Assembly: GCA_964187785.1 (NCBI GenBank)
Contig: OZ076409.1
Span: forward strand, 4,032,001 to 4,096,000
Direction of reading: 5' to 3'
From: Amphiscolops sp. MND2022
Lineage: Eukaryota
Length of the DNA stretch: 64,000 nucleotides
In this document: positions 1 to 64,000 of the stretch, piece by piece
Numbering within the stretch: position 1 is the first letter of the stretch
How the letters are laid out: every line of letters starts with the position of its first letter
Position numbers and translations under genes: made by a program
The notes under the pieces: model-generated
Seen by the model: the letters and a program-made list of their open reading frames with translations, nothing else
Databases searched by the model: none
Told to the model about the DNA's origin: nothing

Positions 1-21
1 GCTACCTTCCAATGTATCCGA

Positions 22-2615
22 GTGGCAGGATTGAAGCTCACAATGCACAAATGTCATTTTGGTGCAAAGGAAATCGACTTCCTAGGCAGGACAATCACTC
101 CAGTCGATGTACGTCCGCAACGACCTCGAGTCCAAAATTTTCTTGAAAACACAAAATTCACAAAATCCAAGAAAGCATTACAAAGATACCTGGGAGTTCT
201 CAACTATTATAGGAATTATTTTCCCAGGCTTTCAGAAAAGTTAACACCATTCTTTAAACTGTTAAAAAACGATGAACAAATACTGGTGACACCGGACCTG
301 TTGGAAAAATTTACCGACATCAAGAAAACCCTTGACCGATGTTGTGAATTAGCACTCAAACAGCCGCTACCAAACGAACAAATTGACCTCATGACCGATG
401 CCAGCTTCATGGCCGCTGGGTACGCAGTCCTAATTGAAGATGATCCACAAGAGAAATATACTTCAACGAGAAAGGCGTTTGCTCCGGTGGCTTATGGTTC
501 AAAGACCTTCAGTCCCGCACAGTTGAAAATGTCAATCTATGCGAAAGAATTCTTAGCAATATTCTTTTCTTTCAAGGAATTTGTACATATATTCTGGGGG
601 ACGCCTAAACTGGTAATAATAATGACCGATAACAAATCGGTCACGCGTTTCTTTCAAACAAAGGTCATTCCAGCAACACTCTGGAACGCGTGCGAATACG
701 TCACTCAATTCAACTTCATCATTGCACACATTCCCGACAAAAATAACACGGCGGCTGATTACTTATCGCGTTTAGAAATTTCACCGAAAGAAAAATTAAT
801 CCTTCGCATTAGAGAAGATATCCCCGCAACCCCAAGTGAACTTCATGTCCGATCCGCGGGGATCACAGAAGAAGGACAAATCTTCTATACTGAAGATGAT
901 GATGAAACAGAAGAACAAATCTGGCAACGAAAGGAACAAGCCCGAGATAACCTTAGAAACGACTTGCCAAATATTTCTTTCGAAAAATTCACCACCCATA
1001 ACAGCAAATACCAACACCTATCAATTTGTCAAAAAACTAATCAATATCAATTCAGTGGCTATAGAGCAAAAATTTGACGTGATTTTCCAGCAACCTAAAC
1101 TTAAAATTCAGAAGGAAAAGTACTCCGAAACGATCCTGTTACAAGACATAAGATACCAACATTACCTACGTCAACTAGACCGGATGTCCATTCAAGGGGA
1201 AATTATCACCAGACAGTACTATGACGAAACGGGAAATGCCAAATACAATCAAGTACTACTGCCAAAACACCTGGTGACTGAATTACTTGAACTTCTCCAC
1301 GGGACGGCAAATCGACATCCGGGCATTGCCAAATTGTTACTTACAAGAAATGAGATCCAAATATTACTACCCCGGAATAGCAATACTTGTCCGCAAATGG
1401 GTAAATGGATGTGAAACTTGCATCAAGGACCAAAGAATTAGCAACGACCAAATAACTCCTGAATTACTCAATCTCCCGGAGTGGACCTTGGGTCTAGAAG
1501 ACGCAATGCAAAAAGACCTTTTACCAAACCTTCCACTAAGCGGGGGATACGAAAACATCTTTACCGCTATAGACGTTTTCTCGCGTTACCTTTTCGCCTA
1601 CCCAGTCACAGAAGCTTCAGCGCCAAATACGGCCAAGGTCAATTTTAACATCATGGCCAAACACACTTACTTGCCAACGACCTTGATTACTGATAAAGGA
1701 TCAGCCTTCACGTCAAAGTTAGTTGCTGAAATTGCACTAATATTGGGCATTCAAATCAGGTGCGCGACGACAAAACGCCCTCAGACTATAGGGAAACTTG
1801 CACGAACGCATGCTAGTTCCAAACAAAATCTCAAAATGGACTCAGGGGATTACAGACGACAGTGGCACAAGTATCTGCCCCTGGTAGTTCTAAATTATAA
1901 CACGTCTTACCATTCGACGTTGGGCTGTGAGCCTTCAAGTATATTTCATGGCCGCATTCCATACAATATTTTAGACCACAAATTGGGGCTCAACCCCAAT
2001 CCCACGTTGCTTCCAACAACAGATTTTGCAGAAGAATTTCACCGCAGAGCGCAAAGTTTACTTAATTCAACGAAGAAAAACATTATGCAGTCCTACTTGA
2101 AGTACAAGGAATATTATGACCGAAAAGCCAAGGCGGCGCCTTTGAAACTTAACGATTACTGTTTCAATTTACAACCCATTGCTGATCATCAGGGATCAAA
2201 AATCCCATTTCGAGACTTTAGATGGATTGGAACTTATATTATTGAAAAAGTTTTACCGAATGACAATTATAAGAACGAAAACTCAATTCCAACAAGACAC
2301 AAATGCTACACAGAATTCGCCTTCGCAAATATGAACCGAATACCGATTTACAGGACGATCGCCCAGCAGGGAATTTGCAGCCAGATGACGAAATTGTCAT
2401 TCCTCAAGATGATTTATACGTAATTACGTGGGAAACAAACTTTGGTGACTTCGATTCTGGTCGACGCAATGCGACCTACGGACTGCCGGATGAACCATCA
2501 GAAAATACGAGCGACGCTCCTAATGAAGCTGAGCTGCCAGACCAAATTGTGACCGATGTGGACCTACAGTCCACCAGACGAGATACGACCGAATCTACTC
2601 TACGACCGATCAAAC
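22..2615 (+). pseudogene. pol: Gypsy pol fragment (RT thumb, RNase H, integrase with HHCC and GPY/F-like region), frameshifted
   Basis: ORFs 22-1077, 836-1414, 1287-2423, 2303-2671; motifs KCHFG..IDFLG, TDAS, YAKEFLAI, TDNKS, ADYLSR, AIDVFSRY, ITDKGS; colinear with E2 pol. Confidence 0.95.
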
Positions 2616-3916
2616 AATGCCCACAATGGTCCGTGTGGTCACTCGTCTTCCGGTCAGTCTTTGCTCGCTGATGGCCTCATGTCTGACTATAGCGAGTGTT
2701 TGCGTGCCGGTGCTAGAGCCGGTCGTTGAATTTGAATTAGACCCAAAGTCCGCTAGCCTAGTGCCACCGACGGTTGGCGGCGTGGGCAAGGTAACGGTCG
2801 ACTGAAAATCTTGATGGGATCTTGTCGCGCCGGTGCTAGTGTCGTCACTTCGAGTGCCATACGTGATGGCCGATTCGCTACCAACGTCAGTGTCAGTGTC
2901 CATGCCGGAGACAGAACGAGATTCACGCTGGGAGATGGTTTTAGTGGGGCTGCCCAAATTCAACCTGCTTGCTCTTTGCACGACGCTATTCAGCATTTCA
3001 AAGGATGCTCTCGCGCTTTCGTCGGCACAATCCTGAGGACACTCGTAACTTGCTCCTGGTTGAGAGCGACGACGGGATGTCCGGGGTCGAGACTGATTGG
3101 GTTTGTCTCTGTGAAGCATTGTTTTATTATGGCCCTACTGTAGCAGACAAGGATTTTGGCCCGGATCTGCACGCACCTCAGGAGGGACGGATTCGTTGCT
3201 GAAATCATTAGGGTACGCAATCTCTCGAACCTCTGCGGGGCAATGGAGGGCTTGTGCAAGAGTGGATCGTGCTAATGACCCATTTTCAGTCTCCATCCCG
3301 AAGCAAGAATCATCGTCAGTTAGGGACCGGTAGTCCATGGGTCCCCTGTTGACTTGCTGCTCATTCCGCGCGGAAGCTTCTGTTGTTCCTTCCTCTGTTT
3401 GTCCTTGTTGAATAGCCGAATCAGATATCAAAGTGGCTTGTTCACTAGGAGCAGAGCTTGCCAGCATATTTTGTTCCTCGGAAGTAGTTCCTGTGGGGTG
3501 ATTTGAGCATCAGGTTTGTCCAAGAATACAACTCTAGGGACACTTTCGGGCACCTCTTCTTCAGGAATTAACTCATTCAAACCAGGAGTGATAGCTACGG
3601 GATCACTTATACTGACTTTATTCTCAACAGGAAGTTAGTTATTGGGACCCAAGGAAACTGGCTCGACACTTGCTAACAGTTCAACAGTGCGGCTGATGTA
3701 AGCTTCACAACTTTCCGTATCAGTATTGGAGGAAAGTTCGACTAAAGACCTTCTGTCCGCTGGCATTTCGATGAATTCTGGCTCTGGTGCACGAGCGGTC
3801 GGAGGTGTATCAACTTCCATAATTTCAGCAGCGTCTTGACTGGGTTGGCCATTCATTTCTTTGTTTAAACGGAAGGAAATAAAATTGCGCGATCCACTTC
3901 CGCTGAAAAAATCCAT
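2615..3916 (-). pseudogene. 5' part of a decayed antisense accessory ORF of E1 (acidic, Ser/Thr/Pro-rich)
   Basis: ORFs 3635-3916, 3135-3467 and 2610-3119 join through one stop and frameshifts; same position, orientation and composition as the N-terminal half of the E2 antisense gene. Confidence 0.55.
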
Positions 3917-5200
3917 CTTATCGCGTTAGAAAGTCTTTCGAAAGTAAGTTCAATATGTGTTCACGCCTATGGCTGAATATTTCACGATGGAGGAAGTGAA
4001 ACTTAGTCAATGGAAAGCCCTGATCAAGCTCAAAATTGGCAAAATATTTCAAAAGAACCAACCTGATGTTTGACTAAATTGGCAAGCGGAATTTGAAAGT
4101 TGAGTTTGGACTGCTAGACTGAAGGATTGGCGTTTGTGAACCACAAGGATTGTTGTTGAATTGCAACTGACTGTTTGAAGCTGGCTTAGGGACAAAATTT
4201 GAACATAGGTCGAAGTAGGTCGAACAGACTCACAGTCCAAAGGATGCTAATCTGCGGGCGATACTGCTACTGTGACAAGAGTTGCAAAGCTGTTATGTTA
4301 TGAGCCAGCAGGCTAATCTGCTTCGAGGAAATGTAGATCAGGATTTCGAATAATATTGTAACGAAGGAGATAAACAATTCAAATGCTGCAATGTTAGCTG
4401 TGCGAGTGATTAGACTGGTTTTTTATGCTCTATGACAATTTGACTACAAGTCCATTTGCTAATTCCTACTTACTAATATTACTCTTGTCTTCTAAGACGG
4501 TTAAATATTTAAATGTGAAATGCTCTAAACAGACCTAGATTAAAGAATGTCGTGGCGAAGTTCAAGTTATTTCATTGTTGTTATATTTATTACCTCTTTA
4601 TACAATTCATCAATTCTTAATTTCGGTGTTATGGAACCTGCCAGTGAAGTACACCCAGCTTTTTTCCATGCATCATTACTTTGTTTCATCGCTCAGTTTA
4701 CCATCATTCCAATCATTCAATTACATCAATACTTACTAGTCTACTATTTTCATTCATACTTCATTCAGAATTATTTACTCATTTATCGGATTACTCTGAT
4801 TGGTTGGATAGTCACAACTAGACGCGGAGACCGACGGTCTTTGAAGGTACTTGACTGGTGTTAACGAGTGATGATAAACAATCTCATCGCCCATTAACAC
4901 CTCTTGCCTAACTACTGCAACCACTTGAAGTGACCTTAAGTGCTTAACAACTTAACGGGCGGCCTATTATCAAAAAGCTAATTAAGGAAAGGATCTGCTT
5001 AATAAGGAACGTCGAAGAATTCGATGGAAGAAGCGGGAAAAGCTTCACGAGCCCATTCTCCCGCGAATTTTGCGAGTCTCAACCTAAGGTCGATCGGCCA
5101 AAGGTCGCCATTCTCTCCAAAATTCTCTCTGCGAATCGGTCGACTTATATAAAGCTCCAAAATTGCCAAGAAAATTATCTTAAAGAGATTTCAAGCAGAA

Positions 5201-5953
5201 ATGTCTTTACAATTTGCGGTCGATGACTTGATCAATCCCTCGGTTAGCCTATCATACCTCTCCTCTGAAGAAGATATGGAAGTGGACGACCCACTGACGG
5301 TAAACGAAATTGGGAATTCTGACAGCGATATAGAAATAATAGCCTGTTTCAAGGAAGTGACTGTCGCAAGACATCAGGGTATTGCAGGCCGTTGCATGTC
5401 AACCGAAATTCCAAGCGACAACGACAATCTCTCCATCTTAGAGCGACTATACGGTCAGTCGACGAGGGGCGACTCAGTGCCTTCTAATGAACTGGTTGAG
5501 TTGGTTCTTGGGAATAACCCACCTAACGCGTCCGTGAAACCAGAGTATCAACAGTCAATTGCCGTATGTAGTCAATTAGAACCTGTAGTTGACTCACCAC
5601 TGTCTCCACCTATATCAGAGCAGGGTCCAAACTTTACCTATTGGTCCAACCCGTTGGAGGACGACCTACCATCTTACCAACCCGAAAATCCCCATATCAG
5701 GGGAGTGGCTGTTAGCTCCAGTGGAATTTGCGGAAACGCAAACCAAGTCACTCAATGTGACTGTATCGTGTGCGGCAAATCAGCGGATACAATCAAAGAG
5801 GAAATTACCTTTGACTATTTGGAAAGAACACATATTGCTGGAGAGAGCAATGTGGCCCGACTCAGAAGAAGAAATGGTTTCCAAGCAAGAATGCATGCTG
5901 GGTTTTTCGTTTTAGTCCCGGGGGAGTGTCGCAGGCGTAGTCAACGATGCTAA
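5201..5953 (+). CDS. E1 sense accessory ORF with C-terminal CxxCGK domain, function unknown
   Basis: 250-aa ORF, TATATAAA at 5146-5153; C-terminus CIVCGKSADTIKEEITFDYLERTHIAGE..RLRRRNGF aligns by eye with E2 ORF 22315-23334. Confidence 0.75.
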   Translation: MSLQFAVDDLINPSVSLSYLSSEEDMEVDDPLTVNEIGNSDSDIEIIACFKEVTVARHQGIAGRCMSTEIPSDNDNLSILERLYGQSTRGDSVPSNELVELVLGNNPPNASVKPEYQQSIAVCSQLEPVVDSPLSPPISEQGPNFTYWSNPLEDDLPSYQPENPHIRGVAVSSSGICGNANQVTQCDCIVCGKSADTIKEEITFDYLERTHIAGESNVARLRRRNGFQARMHAGFFVLVPGECRRRSQRC

Positions 5954-7662
5954 CAACATGCCCCTACTTCCAGGGGTATTGCCACTGTAAGTCACAACGA
6001 CCATCAGTCTACGCTTCAGAACTTTTACAAACTGTTAGCCCTTGCAAACCGAGATAATATTATTTTATATTGATACGGACCGTAAGTACATATTCCTACT
6101 CAAGACAAACTATCACGATTAAATTTTGTCAACTAATATGCCGATCCTATACATTTGTAGTTTTAATAGATTTCGCAATGTAAACGTACATTTACCATTT
6201 ACACACTAGTCATGAGTCATGTACATATATATGCATGCTTATGCAATGTAAACCAGAATAACTTGATGATTGGATTATGAAGCAATATGTAAAAATATTT
6301 GCATGCGGATACAAATGCAACTATATAGATCAAAGTAAATGCGTTTAAACTGTCTTCCGCGCTAGTCGACTTGAACGCGCAGTCCGCCATTCAATTAACC
6401 AATCAGCGTTGAGCTTTTCTTATCTCATTCATTCATTTGCTAGCCATTACGGTCGAATCTTGTATTACGGACCACCAGTCCACTCTGTGTATTTATTTAC
6501 TTTAGCGTGCTTACATGCAAATAGACATAACTGAAGTGTCATAGTATTGATATTTAGACTTGAAAGGCGTGCCGCCTTAACTCCCCCTTCTCCGTTTTCC
6601 TTTTAATGACATTAAGGAAAGTGCTAATTATAGAATGAAATCACCATGACGTAGAGATAATATGATTCCCCAGGGTTGAGCTACCCAGATCTAGTGCTAT
6701 TTTTAGTCTTGGTAACTTGACGTCACAATGACGTTGAGTCTCTGATGCTATTTTTATATAATGATCTCTGATATTTTGAGCGTCATGGCCCCAAAAGTAT
6801 ATATACGAGGATCGTGAGGCAAGCGGGACATTATTCTACATACCTTGCTACAACCTCTCCAATTGAATGAACACAATTATCAATTCGGAACTATTGCTGT
6901 GACTTTAGAACAGAATACTATTGGAAATCATTGTGTAGTTAATTACTGTTTTGAACATTAACTTTGTTTTGAAATACCTTGTTTTGAAACTTGACAAGTT
7001 CGTTGTTGTAACAAACTGAACAATTCATTATTGTTCAAACAAGATTTTCCTCAATGCCATCCACTAGAAAACAAAAGGCGAAAGAAAGGCGTTCTAGACA
7101 AGTCGACTTGATGTCTGATACAGAAAATCTAGATATAATGTTGGGCTTTTACTCAAGAAATGAACTGGAAAGCAATTCAATTGATAGAAATGATGATATC
7201 GACCATGAGTCTGATAGGACTAGACAAGACGTAGCCCAAAATAGTAAGGATTTTAGATCACTCCTCAATTCAAATAGTAGAGAAAACAGTGAATCAACTA
7301 TAGAGACCATCAGGATATTAATTTAGAGATTTCCAAACAAATGGACGGATTTAGGAAGGAATTAAAATTACCTAATAAATTAAAAATAATAATGGATACC
7401 ATTAATTCCGTGATTAGTGAAAAGGTCCTTCTTGATATACGCAACACCATGGTAAACCAACATCCTAGGTTTCGGGGAGAAGTGGACCACCGGTCTAGTA
7501 GGCTAAGCAGGACCGCCGAAGAGGAAAATATTGGAAATGCATGGAAAACCAACTCAAAACCAATTTTAGTCAATAGTAGTCAGCGTAACTACTTTCGGGA
7601 GGACTCAGACGCTTCCTTACTAAGTGACAATGGTAATGAACCAATAACTATTGGTCACGACA
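5927..7662 (+). repeat. 3' LTR of E1 (~1736 bp, inferred), containing the gag N-terminus
   Basis: Termini TGTCGCA...CACGACA (TGTCG/CGACA inverted); preceded by purine tract; contains frameshifted ORF 7054-7662 (MPSTRKQKAKERRSR...GHD) at the position gag occupies in the E2 LTR; partner LTR not in window. Confidence 0.75.
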
Positions 7663-7861
7663 TTGCGAATTGATTGTAAAGTCGCAAAGCGTTGTGCTGA
7701 TATCATAACTCATGTTAATCAATATCATTAGATAAAACAGTTTGAAGGGGTGATCTTTGGCCCTAGTGCAACGTACTTGCAAAATGATTGGAAACGTCAA
7801 TTTGAATTTTGAAAACATTCGAATAAAGAACACTAAGCTTTTTTTCGGAAACAAAGGTTCA

Positions 7862-8030
7862 AACAGAAACAATCAGAGATGTATGAGTTACATTGGATGC
7901 GACGAAGTCATTCAAATTGGAAGTCAATGTTGAGCCATCGAACAATACTTCAACGTATCGAGAAATTATCGAGATCCGCTCGTGGAATCCAAGACAGCGA
8001 TTTTCCGAAGAAAGTCAGAGTTACTTAATC
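7862..8030 (+). repeat. Dispersed repeat, second copy at ~26134-26300
   Basis: Shared ACAGAA.CAATCAGA...CGAAGTCATT...TTGGAAGTCAATGTTGAG.CATCGAA...GATCC.CTC. Confidence 0.7.
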
Positions 8031-8875
8031 CAAGAAACTGTTACTTAGAAGAAAGCTTTATTACTTTATCTTTCCATTTTTCATCACCCGCTTTCAAACT
8101 AAATTTTAACCTGAATCGATTGAACGAAAAATTCTATCTTTTATGTCAAATCGGCGGTAATAATTGATTCTAATGATATAACTATGATAAAAGACAATCG
8201 TCTGAAAGCTTCAGTTATCCTAAACCACCGCCTATTTGTTTTGTTTTTGTCATATGACAAAAATTATGTTCCGGCTGGTTACGTTTTGGCTGTGGCGAAT
8301 TTCGAAAAAAAAATGATGGTGTGATCAACGTTGTATCAATTAGTCAGTCAATACAGACACAGTAATACCCTTACTGTTTCAATTCTTTTAGTAGCTCTGA
8401 ATCGACAATGCTCGGTATTGAAATACTTCTTTATTTACCAAAAATTCGGAAGGGAAAGATTCTCTTCTTAGTTGTCTTGCGTATTACGATAGCGCGTATT
8501 GAATACTTTTCGTTTTTGAAATATAAATACAAAATAATCCAAAACAATTATTCAGCTGAAAATTTTCGGAAGAAGTGAAAACTATTGGTGAAACCTTTCG
8601 AAAACGTGTTCGTTGACAGTCAGGAATTAGTTTTTGTGACATATTTCATTCAGTACAGCCCCTAGCTAAAAATTAGCTGCCAAAACTATATTAACATATT
8701 ACATATAATGGGGGAAGAAAATCATAATCTGTTTTGCGTTTTTTTTGTTTCCAAGTTCTACCAAATCTCCACGTTCACCATTTTCACTTGACTATATTAC
8801 ATATTTGACTATTTTAGTTACTTGACTATTTCAGTTAATAGTGCTGCCAAATCTTCATTTTTTTAACTCTTAACC

Positions 8876-10396
8876 TGTCGCATCCATCAAGATGCGATGG
8901 TTCCGTGGTGCAACTTTGAAGAGGAACGGACGATAGACTCATTTCAACAAACTCTCCAAAACTCTGATGAACCCGTTTTATATGATGTCTTAAAACTCAA
9001 TGTTGTTTAGTCTCGAAAGTCATGTAAATATGATATTTATAAGATGGTTGTTGTGAATGGACCTTCATCATAGTGCTAACATACCTTCATTGCTTCATTG
9101 GGAACCCTTGTTTTAATCATACAATGAGTTATCTCATTATCTAATCATATATTCTAAAGGTCCTAATGCATCTAAATTCGTCATCAGATAGTAATCTACT
9201 CCTTAGCATAGTACAATTATGCGGTACTATGCGAATCGAAGTGTGACGTATACTCGTCATTATGCGTTTTTACTAGTATCATTATGCGGCATTATACGTT
9301 TCAAGGTGTAACGAGTATGCGGCATTATACGTTTTCCATAAAAACATTATACGGCATCCTGCGGAACTAGTAGTGACGCATACTCGTCATTATGCGTTTC
9401 TCGCAGGACTTGTTAAATGAATCCAGCACGTGTTATAATTCTATCTAGAAGTCAATTCAATTACAAATGAAGGCCATTTTAAGAGATTCCCAGGGTTCAT
9501 TAGTTTCTTTTCCCAATCATACTTTTATGATGTCATGTAGATGTGCTATTTTTATAATATAACGTCATTGGACGTAATTCTATTTTTGTCTCGACTTCAT
9601 ACAATGACTCCCATAAAAAGGAGTGTCATGATTTTCGGATTTTGTTCTGAGTTTTCAATCAGAGAGATTCATTAAGAATCCAACCCTCATCAAGTGCAGT
9701 TACTTTCTCAAATAACTGTAAAACTTTGATTTCGTCACTGCAAAACTTCAACTTTGCTTCTCTTTTGGGATACAAGATTAATTCAAATTCTTCTCCAAAA
9801 GCCAGAAAACATTTTCACCTGAGGCAACATGGGAAATAAGAGAAGCCGCAGGTCTAGAAGACTTGAGACACCGTCCCTAGACAGAGAAGTAGAGGTAACA
9901 CAAATAGAAACCCCTAAAACAGGTAATGAAGCTTTAATTGATCTTAGTAATGTTGCCCAAGGGAATTTAGGTGAAAATAGCTCCGAAAAACAGTTAACTG
10001 AACCTAGTCAAATAAGTAATGAGATGCAAGTTTGGACCTAAATCATGGAACAAAAGAACAACGATAGGATTGAAAAGATGAGAGAAGAAAAGGAAAACAA
10101 ACTTGGGGCGATTCTAAAGGAAATAAAGTCCAATAAAAGTGCATCCACAGTAACTAATCCTAGGTCGGATATAAACGAAATGCGAGAAAATCAACCATCG
10201 GGATCCAAATTGAGTAAATCTATAGGAGTTCATGCATCCAATAACGAAAACTCTGATTCCGAGAACGACGACTATCCTCTTAGAGCATCTAAAATGAAGG
10301 ACTTGAAACATCCTGCTAAGCCCTTCTTTGAAACTGAAACAGACTTAGATCAAACAATACTCTCAAATGGAGAGTCTGAACAAGAGGATTATCACA
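8876..10396 (+). repeat. E2 5' LTR
   Basis: Direct repeat of 23291-24811, same length, roughly 25 substitutions counted by eye (~98% identity). Confidence 0.97.
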
Positions 10397-10410
10397 TGGT
10401 GACAGGAGCC
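10397..10410 (+). promoter_or_regulatory. Primer-binding site TGGTGACAGGAGCC
   Basis: TGG (complement of tRNA CCA) immediately after the LTR-terminal CA; priming tRNA not assigned (resembles Leu-type TGGTGTCAGGAG with one mismatch). Confidence 0.8.
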
Positions 10411-11495
10411 AACCGACAACTCCATAGACAGAGCTCACAAAAGCTAAATGATACAATTGGATCCCATGCACACCAAAATACAACAAACTCAATAACACAA
10501 CCACTTGATCCAGTTAATCAAATCGCTCTTGCAATAGAGTAATTGGCCAACAAAAACTCTCCCCAATCACTTTTTCACCCCAAAAATACACTCACCTTCA
10601 ATGGGAATAGTGAGAAAAACGAGAAATTTGAATATTTTGAGGACTTTTTCCATACAACATTACGAATGCAACCAAACTTAACAGAGGGAATGAAAAATAA
10701 CCATTTCCACGCCCATCTGAGAGGTTTGGCACTTGAAACCTTCAAAAACATACAAAGAACTCCCACCACGACGTTGGAGGACATTTTAAAAGTCTTTCGC
10801 CGAAAATATGTAAAACCAGAGTCCAGTGCATCTGCTAAACATAGATTCAACAGACACTTTTTCGACCCAGAAAGCCAAAAACTTCCGGACTTCTTAGAAG
10901 AACTCCAAGAAAGTGCTGAAAAAGCGTTCGGGGACAATGCCCACCAAATGATAGAGAACCTACTCTATGCCAAAATGCCTCCCCACCTCAAAAAGTCCAT
11001 TAACCAAGCTTATCTTGAGAATGGCACTTACGATCAAATTGTCAAACACCTTGAAAAAGAAATGGAACTTAACGGCCTAGAAGCAGACGACACTCTCGTC
11101 AAAACTCAAATGACCGTTACTAAAAAAGAACAAAATACCGAAAAAACCAACAAAAAACAAACGGACAAAACCAAAAAACAAACCCCAAAAACAGTACCTG
11201 ATAAAACCCTCAAAAACGACCAATGCCGTTACTGCAAGGAGACAGGCCACATGATGACTGACTGTCCCAAATTAGCCAAACGGCGCAAACTCGAGGAAGA
11301 TCCGGAAGCCGAAAAATGTCAAAATTGCAACACCCCAGGACATGATGAAGAAAACTGTTACTTCGGAGCCAACATGGAAAATCGTCCAACCAAATGGAAC
11401 CTCACAGAAGCCCAGAAAAAAGTCATTGAAAACTACAAACATGCCAAAAAACCTATTAAACCAAAAATGGAACATCAACAATCCTCTTCGAAGGA

Positions 11496-11502
11496 TTTAA
11501 AC
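11496..11502 (+). promoter_or_regulatory. -1 ribosomal frameshift heptamer T TTA AAC at the gag/pol junction
   Basis: X XXY YYZ in gag phase just before the gag TAG; the -1 frame is open from here into ORF 11571-12548. Confidence 0.8.
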
Positions 11503-14500
11503 TAGAAACGCCACGCCTTTACACAAAATCATCACAAAAACCAAACTCAATTGATGACTGGCAGCATCAGTTGAGCCCAAAACCTACAAAAACATCAGCC
11601 TGTGAAGCCGACTCAATAACAGAAAATATACAACAACTAACTCTGGAAACTCAACCTGAAGACTTATACGAACTCTTACACGATGCACCAGACAACTACT
11701 TTCCTCAACAATCCAACAACCCCGAAACCGACCCAAACTCAGAAATCCAACACACAACAAAACACCACGTAACAATAAAAACGTCTTACAATAATGAGAA
11801 ACAACCTGTTCTAATTGAAGACCTCAGAGAACATATACAATTTGATAAGGAACGAAACTTATCATATCTCCCAATTTCAACCTCTTTAACATTGAAGCAA
11901 AAACGCCACATGTACTACATTCCGATGGCCTTCGAAAAACTCACGCTTGATGGTCTCATTGATACTGGAGCTCTCACAAGTTCAATCTCAGAACAAGACC
12001 TCAAGAAAATCAAGTTGCTCGCCAATGAGGCAATAGAAGAAACTGGTCCCCCACCGAACTTCCAAGTTATGGTGGCAAATGGACAACTTGAAGTCCCCAT
12101 CCGTACGGTACTACTAGAATTTGAAGTGGCTGACTTCATGTTAAAAGAAGACTTCATCATCATGAAAAATCTACCGACCCCACTAATCGGATTGTGTTTC
12201 CTCCGGAGAAATAACGCAATTTTCGATGTCACACAGGGTATCCTAACCTTCCCCTATCTATCAATGCAACTTAAACCAGAAACACAAACATCAATACGGC
12301 AAGCAACACCATTATTTGCTGAAAATACCTACACCTTACAACCAGGCGAAACACTCGCCACCGCAAGCAGAATGCCCCATTTGATGGATCATAATGCCAC
12401 CGGCATAGTCACCCCATCGCAACAATATGAAAACACGATAGCATTTTCATCACTGCATCGCTCAGTACTGTCAACAACAATGCTATTGGCTATCAAATCA
12501 TCAACTTCTCTGAACTACCATACACCATTACAATGGACACCCATTTAGCAGATTTCAAGATTTTAACACCAGAACAAATCAAACATATACAACCAGTGGA
12601 CCCTGCATTGTTATCGTTTATTCTTCAACGCGAAGAAACAACAGAAGTCACCATAAACGAACTTCTTAAAGTACCACACCAAAACCCCGAACAGGAGACC
12701 TACTGGTTCCCTACTCCTGATGAACCAGGCGACCCTACAACATATACCCCAATTCAGCAACGCATCTAACAAGAGCTTCTTGAACTACAAACTGAACCCA
12801 AATGATAACGACTCCTCAAGGAAAACATTTCCTTCAAACTTCGACTGGTCTGATACAACACTCGGCCCAGAAGAACGACAAGAAATTGAGGAAATTCTCA
12901 TCGAATTTCACGACATCTTTGCCAGACATCGTTCCGATATCGGAATAAACCGCGAATTCAAAGTAAAATTAACGCCGAATGACGACAGACCTGCTTACAG
13001 CCAAAGTCTGCCAACTCCTATCAATCTCAAGGATGATATCACAGTAGAACTCGCACTTCTACACAAGTACGGTATCATTACAACTTTACCTTTTTCCAAA
13101 TACGCCAGCCCAATTTTTGCACAGCGCAAACCCAACGGTCGTCTTAGACTTTTAGTAGACCTCAGAAAGATTAACAACCTCATCACTGAAGATTACACCA
13201 ATAATAATCACCCGGTAAGCACTTTATCAGATGCAGCACAACATATGGCAGGGAAAAAACTGTTCTGCAAGTTGGATTGCTCACAGGCTTATCACTGCCT
13301 CCAGATGGCAGATTACCAATCCATTCAAATGCTAGCCTTCAACTTTGCCAGTAGAACATTTGCTTATCGTCGTCTTGCTCAAGGCCTCCCTAGATCACTT
13401 TCTGCATTTTCAAGCTTTATGAGAGAGTACCTAGATCGAGAAATTAAAGCTGACCAATGTGCCCAATATGTCGATGACATTGGCATAGCGGCAAACGACA
13501 CAAAACAACTATGCATAAATATCAAAACTGTCTTTGAATGCATTCGCAATGCAGGACTAAAACTCTTTCATGTCAAAATGTCACTTTGGAGTCAAACAAG
13601 TCGACTTCCTAGGGCGTACAATAACACCAGACGGAGTCGCCCCACAAGCGGACAAAGTCACCGATTTTCTATCAAAACTCCGATTCCCCAAGTCAAAGAA
13701 GGCGTTACAAAGGTATATTGGATTTCTAAATTATTATCGAAACTACATACCACGCCTTTCAGAGCGGCTTTCTCCGTTCTTCAAACTCCTCAAAGAAACC
13801 TCCAAATTCTACGTACCCACAAACTTGGTGGAAGCCTTCACCAACCTCAACAAACTTCTGGAAAATTCCTGTCGATTAGCATTAAAACAACCACTGAAAA
13901 ATAGACAACTTATAGTCATGTCCGACGCACTTTTCACAGCAGCAGGATATGCTATCATGATCGAAGACGACCCGAACCAAAAACTTCAATCTAAACGAAA
14001 AACGTATGCAACCATTGCATTTGGTTCAAAAACCTTTAACCCAACACAAAGTTAAATGTCAATATATGCGAAAGAATTCCTTTCCATATATTTCGCATTT
14101 GTAGAGTTTGGACACCTTATGTGGGGAAGTACTTTCCCAGTCATAGTCTTCACTGACAATCGATCAGTAACACGCTTTTTTCAAGCAAAAATGATTCCAC
14201 CAGCACTGTGGAATGCGTGCGATTACGTCTTACAATATAATTTCGTAATTGCTCATGTTGCTGGATCAATGAACACAGCAGTTGACTTCTTATCTAGAAC
14301 AGAAGCTGACCCAACTGAAAAACTAGAAATGACAATCCGCAATGACATTCACACCAAAGCTATTGAGGTGAATATCCAATCAACCGGAATTGTAGACGAA
14401 GAGCAAATTTACATTCTACCCGAAGATGAAATTGATGAAAATCAACTTTGGGAAGAGAAACAAAATATTCGAAACCAAGCTCAAACAGAAACACACAATG

Positions 14501-16365
14501 AACCAGAAACTGACGTCTCTAAACTACAACAATTTCACAAACCCACATCGGGGTTGATCTCAATCTCATCAGGATACTTTAAGGATAATGCAAGAATTCG
14601 CCTCGAGCAGAACAACGACATCGTCCTTAGAAATCTGAGAGCAAAACTTGAAGGAAACCCATTTGATGAAAACGAATTGGCGTCCGATTATAGATACCAA
14701 CACTACTTACAAAACATAACCCGAATAGAAATAAAACAGGAAGTCCTTACACGAAAATACTACACTGACACAGGAACCATATCTCACTACCAAATTCTCT
14801 TACCGATCCAACTTCTAGAAGAATTTCTTCAAGCCCTACATGGTCACAATTCAAACCACCCAGGAATCACCAAGATGATTCAAGAAGCCCGACAAAAATA
14901 CTACTACCCATGTATGGCTAAATACATCAAAAAATGGGTCAGTAACTGCCAAGTGTGTATCCAAACAAAACGCATTAACAATGATCTTCTCAGAACTGAA
15001 CTCCTAAATTGCCCAGAATGGGATCTTGGTCCAGAAGACATTCTGCAAATGGATATTTTGCCAAACCTCCCCCCAAGCGGAGGCTATGATCATATCATCA
15101 CGGCGATTGACGTCTTCTCAAAATATTTGTTTGCCTACCCTGTAACTCGCATCAATGCAACAACGGTGTCAAGAGTTATCATGGACATACTATGCAAGCA
15201 CACTTACCTTCCTACAACGATAATCACAGATTTAGGCACTCAATTCAACGCGCAAATAACGCACGAAGTTGCAGCAGTGCTAGGAATTGAACTTAAACAC
15301 GCAACAATGAAACATGCTCAAACGATAGGACTCCTTGAGAGAACCCATGCTTCAGCCAAAACACACCTGAAAGCTGCAACAGGCGAATTCAGGAATAACT
15401 GGCATAAGTACCTACCGTTGGTAGTCCTAAACCACAATACAACGTACCATGCATCACTCGGTTGCGAGCCTTCACGAGTTTCTCATCGTAGAATACCACA
15501 TAGTATCCTAGACTACAAACTCGGATATAACCCTAACCCACGATACCAACCACAGACTGATGTGGCTGAAGAAATCCAAAAACGTATGAAAATCCTTCTA
15601 GATCAAACTAAGAAGAACATCATGCAATCTTATCTCAAATACAAAGCCTACTTTGACAGGAAAGCGAAAACAGCTCCTCTCGAAACGACGGACTATTGTT
15701 ACATTCTTAACCCAAAAGCTGATAATCAAGCGACAAAAATACCATTCCGCGAATTCAGATGGTGTGGACCAAATAAAGTGGAAAAAGTACTCCCTAACAA
15801 TAACTATTTTGTCCGGAGACTTGGCACTAACAAAAGCCAACTACTACACAGGATCCGTCTGAGGAAATATACTCCACAAGCCCCATTAGCCGATATTTTC
15901 GTTCGTGAAACTGATTGGCAAAAAGATGATCAAACGCCTATAGCAAAGGATGATCTATACGCCCAATCATGGAACACAAATTTCGGAACGAACCCGTTTG
16001 AAGACGGTCCGTCAGAGTTTTCTCAGGAAACTGAAGATGCTGAATATGCTCCAATTCAAATACCTGATGATAACCACCCTCCCTCCCCTGGATCTTCAAA
16101 AAATGGTGCGGGCAGCCCAGTGGAACAGACCACTGAACCCAAAAGAGAAAACAATGAAATTTCACGAGAAACCCATGATGATGAAATAGAAAACCCACAA
16201 AAAACCCAAAATGATAAAAATAATACATCCCAAATTGATACCCAAAAAACCCCAGAAAACCCTGAAAACACCCCATTGCAATAAGAACCTATAAATACCC
16301 GTGGTGAAAAGTATAACCTACGACCCAATCCCAACCCAAACTACTCTGACTCATATAGATACTAA
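11496..16365 (+). pseudogene. pol: E2 pol: aspartic protease, RT, RNase H, integrase; several frameshifts and stops
   Basis: LIDTGA; RLLVDLR, KLDCSQAY, YVDD; SDA..AAGY, TDNRS; H..HPG..CQVC, IDVFSKY, TDLGTQF, LERTH; tail ends YNLRPNPNPNYSDSYRY* after one stop at 16282. Confidence 0.96.
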
Positions 16366-16549
16366 AAAGAAATACAGAAGAAATTGTTCTCTCATCTTTC
16401 ATCTCGATTCACTTTTCAGAGAACCTTTTTCGAATTTCTTCCGATTATAATCAAACAAATGGCCTAATAAAGAAGCATTAACAAACAACAGAATAAACTA
16501 AACAAAATTGAGACACTCGATCACAAAGTCATCATAGTATATGATCCAA

Positions 16550-19500
16550 CTAGTTTTTCTTGCTTTTACAAGAATTGCTCTTTACTTTAGCAGAAACTGA
16601 ATCAGTACGTGCTTCAGCACATTGTGAGACTTCTAGACTAACTCTGCTAAGAGTTGGATCTGGAGTAGGAGTACTATTTGCACTACTACGGCGGCTCACA
16701 CTTGGGGTAGTACTTCTAGAACTTACAGGAGGTCTTTCAATACGAAGGACAGATTTCCGATAACAAGTTTCGAGTTTGCCCAAAAGAGTAGATCGCTTCT
16801 GTCCATTTCCTTTGAGAAAGTTCCGAATGGAGAATTTCTTGTCGGTCAATAGATCAGTTCCTCGGCCAAGGAGTCGAAAAACACGAGAGATTGATTTAGG
16901 GTCTCGGTATAAACTTGAAAGTTGCGGAATTGTCTGGTATGATGCCTGTAGACTCCACAAACAGGTTTGGATAGCTTCAATTCCATTCTCTAAACTGGTA
17001 AGAGGGACGATGAAAGGACTTGGTATATTGATTAAAGGGGATAAACACAAACAGGAGTATCTGTACATTTGATACAATTCGGGACGACATTGAATCTCGT
17101 AATGAGACGATACGTAATGCACCCAATCCTCGTAATCAGGGACAGGACAATCACGAAGTTTTGTAACGAAGGATCGATACTGGCTTGTAGCTTTTGTTTT
17201 ATCACTAGCTGAGATACACCCTCTGGCAACGAAATAGGATGCTAACTTTTCAATTGAAGCAGTATATTGCTCCTCCGAACCCTCAAATATGACACTAGGG
17301 TCGAATGATGATAACCCCCTAATCAGGTCAGATTTGATCACTTCGTGACTCAGCAGCAATTTACAAAACGCCTTGCAGAAGGCGATTGATTGATCAACAA
17401 ATTTGCCTGGGCGAGGCATTATACTGGCAACAACAAGATTGTAAAAGTCTTCATTAAGTATAACTTCGCTTGATGTTTTGAAGGGCAGCCCAGTTTGGTC
17501 CAAATCTAAATGAAGATAACCATCCCAATTAGAAATGCTTCGAAGCGTATCATCTGGAAGGAGGTTTTGGAGCTGGCTATATACAAAAACTGCAAACTGG
17601 TTGTATAGCCGAAAACCCCCTTCAACTCCTTGTTTGACTTCGTGGAAGGCCGAGTTATCTGAAACAAAAGGAAAATAGTGACACTTTAAAACGCGTTATG
17701 ATCTCAACCAGCACGCAGAGATAAAATATACGTCAATATACAATTCAATTTGTGACGATCATACGCCATAATACAAATTCAACAATGTGTCTATACGTCA
17801 TTCAGCGGATCTAGGTGTGACGATTATACGTCACTATGCGGAATTGCAAATTGGATTACACGTCATCCAGCGGACCGAGATGTGACAATTGTACGTCACT
17901 ATGCGGAATTGCAAATTGGATTATACGTCATTAAGCAGAATTGCAAATCGGACTAAACGTCATTATGCGGAATTGCAAATCGGACTATACGTCACTGTGC
18001 GGAATTGCAAAGTGGACTATATGGCATCATGCGGAATCCACAGAACGAATATACGTCATTATGCGGAAATCACTGAACGTACTGAAAAGATTAACCGAGC
18101 CAGACGATTTACAGCCACCATACTCTTACAGCTTAAATAGGTGTAAAGAAAAGTACGGAAAGAAAATGGACCATGTTCGTTATGAAAACAGTGGGATTAA
18201 TCGGACCATAGTAAAAAGGGAAATGAAAATTTTACTGGGGACTTGGATGTTGTAGCAAAGACCGTCTCAAGAAAATGAAAATGACTAACAGTGGTCTATT
18301 GTGCATCTGATAATGAAAAGCCGGGCCAGATAAGTGGTGTCTAAGCGAAAACACTCGTCCAAAGTGTTCGGCTGAAACAGAAATGAGAACTATACGAAAA
18401 GAAGGAAGGCTAGTCTACAACAGACAGAAATATAATAACCTCTCTCATGTGAAATCTGTATTCTGGCAGTCTGGCCACTTGATTTAGGTGTTCACGCACC
18501 CGGTCCCAATACTTGGATAAGTCCTCTATGATGATGGACGCTTCGCTCAAAGAATACTCAAGCCGAGTTATACACTAAAATGAAGAAGACCTGTAAAGAT
18601 CAAACTCAAGTGTATTTGTACCGAACACAATATGATATGCTACATACTTTGTGTAGAGTTGGCAAGTTCTGTACCCAGTCTCGATCCAATGCTGTACGTA
18701 GTTTCATTAAAAGGAAATCTAGAATCGTACGAAAATTATGTCGCTCAATGATTTGAGCGGTAGGTAGGGCAAGACTGGATTCAAAATTGGACGGTTCATA
18801 AGTACTGGTAATGAATGACCTTTTTACACCAGGTAAATTAGTCCAGAGACAATCAGCTAATTTTTCATCAAAACCAACTAAGGAAACGCAAGAAGGAGCA
18901 GTATCAAAAAGACTGATGAACGAGGCGAGTAAAGCAAGAATCTTGCGGGGAAGTAACATTCCTCTTGGGGAACTGCCCAGGCACACACGGTGGAGCACGT
19001 TTCCAGACCAGAATGATAAAATGATGAATGAAGTGGTAACAGAGTGTTGGAGTGATAACGAACACAATCCAGAGTCGGAGATCTTGTCAGTACAGTAACT
19101 CATTAGTTCTCTGAACATATGTACCAGGATGGCCTGTTAACACGCACAAAGTAAAAAAGAGCTTACTCAATTAAATGAAAATGCGCGACTAAAGATTAAA
19201 ACACTTCATACAAGTCACAATGCGAAAGCGAATGTCCTCAATTCAATAGTTAAAATAAAATACTAACATAGAGGCGTTGATCGCTCGAATTCTGGGTAGA
19301 CAACACGTTGGAAGAAGTCAGTCTGGATACTTCTCCATAGATCCCAGAAAGGTTGTCTACGTGTCCCCCATTTCTGAGCCCGAACTCTAAAATGGTTATT
19401 TGGAACAAAACCTTCTCAGTAGGACTGGATGCAATGTTTGTAGCAGGGACTGCAGATTGTCCCACTAGAGGATGTCGAGAGTCTAATTGGGGCGCTATTG

Positions 19501-20957
19501 GATAAGTGTCCTTTGCAGCTTTCTTCGCGTTTTGGAGGGCTGTTCCAAGGATCTCTTTACAGTCTTTATCAAACAAAGGCATGCCGGTTATCTCCATACG
19601 GATTCGATGCTCTTTGATTAGGTGTGAGTCAGTCCGATAATGGGAGACCAGTTCCAAGGGTCCTCGACTCATTAGGGATAATTCCACACGACACACCCTA
19701 CACCACCACTTATAGGGAGTTTTATCGGTGTCGAGTGGACCAGTAGCAGAAAATTGCAACACTGGGTGTTTGTTCAACATTCCAACTGTGAGGGAGAATT
19801 AGGTCTCCTTCTCTTACCATAGTGCGTGCTATCCTGATACTGTCTATCGGAACGGACAGCCATTGATGATGAAGGCCCTGATAGTTCCTCCTGACTAGAC
19901 GTAGTGACAATTACAGGGTCCGCTATAACGTCAACGACGGACAAGGATAGAGGTTGACCTAGATTTGCTCCATCTCCTGTAAGTAAGTCTGGTGGGATTC
20001 GCCCCAAGAAATTATTGATGGTCGTTAACTCTCTTCGGGTAATGCTGAACTGAGTATACTCTCCTGGAAAGTCCTGCATTGTCACTTCTTGTTCATTGGA
20101 TACTTGGATCTCCTCCCCCTCTGCCCCAAATATGTCGCCTTGGCTGAGTAACATAGGGTTCTCATGCGAAGCCCTGTCGAAGCCGGTGGGTGAGAGATAT
20201 TGATTAAACTGTGGTGGAGGAGTTTGGGTTACTTGTAGGGGAGGATAAGTCTCTCCCATGACCACTTGTGATCTATTTTCAACGTTGTCTCCGCTGTAAT
20301 TATGATCGAGGCCCACTTGGGAACGGGGCGTGCATTGACTGGCGGAAGCCTCAACTTCAGTCCTTTCTTCCTGCTCGTGATCAGCGGGAAATATCTCACA
20401 TGTGAAGTGTGGAGCAGCAGTCACAACCTTTATCCCTTCATCAATCTGCAAAATAGGGGTGACAGGGGATTCCAAAGAGCCTTGGGGTTGAACTAAATTT
20501 GGAGATGCTACTTCTAACAAAATCAGAGTTTTCTCTGGTGTTTCTGCTGTAGGATTCCTTACTGAAGTGAGTTCAGCTAAAACAATGATCGATTACTTGT
20601 AGAAAAGAGGAATTGATCACGCAAACGAGTTCGTCCTAGATTAACTGAAACCAGACGCGGCAACAGGAAATGAAAAGAACGGATGTCGTTTAAAGTTAGA
20701 AACGGAAACGTTTCAAAAAATCTGACTTTGTTTAGTAATCCATAGCTAGACATTTTCAATTCGTAAGCCTGGCCAGCTTCGAAACCCTACTAAACTCCCT
20801 AAACCAAATCAAGTCTAAACAAGAACATACTGAACTTACTTTGTGTGGATTCCAGGGGTAGATCATCAGCCCAAATTTCATCGCGCTGTAGCTTCAACAG
20901 CTCCTTTCTAGTCAATCGGGTACTAGAAGTCCCAGGCTCTCCTGGTTTAGAGTCCAT
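16550..20957 (-). CDS. Antisense six-exon gene inside E2, ~1080 aa, hAT-transposase-like with C2H2 (BED-like) zinc finger; one 1-nt deletion near 19785
   Basis: Exons 20957-20840, 20576-19268, 19133-18648, 18574-18440, 18371-18290, 17658-16550; donors GTAAGT, GTTAGT, GTATGT, GTTATT, GTTAGT; pyrimidine-rich AG acceptors; phases 1,0,0,0,1 all match; WCRVCRVELSLMSRGPLELVSHYRTDSH. Family assignment is by eye. Confidence 0.8.
17750..18070 (+). repeat. Degenerate ~31-bp tandem array (TATACGTCA.TATGCGGAATTGCAAAT.GGA.) inside the last intron of the antisense gene
   Basis: About ten ACGTCA.TATGCGG-type units, all within predicted intron 17659-18289. Confidence 0.85.
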
Positions 20958-21309
20958 TTCCTATCCAGAAGTTCACTCCCTGAGGGATGATAAACGTTTG
21001 GAAGTATTCAGGAATTTTCCTTGAAGAGGAAGATAATGAAAGAGAAGTAAGACGAGGAGAGAACTAATTCTGTGGAAAATGACAAAAATGACTCAAAAGA
21101 CTATAAACGATAATTGAATTAACGAATAAAGTAAAGCAAGTTATAGGCGTGGCGGTAAAAGAAAGGCAAAAGAGCGAATGAGACAGTTGTGCGCAAATTG
21201 GTAAAGAAATACTCAAATCTGATTGGCTAATTAAATGTCAATCACGTCTGCCAGCGTGATTGATTGATTCATTACAAGGTTAGCCATTAGCTAATTGCAT
21301 GCATAATGT

Positions 21310-21556
21310 AATATGCGGCAATATGCGGATTGCTGGTGAAGAATATGCGGCAGTATGCGGATTGCTGATGAAGAATATGCGGCAGTATGCGGATTGCTGA
21401 TGAAGAATATGCGGCAGTATGCGGATTGCTGATGAAGAATTTGCGGCAGTATGCGGATTGCTGATGAAGAATATGCGGCAGTATGCGGATTGCTGATGAA
21501 GAGTATGCGGCAGTATGCGGATTGCTGATAAAGAATATGCGGTAGTATGCGGATTG
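21310..21556 (+). repeat. 32-bp minisatellite AATATGCGGCAGTATGCGGATTGCTGATGAAG, ~7.7 copies
   Basis: Near-perfect tandem copies between the two divergent accessory genes. Confidence 0.95.
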
Positions 21557-22314
21557 AATAGTGGCGTATACTCGTCACCCTGCGGTTTTCGCTGCATGTA
21601 TTTAATGATATGAATTAATGCAGTTCGTGATTAGAATTGAATACACAATGAGATGTTACGTAATACTCTGGAGAAATTAAAGCATTCTCATGAAAAACAA
21701 GTGTGAAATTGTTGATGTTTTGGTATACGGCATTGACACCCTGTTGAAAATCATCAACCTGCTAGCATTTTTAAATGCGGACTGAGCTTAATGCATGATT
21801 TCCCTTAAAATTAATATTTGATTTTGGGAGAGGTATTTAACGTAATACAAGTTTCATAAGCCTTTTCACCATTTTATAAATTAGTCATGTAAAACTATAT
21901 GAATTTCTTTTTCTTTCTTCTTTCATTCGAGGAAATATATTCATGAAATCGTGTTAAGGTTGATTGCTTTGATCTTAGGCTAAATTTTGTTTATATATCA
22001 TTTGTTTGCCAAGGAACTTACGAAAACTCTAGTGATAAGTGACGATTTAACGAAGTGTTAAAGCGAAACACCTTTTATGGAAATTGTTTATAACCTATTG
22101 TAAATGAGTCTCATGATACAATCACCGACAAAACCCTTATAAAGGAAAATGGAGATTTTGAAAAGCATGACGCTCAAATTCTGCGCCGGTTTTTGTCAAA
22201 AACAAGAGGAAGAAGAAAATCAATCACCATATCGTCTTTGCAATTTCATAAATCAGTTGCCTTCTAAATTCTTTGAAAATCTGAAATACTCAGTGGTTTC
22301 TCTGCAAATCTAAA

Positions 22315-23334
22315 ATGGAAAAACTCCAATTTAATACTGATGTAAATTCGCTATACTCCCCTATATCCCCTGATGTGGTGGATATTTCGAGCGAGTCAGA
22401 AAATAGCTTCTCAATGGCTCCCGGAGATATTGCCCAGCTTGACGAAAGATTTCGAATTAATACAACTGGGAGTAACCTGATGTCGGCATTCATGGGCTCA
22501 ACATTGTTTTCGTTATATGTGGATCCAGCCACTACAGCAGAACAGAATGAGTCTGTAAGTGCCACAGGGACACAGATACAACAAGACTTGATGGAGTTGT
22601 TAGGGGAACCGCAAGAAGATAGGATGATTTCCCCAAGTTCGTTCATAGATAGTGAGTTTGAAGAAGGGAATTTGTTCCCCTGGACGCTGGGTAATACCCC
22701 TCCTGAAGACACAAACAATTATGGTCGGCCTACCGCCAGGGTTCCCCCTACCCAAAGAGTGAACCCCAGTGCAGGTGGGATATTGCCAAGGCCAGTCCCC
22801 ACTTACCCACCTAACTACAGGCCAGAGACATCTGATTTTCAACACACGCATTCTAGTGAACCCATGGATCAAGACCCACGCAGAGATATAGCTCCGACTC
22901 AAGGTACACTGAATGCAGTGCAAGGATTTAATTTGTCACCTGCGTTCTTCCCCATCCCAATGAAGGAAGCTCCCATTGAGAACCGACAGATCACAGTTCA
23001 TCCAATGGTGCAGTTGGGCTTTCCTTTTTGCGTGACACACAGCACGAATCTCATTCTTATCCCTGCAAGAGAAAGACAAAGCATGAGACTACTGCCAACC
23101 GTCATGTCAAATGTGGCGGGTTACTGCGACATATGTGGTAAATGCTACGATCAGATCGCACTGGAAACGTTGGTTGAGTACCTCATGGCTACTGAATACG
23201 AGGGAGAGAGAGTGAAAGAAAGAGCGATTAGATCAAGAGCATTTATCCATGGATTCGAAGCAGCCCTGTTCCTCTTTAAAAATGCGGGACTGTCGCATCT
23301 ATCAAAATGCGATGGTTCCGTGGTGCAGCTTTGA
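22315..23334 (+). CDS. E2 sense accessory ORF (339 aa, intact) with C-terminal CxxCGK domain; stop 44 nt inside the 3' LTR
   Basis: Uninterrupted ORF; CDICGKCYDQIALETLVEYLMATEYEGERVKERAIRSRAF matches E1 ORF 5201-5953. Confidence 0.8.
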   Translation: MEKLQFNTDVNSLYSPISPDVVDISSESENSFSMAPGDIAQLDERFRINTTGSNLMSAFMGSTLFSLYVDPATTAEQNESVSATGTQIQQDLMELLGEPQEDRMISPSSFIDSEFEEGNLFPWTLGNTPPEDTNNYGRPTARVPPTQRVNPSAGGILPRPVPTYPPNYRPETSDFQHTHSSEPMDQDPRRDIAPTQGTLNAVQGFNLSPAFFPIPMKEAPIENRQITVHPMVQLGFPFCVTHSTNLILIPARERQSMRLLPTVMSNVAGYCDICGKCYDQIALETLVEYLMATEYEGERVKERAIRSRAFIHGFEAALFLFKNAGLSHLSKCDGSVVQL

Positions 23335-24811
23335 AGAGGAACGGACGATAGACTCATTTCAACAAACTCTCTAAAACTCTGATGAACCCGTTTTATATGA
23401 TGTCTTAAAACTCAATGTTGTTTAGTCTCGAAAGTCATGTAAATATGATATTTATAATATGGTTGTTGTGAATGGACCTTCATCATAGTGCTAACATACC
23501 TTCATTGCTTCATTGGGAACCCTTGTTTTAATCATACAATGAGTTATCTCATTATCTAATCATATATTCTAAAGGTCCTAATGCATCTAAATTCGTCATC
23601 AGATAGTAATCTACTCCTTAGCATAGTACAATTATGCGGTACTATGCGGATCGAAGTGTGACGTAAACTCGTCATTATGCGTTTTTACTAGTATCATTAT
23701 GCGGCATTATACGTTTCAAGGTGTAACGAGTATGCGGCATTATACGTTTTCCATAAAAACATTATACGGCATCCTGCGGAACTAGTAGTGACGCATACTC
23801 GTCATTATGCGTTTCTCGCAAGACTTGTTAAATAAATCCAGCACGTGTTATAATGCTATCTAGAAGTCAATTCAATTACAAATGAAGGCCATTTTAAGAG
23901 ATTCCCAGGGTTCATTAGTTTTTTTTCCCAATCATACTTTTATGATGTCATGTAGATGTGCTATTTTTATAATATAACGTCATTGGACGTAATTCTATTT
24001 TTGTCTCGACTTCATACAATGACTCCCATAAAAAGGAGTGTCATGATTTTTGGATTTTGTTCTGAGTTTTCAATCAGAGAGATTCATTAAGAATCCAACC
24101 CTCATCAAGTGCAGTTACTTTCTCAAATAACTGTAAAACTTTGATTTCGTCACTGTAAAACTTCAACTTTGCTTCTCTTTTGGGATACAAGATTAATTCA
24201 AATTCTTCCCCAAAAGCCAGAAAACATTTTCACCTGAGACAACATGGGAAATAAAAGAAGCCGAAGGTCTAGAAGACTTGAGACACCGTCCCCAGACAGA
24301 GAAGTAGAGGTAACACAAATAGAAACCCCTAAAACAGGTAATGAAGCTTTAATTGATCTTAGTAATGTTGCCCAAGGGAATTTAGGTGAAATTAGCTCCG
24401 AAAACCAGTTAACTGAACCTAGTCAAATAAGTAATGAGATGCAAGTTTGGACCCAAATCATGGAACAAAAGAACAACGATAGGATTGAAAAGATGAGAGA
24501 AGAAATGGAAAACAAACTTGAGGCCATTCTAAAGGAAATAAAGTCCAATAAAAGTGCATCCACAGTAACTAATCCTAGGTCGGATATAAACGAAATGCGA
24601 GAAAATCAACCATCGGGATCCAAATCGAGTAAATCTATAGGAGTTCATGCATCCAATAACGAAAACTCTGATTCCGAGAACGACGACTATCCTCTTAGAG
24701 CATCTAAAATGAAGGACTTGAAACATCCTGCTAAGCCCTTCTTTGAAACTGAAACAGACTTAGATCAAACAATACTCTCAAATGGAGAGTCTGTACAAGA
24801 GGATTATCACA
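23291..24811 (+). repeat. E2 3' LTR, containing an intact copy of the gag N-terminus (24244-24811)
   Basis: Direct repeat of 8876-10396, followed by TSD TAACC. Confidence 0.97.
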
Positions 24812-24826
24812 TAACCCTAATAAATT

Positions 24827-24948
24827 CTAGTCACCATGGGGCAGTTGTTAGTGCGTTTGCCTGGCAGACACGAGATTGTGGATTCGAACCCGTGCTGATG
24901 CGTTACATTTTAGCGGAAAGTATCCCGGTGCTTAGCGGGCGTCTTGTT
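24827..24948 (+). mobile_element. tRNA-derived SINE-like repeat, copy 1
   Basis: A-box-like TGGGGCAGTTGT and B-box-like GATTCGAACCC; aligns end to end with 46388-46510. Confidence 0.75.
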
Positions 24949-26496
24949 GTACCTTGGATGTACATTAATGGGTGAAGCAAAGGAAAAACGGAACACATAG
25001 CATATGCTCTGCGATCTAGCTCTTAACGTTTCAAGAATTTGGCAACAATTGCCAATCAAGATAACTCTGAGCATTGCAAGTCAGCTCGTCAGTCCGTCAG
25101 TTTGGTAACTGTTCTTCGAAACAAAACGAACCTTTCACATATCAAAAGATTGAACGAGATGACTGGTAAAAACGTCAAGACTTTTTCTCAAAGGTTCGGA
25201 TTATTCTTTGTTTGAGATTTATTAACGCATTGAGAAGATGATTGAAGGAAAAGTGAAAACTTATCAGTTTCTTGTTTTCAAATATTAGGAACTTGAACCT
25301 TGAATATTTTGTGAAATAATTAAAATACGTGAAAGCTTTGGAAAGTAACACGTGCTTATTTCTTCAGTCTGCATACCAAGTGCAGTTAATACGTATTATT
25401 ACTGAAAAGTTGAATTTCAGCGTTCTAAGTTGTTAGGAATTGTTTGCTGACAATAACCGGTCGTTTTGATATACAAAGATTTTCATGCGTTCTTTTTTCT
25501 TGGTTTGCCTAGTATGCTTCGCCTTTTTGTGAGATACAAAAGTTTTCAAAACGAACTAATAAAACCTTAGAATTTTGTTACTTGTGGAACGTGTTCATGA
25601 GAACTACAGCAGAATTTTACCTGCAAGCTGTAAACGAAATCGAATTCCACCTGAAGTTTACATTGCAGGTTTTCACGTTACAATTTTCTCCACAAATTTA
25701 TACACTCAATTCCCGTTTATCAACCAGGTTGTATATTGGATATCATTTGAAACACAACTATTTTTTCTTGTTTTAACATTTCATTGAAATCGTCGAAAAT
25801 TAACAAACTCCCTGTATCCAATATGGTTGTCTGAGTTCTCAATACATCTTTGGACGGTCATCGGCAGAGCTTGAAATTTTTTTCGGAAAAGTTTTGGTGT
25901 AAGGTCAACAAGGAATAAATAATGGTGGGACGCGATTGCAGCTCTTTTGCTAGGTTTTTCAAAATATGGATATTTTTTCAGTTACTGTTGTGTTGAGACC
26001 AAGAACACAAAACTTTCAATAACGCGTAATACAACAGGTCGAAGGGCTGCATCACAGTTCGAAAAGACATCACTTTGAATTTTCAAAACCTTTGAAAATA
26101 GAACGCTTACCTTTTTTCGAGAATAAATATTCAGACAGAAGCAATCAGAAAAGAATGAGCGTGAGTAACATTGATTGCGTCGAAGTCATTTGAGTTGGAA
26201 GTCAATGTTGAGTCATCGAAATTTAGTTCAGTGGTTCGGGGAATATTCAAGATCCACTCCTGGTAAATCCCAAGCAGCGAACTCTCGAGAAAAAACATAG
26301 TTTATTAGAGTCACTTGATCAATATTACTTTTACTCTAAAGAAAACTTAACTACTGTTATGTTTCGTCTTTTGATTCCCCGCTGAATCATTCCTTCAATA
26401 CGTCCAGAAGATTTGGGAGTTATCCTTAACCACTGTCTATGAACTGTAGTTATGGGATCTTCGGATAAGCAGAGCAAATAGTGCGTGGCTACCCTA

Positions 26497-27454
26497 CCCA
26501 GGTTGACCTCCATACTCAGAAATGGTGAATCATACTATGTCATAGCATGATCATGGTAGAAAATGATCATCATAATATGGTCATAGTATGGTCATATTAT
26601 GACTAGCATGGCAATGATAATGGTCATAGTATGTGTGACCATGTTTGAAAATTTTCAAAAATTCGAAGTCCCCTAGCGGAAAAAATTGAAATTTGAAATA
26701 CATCAAAACCTGACTCATTGGCTTGTTCTTTCGTTTTGGAAGATCTAGGGCTACCTTAATGGCCGGGGATATTATTCTCAAAATAAAGGCGAAATTGTGC
26801 ACAATAGATACTCTTCGTTGTTCTTAAGTTTTCGTTTTTAGATCAAATTGACCCAGATTTTAGATCTGATTCCTATTTCAGTTGCTGATTTCCATAATTT
26901 TGCAGCTATTTTTCACAATTTCAGATTTTATTCACCATTTAGAGACGAAATTATGCATGAATTTAGATACTCTTCGCTGTCTTCAGAGTTTTCGTTTTTA
27001 GTTTCAATTTGATTAAGGATCAAGATCTAATTTCTATTTCAATAGCTGATTTCCATAATTTAGTTCCTATTTTGCACAAGTTTTAGAGCCAACGGAGGCC
27101 ACGTTCTCGTCATGGGTCTCGTCAAGTGGGATACTGTGTATCTCACGAGCTGAGTGCCTCCCTAAAAATACAACATAAAGACTGGTAACCAATTTGTGAA
27201 CTTTGTTTATAGGAGGTTGCCATGTCCGACAACTCGATTTTCAATCTAGAATACATCGTTCCTCATACTATGGTCATGCTATGTTCATATTATGAAACAT
27301 GATGGATCATACTATGAAACATGATGACCATAGTATGATCATACTTTGAAACATGGTCGCCATGGTACGGTCTTGGCATGATGATGGAATTATCATGATC
27401 ATAGTATGATCATACTATGATCATAGCATGGTAAGTATGTTTGGTCAACCTGGG
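26497..27454. mobile_element. Non-autonomous TIR element (CCCAGGTTGACC...GGTCAACCTGGG) flanked by TA
   Basis: Perfect 12-bp TIR, TA on both sides, subterminal CATGAT/ATCATACTATG repeats, internal ~120-bp duplication. Confidence 0.85.
27085..27161 (+). ncRNA. HDV-like ribozyme-shaped motif, copy with degenerate P1
   Basis: P2 GGAGGC/GCCTCC, P3-L3 CAC-GTTCTCGTC-ATG, P4 GTGGGATAC/GTATCTCAC, CTGA; homologous to 47883-47959. Confidence 0.45.
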
Positions 27455-30400
27455 TAGTCTAAAATGCTAGAATCTGTTCCTTTTTTTCATAGTTATATTC
27501 GACTTTATTAGGTTTTTGGGAGTTGCTTAGTGAAGTTCTCAAAATCAATATTTTCATTTTGCATCACCATGTCTTCAGGTAGAACTTCGGGTTTCTCTAC
27601 AAATCAGTGGTTGTCAAGATCAACATCAACTGAACCAAAAGCAAATTACTTCCGAACACGTGCAGATTTTCTTCGACAAGGCGGCATGGGCTTTTTCGTC
27701 AGCACTGACAGTTAACTATGACGTAAAAAAGTGTGACCGAGTGCCAGCGTGGCATACAAATTGTAATAATGGACTTTATTTCTTCAATACTTTTGTGCCC
27801 GCAAAGTTTTGAAATGAAATCAATTTTGGTGTTTGAGCAAAAAACAACTTTTTGTCGAACTTGTATGCATTTTTTGGCACTATTTTACGGGCGGAATATT
27901 AGATTCAACTCTTTTGATTGGTTGAAACATCATTGGTTTCCGAAGCATTTTCAACTCCAAAGCTCGTAACCAAATCTGAAGAAAAAATACTAGAGGCATT
28001 TCTGAACTCTTTATGAAAATTCTAACTCGATACATTTTTTACAGAGAAACAGACAAGTCAACTAATCTTATTTGTTTTTGGATGTACTTTCATGGGAATC
28101 CTAACTTCAGTCCAACTTTCACTGCCACTGTACATTAAACCTGATTTAATGCTATGACCTTCAACTTATTGGAATAATGGGATAATCAAAAGTTCAAGAT
28201 ACTTTATGTAGCGATGAAAGCGATAAGTCTTCTTTTTACTTTTTACTTTTTGCTTCGAAGAAAAATGTAGACAAAATGTGGCCTCAGTTGAACTACATTT
28301 GCAATAGGTTCCACATATTAAGTTACCAAGAATGTGTTCCAAAATAGTATGAATGGTGGTTGCGGCTCTCCACTTGAAGGCCCGAATACGTGATAACGTC
28401 TAAAATATGTTTTGTTCGTTCATCACAAGAAGAAACAAACAAACTCTAAAAAAGTCGTCTTTCTAGCGAAAAAACAATATCTAAGAAAATTGTAATTCGA
28501 AGAATTGAACGAACCGACTGCTGAAGTACAGCTTCTCGGACATGCTTGCTAAAGTTTGAGAGCAAATTCTCGATAAAGGATGAAGTAAAAAATATAAGTC
28601 AGGGAGAAGTTCCACATCCAATTCTCAGTCGCTCCGGTTGAACTATTTGTGACGATTGCTTTGTCCTGATTTGTATTCAACAATCGTAAAGTTGAGAAAC
28701 TATATGTTCCCGATTAGCCAGCTATGGGGGTTTTCTGGCAACTTGTAGTTGAATATCTACCGGCTGGTAAGCTGTTCTAGCTAAAGGTTCGGGCATTTGA
28801 AAGGTGTTCCTGGTCTTTCGGATTTGTGAAGCTAGGAAGTAGACGTTTTAGTTGAGAAAGTTTCAAAAAAGTGAAAATCTGTGAACTTTCATGTCTTTTA
28901 CAGCTTTCAAAACTCAAGTCGAAACTTTGAACTTTCAAATTAAACAAAAAGTGCATTCAATTTGAACTTCAGCTGAAAAGTAAAATCAATTTTAATTTCG
29001 GAAGTGCAATATGAACAGAGTGAATAAAAACCAACGGAGGTGAATTCAATTTCAACATTGTAAATTCGATTTGAATGTCTACATTACCCTTCACTATCGT
29101 CTCCTGCTAGCCATCGGGGGTTGTAGGACATTGTGTGGTTGTACCATCCAATGCATTCAGTCTCGGTAATTTCACAAGCTGTGGCTTCTATTATAGACTG
29201 GTTTTTCGGTATATGAGCTCGAAATAGTGAACTCAGGGTACGAAGTTTCAGAGGAAGAAAAAGAGTTTTTTCCAGGAACTCCAGTGCTTTGCTAACAATT
29301 TCTTTGTCAATTTTTTTGAAAGTACCTCCTTTGGCTAGTGTGAAGTCACGTCCGGTTTTTACAATATTGTACGCGGTGCCTGCTAAAGTACTTTGTTTTT
29401 GTTAGGGAACTTATCGGATCTTAGGCAGATTATTTTAGAGAGACAGTACTTTAACGAGTTGCTTACAGAGCTGCAGTGTTAGGTCTAAAGAGAAGACAAC
29501 TTTATGGTGAAGAGTTAATTTCGTTTGTCGAGATATAAATCAGATTGGTGCTTTACAGTATTGTTTATGGTAGTGAATACACATTAGATATAGCTTGATT
29601 ACATTAATATTCAAGGAACATAATTCTAGTCTAGACATCAAGCAAGGAGGGTGAGGGTGAATGATCGAATATAGAATTATAGGTTTATAATCCGACCGGG
29701 TTTTGAAAAAATTGAAATCATTTCCACAACAAAGTAGGTTGGCATGAGATGGGTTGGTCAGGTATAGAAATGTGTATTAGAGGTTTGTTTGAATCGGTTG
29801 AGGTCGTTTTACAGTTTCTAGGAGGGTTGGTTTTAAGGTGTATAGGATTGAAAGAAAGTGTGAGAATATGAATTATTCATTGTTGATTTTATATTTGTTT
29901 AAGTTTGTCATCAAGTTGGTGTGTATCCAATAATATATTATTCTTTCCTTACGTGGGGTTCTGGCGACTATGCAATTTTTAGCTTGAGTCCAGTTAAAAG
30001 GAACGAAATTAGGTTTCCACTTTCATATTGAGTTGGAGTGAGGTTTTTTGATATGTAAAAATTTCGAAGTGATATGTAAAATCATAATTATTCCACTTTG
30101 ATACCTATCAAAGTGGAATGATTATAGTTTTACATATCTTTTTGAAATTAATGCATATGAGTTTTATGGAACTTTGGTCAACTTTTTAGCTATGTGGTCA
30201 ACTTTTTAGCTATATTCCGTGGGGGTCTTGAAAATTTGAAAATAGGAGATAATGATTGACAAGTAAAGGCGTGATGAGAGAAAGCAAAGAGTGGCGTGAA
30301 AAGAGCAGAATGCGAAAAAGGACGACCTTGTTGACAAACATGAAGTTTTTGAAAGACGAAGTTTCTTAGTTTTCAGTTCAACGTAAGCATTTATCTTATG

Positions 30401-31322
30401 CGCCTCTTCGTGAAAAACAAAAATAATTTATCTTGAAACGCTTCTGTGGCAAGACGGCGGACTGAACAAAGTCGAAAAATTTCAAAAACAAGTCAATAAT
30501 TAGTCAACATGTGTTCATAATTTGATCACGTGAAGCTGTTAAAGAGTGAAAACGTTACTGATTCAGAAGATTCCATTGAAATTGTCAATTGCCAGAAAAA
30601 CAAACGCAGAGGTGAATAACTTTTAATATGTGAACTAGGCGAAGTGGAAGAGAGATTAAAATTCAGGTAAAACCGAATGTATTGAGGTGTTGAGGTAAAA
30701 TAGTTTGAAGAATTAGGTAAAATTGGGAGTTGTGTTTTTAAAAAATGTTGTAAAAAGGAGGTAAGTTTGAAAAAAAATTAGTATGAGCACCACAAGTGCA
30801 GTTAAAGGAGATTGCATTGATCATGCTAGGATAAAAACAAAACAGAAAAACATACATTGTGTAGAATCCAAATTATAGGGGTAGGAAGTTGAAAAATAGA
30901 ATGCCAAAAAAACAAATTTTAGGATTGTTCTGCATTTTTCTGGTGAGTATCGAATCGCTCGCGGGTCACTTGGAACTGCTCATTGTGTTTTGAAACATAT
31001 TTTTGTAATGATCGTGATTACATAATAATTAGGTGTATCTTGGAAGGTATACAATAAGTGTTTATAATCTGTGTAAAGTTTCAAATCTTTTATGTACACG
31101 TGTTTCAACAATGATTGAGTTGAATAAAGTGGGTAGAAAACAGTGAAAGTTATACCCGATTCACACTTTGATTGTTTTTCCCTTTGAATTCCAGTGACAA
31201 TTTGTGCCAGGTTAAAGTGTAAAATCGTTAATTTCCGTCTACAAGGGTGAAGTGAAAACCAGTCAAAGTACGTAATTGTATAAAGTGTGAGGCAGTGACT
31301 TACTGAATTTTGATCCATTTGT

Positions 31323-33800
31323 GTAACGCCCTAATCGCACAGTTTAAGGAGCAAAACACGTAATGCGTATTCAAAACTCTACAGGGTTTTTAATGGCTGT
31401 TGATCGAAATAGCAAGACTTCGCTAATTCGTTGCGTTATATGTATTGTGAAGCAAACAATTACTCAAAATCAAACACAATCTCCTACCAATGCTATTTCA
31501 TCCTCCACACGGTTCGTTAATCTATGTATTTTCAAACCCCTGAAGACAAATCCCTAGCTTCAAAAAAGGACTACTCTTTCTCTCAATTTGAGGTGGTTCT
31601 CCTTCAATCTCTTTTTCAAACATACCACCTTTACGATACCAGCGGATCATATCCTCAAATGTTCAAAAATTCCATCATACAATACACTTTTTAGGATACC
31701 AACAATTGCTAACAACGCCAAAGTCCCATTTTCACTTAATATATCTCTAACAATACACAGTTCCATACATGGAAATACCCGAACCCTAATCACTCCTAAT
31801 CACTACACCTTTGTACATTTACAATTTACAACAAATTTCATTATCTACAGCCAGATGTAATTACACCCTATTGTACACTTACAACGTGCTCATCATCTCA
31901 AAATCTTCAATTACCATCTCAATTTGTATTACAGATGACTCACTCCTTGTACCACTTGGTACTCCCTTTGATTCTTGCCATCGTTTTGACGGTTTGAATC
32001 AGACGTATCTTTCTGAAAACTTGCTTGCTCACCTTAGAGCTCGAGAAACTTTCCAACTCGGACCTCAACCTGTAGATTTTCAATTCAACAACAAGACACT
32101 CTAGACGTATGTCAATCCTATTTTGCTCTCTCACAGGTAGTGCCTAGAATTGATATGACCGTTGGCCATAAATCTATTGAAATGCGTGGTCATCCTATAT
32201 TCAATTATTCTCAAAACTGGTAAAGCAATCAATGAAAACTAACGTCAATACGCAATGAGAGTAATAAGAAATTCTTGGTAAACAAGGATGGTACAATGAG
32301 TGTTCATCCACTATTAGTCTCAAATACAATGAAATCTTTAGTTTGCAAATTAACGCTTGTCAAACAATAATCAAAATCGCTTGAATCAGACAGTCCATTC
32401 CAGTCTCTTGTTAATATAAATGCTATCGAAGATATCACGTTTGAGAAAATTAAAGTTCAAGAAATCTCTCTCGAAATTAACAACCTTTCCGATGAAATAC
32501 AAACAAACGCCTCTGGTACCAAAAATCCATCTGATTCTTCCCAAGCCGATGTTGTAGATCCAAAAACTAAATCCACATCGTAATTTAGAAAAATTTTGCA
32601 ATTGTTGTCTCGAAAATAATCACAGTGTATGCCCTAGTATTCGCCGCCTCAAAATGCTCAAAAGTATAAACCTCAAACTAAGTCACCAACACCTCATTAA
32701 AATCCTCCCTCATCACTATCGCTATCGTCGTAGACACTTTAGTGACCCTTATCTAACTTCTTCTCGGAATTACCCATACTCACCAGCCACTTTCTTGTTC
32801 AAATTCTCATCATAGGTATTACGACAAATCCAAATCAGATTACCACTCTCGTAATTCGTGCGCAAAAATGCTCAATATGATCAATCTTACAGAAAACCTC
32901 AATTACACAAAACAAGTAAGTCATTGATTTGACAGTTTTGATTAAACTACCGATCTTGATGAACTTTTCAAGGAACCTAAATATTCTCTACAAAGAGTTG
33001 CAAAATTTTGCTATCGCAAATACTTCAAAACCCCTTTTACAAAAAAGTAGATACCTCCTAAACGGTTTAGTCGCAATTTAATTCCAACTAAATGACAACA
33101 ACAAAGTGGAAGTTTGTTTCATTTGACTCCCGTGTCCTAACACACACGAACAAGAACTTTCAAACTTTGACTGCAAACTATGTGCTTGAATGCTTGTCCT
33201 CGCCACATCACCAGGTTTTACCTCATAATTGTTGGTTAAAAGTTCCCAAAAGCGATTTTTACTGATCGCAACCCAAATTTCTTTCACAAGAAAAGAGAAT
33301 GTGAAGGTCAATTGTTTTAACCCAATTCTCAAACCTTCGAACTGTACCTTCTGCTGCTACCATCAAAGTTGTTGGTCACATGCTTAGTCGGAGTTTCGCC
33401 ACCGCTACAAACAAAACCTACCGATTACAACATGAAATTTTCCAACCATAAATTGAATCATTACAAAACCAAATAACTCATAAAAAGAACTTCAGTGTTT
33501 GGTAAAACATAAAGAAGTATTACCCACACAAAAAATGAGCCATACCATTTCCTTGATCATTATGGTGACAACCAATTCACACTTCGAAAGCAGAACCAAG
33601 GTAACGCTATTATGTATACCGATTGGATTCTTTATCCTTTTCAGTCCGTTTCAGCCTTCCCAATAAAATATAAGAAAAGTGTCAAAATGTCAAAATCAAA
33701 ACACACTCAGAAAAACTCTTTCCCATTTAGAACAGACATCGAAGAAAGCAGATCTTGATCATGAAACTTTGTTTGACAGTCGCCCGGACACTTTTCATTC
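31323..33800 (+). mobile_element. Heavily decayed LTR-retrotransposon remnant (gag/RNase H-like traces); boundaries approximate
   Basis: TGTAAC LTR-like start, A/C-rich strand bias, Arg/Ser-rich gag-like stretch, RNase H-like HMLSR remnant near 33380; no long ORF. Confidence 0.4.
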
Positions 33801-36800
33801 ATTTCATATATTGCATCTTTTGAAAAGTCTAGTTACATTCTGTCTAGTTACATGTTACCTTTCTGCTGGGTTTGTGTCAATTTTAACGAAAACTGGGTTT
33901 TTTCCTCACAAGTAACATCGTGCAAAGTACTCAATTAGCAACTTTGGTTACCATAACATTCGATAGCGAACCCCTGAGCTACTTTTGTTTAGTTCTCGCA
34001 AAGTTTGTGGCTTACACCACGAGCGCTTGCGCTCGTGTAAGTGTTAGGCCTTAAAAATGCCAAAAAGGCAGTTTTTTGCTAAAAATACACACAAAGTCGC
34101 TCTTTTCACATTTAAAACAGTTGCAAAAGTACACAACCAGTTACAAGAGGCTCGTAAAAACACGTGCGAAGGATCGCACAGAACATTTTGAGCAATCGAG
34201 AAATCTTTTCCTACCGAGCTCGGAGATTGTATATAACCCGGGTTGACGGGTCGTATTTTTATCTCGTTTTATCTCCTTTCCCGGGTCAACTGGGAATCAC
34301 GGATAGATTCGTTAGAAACGTAAGCAGCTGTGCTACGTTTCCACCAATGTTGATTGCTCTCGCTCGTTCCCTTGAGAAATGGGAATGGGTAGTACTGAAC
34401 ACTCAGTTCTGCTCTTTGTGTATCTCGTCCTAATCTGGTTAGCACCGACTCCAACACTCGCTCAGACGACTAGGAAAGCTGGAAAACACCAGTTAACACC
34501 GTTTACGGCCTTTTCAAGGCTCCCAAGACCAATAATGAGTGACCTGTTAATGAGACAGTAAAGATTTTTTGCAAGTACCTGTGAGAAAAATTGTGAAAAA
34601 ATCAATCAACACCAATATTTTACAAAAAACACTGTTAAACACCAGGCGTAAAAGTCTCTAAAGACACACACACGCTAAAAAGAACGACAAAAACTGTGGA
34701 TAATTGTCTCTTTCCAGGGTTGGGTCGATCTGGGTGTAACGGCTGCTTGCCCTTATTCTGCGCTTTACAAGCTTTACGCCGCCCTGATCCGTTGCTTAGT
34801 ACTGTGGACGGTTACTAAACAAATCCTGGTTTTCTTGTTTTTAAAGGACTGTATCTTTTGACTGGTGGGTCCGATGTGACCCGTAGGAATCTTCTTCAAT
34901 CCCTCTTGCACTTGTTTGGATCCGCTGTGAGAGTAGCTACTTAGTCGCTCTAACTCTAGCGAAAAGTTGTGAAGATTGAGAAGTTTATCAATTTGTCTCT
35001 TGGTCCTAAGAACAAACTTGACTATGGCTATTCAGTGGAGAAAAATCTCTATCTAAGAATGGTATACATATCGTTTAGAATTCTTCAGTAGTTATAAGTC
35101 GAAATAAGTGAGTGTAAATAAATGACATTTAAAGCATAAATTGAAGTTATTAGCAAATAAACAAACTATGTGGTGGTATTGGCGTGTTGGTTAGGTGGGC
35201 TCTAAAGAATGTTTAGACAAAGTAAATATCGATAATTGCAACAGAGTTACTTTCTAATGTGGTCCAAGGGGTAAAAAGCAATGTTTACATTTTCGGTTCA
35301 ATGACCTTGAATACCACACATGTGAGAGTTAAAGGGGGTTATAATGGGTGACCGACCTTGAAACTTGGCCGGTGTGTCCGTGTTATGTACCTGCGTATGT
35401 GTGTCAAGTTTCAAGTCTCTATAACTAACAGTCTTTGAGAAAACCCATTTGGGGTGGTTAAAGATTTGCAATGTGAGGATTTTCTTCAAATTTTCATCTG
35501 AGTTTCTATGAGTTTAAGTTCTTGTTTCTAAACCAGCATGTTCTGAATCAACTTTCTTTGCCTGCTGATGACTGGCGCCAATACTGGGCGTCAAGCACCA
35601 GAAGCCCAGCTCTTTAAGTTTCCGTAATAAAGGAAAGTACTCTGAGGCGATCCCTTTGTCGTTGCCGTAAAATGGTTGGTGTCCATGTAACGGCAAGTAT
35701 TCACCGTCACTTCCTCCGTCTGTGATGAAGTAGGAACCTACAACATGGGTATTTTCCCGGAACCGGCGCCAATATCCATATGCCCAATTTGCCTCCTATG
35801 GTAAGAAATGTTCCGTCAAAAGGCTTTTTCGCCTCGAATTAGTACTCGCCAGGCTGATCCAGTCTGTAATTGTTATCAGCAACATGATTTACGCTTTGTG
35901 TTCGGAAATACCGCTTAGATAGCCTTTAAAAACTTACACGAAAAGTGCACCAGAGGTGAATTTCTTCAAAGTACAAGAGGTTGCAAAACAGTAGCTCACG
36001 AGTTAAACATTAGACCAAAACAACATCTCGAATTACAACATAAAGAAAAAATGTAGATGGTTGTAGTTCTTATTTTTTTATTGAGCACATAAGAAGTCTT
36101 TTAAGAAGAAAAAAATTCTTAACAGCAAATTCGTCTAAGGTACCAAGTTTACTGACTAGCTAGCTATTTCCAATACCTTTGAGATCTCAGTTAGGTATTC
36201 TTTTCAGATAGAAACCGTTCTTCAGTTAAGATTTTGAATTTCGCCGAGTGGATATGTTCTACAAATTCATCAATGATTACAATTAGTTATAATGACATGC
36301 TAATTATTCAATAGCGACATCAGTATGATAGTTAGATGGGTTACTGATTATATTTCCACAAAGTATTAATTAAGTTATTTTCGAATGTAGTAATCTAGTC
36401 AACTTCAAATAACTACAAATGAAGTGACATATGTCTTTGAAAAATTGGGTGACTTTAAGATATTTGAAAGTTCTTGAGGACATGCATCATGGCGTCACAA
36501 TCAACCGGGAATTTTTGAAAATCAAAATTATGTATCTGCACGTTGGAAGTGTGAAGTTATGAAGTTTTGTTCTAGAAGCGTACCATACTTAAGGAGTGAG
36601 AACAACCTAAGATGATTTGACTTCTTACGTTAGTGACAATTCAAATTGGTGCAACTGTTTCAGTTTCTATTGACTGACAGTTGTGTTCGAGTTTTTGATT
36701 GACAACTTGTTTACTACTATGTGTTAATTTTTCAATTCTACGTATCTGCCATCGGCTTATTTGAAACAAAATGTTGTACATCAACATGAGCTATTCAGAA

Positions 36801-36899
36801 TTTAAAACTTTTCAAGTTGAAGAAAGATTCTACGAAGATGTCAATGAGTTGTGACAAATATTGGCGGGTGTTTGAACCAAAAGTGAAGAAGTTTTGAAA

Positions 36900-39800
36900 A
36901 GTCTAGGTTCGAAGTGAAGTTCACTTTCAACGAAAGTGACTAGCGGGCGGATGCAAAGAATTTGTTCTACAGTGGAAATGGTTCAAATGTTTGAAAAGTT
37001 GTTGTACCAATAGATAATGAGACAAAGTGTTAAAGTTTTTCTTCCACTTTTCTGGCGTGAAAATTTTTCAAGTGAAAAATCTAAAAGAACTAATAAATTC
37101 ATTCGCATGTTCGGAAGAAGAAATTTTTGTGTACTGTGAAAAAATAAATCATTGAAAATTTTTAATCCAAAGGAAAGACTTGTGTACTGTAAAAGAAAGG
37201 TGGATAAAAGTTGTTTTCATGGATGCGTATTATAGAGATTGTTTTATGCAAAAGAGTTAACATAGGAGATATAGAGATTGTATAATGCATAAAAGCGATT
37301 ATAGGAGTGTATATAGATAATTGTTGCGGTTACAGAGCAATTAGAGGATGAGTATTACTACGATTACAAAGCACTAATTCTGGGGGGTTATACGAGTATA
37401 GGTATGATTACAAGATTACAATAGACAATAATTTAGAGATTACAATGAACATACATGTTTGTTTTGAGTTAGTTCAATAATGTTAGTGTAGTCGAATTTG
37501 AAAGTTTGAAACATTCTACTCTGGTTGTCATCGACAGAGTTGAAATTGAAGAGTAACTGGAGAAGTGGAGTCGGCAAAGACCAGTTGAAGTTGAATCGGC
37601 GGAGACCAGTTGAAGAAGTGAGTCAAGAAGTTGATGCGGCAAAGACCAGGTGGAGCTGATGCTGCGAAAACCAGTTGAAGAAGTGAGACGAAGGGTGCTG
37701 TGGACCAATCGACGATAGTGTGCTAGTTGAGGTTAGTAAAGAGAATGTTGCTGCGTGCGTGTGTCTGGTGCTTTGTAGGATCGTAAATCGCTAGTTTTTC
37801 GGTGTACCCAAATTCGGTCATTATTTTATAGAAGGCGTCACAAGCTTCATCAGTTGCTGTTCTGAAGTAGTTATCGTTCGTAGTGAAAAAAGTATTGAGG
37901 ATGGAAACTGCGTTAGAAGCAGTTTGGCAAATGGCAATTTTTTGGCCATCGAGATGAATTCTTATGTACTGTTCGAAGTTTATTTTATTTTGTTTTGATT
38001 TTACACACGTTGTAGAGGACTTTGGGAAATGCACGTTTTGTAGAATAGGTTGTCTGGTCATTGTTGATCTCAAGTGAAAGCTTAAAAGCCATAGTATGAA
38101 ATATGGCGGCTCTGAGACTACTTGCGGTGGTTGAAGGAATGATGTTTGTTTTAGAATCTTGCGGAGCCATTGTGAGAGGATCGATGAGGAAGAGACGATG
38201 ATTTTGAAGCAGAAAGATGCTGCGAAAAGTTCTGATATTAGGTCTGGACATTTGCTGGTTTGGAAGAAAGAGGCAAAGAAGAAGGAAGAGAAAGAATAAA
38301 TGTTTCTAAGACAAAGACATTGTGAGAAAAGAATCAAGAATGTTCACTATATGTACAATAAGGTTTGATGCTAGATAGTATCAAATTGGGGTGCTAATAC
38401 AATTTGTATTGTATAATGTTTGTGAATGTCTTGTATTGTGTATGGAAAAAGTCTACGAGAAAAATGTTGCATGAATATAAGATTCAGTAGGAAAGTTATA
38501 AGTACCATAAGGTTGAGAGAAAGAAGTTTTATGTAATAAACTTGTACTAGAAGTTTGAGAAAAAGTTCTAGAGGTGAGTTAGGAAAACATTACCTGTATT
38601 GAAAATGAAAACATGATTGTTCCATAGTGTTCCATAGAAGAGACAATTAAAGAAATTTGTATTACCTGTAGGAAGATTCATTGAAGATTAGTTGAGTTAA
38701 ACAGAGTGGTCATGGATTCAAGAGCAGATTGTATTGCTAGTGAGGATTGTGTTATGCCTTGTGAGTCAAGTTATTGTAAGAGTTTGTGTGTTCTGTCATA
38801 GCAATGTATTATATGTGTGAGAGTGGTGATGAGAGTGTCAGAGGAGTTTCGTTTATACGGGTCCAAAAGATGTGTTATAGCTCGAATAGTACGAATGTTG
38901 CGAACTGATGAAAGTTTTTCAGGAGTATTTCGAATCGGTGAGGTATGTTCAATAGGAGGTGGTTTATGTTGCTTTTTATTGTGTTTGTACCATGTATGAA
39001 AAAATTTTGACTGAGATGAAGAGTTATTCGTTGTATGAGTGGGATCGTTTAGCAAAAGTGGTATAGTATGATTTGTCTTTATCATCGAGTGGAGAAGAAA
39101 CAAGTTGTTTGATTACTGTAAGAGGTTTGACAATTTGAGTAGGAGCATTGCAAGGCAACAGAAAATCATCGAAATGAATGAGATATTCTTGAGGTACAAT
39201 TGGTGGTCGTGATGTGTCATTGTAAGGAAGTAGAGAGAAGTATTGTTTGATAGTTACGGAGATATCATGTTATGCGAGCGTGGTCTACCGTATATAAAGG
39301 TGTCATATTGAATGGTGAAGTATGTTTGTAGTTGACAAAAAGATTGTTCTGTGGTTTTGTGTGCTGTAAAAATTTAGTATATGTTTGATGATGAAGTTTT
39401 TTGAAACAGTGAGAGAAAGGAAGGATCAGATTCGTCTGTTTTTAAGTCAAAAATATATGGGCAAAGAAAATTGAACTAAAGAGAGAAGATTTTAACTCCA
39501 TTGTCGAGCCAATATTGGTAGGGAGACATGATTTCAGAAGCTATTGATGTGAAAAAATCTTGATTTTTATCGTATAGACGAAATGTGTAGTCTGTAGGAT
39601 GCATATAAAGAATAGTTAGTTGGGCTTTGAATGTGAAATTATCTTGTGATAGAATTGGGATCAAGTGATCATCACGAGTTGTAGAAAGTGATGGTTGAGA
39701 AGGTACTTTAGGAGAAAATAAAGGTGAAGAGAGAAAAACAGGATCTTTCATGATTTCATAGCGGTTTTTCGGTGGTGGCGGTACATCATGTGTAGTATCA

Positions 39801-42800
39801 GGAGGAGTGTGAACTTTTGTAGGTGTGGTATGATCAATTTGTTCAACTTGTTCTGAAGGATGATCATGTACTTGGTCAATAGTTTCAAGGAAGAGAACAG
39901 GAGAGTCATTGAAAAGAGGTTGTGTGGTGAGATCAGAATATGATGGTTCCAGTTGAAGATCGAGATGTGCTTGTGTCATTGTGGAAAAAATTGAAAGATA
40001 TATAAGAGTTACTAACGAGTTGCTTTACCAATTTTGGTTGGTGTTTGATTTATCACGCGAATTGTTACCGTTGGATGAGGTGGATGGAGAATTTGAATTT
40101 GGAGATCAATCGTGAAGAGTAGTTGAGAAAAGTTAAAGTTGATGAGAAAGTTAAAGTTGGAAGGTAAGTGTTCTATATCAGTTTTGAGAGCAGAATGATA
40201 TCAATTTTAGAAAGATGGCGGAGGAAAAGGATGATTTGTTTCAGAGTAAACTTGGATGGAAGTATCCGTACCATTTTTGACAAAAGTGTGATCAGCTTAA
40301 GTGTCATATTGAGTAGTTGAATGGTCACGTTGATTTACATAATTGTCATGTTGAATTGCATTGGCATTAGAATAATTAGGTAGAGTCGGATTTTGTTCTT
40401 GTGAGGAAGAAAGCATGGAGGTTCGATAATGAATTGTGGGTTGAGAAAGTGGTTGTCTCTTCGGAAATAATTTAAGTTTTGTCAAACGAAATCCATTTGG
40501 ACGTTTTGTATAGAAATGTGGAGGGGAAGTATTACCAGTTGTGTTGTTAATTGAAGAGGTTTGATTGTCAGTAGAAGGATTTAAGGTGTCAGAAAAGTTA
40601 TCGTGTGATTTAGAGGTTGAAAGTGCTAACTTGGTATTCTTACTGTGAGTATGATTTAGGTCATTCACCATTTCAGCTGTGAGAATATTAAAGAAACCAA
40701 GTGCTATTGAACTAAATAAAGTAATATTTTGTTTAAAATTGTATTTAATTGAAATTATTTTATTTAGTTTTATAATGATTGTGAGAGTTGCTTGTACAAA
40801 AAGCAACGAAGAAAAACAATTCCACATTGAGTTAAAATATAGCATGGATATCCAAACAGTGCAATGAAAGCATATGAAAACCATGTAGGTGTAAGAAGAG
40901 GAGTAAGATTTATAAGTTTGTCATGTAAAGCAATACGTAATGTATTGTATGGATTTTCATGAGGAGAATTTGCATCATAGTTAGGTGTATTAGATGAAAT
41001 AAAGGAGTAGCTAAGAGTTGTTCCCAAAAGTTGAATTGTAGAATCAGAATGTTTTGAAAATAGAATTCTGTTCCAAAATTGATCAATATCAGCATTAGAT
41101 TATATGCCAGCATCTTGTGCTGTGAAATTGTTAGGACGTATTGTAGTTTTGATTTGAGAAGGTGTGGACAAAAATGGTGGTTTTCGTTTAATAGGTTCTG
41201 GTCCAAGAATGTGAAAATCTTGATCATCAGAATCAGGGTCTAGTTCGATAATGTTTCTTGGATTATTATCACATGTAATAGGAGTTGCTTAGTCATAAGT
41301 CTGTCTTGTAATTGGATCGACGTACATACGAGAATCCCTAAAGTGTATAGGTATACAATCAAAGCATCGGTCAGCTTTATATTAAGGAGAAAGAAAGTGT
41401 GGACAATCATAAAGCCAAGCAGTTGAACCTTCAACGTAAAAGAAGTTAGTTCGATTTCCTGTTAAAAGAAACTCAGCAAGTTGAGGTTTTGAACTGACAT
41501 TGCTAGTATTGTAACGAGTTGATTTCGTTCTAATTCACAAACTGTATGAAGGGTATTTAGTTCTTGTATTGTCATTGAACGGAAAACATGGTTTATAAAG
41601 TAATCAAATTTTGTACTTGCATGAGCATCGTAATCTACTGTAGCAGGGTTATTTAAAACATTTAATGCAGGAAAGATAAACTTATTATTAGAATTGTCTA
41701 ATACAATTTTACCAGAAAAACTTTCGTTGATCATAGGTTGGCGATTTGGTTGTCCTGTATGCAAATTAAAACTCTCTGTATAGGTTACAAAAAGATCAGA
41801 AAATTGTGTAGAATGAAGAAGGTCAGGTTTACCACAGAAAGTTTGAGCATTTGGAAATACTTCAAAACGTGAAAGACTAGGATTATTTGGGTTTTGTGTA
41901 TGTGGAGCATGGGGATGTACTGTACTCTTAATTCCAGATGTTGCCTCAGGTTTTGTTGAGTGTGAAGAATGTACAAAATAATCTGTTTCAATCCAATATC
42001 GATCATTAGTTCAATAAAGTCTTGTAATTTAAAAATTAAACAAAAATCATCACTAAACCAAACAAGAGTGAAAGGAGTTTTAGTAGTTGGTTTGCAAAAT
42101 CCATCTGCAAATTAGCAGGGTAAAGTATTTCCATCTATTATCGTACCGTTTTCTGTATCGTCATTTGTAAGTTCAAGTTCAGAATCTTCTAGTCGCAACT
42201 GACTAGATTGACTTCAAATTGATGATTGGCAGGACAGTTGTGATAAGTATTTTTATTTGGGTCATATATCCAATCTTTATCAGCAGCAATTAAAGTGAAG
42301 GTACCTGTGTACATTTTGTTTAATTTATAAACTGTAAAAAGAGTCTGAAATTGTTCCAAACGTTCTTGAAAGTAATAGTCTTCTAAAAGTGTGAAAGTTT
42401 TGTTGTAATGTAAGTTGTTTAATCTTTTATTCTTTGTACCATTTATATGTCTAATAATATCCTTGCATTCTAAAGGAATAAGGGTAACAGGAAGTGGCAT
42501 AGTGTTGTGGTTCCACGTCGAAATTTGACTGAGCCTTGAAAACAAAGTTTTCTTTTTTTGGCATATGCGACACATTTGTAAGCTTTAATGCGTTTAGCCT
42601 TTGCTCTGACATATAGACTTGGGCTTTAACACTGGCGTGTTGTATGTTTGAGGTAGCTTCTGTACATTGTTTCACATTGAGTAGATTAAATTGTCTCAAA
42701 TTATGTTGCTTCTCGCAATCATAATGGGAAACCATAAGGTTTGTAATATTTGGATCGTCTGATGGGAGATAGTCGTCTTTATTTGTTGGTGATATAGATA

Positions 42801-45120
42801 TAGTAGATGTAGAAGTTATTAGATATGAATAGAGTAATATATTAGTCATATAGAGAAATACATAAAGTTTAAAAGGAAGTTGTGTAATTAAGTCCAGAAG
42901 ATGGGATGTAAAACCCGATTTTGCCATATGTTAAAGAGGAAAGATTAGGATCTCTTTCAAAATCAAGGTGTACGACTTCAAAAGGAGCAGGAGTAGTTTT
43001 GTGTTCCACTTTTGCAATTTGAAAAAACTGGGTGTGGATTAAAATCTTGAAATTTGACTTTACTTTCAAAATTTAATTCTAGGTTAGGAGTTTGGAGTCT
43101 TTCAAGTTCTGTATTTTTTCTTTTGTTCGAAAGTAAATCGTGGTTTGCATTGAAGCGTTCTGTAAGGATCGGAAAACCGGCATCGTGTGATGGATCGTCT
43201 ATAGTAGTTCCGTTAACTCGAATGAGATAATCTGCAAAATTAGGAGTTGGAGGTCTAGAGTGTTTTAGAGTATAATATTCAGATATTCTAATATGTGCAG
43301 GTACAAGAGTAGGTATTATAACTTCAGAGAAAAGGTTCCCTGAAAGGAAGGCAGTTTGAGCGTCTGATGATAGAAATGAAGCGGTTTCAAGACCAGATGT
43401 AAAATATGATTGAGGGTCAATTTCTGAAGAGTGTGTTTCGGAAGATAGAGGTTGAGCGTGTTGTCTTGCAAGTCGTAGGGCAGAATACTTGAGAGAGCAG
43501 AAAAAATTAACTGTTGAAGTATCTGTACTAAGTCGGCGTGAAGGGAGGTCTCGAAGGTTATATCGATGGTATGGAACAAAAAGTGAACTTGTGGCTTCTT
43601 GCGATGGTATGTAGTCAGAAGTATTGTCCAAAAGGTTTGATAGTGATGTAGAAGCTTTTCGAAGGGGTTTTAGTGGATGATATAGTTTCGAAGAAGTTGT
43701 ACTGATTTCTGATGGTAATTGTAATAAAGGTAGTTGTGGTAATTCAGTATCTGGAATATGTACACGATTGGGTTGAGGTTGAAGTCTAACAGTTTTAATA
43801 GCAGTAAGTTGTTTGTAGTTTACGTAGCGTTCAACAGATTCAGGGTTTGGTATATGTACTAAAGGAGTATTAATTGGTGAGGTTTGAGAACGAGAAGTAG
43901 TAGGGATTTCAGTTAATGGTGGTCTACTGGTAATAGAAGAAGATGATACAGAGGATGTGTCAGTGATTTGTGATCTTGTTCTTTTGGAAGGTGTTACAGG
44001 AGTTACATTGCGAGTTCGAGATGGAGTACTGATTTGAGATTCAGAATTATTAGACAGACTTGACTTGGAGCAGAAGGAGATGTATCAGAAGAAGTATCCA
44101 GGTTATAGTGTAAACTTGAAAAGTCTTCACCTAGGCTAGATTCAGTTTCAAGTTTTTATCACTGTTCGTCGACTAGTTTTCATCAAGCCAGGAGAGTGAA
44201 TGATTATTTGTAGAGTTTTGGAGGAGGTATAAAGAATCTGTAGTCCATTTGTAATTGATGTCTCAGAGTAAAATGAATTTTGGTAGTCCTGTCTATGGAG
44301 GAGGAAGTAAATTAGACTGATCGTGAGATAAGTGTCATGATCTGTCAATAGAGATGTCAGTTTGAGGGGTTTAAATTATCAGTTTGAAAGGTGAGTTGTC
44401 ATACAGTTTGATAGGTGAGCTGTCATTTGAGGGAAGAGATGTACAATCGTAATTTGTTGTAGTTAATGGTGTCATAGGTTTTTGAGATGAATCATCATCA
44501 GAAGCTGATTCATCGGAATTAAAAGGGGAAAAAGTCACTATTTGCGTATTTAATGGGTTTTGGAATGTGAAATTGAGTGGAGTCTGAGAACCGCATGAAA
44601 CTACGCAAGTGTGGGTACAAAAGTGGTTCTTTTGTGTAGTAAGGAATTAGGTGATTTTAGTGAACATGTACTGTAGAGTCATCTTGTGAAAGGAGTTCAT
44701 ATGTAACGTCAGATAATCTTTCAAGAATTTTAAATGGTGCTATCCGAAGCGGTTTTAGTTTGTCAGAGAAATGAACGTGAGAAAAGTTTCGTTTTAAAAT
44801 AAGTGTACCAATAGTGAGTGGTTTACGTTCATGGTAGGTTTTCGTAAAATATGCATGTTAGTTATTTTTTTGAGAATGTTTTCATATACTGTAGAATATA
44901 TTTGTAACATAGTAGTTTCTACAGCGAGAAACCCTTGTGGAATGGGTTTTGAAAGAGTTCTGTAAAAGAAAGGGTTTAAATCTGTTTTGTCATAGTGAAA
45001 GTGTTCTGGAAGTTGAGAACAATATTTGGAAATACATGTTTTAGAAGTATTACGGTTAAGGTTCATGTTAAAGGTAAGGGGATTCTGGGTTGTGTGTGGA
45101 AGACAATTTCCCGTGTGGAA
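36900..45120 (-). mobile_element. Decayed env-bearing LTR retroelement E3 (integrase C-terminus, env, downstream accessory ORFs); boundaries approximate
   Basis: Strong A/C bias on minus strand; integrase-end remnants at 44600-45120 (DKLKPLRIAPFKI); YNLR motif; env fragments; extra ORFs 39476-39979 and 37723-38251. Confidence 0.7.
40300..42930 (-). pseudogene. env: env-like glycoprotein resembling chuvirus-like (class III-type) glycoproteins, frameshifted
   Basis: Hydrophobic leader, then SHYDCEKQHNLRQFNLLNVKQC, HTVCELERNQLVTILAMS, VEGSTAWLYDCP, and a C-terminal hydrophobic segment WFSYAFIALFGYPCYILTQCGIVF. Confidence 0.7.
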
Positions 45121-45859
45121 GACAAGCTTCGAGACGCCATTTTAGGAGCTTGTATGGACAATTGAACCTGACACTACACCATAAGTGATACTACAGACTT
45201 CATCGATTCTGAAGTGTGCTCTAAAACGCGTATTCAGTGTTGTTTGTCTTTTGTGACGTTTTTGTTTTTCAAGTCAAGTGTTAAATACTCAGTTACACTG
45301 TCGTTTATCACACAACTTTTATTATTTTTGAATCTCGTGAGCAACTTTCGCAGCTTTTCTTTTAGGCCAAGTGATTAGCTCGTGTGTATGGGTGGTTGGG
45401 TCTTGAGAAAATGATTTTTTTCTGCTTTGCGAATGACAATGAAGTCGTATAGAGCTACAGATTGAAAAAATTAATTAATGATTTAATAATGATTGAGTGA
45501 TAGTTTAGTTCCTAAAACGGGTAAAAGTATGAAGGAGGTGTATAAGTATTAGTTAAACAAAGCAGTTTGATAGGATATATCCTCAATTCAAAAGAGATGT
45601 AATTTTTGTTTCGTCATTAATAACATTGAAATCGTACGTAAAGGAAATGTTAAGTGAGCGTTCGAGTAGGGAAGAGCTGCGAACTTTCTGGTAAAGTAGG
45701 CTGGTTTTCTTGACTGATGAAATGATGAAATCATGCACATATTTAGTAGAAACAACCCAGGATACAGCGGAACAGCATTGTAAGCTCGATTGAAACATTG
45801 ATTTAGCCTTGGAAGAAATGCATAGAGTTATGCGTCGAGTCTTTCTCCTTTTCGTCAAA

Positions 45860-46050
45860 CCCTTCCCCATAAATCTCAACTTTGCATACATCCATCACCC
45901 CGCTGTCACTTTCTTCCTCAGCTGTGACGAATGAACCAATAAGTCCTCCTTTGGGACAGAAAACCGTCATCCAGTTACCTTTGCTTCCCACTGTTCCACA
46001 TAGAGAGCAATCTTGTTCCTTAGAACGGCAAACTCGAAATACGTAGATAT
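45860..46050 (-). CDS. Possible host exon encoding the C-terminal part of a fucolectin/F5-8 type C-like domain
   Basis: Acceptor TTTTGTAG at 46051; translation IYVFRVCRSKEQDCSLCGTVGSKGNWMTVFCPKGGLIGSFVTA...MDVCKVEIYG resembles the C..C..G.FV..CEVEVYG end of these domains; 3' end uncertain. Confidence 0.5.
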
Positions 46051-46082
46051 CTACAAAACATCAATTAGAGCTGCCAGCTATC

Positions 46083-46387
46083 AATTTTTTAATTGAGTAA
46101 TAAAGTGGCGATTTTGCAGAATTTAGAAAAAAAAGCAACACAGATCATGATTTTCTTTCCCATTATATGTGGGCGGCAAATACCAAATGTTTGATACCTG
46201 GGTTCCGTGTAATCTTTCTCATTCTCTCAAAGCAGTGCTTTGAGAGAATGAGAAAGATTACACGGAACCCAGGTATCGAACATTTGGTATTTGCCGCCCA
46301 CATATAATGGGAAAGAAAATCATGATCTGTGTTGCTTTTTTTTCTAAATTCTGCAAAATCGCCACTTTATTACTCAATTAAAAAATT
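46083..46387. repeat. 305-bp palindrome: 152-bp arms, 1-nt spacer (46235), one mismatch
   Basis: Centre CTCAAAGCA-G-TGCTTTGAG; arms read as reverse complements except TTTGATAC versus TTCGATAC. Confidence 0.97.
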
Positions 46388-46510
46388 CTAGTCACCATGG
46401 CGCAGTCGGTAGTGCGTCTGCCTGGCAGATACGAGGTCGCGGGATCGAACCCCTGCTGATGCGTTACGTTTTTAGCGGAAAATATCTCGGTGCTTAGCGG
46501 GAGTCTTGTT
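46388..46510 (+). mobile_element. tRNA-derived SINE-like repeat, copy 2
   Basis: A box TGGCGCAGTCGG (46398), B box GGATCGAACCC (46442); no acceptor stem or CCA, non-tRNA tail shared with copy 1. Confidence 0.75.
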
Positions 46511-47882
46511 ATATTTCACAGTTGAACTAGCTTCCAATCAAGCCAAATACCTTTCAAAAATACACAAGCAAACAAACGGGTATACAGATGGTCACCAGTA
46601 TTTGTTTTGTTGAGTTGTGACGTGCAATCATCGATAGTTACAGATAATGACCTCAACTTTACTTGCCATCTCAGAACTTTCTCGGTCTACAATAAAATAA
46701 AAAGTTGTTTTGGGAAAGCGAGAAATATTACACTGAAAAATATAGAACATTCATTTCTTGTTGTATTCATTCATTCGTTATTTTTCATTTTCGAATTGCC
46801 CCAGCTATCAACTAATTCACATACCAATCATAACTGCACAAGCAAACACTCTGAAAGATGGTAACCAGTGTTTTTTGTTGAGCTCAGGACATATCTTTGC
46901 ATATACGTGCGCTGGTTACAACCATTTTAGCTTTCTAAGATCTCTCAGTTTTAATTGCTACTAGATTAAGTACGTTGGTAACCCGAGAAGATTCAATGAG
47001 ATGCGTTTATCTAGAACACCAGCTGAAGACCATTGTTAAAGTATCACAGTAGAAACTGTTGGGGCGAAGTTTGGTTAACTTTCGTTATTTGGTAAGCATT
47101 ATCAGCAAGAAATTTTTTTCGTGGACGAATTTTCAGCCTCTTTCTAATTTATCTACATGTGCAGATTTTTGTTGATTTTTAAAATTGTTTTCGAGATATT
47201 TTGAATTTGTTGTTATTGGAATACAGATTATTCTGAAGCTTTTCCTTGAGAAAAAATCTAGGTGGGGATCAATGAACGATGAGCAGATTAAATATGGTAG
47301 TGGGAGGACAAATCAACACTCTCATTTGTGAAAATTGTTTCGAAATAAAGTATTTTGAGTAAATTTTCAAAAGTAACTTACCCAGGTTAACCATCATGGC
47401 AAATTCATGGATCTTCTTCCATGCTTCATCCATGATTCATTGATCGCCATGTCATGAATCATTCCATGATCTTGGAAAAATATCCATGATTCATTGATGA
47501 TTCATGGATGGAAACCCAAGAATCATGGATGAAAATCCATGACGCCGAGGATGATTATCGGTGCAAATTAATGAGAAGGTGCAGTTTTTGAACTGCCCGT
47601 TAAACTAAATAAACTAGATTCGATGAATTATGAGAATAATAATAAAATAAAATCTAGTTTTTGGATTGATAAATTACGAAAATACCCTCAAAAATTATCA
47701 AAACACCTGAGAAGAGCACAAATTAAGCGAATATCATATGACTGGGCATCTCTTCAAAGGAATAATTCCCATAACAAGATTACCTGAAATTGAGAAATTA
47801 TATTGAAAGATGTCGGACTTTATAGGTTCTCCGTAAGCAGAGCTTGCCGAATTGTACCCAAGTCCTCATACTGTGTTTGTGA

Positions 47883-47959
47883 AGAGGCTCTCAGCTAGTG
47901 TGGTATTTCAACCACACATGACAGGACCCACGACGGGAAAGTGGCCTCTATCGGGTCCC
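47883..47959 (-). ncRNA. HDV-like ribozyme-shaped motif
   Basis: Minus strand: P1 GGGACC/GGTCCT with G-U first pair, P2 AGAGGC/GCCTCT, P3-L3 CAC-TTTCCCGTC-GTG, P4 GTGTGGT/ACCACAC, J4/2 containing CTGA. Confidence 0.55.
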
Positions 47960-48414
47960 AAAAACTTTTACAAGAATTAAAATACATCATCTGAAACATT
48001 GATTGAGATCTGAATAAGGCAAACAAAGTTTCCAAGAACAATGCCAATGAAATTTACATGATCTAGGATGGGATTTAAAAACCAACACTGTTTGACAAAA
48101 ACCATCCCCAAAACCATCAAAAACCCACCTAATGCTAACGAAAATCTTACCTATCTTGCGGCTTCAGGATGCGCGGTACCGAAAAGCGCCCTTAATGCTA
48201 ACCGGGTCATTAAGGTAACCCTGATATTCCATTAATAGCGATAAACGACAATAAACAACAAATAAACCTCCATTTCATGAGAACCGACACGCACAGAAAG
48301 TTTTTCCTACTTTGAAAGAATTTTTCAACATGGCAAATCATGGATGAATCCTGGATGAAAATCCATGAAGCGTCACTCTGCCGTGAATCATCGATGTTTT
48401 TCCTTGAATAAGTA

Positions 48415-49088
48415 CAGTACTTTGATCAAGAAATCGTCCCCCTATGAGCTAAGCGTCGTTATCAACCAATTAGAATTGCGTATTTGCTCTCACTTTCAAT
48501 TCTGATTGGAGCATCAAGTGAAATCTCCGGCGCAGAAAGAACACTTCTGCTATTTTCCCAGTTTTGGGCAGGTTTTTGGAATATTTTTCTGAAAATTTTA
48601 AATTCATCGAATTCTGCAGATTGTATAGAATTCAATGATATATTTTTTTGTTTCAAAAACATTCTAAATGGAAAAATAAACTCAGTTTTCCGCCGCGAAA
48701 CGTTCATTTCCTATCTTAGTACATGTAAATCGACGAAATTTTACCTTTCGAGCATGATATTCCAAAAACAGTTGATAATTTTTGAAATCTAAAAATACCC
48801 ATAGATTCAGCAGATTTGTGCGAGTTATTTGAGCATAAAACTTACCGAAAAAACTGTGGATAAAACGGTCAAAAATTGGTAAAACGGAAACAAGCCCCAA
48901 ATTTGTTCAAAATCAGCTAATTGTAACTTTCTTAATTTCTGTCCCAGAAAAACTTAAAAACCACTAATGTAAACTAGATGAAAATCTAAAAAACTTTTAT
49001 TTTTTATGTTTTTCAAAATTCTCAACAGATTTCGAGAAAATCGAGCCTAAAATCGCCCCGGGGGGACGTTTTCGTAATCATAGTACTG
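48415..49088. mobile_element. Tc1/mariner-type MITE nested in the TIR element
   Basis: TA-CAGTACTTTGATCAAGAAATCGTCCCC ... GGGGACGTTTTCGTAATCATAGTACTG-TA. Confidence 0.85.
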
Positions 49089-50070
49089 TACGTAATGTGT
49101 TTAAAAATCCATGATCATGAATGATTATCCATGCATGAATTATCCATGATGGTCAACCAGGGTACATTTTCGACAAAGGTTAAGACAATCCTTTCCTGAA
49201 ATTTCATACAGTTTACAGTTGTGTATTTTGAAGATTCGAGTATCATAGTTGAGCAAGACTGAGATCAACAAAATTACAAGTATAAGAATGAAGTTTTCAC
49301 GTGGGAACAGAAATTCACATTTCTCTTATAAGGGAAAATGGACATTCTTGTTGAAAGTGTTTAATTTCTTACTTGTAACGATTGAGTATGAATTTATTGA
49401 ATTGTGCACTAAATGCAAACAAAAAGATGTTAAATTTTTATTTGAACTTAGTGGGTGTTTGGTGCACAGACTTTACATGAGTTCAAATATGAGAGGAGGT
49501 TTTAGCAATGAAAAACGGAGTTAGTCTGTTTTCAGACCAAACTTCCATTTTAATACATTAAAGTACTACTTCTTTTTTCTAATAACTCTCGCAAATTTGA
49601 TCTCAGACGTTAGCAAAAAACTCAAAAGTACTCTAATTGAAATAGCAAACTGTTTTCAGGAACATGGTTATTCCGAATACCTGATATTTTTTCAGTATTT
49701 GGACATTATATTTTTTGTATGGATTTTTTTCACAATTGGAAGTGTGAAATGTATCTCCCTTTACTGTAAACTAAAAAGAAACATTGAATCAAGACTAAGC
49801 ACTTAAAATGTCAAAAGTTAGGACCTCACAGCGTCTTCAAATGACATTATCAAATTGCGATTTCTAATTCAATTTGGCATTACATGTAAACCAAAGTTTT
49901 AAAACTGTTGATGAAAATTCCAAACAAGCCTCGTTGTAAAATACGTGACATTTCAATACTCTCTAGACTGAGGGGAGGATACTGAAAACGAACTATAACA
50001 GTCGACAAGTACAGAACCAAAGTGAACTTATTCTTTCAACATCGTCAATGTTTGAATCAGCTTTTCTTAC

Positions 50071-50295
50071 TTTCATTGTACAAGCCAGTGGAAAGGAACT
50101 TGATGTGGTGAATGACTGAAAGTTCGACTCCGAAAAGTAGTTCTTGGGTTGGGCGAAGACAATTTGATAATAAGATGCCGGTTCCACCGTCAAACTCCAA
50201 AAATGATTGGCGGACAGGAGGCCCCGTCTCTACAATGCGTAAGAAGTAAGAATCATGGATTAGCACTGGATTGATAACTCCTCTGTTCTCTCCAG
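50071..50295 (-). CDS. Possible host exon, 225 nt, phase 1-1, product unknown
   Basis: Acceptor CTTGTTTCAG, donor GTAAGA, open frame GENRGVINPVLIHDSYFLRIV...GLYNE. Confidence 0.35.
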
Positions 50296-50927
50296 CTGAA
50301 ACAAGGAGATCAAATTAATCTTTTTCAACCTTCTTGAGAAACAAATTTGATTTTTTGTGCCTTACCAAAAAGACGCGATCAACGCCCAACCTAGCATAGT
50401 AGTAAGCGAAATGCCGATTCAGGCCAAGCAACAAAAAATTCAAGTTAAGCAAATCATTGAAATTAGCGTTTTTTCACAAAGCCAGACATTGTGCATCCAA
50501 GTGGTGACACAAGTGTTCGCGAAGTTTCGCGCGAAGCTCTGCAAAAATGACCGCCACACAAAACGCATCATAAATAAAAAATACGTACAGAAAACAGATA
50601 CCAATTTTTCTTTCTTTTTCAGTGCAATACTTCAATACGATTATTCCCTCACATACAATTATTCCCAGATATTTCTGGACGTACAATTATTCCTGGATAT
50701 TCTTGGGCGTACAATTATTCCTGGATATTCTTGGGCGTACAATTATTCCTACAAAGCTGCGGATCAGGAGAAAAGAAGAAAATCATCAAATTTTGGTTTT
50801 GTGGGTTAGTTTTTGTTGGTTTATTTTCTAAATTTTGAAGCAATTTATGGAATTAACGGTGCACAGTAAGTAATTTTTCATTTGACTGTGCACCATATGT
50901 TTCAGTTGCAATAGCGTATTAAGTACT

Positions 50928-52514
50928 ATGGTGCGGAATTTCTTGAATCGAAAGACTATTTTCTCCACCATTTTCAGAATGGATGATAAAAAAGCTTTCA
51001 ACGAAGATTTTGATGAAGTGATTGATGGTATAATTCACAAAATGAATAATGCTAAGAAGTATGAAGCACGCGAAGTTATCTTTGAGCTTAAAAAACGTTG
51101 GCCAAATTGGTTCAAGTTGAATGAAGAGGAGTTCAAGGCAGAGCAAGAGGAACTGCGTAAGAAATTAGAAAGTACAACTAATAAGGAAGCAGCTGTTTTC
51201 AAACGCTTGTTAGATTCCATTCTCCCAGAAACGGAGCAACCTCTCTCATTTAATTCCGATTCTTTGTCAACGTTGAAAGATTTTACAAATGCAATTGAAG
51301 GAATGAAAACAAATGTGAAGCTTTGTATAAGGGGATCCTTACATTATTTGCTGGATATCGCTTCCCTATTGGAACTTTCAAAAGTTAAACTTCGTCGTCG
51401 GTATTCTGATGTTTTCAAAGAATGTGGAAATTCCAAAAGCTATGGTTCTTTCATGCTTCGGCTATTATATCTATCGAGGAGTTATCCAGATTTGCGAAGA
51501 TTCTCCACACCAATTCAATATCCAAACCAATATGAAAATAAAAGAGGAAAATATTTTCAAATATTTCACTTCTCCATTTCAATGTCACCAACCGATTACC
51601 CAAGAATCAACTGACAATGACCCAATAACCGGCAATTAAATTGTATCTGTTATTATGTAATCTTTAGCTCATCATTATTGTTGCGGTACTATGAATTAAT
51701 GTTGACTTTTTCTTCATAATAAATGTATGAAACTCCGTCTCTTCATAAGTTTGGTTATTCTAGTGAACAGCTAAAACTGAGGGAATATCAGGAACTAAAA
51801 GATATAATAAAAAGTCAAGAAAAATTAGCCCAAATATCACATTCCAAATTGAAAGAAGATTTTGAAAATGAATTAGGAAACTTATCAGGAAACCTATCAG
51901 AAAATCATGAGAAATTAAACACTCTAGACCCAGAGGAAGTTCAAAATGTTTTATTAAACACAAAGTTAACCAATGATGTTTATTCCCAGTTTTCAGACCT
52001 TTCAAAAACCATAAATAAGTTAGAACAAAACATGAAAAAATTATTCGCCGAACAAAGAACTGCTTTAGTAAATGAAGTACTAAATTTAATACACAACAAT
52101 AGTTTTGAAATGTTAACAGTCCGTAACTTAAAGTTTATGTCAACTCCGGGTCATGCTGGAATGATTTTGAATGAGAATGAAATTAATAAACTCTTTTAAT
52201 GTCTAGATCAAAATAAAATTACAGTAACTAACAACATAATTCAACTGCTTTATGACAAAGGTTTGTTTGATTCTTTTCCGAGTAAATATCAAGCTTTTGC
52301 ACATTATCTAACTTTCAGTGAATCCTATTTAAAAGAAAAGTATGGAAAAACAATACCTACTTCAGATGGTGAATATTGTTTGTCTCATTTAGAATATTCT
52401 ACCAGACAATCAATTCTGGAGTCATTGAAAAAAGATTCCTATAAAGAACTTGTTGATATGAAACACAGAATGAAATTAACACCAACGGAAATAAATTTCA
52501 TTTTATATGATTAA
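50928..52514 (+). CDS. Polinton ORFs of unknown function (50928-51614; 51723-52514 broken)
   Basis: Long charged, helical-looking ORFs between the putative terminus and pPolB; no motif recognised. Confidence 0.5.
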
Positions 52515-52517
52515 TAA

Positions 52518-52964
52518 ATGGAACAAAATCTCTATCCCTCAATGACCCCCTCCGCACCATATGATGTAGAATCAATGATAAATTAGCAATTAGCAAAAGT
52601 ATCTAGTTTCAACAATCATATTCAAAACATTAGTCTAATGATGAAATATTATGAATTGGAAGAAAAAAAATACAAACAAAAATACACCAAATGCAAGCTA
52701 ATAAATAACATAATTACCTCGACAGATGGTCTTATAATAATAGGAACAACTTCAGCATCCGTTACACTAAGTATTACTGGTGTGGGTATTATAGTTGTTC
52801 CAATCACTGCAGGAGTTGGTTGTGTAACTGGTATTCTTGTTAAAATCTGTTCCAGTTATTTGAAGAAAAAGGAGCAAAATTATAAACCTAAGTACGCTAT
52901 TATTCAGAAGACACTTGATGACTTTAGACAATTATTTACCACTACCCTAAAAATAATCACATAG
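52518..52964 (+). pseudogene. Polinton small membrane-associated protein
   Basis: Basic coil followed by Gly-rich hydrophobic hairpin GLIIIGTTSASVTLSITGVGIIVVPITAGVGCVTGILV. Confidence 0.55.
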
Positions 52965-53322
52965 ATGAAAAAGAATATCACCGATTTGTGAACATATATG
53001 AAAATTATCGCGAAGCTTCGCGCGTAGCTTCACAATATCACAAAATATAACAAACAAGCGTGCGAAGCTATGCGATACAGCAACACCGACTACAACAATG
53101 ACATCGCATATGCCATCGCATAAGCCATACAGTTTTTTATAATTAATTTATTCAATTTTAACATAAAAAGTAAAATAAAAATTAACAATAATAATGAACA
53201 TCATTAATTGAAAATACATTATTTTTAACAAAAAAAGTAAAATAAAAATTAACACTCATTAATTGAAAAATATAATATTGAAAAATATACTGCTATTAAA
53301 TTCGTAAACTTATTATAGTTAA

Positions 53323-56300
53323 ATGGAGAACTGTAGTATTTGTAATTTTGATTATAAAAAAACTTTCAAGTCTGATCATCTAAATTCAGTAAAACATTTA
53401 GAAAAATTAAATCATTATTATTGTAAAAAGTGTAATAATATTTTGCCCTTATCAGACAAGTCAAATCATTTAAGTTCAGACCAACACAAGAACAAAACCA
53501 AACAACAACAAATTTTGTGTGAAGATTGTGGTAAATACATTAGTGATAAAACAAGACATTTCCTAAGTGAAATTCACACGTTAAGATGTCAAAACAACCG
53601 CGAAAGCTATCGCGAAAGCTATCGCGAAGCTACGCAAAATGCTTTCGGTAATACAGCGTCCGTGCATGGAGTAGAAGTAATTGTGAATGAAAAAACATAC
53701 ATTAAACTGAGAGTAAATCCAACTGACACACAAAATCTCGAACGTCACATAAATGAACTACTAGATAAAAATTACTTTACCCGATATATATCATTTGAGT
53801 TATTTAGCTAAGTTTTCAAAAATAGTTAATGGAGAAGAAAATGTAATTCACAAATGGGTTAAATCAGATTGTAATTACAATCACATGCAAAGCACCTTCG
53901 GCACAAATCATACAATTCACAACACAATAATGCAGAATTTAGATGATGACCAATTAGAAGGATCAGGTTTTGTGTTAAACGGTATTGTCAATGTTATGTT
54001 ATATTAGGAATATATAAAGTCAATGATATTCAAGCTTCTTCATACATTGAGTTGCCAGAAAAATATAAGAATAATAAATCAATTATAAATATGAAAAATG
54101 ATGATCAATTTTGTTTTCTATGGTGTATCTTAGCACACATTTGTCCCGTTGAGGATCATAAAAATAGAACATCAAATTATTTAATGCACTTCGATAAACT
54201 CAACCTGAAAGGATTGGAACTCCCCATGAAAGTTAAAGACATTCCCAAGTTCGAAAACTTAAATAATTTAAACGTAAATGTATTTGAATTAAACGGAACA
54301 GTTTTAACACCAATCCACACTGAGTTAGAATACAAACTATGATCAACCAGAAATAGACTTGCTGCTATTTGAAAATCATTATTGCCTAATAACAAAGGTG
54401 CATTGTCTAATAAATAAGAATTCACACATGAAATGGGTGTGTAGAAGATGTCTAACTGCATTTAGTTCTGAGGATATTCTCAATCAACACATTGACCGTT
54501 GTCAAAAACAACAACCAACTAATATCACATTCAGTTGGAAGGATCATTTAAAGTTCGAAGATTATCATATGAAAGTTCCTGTACCAATAAGAGTATATGC
54601 AGATTTCGAATGTATTAATCAACCAACAGATGACTCCAAAGGTGACCGCGAAGCTGCGCCCAAAGTATTATTTAAACAAATTCCAATTGCAGTAGGATTT
54701 TATCTAATTTCACCATTTGGGAACGAGCACTACTCATACTTTGGAGTAGATTGTGTAGCACGGTTTGTAAATGAAATGTTGACTTTAGCAAAAATTGCAT
54801 CGGAATATTTCGAATCTAATATCCCCCTTGAAGTCGCAGAAGGCGTAGCTTCGCAAGAATCATTTCAACAATCTACCATATGCTGGCTTTGCGAAAATCC
54901 ACTCGGTGATACTAAAGTTCGAAATCACGATCATCTTACAGGCAAGTACCGAGGAGCAGCTCACAACAGGTGTAGTTTAAATTGTAAAAAAAGTCAATTT
55001 CGTTTGTTCCCATATTGTTCCACAACTTCTCTGGGTATGATTGTCATTTAATTTTTGAACAACTCTCAACCGAATCATTCAATCAAAATTATATTCCAAC
55101 GATAATACCAAAGTCAATGGAAAACAATGTATCAGTTCAAGTAGGTTGCTTTTGTTTCCTGGATTCATACCGATTTCTTTCTTCTAGTCTACAAAAACTT
55201 ATAGCATCTCTTGATACTCTTAAGTATATGAATAGTGAAGGTTTGATTGATGATTTGTTCAGAAGAAGTTAGCCTATCCATATGAGAAATTCCATCTTAA
55301 TAATTTCCAAGAACCATTAAATCTAACAAAAGAAGACTATTGGTCAACATTAACACAATCCTACCCGTGTGATGATGACATAAAAAGAACCCAACTATTA
55401 ATTGACAACATTACAACACCTCAACAACTTACTATTTTATACTTAAAAATGGATGTCCTTCAACTAATTGATGTCTTTTAGAACTTTGTGCAAACATCCA
55501 CTGAAGAGTGTGGCATCTATCCATTGTACTCCTTCTCAGCTCCTGGGTATACATGGAAAGCAGGATTGAAGTTGACTAAAATAAAGTTAGACTTTATAAA
55601 AGATAAACACTTGGTATTGTAATGGGAAAAAAACATACGTGGAGAATTTTCAAGTGTCATGGGTGATCGATTTGTTGAATCAAACGAAAATAAACAAATC
55701 TTGTACATCGACGCTAATAATCTATATGGATGCGCAATGAGTCAATACCTTCCTACAGGCACATTTGAAAATCTATACTTTCCACAAAAGTATGGCGAAG
55801 CTACGCAACTAGAACAAATAGTAGAAGATTTAAGATATATTCCAGACAACAACCCTTATGGATTCTTCATAGAATGTGATTTAGAATATCCAGCTGAAAT
55901 CAAAGAAAAAACCGAAAACTTTCCACTTTGTCCTTATCAAACAAAAGCAGATCCAGGGTGTTTCTCAGATTATATGAATAGTGTAAAACAACCCAATTAC
56001 AAACCAGCCCAGAAACTTGTGTGTGACCTAACAAACAAACAAAATTATATGATGCACAATAGGATGTTCAAGTTTTACACTAAAATGGGGATGAAAGTAA
56101 CACATATTCATACAACCTAGCGCTTCAAGCAAAGTCCATGGTTAGCAAAATACATTGATCATAACACACAAAAACGTACCAAAGCAAAAACAAACTTTGA
56201 AAGAGACTTGTACAAATTAAGGAATAATGCTTTCTTTGGTAAGACTCTGGAAAATGTAAGAGACCGTGTTAATCTAGAATTCAATGATCATTCTCGAATA

Positions 56301-57163
56301 CAGCAAATAATAAAAAGACAATCCAAGTTAAGTTTCAAAGGTATTGTGGATTGGTACAGTGTGTTTAGTGTGTACAAGTTTGATAAAGAAAAAACAGTCT
56401 TTGATAAACCAATGTATTCAGGTTTTACAGTTTTAGAACTAAGTAAGTTACTAATTTATGAATTTTATTACAATACTTTACAACCACATCGGCAAAATAA
56501 AGTACAATTTCACTACATGGATACAGATTCTTTTGTTCTTAGTTTTGACAGTTAGTTGGAAAATTTAATTGAGTTTTTAAAACAAAATAAAGATGAATTT
56601 GATTTCAGTGAACTAGACAATGCTCATCAACTGTACAACCCAACCAGCAAAAAAGTTATAGGAAAAATGAAAATTGAAACAAGTCCAGTTTTGGTGCTAG
56701 ATAGCTTCACAGCTTTGAGATCTAAATCGTATTCTTTTAGTTATAATGATATTAAGAATCCGAAACAAAGAGGAATACAAAACGCCCCTGAATCTGAAGA
56801 CTACACACGTTGTTTGTTGATGTCCGAAACAACAAGTGCAACAAACTATTCAATTAGATCTAATTTACACAAACTAAGTGTGGAGAAACAAATCAAACTA
56901 GCCTTGAATCCTTTTGATGACAAGCGTGTGTACTTAAATCCAATACAAAGTTTATCATGAGATAAACACACCCAGAAAGGTGATTGTCCCTGTATATATT
57001 GTTTGAAATTGATAGGTTTGTATTATAAAGAATTGAGCACAAGTGAAACGGATGGCAATCCCCTCCAGGATGAAGAAATATTCTATAACATTTGGACTCT
57101 GAAAGAAAAATTGAATCATCAAGATCTTTTAAATCTGATAAGTGATCGAGCCCATTTTTTGTG
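53323..57163 (+). pseudogene. polB: Protein-primed family B DNA polymerase with N-terminal zinc fingers and endonuclease VII-like insert, fragmented
   Basis: QLEGSG, FCFLWCILAH, HYCLI, YADFE, HDHLTGKYRGAAHNRC, FHNFSGYD, FLDSYRF, YIDANNLYG, KLRNNAFFGK, YMDTDS. Confidence 0.96.
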
Positions 57164-57199
57164 ACACACACCTTTTATTATTTTTGCGAAGCTACGCGT

Positions 57200-58391
57200 T
57201 TCATATTTTTTATAACAAATTATCAAATGGCAGCATTAAATTTAAATTCTAATCTGATTGGTTGAGAAGCTTTTTGGTCTTTTTGTTTGCTTAGGTCAAA
57301 TACATAAAAATTATAATTTGTCCTGAATTCATGCAAATCAATAATTGTGTTGAGTAAGTTAGTTTCGCTTTTTAAGTGATAAAAGTTTTCAATTTCACAG
57401 TATGCTTGATCATATTTGTCGCGGTCGTAGTCACATTCTATTCCATCATCGGGATATTTTTCTGATCCTATTTTACAAACAGCATTTGAAATTGGTAACC
57501 TATCAAATGTTGCATTATTGTGTGTTTGTGAATCATTTTTATTTCTACCTTGAAATCCAACAATCACAAAAGTTGGTGTCGATATTCCTGAAATGCCTAA
57601 GTCAAATGTCCAATTGTTATTGGTGTTAACATCTTTTCTAAAAACAAATCTTTCAATGTAATGCAATTCGGTTGGGTTTTTATTTAGAATTTGGTCCATG
57701 ACAAGTTGCTGGTTTTCTAAATTTGGTACATAGTGTGGAATATACCAAATATGTCTTTTACAACTACTTTTGCAGCATTCACACCGTTGGTACGAAAGAC
57801 AACATCATTGTTAGTTTTCCGTTTTAAAGTAAAAGTGTAGCCCAATCCATAAGTTATTTGTTCTTGATCAGCAATTCCAAACAAGTCTTTTAAGTTTATT
57901 TTCACAAAAAAGGTTCCTTTCTCTGTCCTATCGTTTGTTAGTTCTTGTCTTCTGATAGTAGTACTTTCTTCAAACCCATACATCAATTAGGAAGTTTGTT
58001 GACTGCTAGTTAAAAGTTTATACATTAAAGAAATTGGGTGCAAATTGTCAACTTTTTCCAAATGCTTGCCCGAACTTGTTGTCAGCTTAGCTTCACTAAA
58101 TAAAGCAACGGGCCCAAAGTTAACCAAGCTTATCTGATCACCATCGGCATATCTTGTATCATCATTTTTAAGAACTTCGAATTCTACACATATGAATGAG
58201 TGTTGCAAACATATGTATGCATCTTCTCTTGGCAAACTGATTGAAATGTTTAAATTAATATTATTGATTGTCGCTAAACTACTTGGACTATATTTAATAA
58301 AATCAATTTTATGAATAGGTTTTTCGAGTGTGTATTTACTTTTTGAAGAAAACATTGAGGTATCCACTGAAACCGAAATTAGAGAATTCAT
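57200..58391 (-). pseudogene. Polinton major capsid protein (double jelly-roll), broken
   Basis: ORFs 57987-58391, 57717-57986, 57223-57699; LVNFGPVALFSE, PTFVIVGFQ, IGSEKYP, YVFDLSKQ..PIRLEFKF resemble Polinton MCP as recalled. Confidence 0.8.
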
Positions 58392-58415
58392 TTATATTTA
58401 AAAATTATTGGAAAC

Positions 58416-59291
58416 TTACTCCATTTTGTGGAAAATATTCGTACTTTCTAACGTTTTGTTGTTAGAGTCAAAGTTGAATATACTTCTTAAAAGTTCTTGC
58501 TCATAGTATTTTCCTTGAATAATTTTCTTGTTTCCATCTTCCAAAGTGTATGTTTCTGGGTTCGTTGAAGTAATTTTGTGTATTTTGAAAAGTTCTCTGT
58601 TCCAATTTGTTGTATAACCTTCTGAATAAATGTTCCGTTTGTCAGGAACTCTTACAAAATCTCCCACTTGGAACTTGGGCGAAGCTGCGTGGAATTTGGG
58701 CAATTTATTCTTATGATTATTAATATTGGGTCTTGGTTTATTAAAACTCATTTCATATGATGTCATTTTTGTTGTACCATGAACGCGATTATTATACTTT
58801 TGTAAAGCAGCATAAAGGTGATTCAAACAGTTACTTTTACCCTCAATGTACATTGGTTCTTTGATTAAGTCCAGAAGTGTTTTATTGAAGCGTTCAACAA
58901 AAACAGCTTTCAAATCTGAATTGGTTGAATAAATTCGAATGTTTTGCTCGTTTAAATAGTGTAAAAATGTCTGGTTGTAAAACTTTTTACCTCTATCGCT
59001 CCGCACTTTTTGTGGTTTTCTTTTACTAGTTTCTATTAGTTTCTTGAATGCAGCAGTTGAACTTGTTCCTGATTTATCTTTAAGAGGAATCGCCCATGCA
59101 CATTTAGTATGATTGTCAATTATTGTGAAAATGAAGTTGTAGTTTTTGTTGTTTTTGCTTAAACTTGAGCGGTCAATTAAATCGATACTCCAACATTCAT
59201 CTTTATAGTGAATTTGAATTTGAATTCTTTGAAACTTCTTGATTACAGGAGAGAATATTTCTTCAGCGATTTTTTTCTTACTTTGATTCAT
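58416..59291 (-). CDS. int: Polinton retroviral-like (rve) integrase
   Basis: WSIDLID, FTIIDNHTK, SDRGKKF, VERFNKTL, FQVGDFVR, GYTTNW; uninterrupted 291 aa. Confidence 0.93.
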   Translation of the reverse strand: MNQSKKKIAEEIFSPVIKKFQRIQIQIHYKDECWSIDLIDRSSLSKNNKNYNFIFTIIDNHTKCAWAIPLKDKSGTSSTAAFKKLIETSKRKPQKVRSDRGKKFYNQTFLHYLNEQNIRIYSTNSDLKAVFVERFNKTLLDLIKEPMYIEGKSNCLNHLYAALQKYNNRVHGTTKMTSYEMSFNKPRPNINNHKNKLPKFHAASPKFQVGDFVRVPDKRNIYSEGYTTNWNRELFKIHKITSTNPETYTLEDGNKKIIQGKYYEQELLRSIFNFDSNNKTLESTNIFHKME

Positions 59292-59324
59292 TCAATATAG
59301 TTTTATACAATTTTTTGTAAATAA

Positions 59325-60299
59325 ATGAATGATGATTATTACAGATGTTCTCACAAGAATTCGGCGGAAGACACGAAGGTACCCAAAGCCACTACCAAAA
59401 GCACTACCAAACTTTGGTTGTGGAAATTTAATTCGCGAAGCTACGCAATGATTATTATTACTAAGTGGTACAAAAAAATATATAAAAAACTATTACATTT
59501 TGAAGGGTTCAAATACTCTCATCTTACAAACCAAGAACAACAAGGCGGAGATTCACAAGAACAAGCGCTAACTCAACCAGTCAGTAATACAAACTGCCAT
59601 ATGTTAATTTATGGAAGTAGTGCGTCAGGGAAGACATCTTTCCTCAAGGATTATTTAACACAGATTCAACGGAGTTACATAGTATTTGGACGAGATGAAA
59701 AAGAGTTTCCTGCTTCCAACTATATACCCTTGTTACAGTTAGAAAAAATAGGTATTGAATCACTTGCTAATAAAACGGTTATACTGGATAATTCAGGTGC
59801 ATACAAAAGTCTTAAAACAAAAGTAGAAGACATCTTCCGGTTTGGTAGACATCATAACATCCAGGTGATATATTTAGCTCACCTTGCAAAGGATGTTCTC
59901 CCAATAGTGAGAGAGAATTGTTTTAAGATCTTTATAACAATTAATAACCCAGATAACTTTTTTGAAACTATAATACAAACTTATTCAATCAAAGACGGAG
60001 TTACACAATCAAAGTGGAAACAATACCGTGATCAGTTAGAATTCGGTATTAATGAATTTGACACTAGGAGTCAGAAGTACAAAATAAAAAACAATAAGTA
60101 CAATTTAATTAATTGTATTTCTAGTAAGCGCAACAGGTGGGGTCCAGAGGATTATGCTGCTTATGAAAGTTATTTTTTCACTGGTGAGGAATACAACAAA
60201 CTCAATGTATTTTTAAAGGAGATGTCTGACCAGACAATTGAAATAACACCATACAACATAGCTTTTTATTATGTATATTATTGTAAACAAAAAAAATAA
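59325..60299 (+). CDS. A32/FtsK-like packaging ATPase 1
   Basis: Walker A YGSSASGKT, Walker B-like VILDN, GRHHNIQVIYLAH, VRENC. Confidence 0.85.
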   Translation: MNDDYYRCSHKNSAEDTKVPKATTKSTTKLWLWKFNSRSYAMIIITKWYKKIYKKLLHFEGFKYSHLTNQEQQGGDSQEQALTQPVSNTNCHMLIYGSSASGKTSFLKDYLTQIQRSYIVFGRDEKEFPASNYIPLLQLEKIGIESLANKTVILDNSGAYKSLKTKVEDIFRFGRHHNIQVIYLAHLAKDVLPIVRENCFKIFITINNPDNFFETIIQTYSIKDGVTQSKWKQYRDQLEFGINEFDTRSQKYKIKNNKYNLINCISSKRNRWGPEDYAAYESYFFTGEEYNKLNVFLKEMSDQTIEITPYNIAFYYVYYCKQKK

Positions 60300-60859
60300 A
60301 AGTGAATGAATCCAAAAAAGACAACTACGTTGAGCGTATGCAACAACCACTAATTAATGATTCAGCTAAAGAGGACTTCAAGAAAATTATATATGATCAT
60401 GCCAAAAGTTTTAATAAAAATAAGCTAAATAATGTTTAGTGATTTCGTGAGTAATTAGTGAGTATTTAGTGATTATTTAGTGATTCTTAGAGAAAGTTGA
60501 GTAATTAGTGAGTATTCACTAAGAGCCCCATAATCACTAAGCATTTCACTAAGAGCATATTTTTTCTCTAAATTTCTCTCTGCACTTGGGTCTTAGAGAA
60601 AATATATGCTCTTAGAGAATGCTTAGTGAATTGGGGAAATTAGTGATTTTTCCTTAGTGATTTGCTTAGTGATTTACTTAGTGATTCTGAGTGATTATTA
60701 GTGAATTTTTACTAAATAAATTATGGGGATGAGATGTCTAATTTGTAATGAAAGTAGTGAAAAATCACTGTGTGATAATTGTAGTAATAAAAAAAGATGT
60801 AAGGAATATAATATTATGTGAAGTTACAGAAAGATTTTTATTCATAAAAAATTGGTAAA

Positions 60860-61925
60860 ATGTATAGTACATGCATTCAATGTTTTAATAAAAAAGTGAG
60901 GTGTGTATTTTGTAATAAGGAATTGAATAAGAATTATTTAAGGTCTCACGTCAAGAAGCAGCATATCAAGAACCAGCATATCAAGAACCAGTATTCTAAT
61001 CAGGATGATAAACGCACAGGTTCGCGCGCAGCTTCACACAATGATGAAGCACAGGAGCATTTGCAGCTTCGCACAAGAAATATTACCGTGGGTGACTTGC
61101 TTCCTACGCAGCTTCCCACCAAATTAAATAATGATAATAATAATGATGATAATAATAATGAGTGTAATAAAACATTAATAGTTGGTCCATCTTTTTGTGG
61201 TAAGACTCATTTGTTATTAAACAAATTACAATTAATTCGATTGAGTGATAGTGAAAAACAAATAAAAATGATAACTAGATCTCCGGGACAATACCTGAAC
61301 ATACAACTAGGGGACGCCGAAGGTGCTTTGCATGTTTCAGTGGAAGAAGATCTAGAAGATAGAACAATACAAGATTTTAAAAATTGTTGTGTTATATTTG
61401 ATGATATGTTAGAATCAAATCAGAAATTGATTGATCCATTTTTACTAGGGGAAGACACAATTTGTGTGATGTTTATTATTTAAGTCAGAGTTACTTCGAT
61501 GTACCCAAACGCACCATACGCATGAATAGTAATATCATAATTTTTTTGGACAAAGCTTGAGAGATGTAGAACACATTTATCGAGACATAGCTGGGTTTGA
61601 TACATTACGATACATATGCCGCAACGATCTACCAAGATCTTGCTAGTTCGATTAACAGCCAATGAAAACGCGTTATTATTCTGAAATAACGCGTTTTCAT
61701 CGACTGTTAATCGAACTAGCAAGATCTTGCTAGTTCGTCGCAGCTTATGTATCGTAATCTATGTCTTCTGACGAATTCAAGGAATTGTGCAGAGAGGCAA
61801 GGGAAGAAAAATAAAATTATTTAGAAATAAATATGTTAGAAGATAAAAATGAGAGTAAATATAAAATCTGCAATGAATCTAATCCAAATTACAAGATCTT
61901 TAATCCACAAACGGAACCGTTTTAA
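60860..61925 (+). pseudogene. A32/FtsK-like packaging ATPase 2 with N-terminal zinc finger; frameshifted and interrupted by a MITE
   Basis: CVFC..H; VGPSFCGKT; VIFDD; after a shift TRGRHN..VYYLSQSYFDVPKRTIRMN. Confidence 0.85.
61603..61759. mobile_element. 157-bp foldback MITE with TA duplication inserted in ATPase 2
   Basis: Whole element is an imperfect hairpin; removing it plus one TA restores GAT ATG TCT and the reading DIAGFDMSSDEFKELCRE. Confidence 0.9.
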
Positions 61926-62980
61926 ACGGAGGTGGAATCAAAATTGCTTAGTATGCTTTGGTGTTGATTTGTTGTAAAGCATTCATACTCTAATAGTTTA
62001 TCTACAATTGCTACGATTTGTTCATTGAGTAGAAAACTGTCATTTCCTCCTACATTTTCAAATTAAAGAAGTTTTAATTTATCCACTAATTCGTCTGGAT
62101 CAGATGGGAGGAAGACGTACTGTTTGTGTAGCTTCGCGTAGCTTCGCCATTTAATCCACTTCCCACCTAATTGTTATCGATAGTATTAACCCCAAGGGGG
62201 AAACTGCGCGGATTGTTGATGGCGAGAGTACAACGCTTCAATAAAATAACATCTCGTTGATTTTTTATCTCTATAATATATGTTATATTCATATCATTTA
62301 GGGAACTATAAATTGTGTCCAGGTTATTTATTTCTCTATCAAATTGAGTGTTAGTTATAAAATGTTGAAGATCTGGGTCATTTAGATTGTATGAATGCTC
62401 ATTCTGGAAAGTCATTGTTGAACCTTTGATTAGTACAGGTTGTGGATTGAAGGGGTTAATTGTGAATAAAGTCGGGTTGTCTTGTGTAATTGGTTCTAAA
62501 CTAAATTGACTTTTGTTTTTGTCATTAAGAAGGTTGGAAACTGTCTTAACGATACTAGAATCAACTTGGTTGGAATTAACAAGACTGGCAAGGAGCTGGT
62601 TATTGCGATTTGTAATATCATTATAATATTGTAATTTGTAAGTTTTTTTGCAGATTATTATTACTTTCTTGTATTCCTTCTTTAATAGCTCTTGTCTGAT
62701 CTTCTATTGCCTGTGTGGTTGTTTGAGAAGAATCATGTAGTTGTTGGTTAATGGCTTGTAGTTGCCTTTCAGATGCCTGAATTTGCTTTTCAGATAATTG
62801 TTTCTGGTTTTCAGTAGCTTCCGCCTGCTTTGTAGTAACAGGTTCAAAAACTTTTTCCATATCGTAGTGAAAGTCTTGCTTCCCTAGTTTCTCTTTTAAC
62901 CTTTCTTTGTGTAGTAAAGATTTTGTTTCTTGCAATTTTTTAATTTTTCCAAGTCGTCCCTATTACGAATTGAATACATT
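61925..62980 (-). pseudogene. Polinton coiled-coil ORF, broken
   Basis: ORFs 62621-62935 and 62167-62415 plus C-terminal DPDELVDKLKLL...EQIVAIVDKLLEYE. Confidence 0.5.
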
Positions 62981-63005
62981 TATTAAGTATAATTAGTAAA
63001 TATAT

Positions 63006-63400
63006 TTAATGAATTTTCCCCAAATATAAACCCTTCCCTTGATGAACAAATTTTAGAATATCAGGAGCAGTTGCAGCAATGAGTTTTGGATTTTTACTTG
63101 CTGCTGCAGTTCCAATATTTGCTGCTATTTCCAATGCGCGGCCTGGATTATTGAGTATTTTCTTTCCAACATTCTTGGCTGCAGAACCCAAATGTTTAAA
63201 GAAGTCTCCTAATACTTCCCCATTTATTGTTTCATCTGATACAATAAGACTTTTATTTCTTCTACAAGTAGTGGAAGTACCTCTTAATAGTTTTACAGGT
63301 AATCCTGTTTTTTTTGTGTAATATCTCCACGAATATTTGTGGTAGCGGAATAATGTTTTCCACCAACACAATATGAATTGTTTTTAAATTTATTGAAACT
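63006..63400 (-). pseudogene. Polinton small virion-type protein with amphipathic helix
   Basis: LGDFFKHLGSAAKNVGKKIL..ALEIAANIG; function inferred only. Confidence 0.5.
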
Positions 63401-63419
63401 CATATACTGTTATTAAATC

Positions 63420-64000
63420 TAATTTAATTAATTAAATCTTGATAATTTGAACTGTAAATGTTAATGTCTCCCCGTTGAAATCAACTCTGTTGTGGATGGA
63501 GTCTTCAAGGAAAAATTGGATGATGTCCAGTCGTGTTTTGTTTATTTTTTTTTACAAAACAGTGGTTGGTTCTTCTATGACTTTATATCCGGGTCATATA
63601 CATCCATTAAAATTAAATGAAAATAAAATTTGTTCTCGTATACCATTAACAATTGAACCATCTACGCAGTCACACTTCAGATGAACTTTGTTTGTGGTTG
63701 TTATCATGACAGGTTTTTCTGAAGTGTGAGTTCCCGCTTGGTAAACCTTGTTTGTAAATCCAAGGACTTTGTTAAGATCAGAGTTAAAATGAATAGGATT
63801 TGAGGTTGTTGAAACTGATTTCATCGATATTGTGTCGGGTATTATGTTGAATTCAATACTAAAAACTGTAAGATCTTTTTTGAATTTTGGTTTGTCAACC
63901 AAGTCATACTCCGAATCAGTAATTATTTGCTTAATGGCATTATTTATTTCAATCAGTTCCTATACACCTGGTACTAACTGTATTTCAATAAACTCATTCT
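63420..64000 (-). pseudogene. Polinton minor capsid (penton) protein, C-terminal part
   Basis: LGF, VHLKCDCVDGSIVNG...ILFSF, then PGYKVIEEP and DFNGE in shifted frames. Confidence 0.75.

Follow-up and report, generated by a model that had tools for sequence, protein, structure and literature searches.

A shared 20-bp word and an antisense hAT-like gene in a Gypsy-type LTR retrotransposon of Amphiscolops sp.: candidate parts of a self-addressing regulator

The window, the whole 64,000-nucleotide stretch of Amphiscolops sp. MND2022 analysed here (contig OZ076409.1, positions 4,032,001 to 4,096,000), contains a Gypsy-type LTR element with all 26 of its TATGCGG words. They lie on the + strand at three sites: the LTR, the last intron of an antisense gene, and a minisatellite in a divergent promoter region. 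The product of the antisense gene has a BED-like finger and a hAT-like RNase H fold. Taken together, the analysis gives an even chance that the arrays are the sites of a self-addressing regulator, similar to VANC and TnpA but inside an LTR retrotransposon. The main rival is that they are enhancers for host transcription factors.

Element organisation

The LTRs flank gag and pol in the order PR-RT-RH-IN, which is that of Ty3/Gypsy elements, and belong to a direct repeat (8875-10397 and 23290-24812) that is 98.3% identical. In the window copy, gag-pol is interrupted by stops and frameshifts, and the long antisense exon is spread over two reading frames. The splice sites of the last antisense intron (18289-17659) are kept in six aligned copies. 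No tRNA primer site was obvious by eye in the element sequence, and a tRNA scan and a bacterial promoter scan of the sequence were uninformative. The features are:

8877..9828, + strand: 5' LTR, TG start at 8877; 3' end provisional, gag ATG at 9829
9210..9400, + strand: motif array of the 5' LTR, 65-bp period, TGACG-N6-CGTCA dyads and TATGCG(G)
9829..16284, + strand: gag-pol, with zinc knuckle, protease, RT, RNase H and integrase in Gypsy order
16550..17658, - strand: last exon of the antisense accessory gene; its helical part matches Hermes 256-573 weakly
17750..18070, + strand: motif array in the last antisense intron, 32-bp unit
18290..18574, - strand: two small antisense exons (18574-18440 and 18371-18290)
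18648..19133, - strand: antisense exon with an RNase H-like fold that matches Hermes transposase 153-265 best
19268..20576, - strand: long antisense exon, with low-complexity N-terminal part and CCHH BED-like finger at about 19708-19620
20840..20881, - strand: putative short first exon of the antisense gene, donor at 20839
21150..21300, - strand: conserved block that includes two CCAAT boxes (ATTGG at 21197 and 21222), putative promoter of the antisense gene
21310..21590, + strand: promoter minisatellite of 7.7 x 32 bp with TATGCGG twice in each unit, last part TACTCGTCACCCTGCGG
22315..23334, + strand: sense accessory ORF, with acidic/Pro-rich N-terminus and conserved CxxC C-terminal domain; stops within the 3' LTR
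23292..24243, + strand: 3' LTR
23625..23815, + strand: motif array of the 3' LTR
24244..24812, + strand: second gag start directly 3' of the 3' LTR; tandem unit, ends at 24812

The repeated word and its arrays

TATGCGG occurs three times in the 5' LTR (9218-9316), four times in the intron (17835-18060), 15 times in the promoter minisatellite (21312-21546), and four times in the 3' LTR (23633-23731). It is absent from both strands of the 48,065 bases of the window outside the element, and 30 dinucleotide shuffles of the element itself give an expectation of 0.67 occurrences. This confirms a sequence-only reading of the window, which had placed the motif at three non-coding sites of the element. 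The same reading regarded the sites as separate amplifications with differing unit lengths, and this does not hold. CGTCA and TATGCGG both belong to a single 20-bp bipartite word (ANTATRCGKC-ANTATGCGGA), which forms the repeat unit together with a variable linker of 12-13 bp. A period of 32/33 bp, or a 65-bp dimer, is common to all three sites, and each of two linker types is present at all of them. TRF reports the 32-bp arrays at 17822-18037 and 21310-21556. Since the arrays share one unit, they are not three independent amplifications, and descent accounts for part of their likeness.

Conservation in clade A

All 41 family stretches of 10 kb carry the motif at the three sites. They contain 699 forward and 4 reverse copies of TATGCGG, and 691 of the forward copies fall in the three site windows. 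The whole genome has 1535 tandem pairs, compared to 0 for a reversed control. The enrichment over background that the earlier reading called for is about 30-fold (17.1 per 10 kb in the family, 0.6 in background). Of 20 genome matches sampled, 19 belong to the family. The frequency outside the element that would have refuted the earlier reading is therefore not seen. The short motif is thus clustered in the element's own non-coding DNA and rare elsewhere, as in VANC/TnpA-like systems. Each finger query returns about 6,500-7,900 first-look candidates, which are not copy numbers.

The match to 18 distant copies is 0.52-0.80 in the array bins, a range inflated by the ease with which repeats align, and 0.66-0.69 in the finger exon, compared to only 0-0.33 in most flanking non-coding bins. 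The arrays are conserved islands at the three sites. In 222 windows from 20 subfamily representatives, the unanchored half-site reaches 1.8 bits per base and the linker 0-0.5. The dyad spacer is fixed at N6 in clade A (100 vs at most 3), N3 in clade B (294 vs at most 23), and N12 in clade C (159 vs at most 15), which is what a dimeric binder would be expected to show. CpG is barely depleted (observed/expected 0.77-0.84), and transitions at CpG show hardly any rise (0.083 vs 0.066), so DNA demethylation of the VANC type is not indicated.

The antisense protein

The antisense protein, which looks hAT-derived and has a BED-like finger, probably descends from a hAT transposase. The CxxC..H core of the finger is invariant. 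Atlas places the finger at 0.91-0.93 to the zf-C2H2_12, FAM200, and zf-BED clusters, and zf-BED is matched by E-value (E 0.011) in 4 of 24 members. The model of exon 18648..19133 has a clear RNase H topology. Hermes ranks first for this exon in Foldseek (E 2.6e-3) and in VIA (Z 6.8, rmsd 3.1, 104 aligned), and second for the last exon (Z 5.3, order collinear with Hermes), each match being weak, with Z below 8 and ties with unrelated RNase H-like folds. Among 40 exon-3 rows compared at the Hermes catalytic positions, no DDE triad is conserved. R131 alone is invariant, the single near-invariant Asp (133) is located past the strands, and the end of strand 1 lacks a conserved acid. The protein probably no longer cuts DNA.

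Foldseek gave no matches for the low-confidence last-exon model (pLDDT 51). Nothing informative came from profile searches against PDB sequences, from Pfam scans with exon 3, the last exon and the sense ORF, or from an Atlas search with the last exon. Homologue searches, RT included, returned unnamed proteins only, and a metagenome scan found no relative. The divergent homologues P0063, P0118, P0046, and P0149 were not found in the genome at strict E-values and may come from other organisms. The VANC family is not among the Pfam matches, and the fold points to hAT instead. Transposase_28 (PF04195) has no match in the window ORFs or the alignment members.

Motif change between clades

The motifs of clades A, B, and C are clade-specific. 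The 20-bp word occurs 6.7 times per locus in clade A and at most 0.2 times in the others. Clade C has an inverted TATGC(G/T)GTTTT pair (27.4 per locus, at most 0.8 elsewhere), and clade B has a dispersed dyad, GACY-N3-RGTC (14.7 per locus vs 0.1-0.3 in A, C, and D). Clade E, represented in the clade tree by L133 and L140 only, possibly has CCG-N4-CGG. An unbiased k-mer and dyad scan ranks the clade motifs first, and background yields none. Clade C units are 26, 39/40, 50, and 68 bp long, and a universal helical-turn rule was rejected on these lengths.

The arrays might be functionless tandem repeats that were duplicated once from the LTR and that slippage and gene conversion have maintained. 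The period and linkers common to all arrays, the absence of arrays from clade D, and the inflated array conservation fit this reading. It is nevertheless highly improbable, as the 20-bp word stays constant while the linker drifts, clade C has rebuilt units of four lengths on the same core, and the clade B dyad is non-tandem with a fixed spacer. An equally slight chance is given to words that work at the RNA level, as signals for splicing, packaging, or dimerisation. The clade A arrays share one orientation at all three sites, and the promoter array on the + strand folds slightly better than its shuffles (z -2.05). In contrast, the other five strand and site folds are no better than shuffles (z -0.71 to 1.56), non-pairing C..A outnumbers wobble T..G in the clade B dyad (89 vs 51), and clade C uses both orientations. 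A shared RNA structure of the arrays was rejected on the fold-versus-shuffle comparison.

Enhancers for host factors, multiplied so as to drive both the LTR and the internal promoter, are unlikely but have more in their favour. Such sites could be, for example, the CREB/ATF half-site TGACG beside a Runx-, GCM-, or ETS-like word. Tandem enhancer repeats are common in LTRs. The promoter array adjoins the conserved CCAAT boxes. Enrichment of TGACGTCA is seen in clades B-E, with 0.6-2.2 per locus against 0.1, and clade D thrives with the finger and without arrays. However, the paired motif is almost confined to the element family. The GCM word is ATGCGGG, whereas G follows TATGCGG at 0-2% of sites. 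Clade C interchanges TATGCGGTTTT and TATGCTGTTTT freely, which breaks the Runx word. The clade B dyad also occurs within coding DNA along the whole element, and a literature search did not find TATGCGG as a binding site.

The covariation of motif and finger that the earlier reading set as a check is partly supported. Clades A, C, and D have in common the finger type ELSL[MK][ST][RK]G and the core YATGCNG, while in clades B and E both the finger type and the motifs are different. The deepest motif change tracks the deepest finger change. On the other hand, clade D (20 loci) has nearly the finger of clade C, yet it lacks arrays and its core excess is weak (10.0 vs 6.0 per 10 kb). Clade E combines the B-type finger with only 2.6 B dyads per locus and may have a different dyad. 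With five clades on a single tree, the independent contrasts number only two or three. No cross-clade mixing of accessory gene, sense ORF, and gag was found in the loci examined, and the finger is therefore inseparable from the other element proteins as the motif's partner. By these sequence comparisons the finger-motif link is imperfect, a strict form being countered by clade D and by the lack of cross-clade recombinants.

Another element protein, most plausibly the sense ORF product, could bind the arrays alone or with the hAT-like protein. It has a CxxC domain and an acidic N-terminus resembling a transactivator, is kept in clades A-D with the same clade pattern as the finger, and would be driven by the same divergent promoter region. 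This reading is rather improbable: the product matches no known DNA-binding family, and within clade A its identity ranges from 58% to 95%, shuffled between subfamilies, while motif and finger core are constant.

Comparison with known systems

In foamy viruses an internal promoter gives rise to the accessory protein Tas, which activates that promoter and the LTR. Tas is the product of a sense-strand retroviral gene and is not known to be transposase-derived. The likeness is one of layout: an accessory gene on an internal promoter, with LTR and promoter as targets, which are putative in the present element.

VANDAL elements are Mutator-like DNA transposons of plants. Arabidopsis VANC, of the VANDAL anti-silencing system, is an accessory protein for which motif binding and demethylation were shown (PMC5735166). 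The family-specific motif is built up as tandem repeats in introns, in intergenic DNA, and in non-coding DNA at the termini (PMC5735166). The present element likewise pairs an encoded accessory protein with a short tandem motif that differs between lineages. It differs in being an LTR retrotransposon with a hAT-like protein, predicted binding, and few signs that CpG is methylated. For TnpA of Spm/CACTA the motifs are terminal, in a DNA transposon whose class is also that of the protein, whereas here they lie in an LTR retrotransposon and the protein is hAT-like; neither LTR nor retrotransposon occurs as a whole word in the text on TnpA (bioRxiv 10.64898/2026.08.24.746577).

Retand (Tat) elements of the Ty3/Gypsy group have a long region between pol and the 3' LTR, an antisense TRP28 ORF (predicted DNA-binding, transposase-like), and family-specific tandem arrays whose function is described as unknown (PMC11963269). 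An antisense transposase-like ORF and tandem arrays in a Gypsy element are thus shared. Unlike the present element, Retand elements are from plants and carry the TRP28 domain, which is unmatched here. The available part of PMC11963269 reports neither a motif common to arrays, LTR, and intron nor motif-protein covariation.

Binding of the Hermes BED domains to quasi-palindromic subterminal repeats is cooperative, and their site is AAGT (PMC10368747). The BED-like finger, RNase H-like fold, and quasi-palindromic short repeats resemble those of hAT transposases. In contrast, Hermes is an active transposase with TIR-bounded ends, while here the triad is not conserved and the repeats are within a retrotransposon. 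AAGT differs from all motifs found here.

Proposed model and significance

In the self-addressing reading, the conserved copies of the 20-bp word are putative platforms for the antisense-encoded protein. Like Hermes, the protein is likely to be an oligomer, and its binding to paired half-sites would be cooperative, on one helix face (10-bp repeat, 32/33-bp period). From positions on the LTR and on the promoter and last intron of its own gene, it would control transcription of the element and of that gene. The effect could be activation, anti-silencing, or repression, with one of the first two as the favoured guess. Copies with a broken gene, the window copy included, and derivatives with the LTR array alone would be served in trans.

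The broader scenario, with somewhat less than even odds, is that an LTR retrotransposon lineage captured and disarmed a hAT transposase and built a private address system from it. Each clade would have evolved its own motif and finger, and the protein would find and switch on only its own kin and their parasitic derivatives through the LTR, internal promoter, and intron arrays.

The element, the motif, and a hAT-derived gene in an LTR retrotransposon were not found in a literature search largely outside subscription journals. Passages of PMC9040795 have no bearing on them. Sequence-specific self-regulators are established in plant DNA transposons (VANC, TnpA) and complex retroviruses, while for Gypsy elements such as Retand the function of antisense genes and of tandem arrays is described as unknown. 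A candidate protein and its candidate sites within one element, with five clades as different finger-motif pairs, make the role of such extra ORFs and arrays testable. If true, this would be a VANC/Tas-like circuit built from parts of two transposon classes, and self-addressing may help explain the rise of the lineage to thousands of copies.

Element architecture

The motif TATGCGG is carried by a Gypsy-type LTR element with an additional antisense gene. The features in the window are as follows.

8877 to about 24243, + strand: Gypsy-type LTR element, gag-pol order PR-RT-RH-IN
between pol and the 3' LTR, - strand: antisense gene with introns
22315-23334, + strand: sense ORF, divergent from the antisense gene and ending inside the LTR
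directly after the 3' LTR, + strand: second gag, start only

The gag-pol reading frames of this copy are broken. The gag ATG lies close behind the LTR, a tRNA primer site is not obvious, and a direct repeat (23290-24812) extends about 570 bp beyond the LTR into gag. Some family copies are arranged in tandem at a spacing of about 15 kb. The stretch 12300-12700, between protease and RT, may be a dUTPase relic, and PF00692 is present in one close pol relative (P0375). The sense ORF comprises an acidic N-terminus and a conserved CxxC domain, and a family search gave no match for it. The VVDISSESE stretch in its N-terminus resembles a SUMO-interaction motif. A near-perfect palindrome of 305 bp (99%) occupies 46083-46387.

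Distribution of TATGCGG

All 26 copies in the window lie inside the element, on the + strand, at three sites: the LTR, the last intron of the antisense gene and the promoter minisatellite. Shuffling predicts 0.67, and the 48,065 window bases outside the element contain none. In the 1.07-Gb genome, a finger exon query yields thousands of first-look candidates; 40 of 150 listed matches, picked across the identity range, were fetched and joined with the window copy as the clade A sample. These 41 stretches contain 699 forward and 4 reverse copies, 691 of them within the three site windows, and all three sites bear the motif in 41/41. The amplification at three non-coding sites described in the sequence-only reading is thus confirmed. 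The enrichment over background on which that reading had made its case depend is likewise found, with 17.1 copies per 10 kb in the family vs 0.6 in 16 background stretches (20 at fixed positions, less four containing family parts).

A tandem TATGCGG pattern has 1535 matches genome-wide vs 0 for the reversed control. Among 20 sites picked from the first 100 listed, known finger matches left out, 19 are inside family parts. The exception, locus L058, has a cluster in both orientations (5971-6033) outside this family, within a 1.6-kb inverted-repeat element with arms at 5296-5350 and 6888-6942. Loci L043, L047, L049 and L051 are non-autonomous derivatives of about 2.6 kb, mostly head to tail, which consist of LTR, a gag piece and the sense ORF end and keep the array; three have the promoter-type unit in the LTR array.

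The repeat unit

In clade A, a direct pair of 20 bp, ANTATRCGKC-ANTATGCGGA, and a linker of 12-13 bp make up the unit. Unit lengths had been said to differ between clusters, which is wrong: the period is 32/33 or 65 bp at each site, and TATGCGG spacings fall at 10, 22, 32/33, 43, 54/55 and 65. Information content (222 distinct windows, 20 subfamily representatives) reaches 1.8 bits per base in the unanchored half-site vs 0-0.5 in the linker. The dyad TGMCG-N6-CGKCA is spacer-specific, with 100 copies at N6 vs at most 3 at other spacers. Two linker types are present at all three sites, so the arrays probably derive from one ancestral unit. They form conserved islands, matched to 18 distant copies about as well as the finger exon, a figure inflated because repeats align easily. 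Neutral repeats are a very improbable account of the arrays, and RNA signals are equally improbable; a structure common to the three sites was sought and rejected. There is little CpG methylation signature. The intron array is confined to the last intron, and the promoter array adjoins a conserved CCAAT block; that the arrays are enhancers for host factors is a somewhat unlikely alternative.

The antisense protein

Clade A loci show hardly any variation in the finger core. In the Atlas, the finger exon falls near hAT-derived zf-C2H2_12/FAM200/zf-BED clusters, and Pfam gives a weak zf-BED match (E 0.011, 4/24 rows). The following exon has a predicted RNase H core (pLDDT 79.6), with Hermes as its weak top match in both searches and no conserved catalytic acid. 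For the last exon, the segment of Hermes that comes next is a weak match at rank 2. Individually weak, these matches are concordant and collinear. Four divergent last-exon homologues (P0063, P0118, P0046, P0149; 25-33% to all sampled loci) were not found when the Amphiscolops genome was searched at strict E-values; other species may therefore carry the cargo too.

Related clades

Four further clades, B to E, were sampled at 20 loci each. Clade C, with finger LKTKG, has arrays in the LTR and last intron (units of 39/40, 50, 68 or 26 bp) built on the inverted pair TATGC(G/T)GTTTT..AAAACAGCATA, and scattered copies in the promoter. Its motif count is 548 vs 3.7 in shuffles, and the core occurs at least three times at each site in 19/20 loci. 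Clade B, whose type the neighbouring element (window 1-7700) represents, has a divergent finger, no TATGCGG arrays in its 20 loci, and a dispersed dyad, GACY-N3-RGTC (294 vs 10.7), enriched at spacer 3 only; it was first seen by eye in 5 loci and then held in the other 15. Window 1-8000 contains 13 copies of the dyad, several within coding DNA, and no finger part of the antisense gene was spotted in this neighbour copy. An unbiased scan ranked the motifs of A, B and C first and found nothing in background.

The proposed covariation of finger and motif is partial: clades A, B and C differ in motif, and the results in D and E speak against a strict link. Clade D has a C-like finger, yet no arrays in 20 loci; YATGCNG is weakly enriched, at 10.0 per 10 kb against 6.0, with 42/42/59 in three regions vs 14/18/11 in single-base shuffles (13/20 loci). 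Clade E has a B-type finger and 2.6 B dyads per locus; a candidate dyad of its own, CCG-N4-CGG (135 vs at most 44), was found post hoc, and the excess may be partly due to repeats near the integrase tail. The last-exon tree (48 rows) places C and D as sisters inside an A+C+D group, and sets B apart, alongside L133 and the clade E query, L140. Among the sampled loci, element parts are shuffled within clades and never across them, so the respective roles of finger, sense ORF and gag are confounded; binding of the arrays by the sense ORF product is rather improbable. Within clade A (L008-L040), subfamilies have swapped accessory gene, sense ORF and gag among themselves: L010, L013 and L040, for example, are 92-94% identical to the window copy in the sense ORF and 67-72% in the finger exon.

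Proposed function

Judged on sequence, the arrays are real, selected and family-specific. The proposed action would resemble that of VANC (PMC5735166) and TnpA (bioRxiv 10.64898/2026.08.24.746577); Pfam scans revealed no homology to either VANC or TRP28. The mode envisaged is cooperative binding to dyads, as described for the BED domains of Hermes (PMC10368747). Plant Retand elements offer an architectural parallel, antisense ORFs with arrays, whose function is not known (PMC11963269). A literature search of incomplete coverage found no description of such a system. The favoured interpretation, with about an even chance of being right, is that a disarmed hAT-like protein, its binding, expression and the sign of its effect being inferred, would occupy the paired sites, control the LTR and the promoter of its own gene, and serve broken and non-autonomous copies of the family in trans.

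Follow-up and report, generated by a model that had tools for sequence, protein, structure and literature searches.

The window, a stretch of 64,000 nucleotides from Amphiscolops sp. MND2022 (contig OZ076409.1, positions 4,032,001 to 4,096,000 of the forward strand), holds two related LTR elements, E1 and E2, each with an open reading frame, here called ORF3, that runs into its 3' LTR. The copy in E2 is the accessory gene under study; E2 is a complete Ty3/gypsy-type element of 15.9 kb (8876-24812), and ORF3 lies at its 3' end. ORF3 is read from the same strand as gag-pol, within a bounded element, and its place between pol and the 3' LTR is that of a sense additional ORF (aORF); the layout of E2 is repeated in two other full copies. 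A Maverick/Polinton is also present in the window. A tRNA scan of the window gave no hit. The features of the two elements are collected in the table.

Table. Features of elements E1 and E2 in the window, with ORF3 and its parts
Feature	Position	Strand	Remarks
E1 pol, 3' part (RNase H, integrase)	1..2423	+	the window begins inside this gene
E1 remnant of the large antisense gene	2610..3925	-	three frames; comparison by eye
E1 ORF3	5201..5953	+	250 aa; tail frameshifted at the G-run of the polypurine tract relative to most of the family
E2 5' LTR	8876..10397	+	1522 bp; holds the gag start codon (9829)
E2 gag-pol	9829..16284	+	CCHC knuckle, aspartic protease, RT, RNase H, integrase; at least six frames
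E2 antisense block	16550..20592	-	ORFs 16550-17695, 18606-19136, 19250-19798 and 19774-20592
Conserved non-coding motifs upstream of ORF3	22134..22261	+	both clades; alignment of 17 upstream regions
TATA/CArG-like motif	22134-22145	+	CCTTATAA(A)GG (CCTTATAAGG); about -190
E2F-like T-rich/CGCG motif	22179-22194	+	TTTCCCGCG; about -130
Inr-like or 3' splice-site-like motif	22250-22261	+	A(A/T)TCAG(T/C); about -65
E2 ORF3	22315..23334	+	339 aa plus stop
SIM-like motif, codons 21-31	22375..22407	+	DVVDISSESEN; hydrophobic core, two Ser, acidic run
C-terminal folded part, codons 268-320	23116..23274	+	CxxC knuckle and helices 278-292 and 300-318; AlphaFold2
Polypurine-tract-like run	23278..23290	+	AAAAATGCGGGAC; in ORF3 coding sequence, abuts the 3' LTR; read from sequence
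LTR-encoded ORF3 tail	23291..23334	+	ends in LSHLSKCDGSVVQL and stop; conserved Cys332; tail dN/dS and profile-profile match
E2 3' LTR	23291..24812	+	1522 bp; ORF3 end; gag start repeated here (ORF 24244-24975)

The two LTRs of E2 are 98.3% identical with TG..CA ends, a 5-bp target duplication (TAACC) stands at 8871-8875 and 24813-24817, and a PBS-like TGGTGACAGG directly follows the 5' LTR at 10398. An array of tandem 32-bp units occupies 21278-21588 in the region between pol and the 3' LTR. The 1.5-kb terminal repeats could also be read as a tandem or truncated second element; this was rejected, as the target duplication stands outside both complete repeats, and as a copy with identical LTRs shows the same layout. 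In both clades gag begins within the LTR, which takes in its start codon and about 570-600 nt of its sequence, so that the PBS comes to lie inside gag.

The carriers of ORF3 are Ty3/gypsy elements of about 16 kb with three conserved antisense ORFs, which are homologous between the E1 and E2 clades (E=6e-11, 2e-5 and 1e-14). For the antisense ORF of 381 aa (16550-17695), 86 of the 108 scored genome matches are stop-free at 56-94% identity, and at the 14 loci common to its match list and that of ORF3 the two lie a few kb apart on opposite strands. Eleven antisense ORFs were scanned against Pfam at E<=0.001 to 5, and none of them matched; a search of the ESM Atlas with the 381-aa protein returned chance-level scores only (0.81). 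In the E1 copy of the window most of the antisense block is missing. At least one copy of the clade has two identical LTRs: in this E1-clade subfamily copy (LTRs 100% identical) the frames of gag (577 aa) and pol (1690 aa) are unbroken, and it also has an ORF3 and three antisense ORFs, of 385, 191 and 684 aa. An earlier note on this DNA had pointed to the intact E2 ORF standing beside a broken gag and pol. The gag-pol region is indeed scattered over six or more frames, but the observation carries no evidential weight, because at least five breaks in the roughly 6.4 kb of gag-pol lead one to expect about 0.8 per 1 kb, so that an intact ORF3 of 1 kb is unremarkable.

The overlap of ORF3 with the polypurine tract and U3 is confirmed by the coordinates of both elements. 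In E2 the LTR start at 23291 is set by the repeat boundary, and the stop codon (23332-23334) falls 42-44 nt into the 3' LTR. In E1 the stop codon (5951-5953) falls 25-27 nt past the LTR start, TGTCGCAGG at 5927, a start taken from family homology as the 5' LTR of E1 lies outside the window; the LTRs of the two elements share the first letters TGTCGCA. The proposals that both frames end inside the 3' LTR, and that the gene is placed like retroviral nef or foamy virus bel, thus agree with the positions found, since ORF3 spans the polypurine tract and U3.

Homology between the ORF3 proteins of E1 and E2, which had been proposed from an ungapped alignment, was examined in three ways. The alignment itself was reproduced, with 17 of 51 positions identical (BLASTP E=4e-6 for the pair), and it proved significant against shuffled controls: the Smith-Waterman score of 65 compares with a shuffle mean of 34.8 (sd 5.2, z=5.8) and was reached by one shuffle in 2000. 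When alignments of the E2 clade and the E1 clade, built separately from 14 sequences each, were compared by profile-profile search, they matched over 78 columns with a probability of 98.2% (E=5.5e-14), and these columns comprise the C-terminal domain and the LTR-encoded tail. The two proteins also have in common the start M..LQF followed by a Ser-rich acidic tract, as the earlier note had described, and M..LQF holds in an alignment of 18 sequences. By these sequence comparisons, the two ORF3 proteins are homologous.

The description of the family as present in two divergent elements was right as to the homology of the two but understated its extent, as ORF3 belongs to a large clade and occurs on two foreign metagenome contigs. 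With E2 ORF3 as the query, the 1.07 Gb genome gave 5184 first-look candidates, and 99 of the 121 scored matches were stop-free, with identities of 58-95% and open frames of about 345 aa. The E1 query gave 4451 candidates and 131 stop-free matches out of 150 scored, at 45-60% identity. Both stop-free fractions are biased upwards, as scoring covers the best candidates only. Taken as candidate numbers, these results indicate that the carriers of ORF3 form a large and very abundant clade, with thousands of candidate copies in the host genome.

Selection is the stronger argument for a gene than the stop-free fractions, as far as sequence comparison goes. In six ORF3 pairs with dS between 0.10 and 1.21, NG86 dN/dS lies at 0.13-0.26 (L033/L042 0.13, L037/L038 0.14, L045/L047 0.14, L002/L010 0.18, L001/L010 0.22 and L001/L002 0.26); a dN/dS near 1, which had been named as grounds for dropping the idea of a gene, is therefore rejected for the unsaturated pairs. 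Three near-identical pairs (dS 0.05-0.06, among them L023/L028 and L025/L052) were uninformative and were set aside, and in nearly all other pairs, which cross subfamilies, dS is saturated at dN 0.23-0.63. When the protein is divided into segments, the three unsaturated pairs with the greatest divergence (L033/L042, L037/L038 and L002/L010) give 0.06-0.18 for the N-terminal 60 residues, 0.14-0.24 for the middle, 0.04-0.13 for the C-terminal domain and 0.01-0.10 for the tail; the segment values are noisier in closer pairs, reaching up to 0.66 for the 19-codon tail. The tail codons vary synonymously at conserved residues (TGC/TGT, GAT/GAC, GGN, AAC/AAT, TAT/TAC and CAG/CAA), and because of this variation the tail appears to be selected as protein and not merely kept as an integrase site. 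The codon comparisons show purifying selection along the whole of ORF3, and this extends to the tail, whose codons lie in the polypurine tract and the first 40-100 nt of U3. ORF3 is kept in most copies, as expected of an aORF and unlike a transduction that happened once. With many divergent copies open and dN/dS far below 1, the earlier suggestion of an accessory protein gene of the element is borne out, and ORF3 is almost certainly a genuine protein-coding gene.

When 1.84 billion representative proteins were searched with a profile, 453 clusters matched at E<=1e-3, of which 223 also passed E<=1e-10. The relatives that were looked up, from ENA records and one JGI record, carry neither a name nor a Pfam domain, and the same protein plan is kept in distant members. 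Two short metagenome contigs, neither from this genome, carry relatives at 32-37% identity in which motifs and tail are both retained. A single-sequence metagenome search with a family protein (P0147) gave no match, and a search of IMG/VR gave no relative of ORF3. A Pfam scan of ORF3 returned nothing at E<=1 beyond a 12-bit chance hit, and no envelope family, zf family or RNA-binding domain in Pfam; a profile search of PDB sequences found none at E<=1, and the ESM Atlas gave no usable match. Fused or longer forms of ORF3 were seen in 0 of 6087 candidates, which is weak evidence, and comparison of ORF3 with the gag, pol and antisense proteins of the same element revealed no similarity.

ORF3 is an acidic protein (pI 4.5-4.7) in which the first 60 residues hold 13 Asp and Glu in E1 and 9 in E2. 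Its N-terminus is hydrophilic, and the maximum Kyte-Doolittle mean in a 19-residue window is 0.75 in E1 and 1.28 in E2, with no TM-like segment in either protein. Together with the lack of an envelope match in Pfam, this agrees with the earlier view that ORF3 is not an env gene. AlphaFold2 models codons 268-320 of E2 ORF3 (60 sequences) with a pLDDT of 87-94 and the remainder with low values, and for an E1-clade ORF3 (44 sequences) it gives the same fold at 91-96 and a body of low confidence. In these models the CxxC knuckle (reading CxxCGK) with its helical hairpin, at residues 270-318 in E2, is the sole part of ORF3 predicted with confidence to fold, and the body is probably disordered.

The near-invariant residues are C271, C274, G275, T293, E298, A309 and G313, with C332 in the LTR-encoded tail. 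The near-invariant cysteines are therefore three (C271, C274 and C332), to which the E2 clade adds a fourth (CGKC); three cysteines are one fewer than a standard zinc site has. The protein ends in a conserved Cys-Asp-Gly tail, which is modelled at low confidence in both AlphaFold2 models. These cysteines and models fit the proposed plan of an acidic N-terminal part joined to a small C-terminal domain. In a fold search the helical hairpin matched generic hairpins only (Z<=5.9), and Foldseek searches of BFVD and the PDB gave no match at E<=1e-3, with query models that are mostly of low confidence. Prediction of a homodimer of the C-terminal domain with zinc scored 0.00, in a run that left the alignment unused and in which the partner fold was itself uncertain. 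Helix 2 is basic, with 3-4 Arg in E1-clade proteins (R.RRR.AF) and 2-3 K/R in distant members.

In the N-terminal part, S25 and S26 are near-invariant across the family and invariant in three alignments (A1, with 18 sequences, A5 and A6). The stretch that reads VVDISSESE in E2 takes the forms IIYISSNES, LVIISSDDEE and LINISSDDTE in distant members, and the four residues before SS read VVDI, VIDI, IIYI or LINI. A SUMO-interaction motif (SIM) consists of a hydrophobic core with flanking Ser and acidic residues, and in the PIAS, PML and Daxx type phosphoserines are adjacent to it. The motif of ORF3 is taken here to follow this phospho-regulated pattern, and as a short linear motif it serves as a lead only. 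A regular expression for the SIM-like pattern, applied to the first 80 residues, matches 77 of 110 full-length-like proteins, where 200 shuffles gave a mean of 9.2 and a maximum of 19. Among the first 20 listed of the 33 proteins that do not match, the start lies at an internal Met or further upstream in most, and near-miss variants account for a few. A second similar motif lies further downstream, as FIDSEFEE in the E2 clade and DSDIEVI in the E1 clade. Tracts rich in Ser and acidic residues also serve in other ways, among them CK2-dependent docking and acidic sorting clusters. A search of the host genome for SUMO with Pfam PF11976 found ubiquitin and a NEDD8-like ORF only, and no unbroken SUMO sequence.

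The best overall explanation, held tentatively and at somewhat less than even chances, is that ORF3 is a genuine gene of a fourth class, besides gag, pol and the antisense block, that encodes a nuclear adaptor or regulator. The mechanism that may go with it is possible though on balance doubtful: the protein would work in the nucleus by docking on SUMO or SUMOylated host factors, with its C-terminal domain holding a second partner. The N-terminal motif would bind SUMO or SUMOylated chromatin or silencing factors of the host, probably once its serines are phosphorylated, and the C-terminal domain would bind an element protein, nucleic acid, or another copy of itself by way of a shared zinc. The outcome would be that expression or integration of the element is favoured, or that SUMO-dependent silencing is blunted. 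If ORF3 does touch SUMO-dependent silencing, it would be an example of counter-defence by an animal transposon. The architecture lends itself to testing, as a Ser-acidic motif, a disordered linker and a Cys/helix domain of about 50 residues come with thousands of natural variants.

The names given to the conserved upstream motifs in the table (TATA/CArG, E2F, Inr and splice site) follow consensus sequences and mark putative functions. The motif at about -65 has its CAG changed in 4 of the 17 upstream regions (CGG in two, AAG in one and TAG in one), and AG is retained in three of these four. The earlier note had also named a TATA box lying 55 nt before the start codon of E1 ORF3; TATATAAA does stand there, at 5146-5153, but it is specific to that copy, as a TATA at -55 occurs in one of the 45 copies with a locatable family start, namely the E1 copy of the window. 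In the E1 clade, about 14 codons before the ATG (..KIAKK(L/I)(F/I)L..) look coding-like, with all six Leu codons used; the stretch is also present on one of the foreign contigs (L066) and is often preceded by a stop. It may point to an N-terminal extension added by splicing or to an element that has gone unrecognised, and the true N-terminus or the mode of expression of ORF3 may differ from what has been assumed. ORF3 is probably expressed either by an internal promoter, located in the spacer of about 1.5 kb that separates it from the antisense block, or by way of a subgenomic RNA made by splicing.

A spliced RNA would suit a factor resembling Rev or the CERV protein of Cer1, in which ORF3 would bind unspliced genomic RNA through the basic helix 2 and aid its nuclear export or stability. 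CERV is a precedent for an accessory protein in an animal Ty3/gypsy element; the coding-like stretch before the ATG and the ..TCAG about 65 nt upstream would suit a splice acceptor, and the arginines of helix 2 in the E1 clade would suit RNA binding. Against this, the basic cluster dwindles in distant members, Pfam recognises no RNA-binding domain, a search around the gag start of the one full copy examined gave no convincing splice donor, and the upstream CAG is altered in part of the family, even though AG mostly survives. A factor of this kind is regarded as improbable.

The same low standing is given to the idea, raised in the earlier note, that ORF3 is a transactivator, with an acidic activation region and a small domain that binds DNA or a cofactor at the LTR or the internal promoter. 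The foamy virus protein Tas/Bel1 is the model for a transactivator acting on the LTR and an internal promoter. The acidity of the N-terminal part, the span of ORF3 over the polypurine tract and U3, and the promoter-like motifs upstream, which suggest an internal promoter, are consistent with such a role; however, no DNA-binding fold was recognised in Pfam, the PDB, BFVD or the fold searches, and the folded part amounts to merely about 50 residues.

A more specific form of the SUMO reading is rated at about one chance in ten in the judgement of this analysis, that is, as decidedly unlikely: ORF3 would be a SUMO-directed adaptor serving counter-defence, which would dock on SUMOylated silencing or heterochromatin machinery so as to disable or exploit it, and it would share a bidirectional internal promoter with the three antisense genes. 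If it were true, four accessory genes would make the clade a 'complex retrovirus-like' lineage among animal Ty3/gypsy elements.

It is very improbable that ORF3 is a captured or decaying passenger that has no role and owes its conservation to recent amplification. Close copies (89-95% identical) are numerous, so many of the intact ORFs are possibly young, but full-length frames are open in subfamilies at 45-67% identity, dS is saturated between subfamilies, and the metagenome relatives retain the motifs and the tail. Least credible of all, and already refuted for the bulk of ORF3 by the codon comparisons, is a non-protein origin of the similarity in cis-acting nucleotides (the polypurine tract, and the site at the end of the LTR that integrase recognises), for although the conserved region adjoins the polypurine tract and both LTRs begin alike, third codon positions vary while amino acids are kept, dN/dS is far below 1 over all 1 kb, and the N-terminal motifs lie about 900 nt away from the tract.

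As for what was known before, extra genes of LTR retrotransposons are known chiefly from plant and fungal elements, with a small number from animals, and hardly any has been assigned a function. In full-text searches of the literature, no description of the ORF3 family or of its layout in an animal element was found. The aORF class is already known, and the ORF3 protein family and layout appear not to have been described for animal elements.

In plants, the Retand, Grande and RIRE2 elements carry aORFs between pol and the 3' LTR, a known class whose role is presumed to be regulatory (PMC7264820, PMC11963269). The plant aORFs share with ORF3 and the antisense ORFs a long region between pol and the 3' LTR, presence in most copies and occurrence in sense and antisense; tandem repeat arrays in that region are common to the plant elements and E2 as well. 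Unlike the plant aORFs, ORF3 runs through the polypurine tract into U3, its LTR carries the gag start, and its host appears to be an animal, to judge from the Maverick/Polinton in the window. The TRP28 domain of plant Retand, taken here to be Pfam Transposase_28, is absent from the 11 antisense ORFs scanned with Pfam.

Among animal elements, the accessory protein CERV of Cer1 from C. elegans is needed for export of gRNA and regulated by phosphorylation; it is made from a spliced mRNA, has its N-terminus in common with Gag, and combines flexible linkers, a Cys-rich loop and a helix-hairpin-helix with control by serine phosphorylation (PMC10309623). Both CERV and ORF3 are accessory, lineage-restricted proteins of an animal gypsy-type element, and the linkers, Cys-rich loop and helix-hairpin-helix of CERV resemble the predicted plan of ORF3, in which control through the serines would be a further likeness. 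The two were compared by description only: CERV has 517 aa, three folded domains including a G-protein-like one, and five exons that overlap gag (PMC10309623), whereas ORF3 has 250-345 aa, one folded domain of about 50 residues and a place at the 3' end. The likeness of ORF3 to SIM proteins would be that of a short linear motif and not of a homologous domain.

The genes nef of HIV and SIV, bel/bet of foamy viruses and sag of MMTV have frames that cross the polypurine tract and end in U3 of the 3' LTR; foamy viruses have an internal promoter, and HTLV-1 has an antisense gene. These retroviral 3' accessory genes and ORF3 have in common a frame that runs across the polypurine tract and ends in U3. 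ORF3 differs from them in that it is carried by a Ty3/gypsy element that has no env, and searches of Pfam and BFVD, the latter with models mostly of low confidence, found no similarity to them in sequence or fold. The clade, in which no env gene was found, combines a sense gene over the polypurine tract and U3, three antisense genes and a gag start within the LTRs, a layout that is compact, retrovirus-like and regulatory in character.

The interval between pol and ORF3, the accessory gene running into the 3' LTR, carries on the opposite strand a block of three ORFs that are homologous across the E1 and E2 clades, the two groups of ORF3-bearing elements in the host genome. The largest has a zinc-finger-like C..C...H.....H motif close to its C-terminus, and no Pfam family was matched by the conserved antisense ORFs of this interval. 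Within the antisense block of an E2-family copy outside the window (L055+L056, G000:C3:88192000-88211999), a 1315-bp tandem duplication with copies 99.6% identical is seen at 11391-14021.

Members of the E1 clade conserve some 14 in-frame codons 5' of the ORF3 ATG, with a coding-like pattern (..KIAKK(L/I)(F/I)L(K/N)R..) and frequently with a stop located before them; they could mark a spliced N-terminal exon junction. At the 3' end of ORF3, several copies read the tail in a shifted frame because the length of the PPT G-run differs, giving ..CRRLPP.. in three copies outside the window (L022, L023 and L047) and ..CRRRSQRC in the window's E1 copy, as opposed to ..VSQAAACDGN...

The gag frame opens within each E2 LTR (1522 bp), which holds its start codon and 569 nt of its sequence; the PBS-like TGGTGACAGG thus falls inside the gag frame, and the 3' LTR therefore holds an orphan gag-start ORF. 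The same layout is found in a copy elsewhere whose LTRs are identical.

Two repeats in the window each have at least one copy near E2. The first, of ~135 bp and 87% identical between copies, contains a tRNA-like stretch (..GGATTCGAACCC..) and is probably a tRNA-derived SINE; ARAGORN called no tRNA in the window, and the E2 insertion adjoins one of the two copies. Copies of the second (~300 bp, 70% identical) flank the element, ~0.8 kb upstream of the 5' LTR and ~1.25 kb downstream of the 3' LTR.

Coordinates of the features described (window positions unless a handle is given; L066 is a foreign contig with an ORF3 relative)
Feature	Position	Strand	Context
Antisense block, three conserved ORFs	16550-20592; L053 (outside window) 4352-8732	- in both	between pol and ORF3
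Conserved upstream codons	upstream of 5201; L066, ~40 nt upstream of ATG		E1 clade
Shifted ORF3 tail	5915-5953; also L022, L023, L047		E1 copy
E2 LTRs	8876-10397; 23291-24812		
Orphan gag-start ORF	24244-24975		3' LTR
~135-bp repeat	24818-24951; 46379-46513		
~300-bp repeat	7794-8092; 26067-26383		
Double jelly-roll capsid-like domain	57223-57804	-	Maverick/Polinton-like set
rve integrase	58416-59291	-	Maverick/Polinton-like set
A32-type packaging ATPase	59325-60299	+	Maverick/Polinton-like set

Elsewhere in the window, GC skew is strongly positive (up to 0.49) at 36000-46000, where a series of minus-strand ORFs of 159-368 aa lies; a Pfam scan of six of these gave no match. Further downstream, the gene set at 57223-60299 resembles that of Maverick/Polinton elements.

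Follow-up and report, generated by a model that had tools for sequence, protein, structure and literature searches.

Why does a GC-rich motif of a dozen bases recur along a virus-like transposon, inside genes as well as between them, and how does it reach new sites? The window analysed here is a stretch of 64,000 nt from Amphiscolops sp. MND2022 (assembly GCA_964187785.1, contig OZ076409.1, positions 4,032,001-4,096,000, forward strand). It was compared with the other members of one Polinton family in one genome, 11 whole and 2 partial copies being examined in total.

The host element

The window and the adjoining DNA contain a complete Polinton of ~15 kb at 50398-65386. A 6-bp target-site duplication (TSD) flanks both ends, and the terminal inverted repeats (TIRs, ~165-166 bp) show a left-right identity of 91.6% over 166 bp. 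The features of the element are as follows.

50392-50397: left TSD, 6 bp, TAGCAT (right copy at 65387-65392, outside the window)
50398-50562, plus strand: left TIR, starting AGTAGTAAGCG
53323-57160, plus strand: protein-primed family B DNA polymerase (polB) gene, in several frames, split by stops and frameshifts
57223-58391, minus strand: double-jelly-roll major capsid gene, three frames in the window copy
58416-59291, minus strand: rve integrase, open frame of 291 aa
59325-60299, plus strand: Pox_A32-like packaging ATPase
65386-65221: right TIR, outside the window

The polymerase frames at 53323-57160 carry a YMDTDS motif. A Pfam search of the window's polB fragments alone gave no match; 305 homologues were collected, 14 of them 1200-1293 aa long, and one listed homologue has a precomputed PF03175 match. 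The integrase matches PF00665 (38.7 bits, cut-off 32.6), and the capsid protein and the A32-like ATPase match PF21738 (44.5 bits) and PF04665 (32.4 bits), respectively. The window ORFs at 62-65 kb showed no Pfam match at E 0.01, to an adenovirus-type cysteine protease or otherwise. An Endonuclease VII-like stretch lies inside polB at ~54866-54976, and zinc-finger-like motifs are seen in polB and in the ORF at 60860-61483. The span given in the original prediction had started at 50516; this is the position of the first motif and not the end of the element, because the element extends from 50398 to 65386.

Enrichment of the units

The motif is enriched in the Polinton. A count against background, as the original prediction had proposed, showed seven exact matches of GCGAAGCTRCGC in the window vs. 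0.00 expected from 100 dinucleotide shuffles. All seven fall within 50398-65386 (53624, 54648, 55795, 57186 and 59435 on the plus strand, 54843 and 62136 on the minus strand). When up to two mismatches were allowed, 29 matches were found on both strands (background mean 1.52, maximum 5), all confined to 50519-62209 of the window, and the predicted sites at 50531, 53010, 53022, 53062, 58679 and 61026 were recovered among them, as were sites at 61061 and 62126. Two motif classes were distinguished, GCGNAGCTNCGC (12-mer) and GCGNNAGCTNNCGC (14-mer). The predicted sites at 53600 and 53612 are indeed motif units, but they belong to the second class, GCGAAAGCTATCGC, rather than to the 12-mer class. 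The preceding 50 kb had been said to lack a full 12-mer; positions 1-50000 of the window are free of 12-, 13- and 14-mer units, as is another 20 kb of non-Polinton flank.

Within the genome, the units are nearly restricted to one Polinton family. Genome-wide searches showed 3664 GCGNAGCTNCGC sites vs. 134 for the reversed control and 5326 GCGNNAGCTNNCGC sites vs. 226. Among the first 50 sites listed for each class, 41 of the 12-mers and 47 of the 14-mers lie in Polinton clusters (at least four units) or in known copies. The 150,381 bp of 11 Polinton copies hold 78 12-mers, 101 14-mers and only two mixed 13-mers, counts that are not independent events since the copies share descent. Five scrambled control patterns had no match in the same 150,381 bp, and no unit was found in 70,311 bp of non-Polinton DNA. 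Similarly, solitary GCGNAGC half-sites are enriched (132 inside vs. 12 outside; controls 3-22).

Units in the window copy

The following unit sites were located in the window copy.

50519-50542: two degenerate units in the left TIR, GCGAAGTTTCGC and GCGAAGCTCTGC; the right TIR has both too
53010-53073: intergenic array upstream of polB, GCGAAGCTTCGC (a perfect palindrome), GCGTAGCTTCAC and GCGAAGCTATGC
53600-53635, plus strand: in-frame polB array, two CGCGAAAGCTAT (14-mer class) and the 12-mer GCGAAGCTACGC, translated RESYRESYREAT
54648-54659, plus strand: 12-mer GCGAAGCTGCGC in polB (DREAAP)
54843-54854, minus strand: 12-mer in polB (GVAS), GCGTAGCTTCGC on the plus strand
55795-55806, plus strand: 12-mer GCGAAGCTACGC in polB (GEAT)
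57186-57197, plus strand: 12-mer between the convergent polB and capsid genes
58679-58690, plus strand: GCGAAGCTGCGT, a decayed unit within the linker of the integrase (the gene strand encodes HAAS)
59435-59446, plus strand: 12-mer at the 5' edge of the ATPase frame
61014-61117: four decayed units in the linker of the zinc-finger plus P-loop ORF (60860-61483)
62126-62147, minus strand: two units, period 10 bp (GTGTAGCTTC GCGTAGCTTCGC), immediately beyond the 3' end of a minus-strand ORF

About half of the unit clusters in the window copy are inside coding sequence, and the capsid gene of this copy has no unit. Comparisons with the other copies showed that the sites vary. The array at 53010-53073 differs in the type and number of its units in every aligned copy, the first unit of the array at 53600 is present 0, 1 or 2 times elsewhere, and the spot at 57186 holds arrays of varied composition in most copies. 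At 54648, 12 of 13 copies have a unit, intact or decayed, and cK has none; additional units flank the site in cD, cB, cJ and cL. The unit at 55795 is replaced by a clean 12-bp gap in cK, cL, cD, cG and cF and is doubled in cC. Four of 13 copies (the window copy, cL, cF and cI) have the unit at 54843, each time as a clean 12-bp block. These are not sister copies, so the shared unit requires recurrent gain, recurrent loss or recombination. The TIRs of copies cG and cD are free of units over their first ~200 bases. Most copies have arrays at shared gene boundaries, namely before polB, after polB and 3' of the ORF at 62167; such recurrent arrays could have a function.

Insertion behaviour across paralogous copies

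A MAFFT alignment of the polB region from 13 paralogous copies showed an indel-length spectrum with a local peak at 12 bp. Indel blocks of at least 10 bp comprise two of 10 bp, two of 11 bp, 13 of 12 bp and one each of 15, 20, 24 and 45 bp, and the motif, located by a regular expression independent of the alignment building, is present in 10 of the 13 blocks of 12 bp. Clean filled and empty pairs were found at ~53832, 54625, 54721, 54843, 54912, 55307, 55795, 57062 and 64611. The inserts at these nine sites all have the form GCG...CGC, with a junction ambiguity of 0-2 nt and without a TSD. The number of units in tandem arrays varies between copies, and a compound of a 14-mer plus a 12-mer is found at two unrelated loci. 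Binning of the sites in 11 copies gave 46 bins, of which 15 are private to one copy; the widest sharing is 8 of 11, and no bin is occupied in all 11 copies. The unit density ranges four-fold between copies (0.54 to 2.06 per kb) and the number of 14-mers from 1 to 26 per copy. After integration the units decay, CpG transitions accounting for 49 of 78 one-mismatch variants. The polymorphism among copies that the original prediction had wished to see examined is thus present as filled and empty pairs, and its suggestion of a tiny self-propagating insertion is well supported by clean 12-bp blocks at many sites, private to one or a few copies. A substitution-driven oligomer of the Chi, KOPS, DUS or HIP1 type would arise by point changes in alignable sequence, whereas the units are 12-bp indels relative to the paralogous copies. 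As for a TIR transposon or MITE, the unit is a 6+6 or 7+7 inverted pair but lacks a TSD.

The same insertions are seen in proteins, where alignments of the paralogous copies and of homologous proteins bore out the predicted in-frame insertions. In intact integrase and polymerase homologues, the units are four-residue insertions in linker regions. Among 120 integrase homologues the linker holds 0 to ~5 such units, some intact integrases having none. The peptide patterns RS[FSYC]A and R[DE]SY have 37 and 48 matches in these 120 proteins (0.3 and 0.7 in shuffles), and neither has a match in 150 distant Polinton-type integrases, so other lineages appear to manage without units there. When the 14 full-length polB homologues are aligned, 12 of the indel blocks are 4 aa long and two are 8 aa long, with peptides that include REAA, GVAS, QSFA and EATREATH.

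Sequence rules of the units

Mini-hairpin DNA, described by Hirao and colleagues and reviewed in PMC13037366, is unusually heat-stable and nuclease-resistant, and its consensus is d(GCGNAGC) or d(GCGNNAGC). The 10 fixed positions of the 12-mer spell GC-GNA-GC on both strands. The original prediction had described this pattern; it holds at the level of sequence and extends to the second class, whose two strands both match the other published consensus, GC-GNNA-GC. Because the classes are so defined, each unit has one or the other consensus on both strands. The two putative mini-hairpins of a unit overlap and share the central GC. The free positions are hypervariable (seven variants among 88 12-mers, 29 among 112 14-mers), and the conservation is symmetric, GCG..AGCT..CGC. 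An A immediately 5' of the unit occurs in only 119 of 7328 flanks genome-wide, and N4 and N9 are complementary in 8 of 88 12-mers. These strong flank and loop rules argue for selection on structure. Nearest-neighbour folding of single units gave -1.2 kcal/mol (z -0.57) and did not set them apart from shuffles, in a model that does not describe sheared G.A mini-hairpins. Any mechanism has to account for lengths of 12 or 14 and rarely 13, for the great rarity of A before the unit and for N positions that are rarely complementary.

Origin and spread of the units

We regard it as probable, by a modest measure, that replication of the Polinton itself gives rise to the motif, as a self-propagating hairpin micro-insertion specific to this lineage. 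The GC-rich quasi-palindromic unit, which is either GCGNAGCTNCGC or GCGNNAGCTNNCGC (arrays of the second class have a 12-bp period), would be gained repeatedly within one Polinton family as a complete blunt unit at new sites. Units would then be duplicated in tandem, copied from site to site as multi-unit blocks and later lost. Single-stranded DNA is expected to be exposed by the protein-primed, strand-displacing replication of the Polinton, and hairpin formation in it would make the unit easily copied, expanded and deleted, presumably in the replicating phase rather than in the chromosome. Most units may be tolerated passengers that survive in intergenic DNA and in protein linkers, where they are multiples of three bases. 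Some findings weigh against this reading. The units are blunt and complete, without microhomology, which insertion of a discrete fragment fits better than simple template switching; the recurrent gene-boundary arrays, the flank and loop rules and the unit that non-sister copies share at 54843 count against it too.

The units might instead be a selected cis-acting signal that works through density rather than position, a reading that we consider possible yet doubtful. They would serve as SSB-free priming landmarks on the displaced strand, exonuclease stops or packaging or recognition sites, and new units would be kept as helpful to replication. Phage mini-hairpins are reported in PMC13037366 at primase start sites of the ssDNA phages G4, St-1 and alpha3, as poor binders of SSB and as N4 virion RNA polymerase promoters. 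The putative hairpin on both strands at the same place, the mean spacing of about one unit per kb, the units in both TIRs of the window copy, the recurrence of the gene-boundary arrays and the selection on structure suggested by the flank and loop rules also point to a signal. However, the protection, packaging or recognition signal of the original prediction finds no positional support, as no site is common to all 11 copies. Further evidence against a density signal comes from the four-fold density range and the spread in 14-mer number, the intact integrases with unit-free linkers, the unit-free TIR ends of cG and cD, the decay by CpG transitions in chromosomal copies and the 150 distant integrases without such peptides. 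Moreover, maximal protection would predict long stems, whereas the sequence rules disfavour them, A being rare at -1 and complementary N few.

Symmetric conservation would also be expected of a palindromic binding site for a dimeric protein, either a host transcription factor or the element's zinc-finger protein, for which the zinc-finger-like motifs in polB and in the ORF at 60860 provide candidates. Such a site could act as a promoter, terminator or insulator and spread via regulation of the element's genes, and the intergenic arrays at 53010-53073, 57186 (convergent genes), 59435 (divergent genes) and 62126 (after an ORF) are consistent with this. However, about half of the clusters are in coding sequence and no match to a known family was found. 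Spacing classes of 12 and 14 with few 13-mers are unexpected for a dimer, whereas the mini-hairpin family predicts both GNA and GNNA; a binding site is thus unlikely. That the units are repair scars or footprints is very improbable. They would be filler DNA at double-strand breaks or excision remnants of a small TIR transposon, the palindrome being its first and last six or seven bases. Blunt complete insertions with 0-2 nt of junction ambiguity and no TSD, the two inverted 6- or 7-base ends and the concentration in Polinton clusters, as if breaks were made in Polinton replication, are compatible with this. However, a parent transposon with ends of this kind was not observed, footprints usually retain a TSD and differ in length, neither arrays nor the copying of multi-unit blocks from locus to locus is expected of them, and a pool of free 12-bp fragments has no known source.

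If the hairpin micro-insertion is accepted, a bolder form of it is conceivable, and we put it forward only tentatively. The 12-bp unit would then be a 'nano-element', smaller than any self-propagating DNA insertion seen so far and without coding capacity or TSD. Its sole requirement would be mini-hairpin folding of each strand, and a structure-specific activity of the Polinton itself would mobilise it during Polinton replication. This activity could be that of the Endonuclease VII-like domain within the protein-primed polymerase, or it could be copy-choice at SSB-free hairpins by the polymerase itself. In that case a virus-like transposon would have its own parasite, rewriting the virus's proteins four residues at a time.

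The micro-insertion would mean that a stable DNA mini-hairpin, until now a chemist's curiosity with few phage examples, suffices for a 12-bp sequence to reach thousands of copies and to insert four-residue peptides into a Polinton's polymerase, integrase and ATPases. The class of mobile palindromic GC clusters, so far organellar, would come to include nuclear viral elements and units as short as about a dozen bases, and there would be a natural system for studying hairpin-caused insertion, expansion and deletion in displaced single strands. The units would also be a sharp sequence marker of one Polinton lineage, useful for dating copies.

Comparison with known systems

A literature search found no description of such units in print. 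As judged from their letters, the fixed positions of both classes match both mini-hairpin consensus sequences on each strand, while the N positions vary. The natural mini-hairpins cited in PMC13037366 each occupy one site, in a phage ssDNA origin or an N4 promoter, whereas the Polinton units appear as ~9000 dispersed, double-stranded, two-strand-overlapping copies that behave as insertions in a eukaryotic virus-like transposon.

Mobile palindromic GC clusters such as GC42 are described for yeast mitochondrial DNA (PMC4478555), related repetitive hairpin-forming elements for sponge mtDNA (PMC2800124) and double-hairpin elements for Allomyces (cited in PMC7218506). The clusters, like the units, are GC-rich palindromes in AT-rich DNA, sporadic at homologous positions, with loops more variable than stems, and they merge and shuffle into compound arrays. 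However, they are organellar, 30-60 nt or longer and for the most part located between genes, and GC42 is flanked by a target-site duplication of AG. The Polinton unit is 12 bp, nuclear and viral and commonly in frame in genes, and a short duplication like that of GC42 is absent from its nine clean insertion sites.

Rickettsia palindromic elements are likewise palindromic in-frame insertions in protein-coding genes that are tolerated in the proteins, but they are bacterial, ~100-150 bp long and without the mini-hairpin consensus. The arrays, which hold 1 to 4 units at a period of 10 or 12 bp and differ in copy number, resemble the products of ordinary minisatellite slippage, but slippage cannot make isolated units at naive sites, at least nine of which were observed. 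Chi, KOPS, DNA uptake sequences and cyanobacterial HIP1 are, like the units, short motifs that occur about once per kb in and outside genes. They arise via point substitution and many are strand-polar, whereas the Polinton units are 12-bp indels with no polarity switch along the element (43 plus vs. 23 minus).

The Polinton carrying the units

The window element is a complete Polinton, the right end of which lies 1.4 kb past the window edge (locus L031). Position 50516, taken in the original prediction as the start of the element, marks the first motif, within the left terminal inverted repeat (TIR), and the true end lies elsewhere. The element is defined by the following features:

50398-50562 and 65386-65221, 165-bp TIRs, inverted, 91.6% identity
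Both sides of the Polinton, 6-bp target-site duplication (TSD), TAGCAT
Within the Polinton, genes for an rve integrase, a Pox_A32-like ATPase and a double-jelly-roll capsid domain

The protein-primed polymerase gene of the window copy is interrupted by several stops and frameshifts. Another copy of this family, with 73-82% identity to the window copy, is located ~8 kb upstream of the window start (host genome contig G000:C1:4010001-4024000, loci L032 and L033). A tandem repeat of 28 bp x 3.5 (50654-50750) occupies a subterminal position directly internal to the left TIR, and non-coding TTAGTGA-type repeats with periods of 11-12 bp occupy 60442-60704. Within the Polinton, 61600-61762 is a 163-bp foldback, the 78-nt arms of which are 90% complementary with 7 nt between them; it may represent a small hairpin element that was inserted separately. 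The host DNA upstream of the Polinton (36000-46000) has a strong positive GC skew of 0.26-0.50 in 2-kb windows.

Enrichment and classes of the units

The pattern GCGAAGCTRCGC has seven matches in the 64-kb window, all within 53624-62147, versus 0.00 expected from 100 dinucleotide-preserving shuffles. Allowing up to two mismatches gave 29 matches, all within 50519-62209, whereas the shuffles averaged 1.52 and never exceeded 5. The exact and mismatched matches recovered every motif place of the original prediction, and the shuffles, together with reversed and scrambled controls that were far lower, bore out the enrichment over background. The motifs at 53600 and 53612 are real units, but they belong to a second, longer class and are not 12-mers as had been proposed. 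The range of the motif is thus broader than predicted, with two symmetric classes in the Polinton family. In 11 family copies (150,381 bp), the 12-mer class (GCGNAGCTNCGC) occurs 78 times, the 14-mer class (GCGNNAGCTNNCGC) 101 times and a mixed 13-mer twice, with no match to five scrambled controls. The 70,311 bp of non-Polinton DNA searched contain none of the three forms; they take in window 1-50000, where the lack of a full 12-mer had already been noticed.

Genome sites of the three forms and of their reversed controls
12-mer: 3664 sites; reversed control, 134
14-mer: 5326 sites; reversed control, 226
Mixed 13-mer: 1091 sites; reversed control, 389

Among the first 50 matches listed per class, 41 of the 12-mers and 47 of the 14-mers lie in tight clusters or known copies, and each of the clusters examined is a copy of the window's Polinton family, with 72-88% identity to the window copy. 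The 12- and 14-mer units of the host genome are mostly found in such clusters, which are copies of one Polinton family. Chance or artefact was ruled out by the shuffles and the reversed and scrambled controls, and also because units are found in proteins predicted from other assemblies. The pattern listing also contained a mixed 13-mer array (GCGRAGCTTTCGC) with an 11-bp period at G000:C1:67813419-67813497.

Searches outside the family

A pattern scan of IMG/VR returned 120 loci with 1-3 units each, the lowest G+C being 0.44 and most exceeding 0.55; these were therefore rejected as chance matches in GC-rich phage DNA. A search of viral_contigs with the integrase found no relative, and the protein atlas contained only Polinton-type integrase clusters. 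Scanning of metagenomes for 2.5-unit arrays gave 119 loci, nearly all of which consist of one 12-bp tandem repeat in GC-rich sequence, and the 12 most AT-rich metagenome loci showed no tblastx similarity to the window Polinton. One metagenome contig (L176, 1903 bp, 36.8% G+C) carries at 39-66 the same CGCGAAAGCTAT array as the window at 53600; the array aside, its comparison with the window Polinton showed no nucleotide or translated similarity. Three loci with solitary hits (L024, L025 and L027, at 5.43, 6.52 and 8.94 Mb of G000:C1) have GC-rich motif-like stretches, such as GAGCGAAGCGAAGCGGAGCGA. They were discarded as insertions because the motif is native to another dispersed repeat family there and is not a clean insertion.

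Gain, loss and tandem duplication of the units

The comparisons covered 13 copies of a single genome, 11 of them whole and 2 partial; these copies are kin by descent, so that the counts are not of independent events. In the polymerase region (window 53300-57300, 13 copies aligned), the indel blocks of at least 10 bp comprise two of 10 bp, two of 11 bp, thirteen of 12 bp and one each of 15, 20, 24 and 45 bp. The motif is present in 10 of the 13 blocks of 12 bp, and the remaining three resemble decayed units. Clean filled/empty pairs were found at ~53832, 54625, 54721, 54843, 54912, 55307, 55795 and 57062, and at 64611 outside the polymerase gene, in agreement with the proposal that the motifs are insertions. 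Every clean insert spans GCG to CGC exactly with a junction ambiguity of 0-2 bases, and no TSD was found at these sites. The blocks at 54721, 55307 and 57062 are private to one copy and are thus gains by parsimony. The 54648 unit is intact or decayed in 12 of the 13 copies; the copy that lacks it is nested among carriers, which points to a secondary loss. The array at 53600 has zero, one or two CGCGAAAGCTAT units ahead of a 12-mer, depending on the copy. Thus, a discrete unit has been repeatedly inserted, duplicated in tandem and lost.

Neighbouring units are spaced by 12 or 10 bp. The 14-mers originate as 12-bp additions beside an existing GC, by which the reading frame is kept. A compound of a 14-mer and a 12-mer was found again at two unrelated loci, suggesting that unit blocks are copied from site to site. 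The 12-bp tandem repeat at window 53098-53128 (ATGCCATCGCAT x 2.6) resembles an array of CGCGAAAGCTAT units that has decayed. The family copy cF (L042/L043, G000:C1:28657001-28677000) has a ~3.6 kb internal tandem duplication, the halves of which contain identical units at matching relative places (1373/1561 and 4994/5182).

Protein alignments showed in-frame blocks of the same kind, as had been predicted, with 4-residue insertions in homologues of the integrase and 4- and 8-residue ones in homologues of the polymerase. Among the 120 closest integrase homologues (73-82% identity, 284-317 aa), the linker before KFQVGDFVR varies by four-residue blocks (RDSY, RSFA, QSFA, HAAS, RAAS and CAAS), and some homologues have no block.

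Block motifs in close and distant integrases
RS[FSYC]A: 37 hits in 36 of the 120 close integrases; shuffled, 0.3; 150 distant representatives (at most 50% identity), 0
R[DE]SY: 48 hits in 29 of the 120 close integrases; shuffled, 0.7; 150 distant representatives (at most 50% identity), 0

Judged by the integrase, the presence of such units is a property of one lineage and not of Polintons generally. The indel blocks of the 14 full-length polymerase homologues (1200-1293 aa) are 4 aa long in 12 cases and 8 aa long in two, with inserted peptides that include REAA, GVAS, GEAA, QSFA and EATREATH. Judged from these alignments, working proteins tolerate the units. The units persist where multiples of three bases are tolerated.

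Hairpin consensus and sequence constraints

The 12-mer has ten fixed letters, which spell out exactly GC-GNA-GC on either strand (top, positions 1-7; bottom, positions 12-6) with the central GC in common, and the 14-mer has the same layout with GC-GNNA-GC on each strand. The predicted presence of the pattern on both strands therefore holds for the 12-mer at the level of sequence, and the 14-mer extends it to the longer pattern. These are the two published mini-hairpin consensus sequences, and such hairpins are reported to remain stable in 7 M urea, to resist nucleases and to bind SSB poorly (PMC13037366). The positions left free by the consensus are hypervariable, with seven variants among 88 12-mers and 29 among 112 14-mers, and a GAA loop is kept on one strand in 81 of the 88 12-mers. 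Solitary GCGNAGC half-sites number 132 inside the copies versus 12 outside (control heptamers, 3-22). Nearest-neighbour folding gave -1.2 kcal/mol for a single unit, not better than for shuffles, in a model that omits sheared G.A loops; multi-unit arrays gave -12.7 kcal/mol (z -2.9). A heat-shock-element reading of GAAGCTTC was rejected because the common variant has TAC and not TTC, and the array period is 12 and not 10.

The unit length is 12 or 14 and seldom 13. An A is hardly ever found 5' of a unit, and hence a T hardly ever 3': a flanking A was seen at 0 of 104 flanks of 52 distinct isolated sites, at 1 of 192 (12-mers) and 7 of 220 (14-mers) among all units collected, and at 119 of 7328 genome-wide (control 60). 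Paired with T8, such an A would make the stem of the mini-hairpin longer. Similarly, N9 is seldom complementary to N4, perfect palindromes making up 8 of 88 12-mers and 2 of 112 14-mers. Both depletions suggest selection, or survivorship, that disfavours longer intrastrand stems. The length, flank and N4/N9 rules are constraints on any mechanism.

Origin of the units

Neither the sites nor the density of the units is conserved among the copies. The exact units of the 11 copies fall into 46 site bins, of which 15 belong to a single copy, 13 to two copies and the most widespread to 8; the density lies between 0.54 and 2.06 units per kb, and a copy has from 1 to 26 of the 14-mers. Both TIRs of the window copy contain units; in copies cG and cD, the shared part of the TIR is limited to its first 45-70 bases, and no unit was found in the first ~200 bases of their TIRs. 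We consider it rather unlikely that the units are a single-strand signal selected for its density. At 54843, an identical unit occupies the identical site in four copies that are not nearest relatives of one another, which requires recurrent gain, recurrent loss or recombination. Along the Polinton, the unit orientation shows no polarity switch. A regulatory site bound by a protein seems improbable. Units decay in the chromosomal copies: one-mismatch variants of the 12-mer are as numerous as exact ones (78 each), and CpG transitions account for 49 of the variants. That the units are repair scars or footprints is given still less credence. A selfish or mutational origin is the reading towards which we lean.

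Under a selfish or mutational origin, the units probably arise during the virus-like replication of the Polinton, because the 70 kb of sampled non-Polinton DNA is free of them; protein priming and strand displacement would expose long single strands. Hairpin folding probably makes the unit prone to copying or slippage, because the constraint on the unit is the mini-hairpin consensus. Hairpin-mediated slippage is a well-known process, with which array expansion and precise loss would be compatible. For an isolated unit at a naive site, the blunt and complete inserts speak more for a discrete fragment having been captured or inserted than for simple template switching. A candidate enzyme is the Endonuclease VII-like stretch (PF02945) inside the protein-primed polymerase (window 54866-54976), which scores 13.8 bits in the degenerate window copy, 25.6 and 24.2 bits in two full-length homologues (cut-off 23.6) and 23.4 bits in a third. 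Such a domain was noted earlier in insect Maverick polymerases (PMC5803895) and is therefore not lineage-specific.

Comparison with known systems

Among the open-access papers retrieved on Polintons, none dealt with such a motif, judged by title or abstract, and none of the titles listed for the exact 12-mers was on mobile elements. Of the known kinds, the mobile palindromic GC clusters found in AT-rich genomes of organelles come closest. The units resemble yeast GC42 (PMC4478555) in their sporadic presence, in loops that vary more than stems and in the merging of units. However, they differ from GC42-type clusters in being 12 bp long, in lacking a TSD, in residing in a nuclear virus-like transposon and in commonly lying in frame within genes. 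The interest of the units lies in their size, their copy number and their tight tie to a defined DNA structure.
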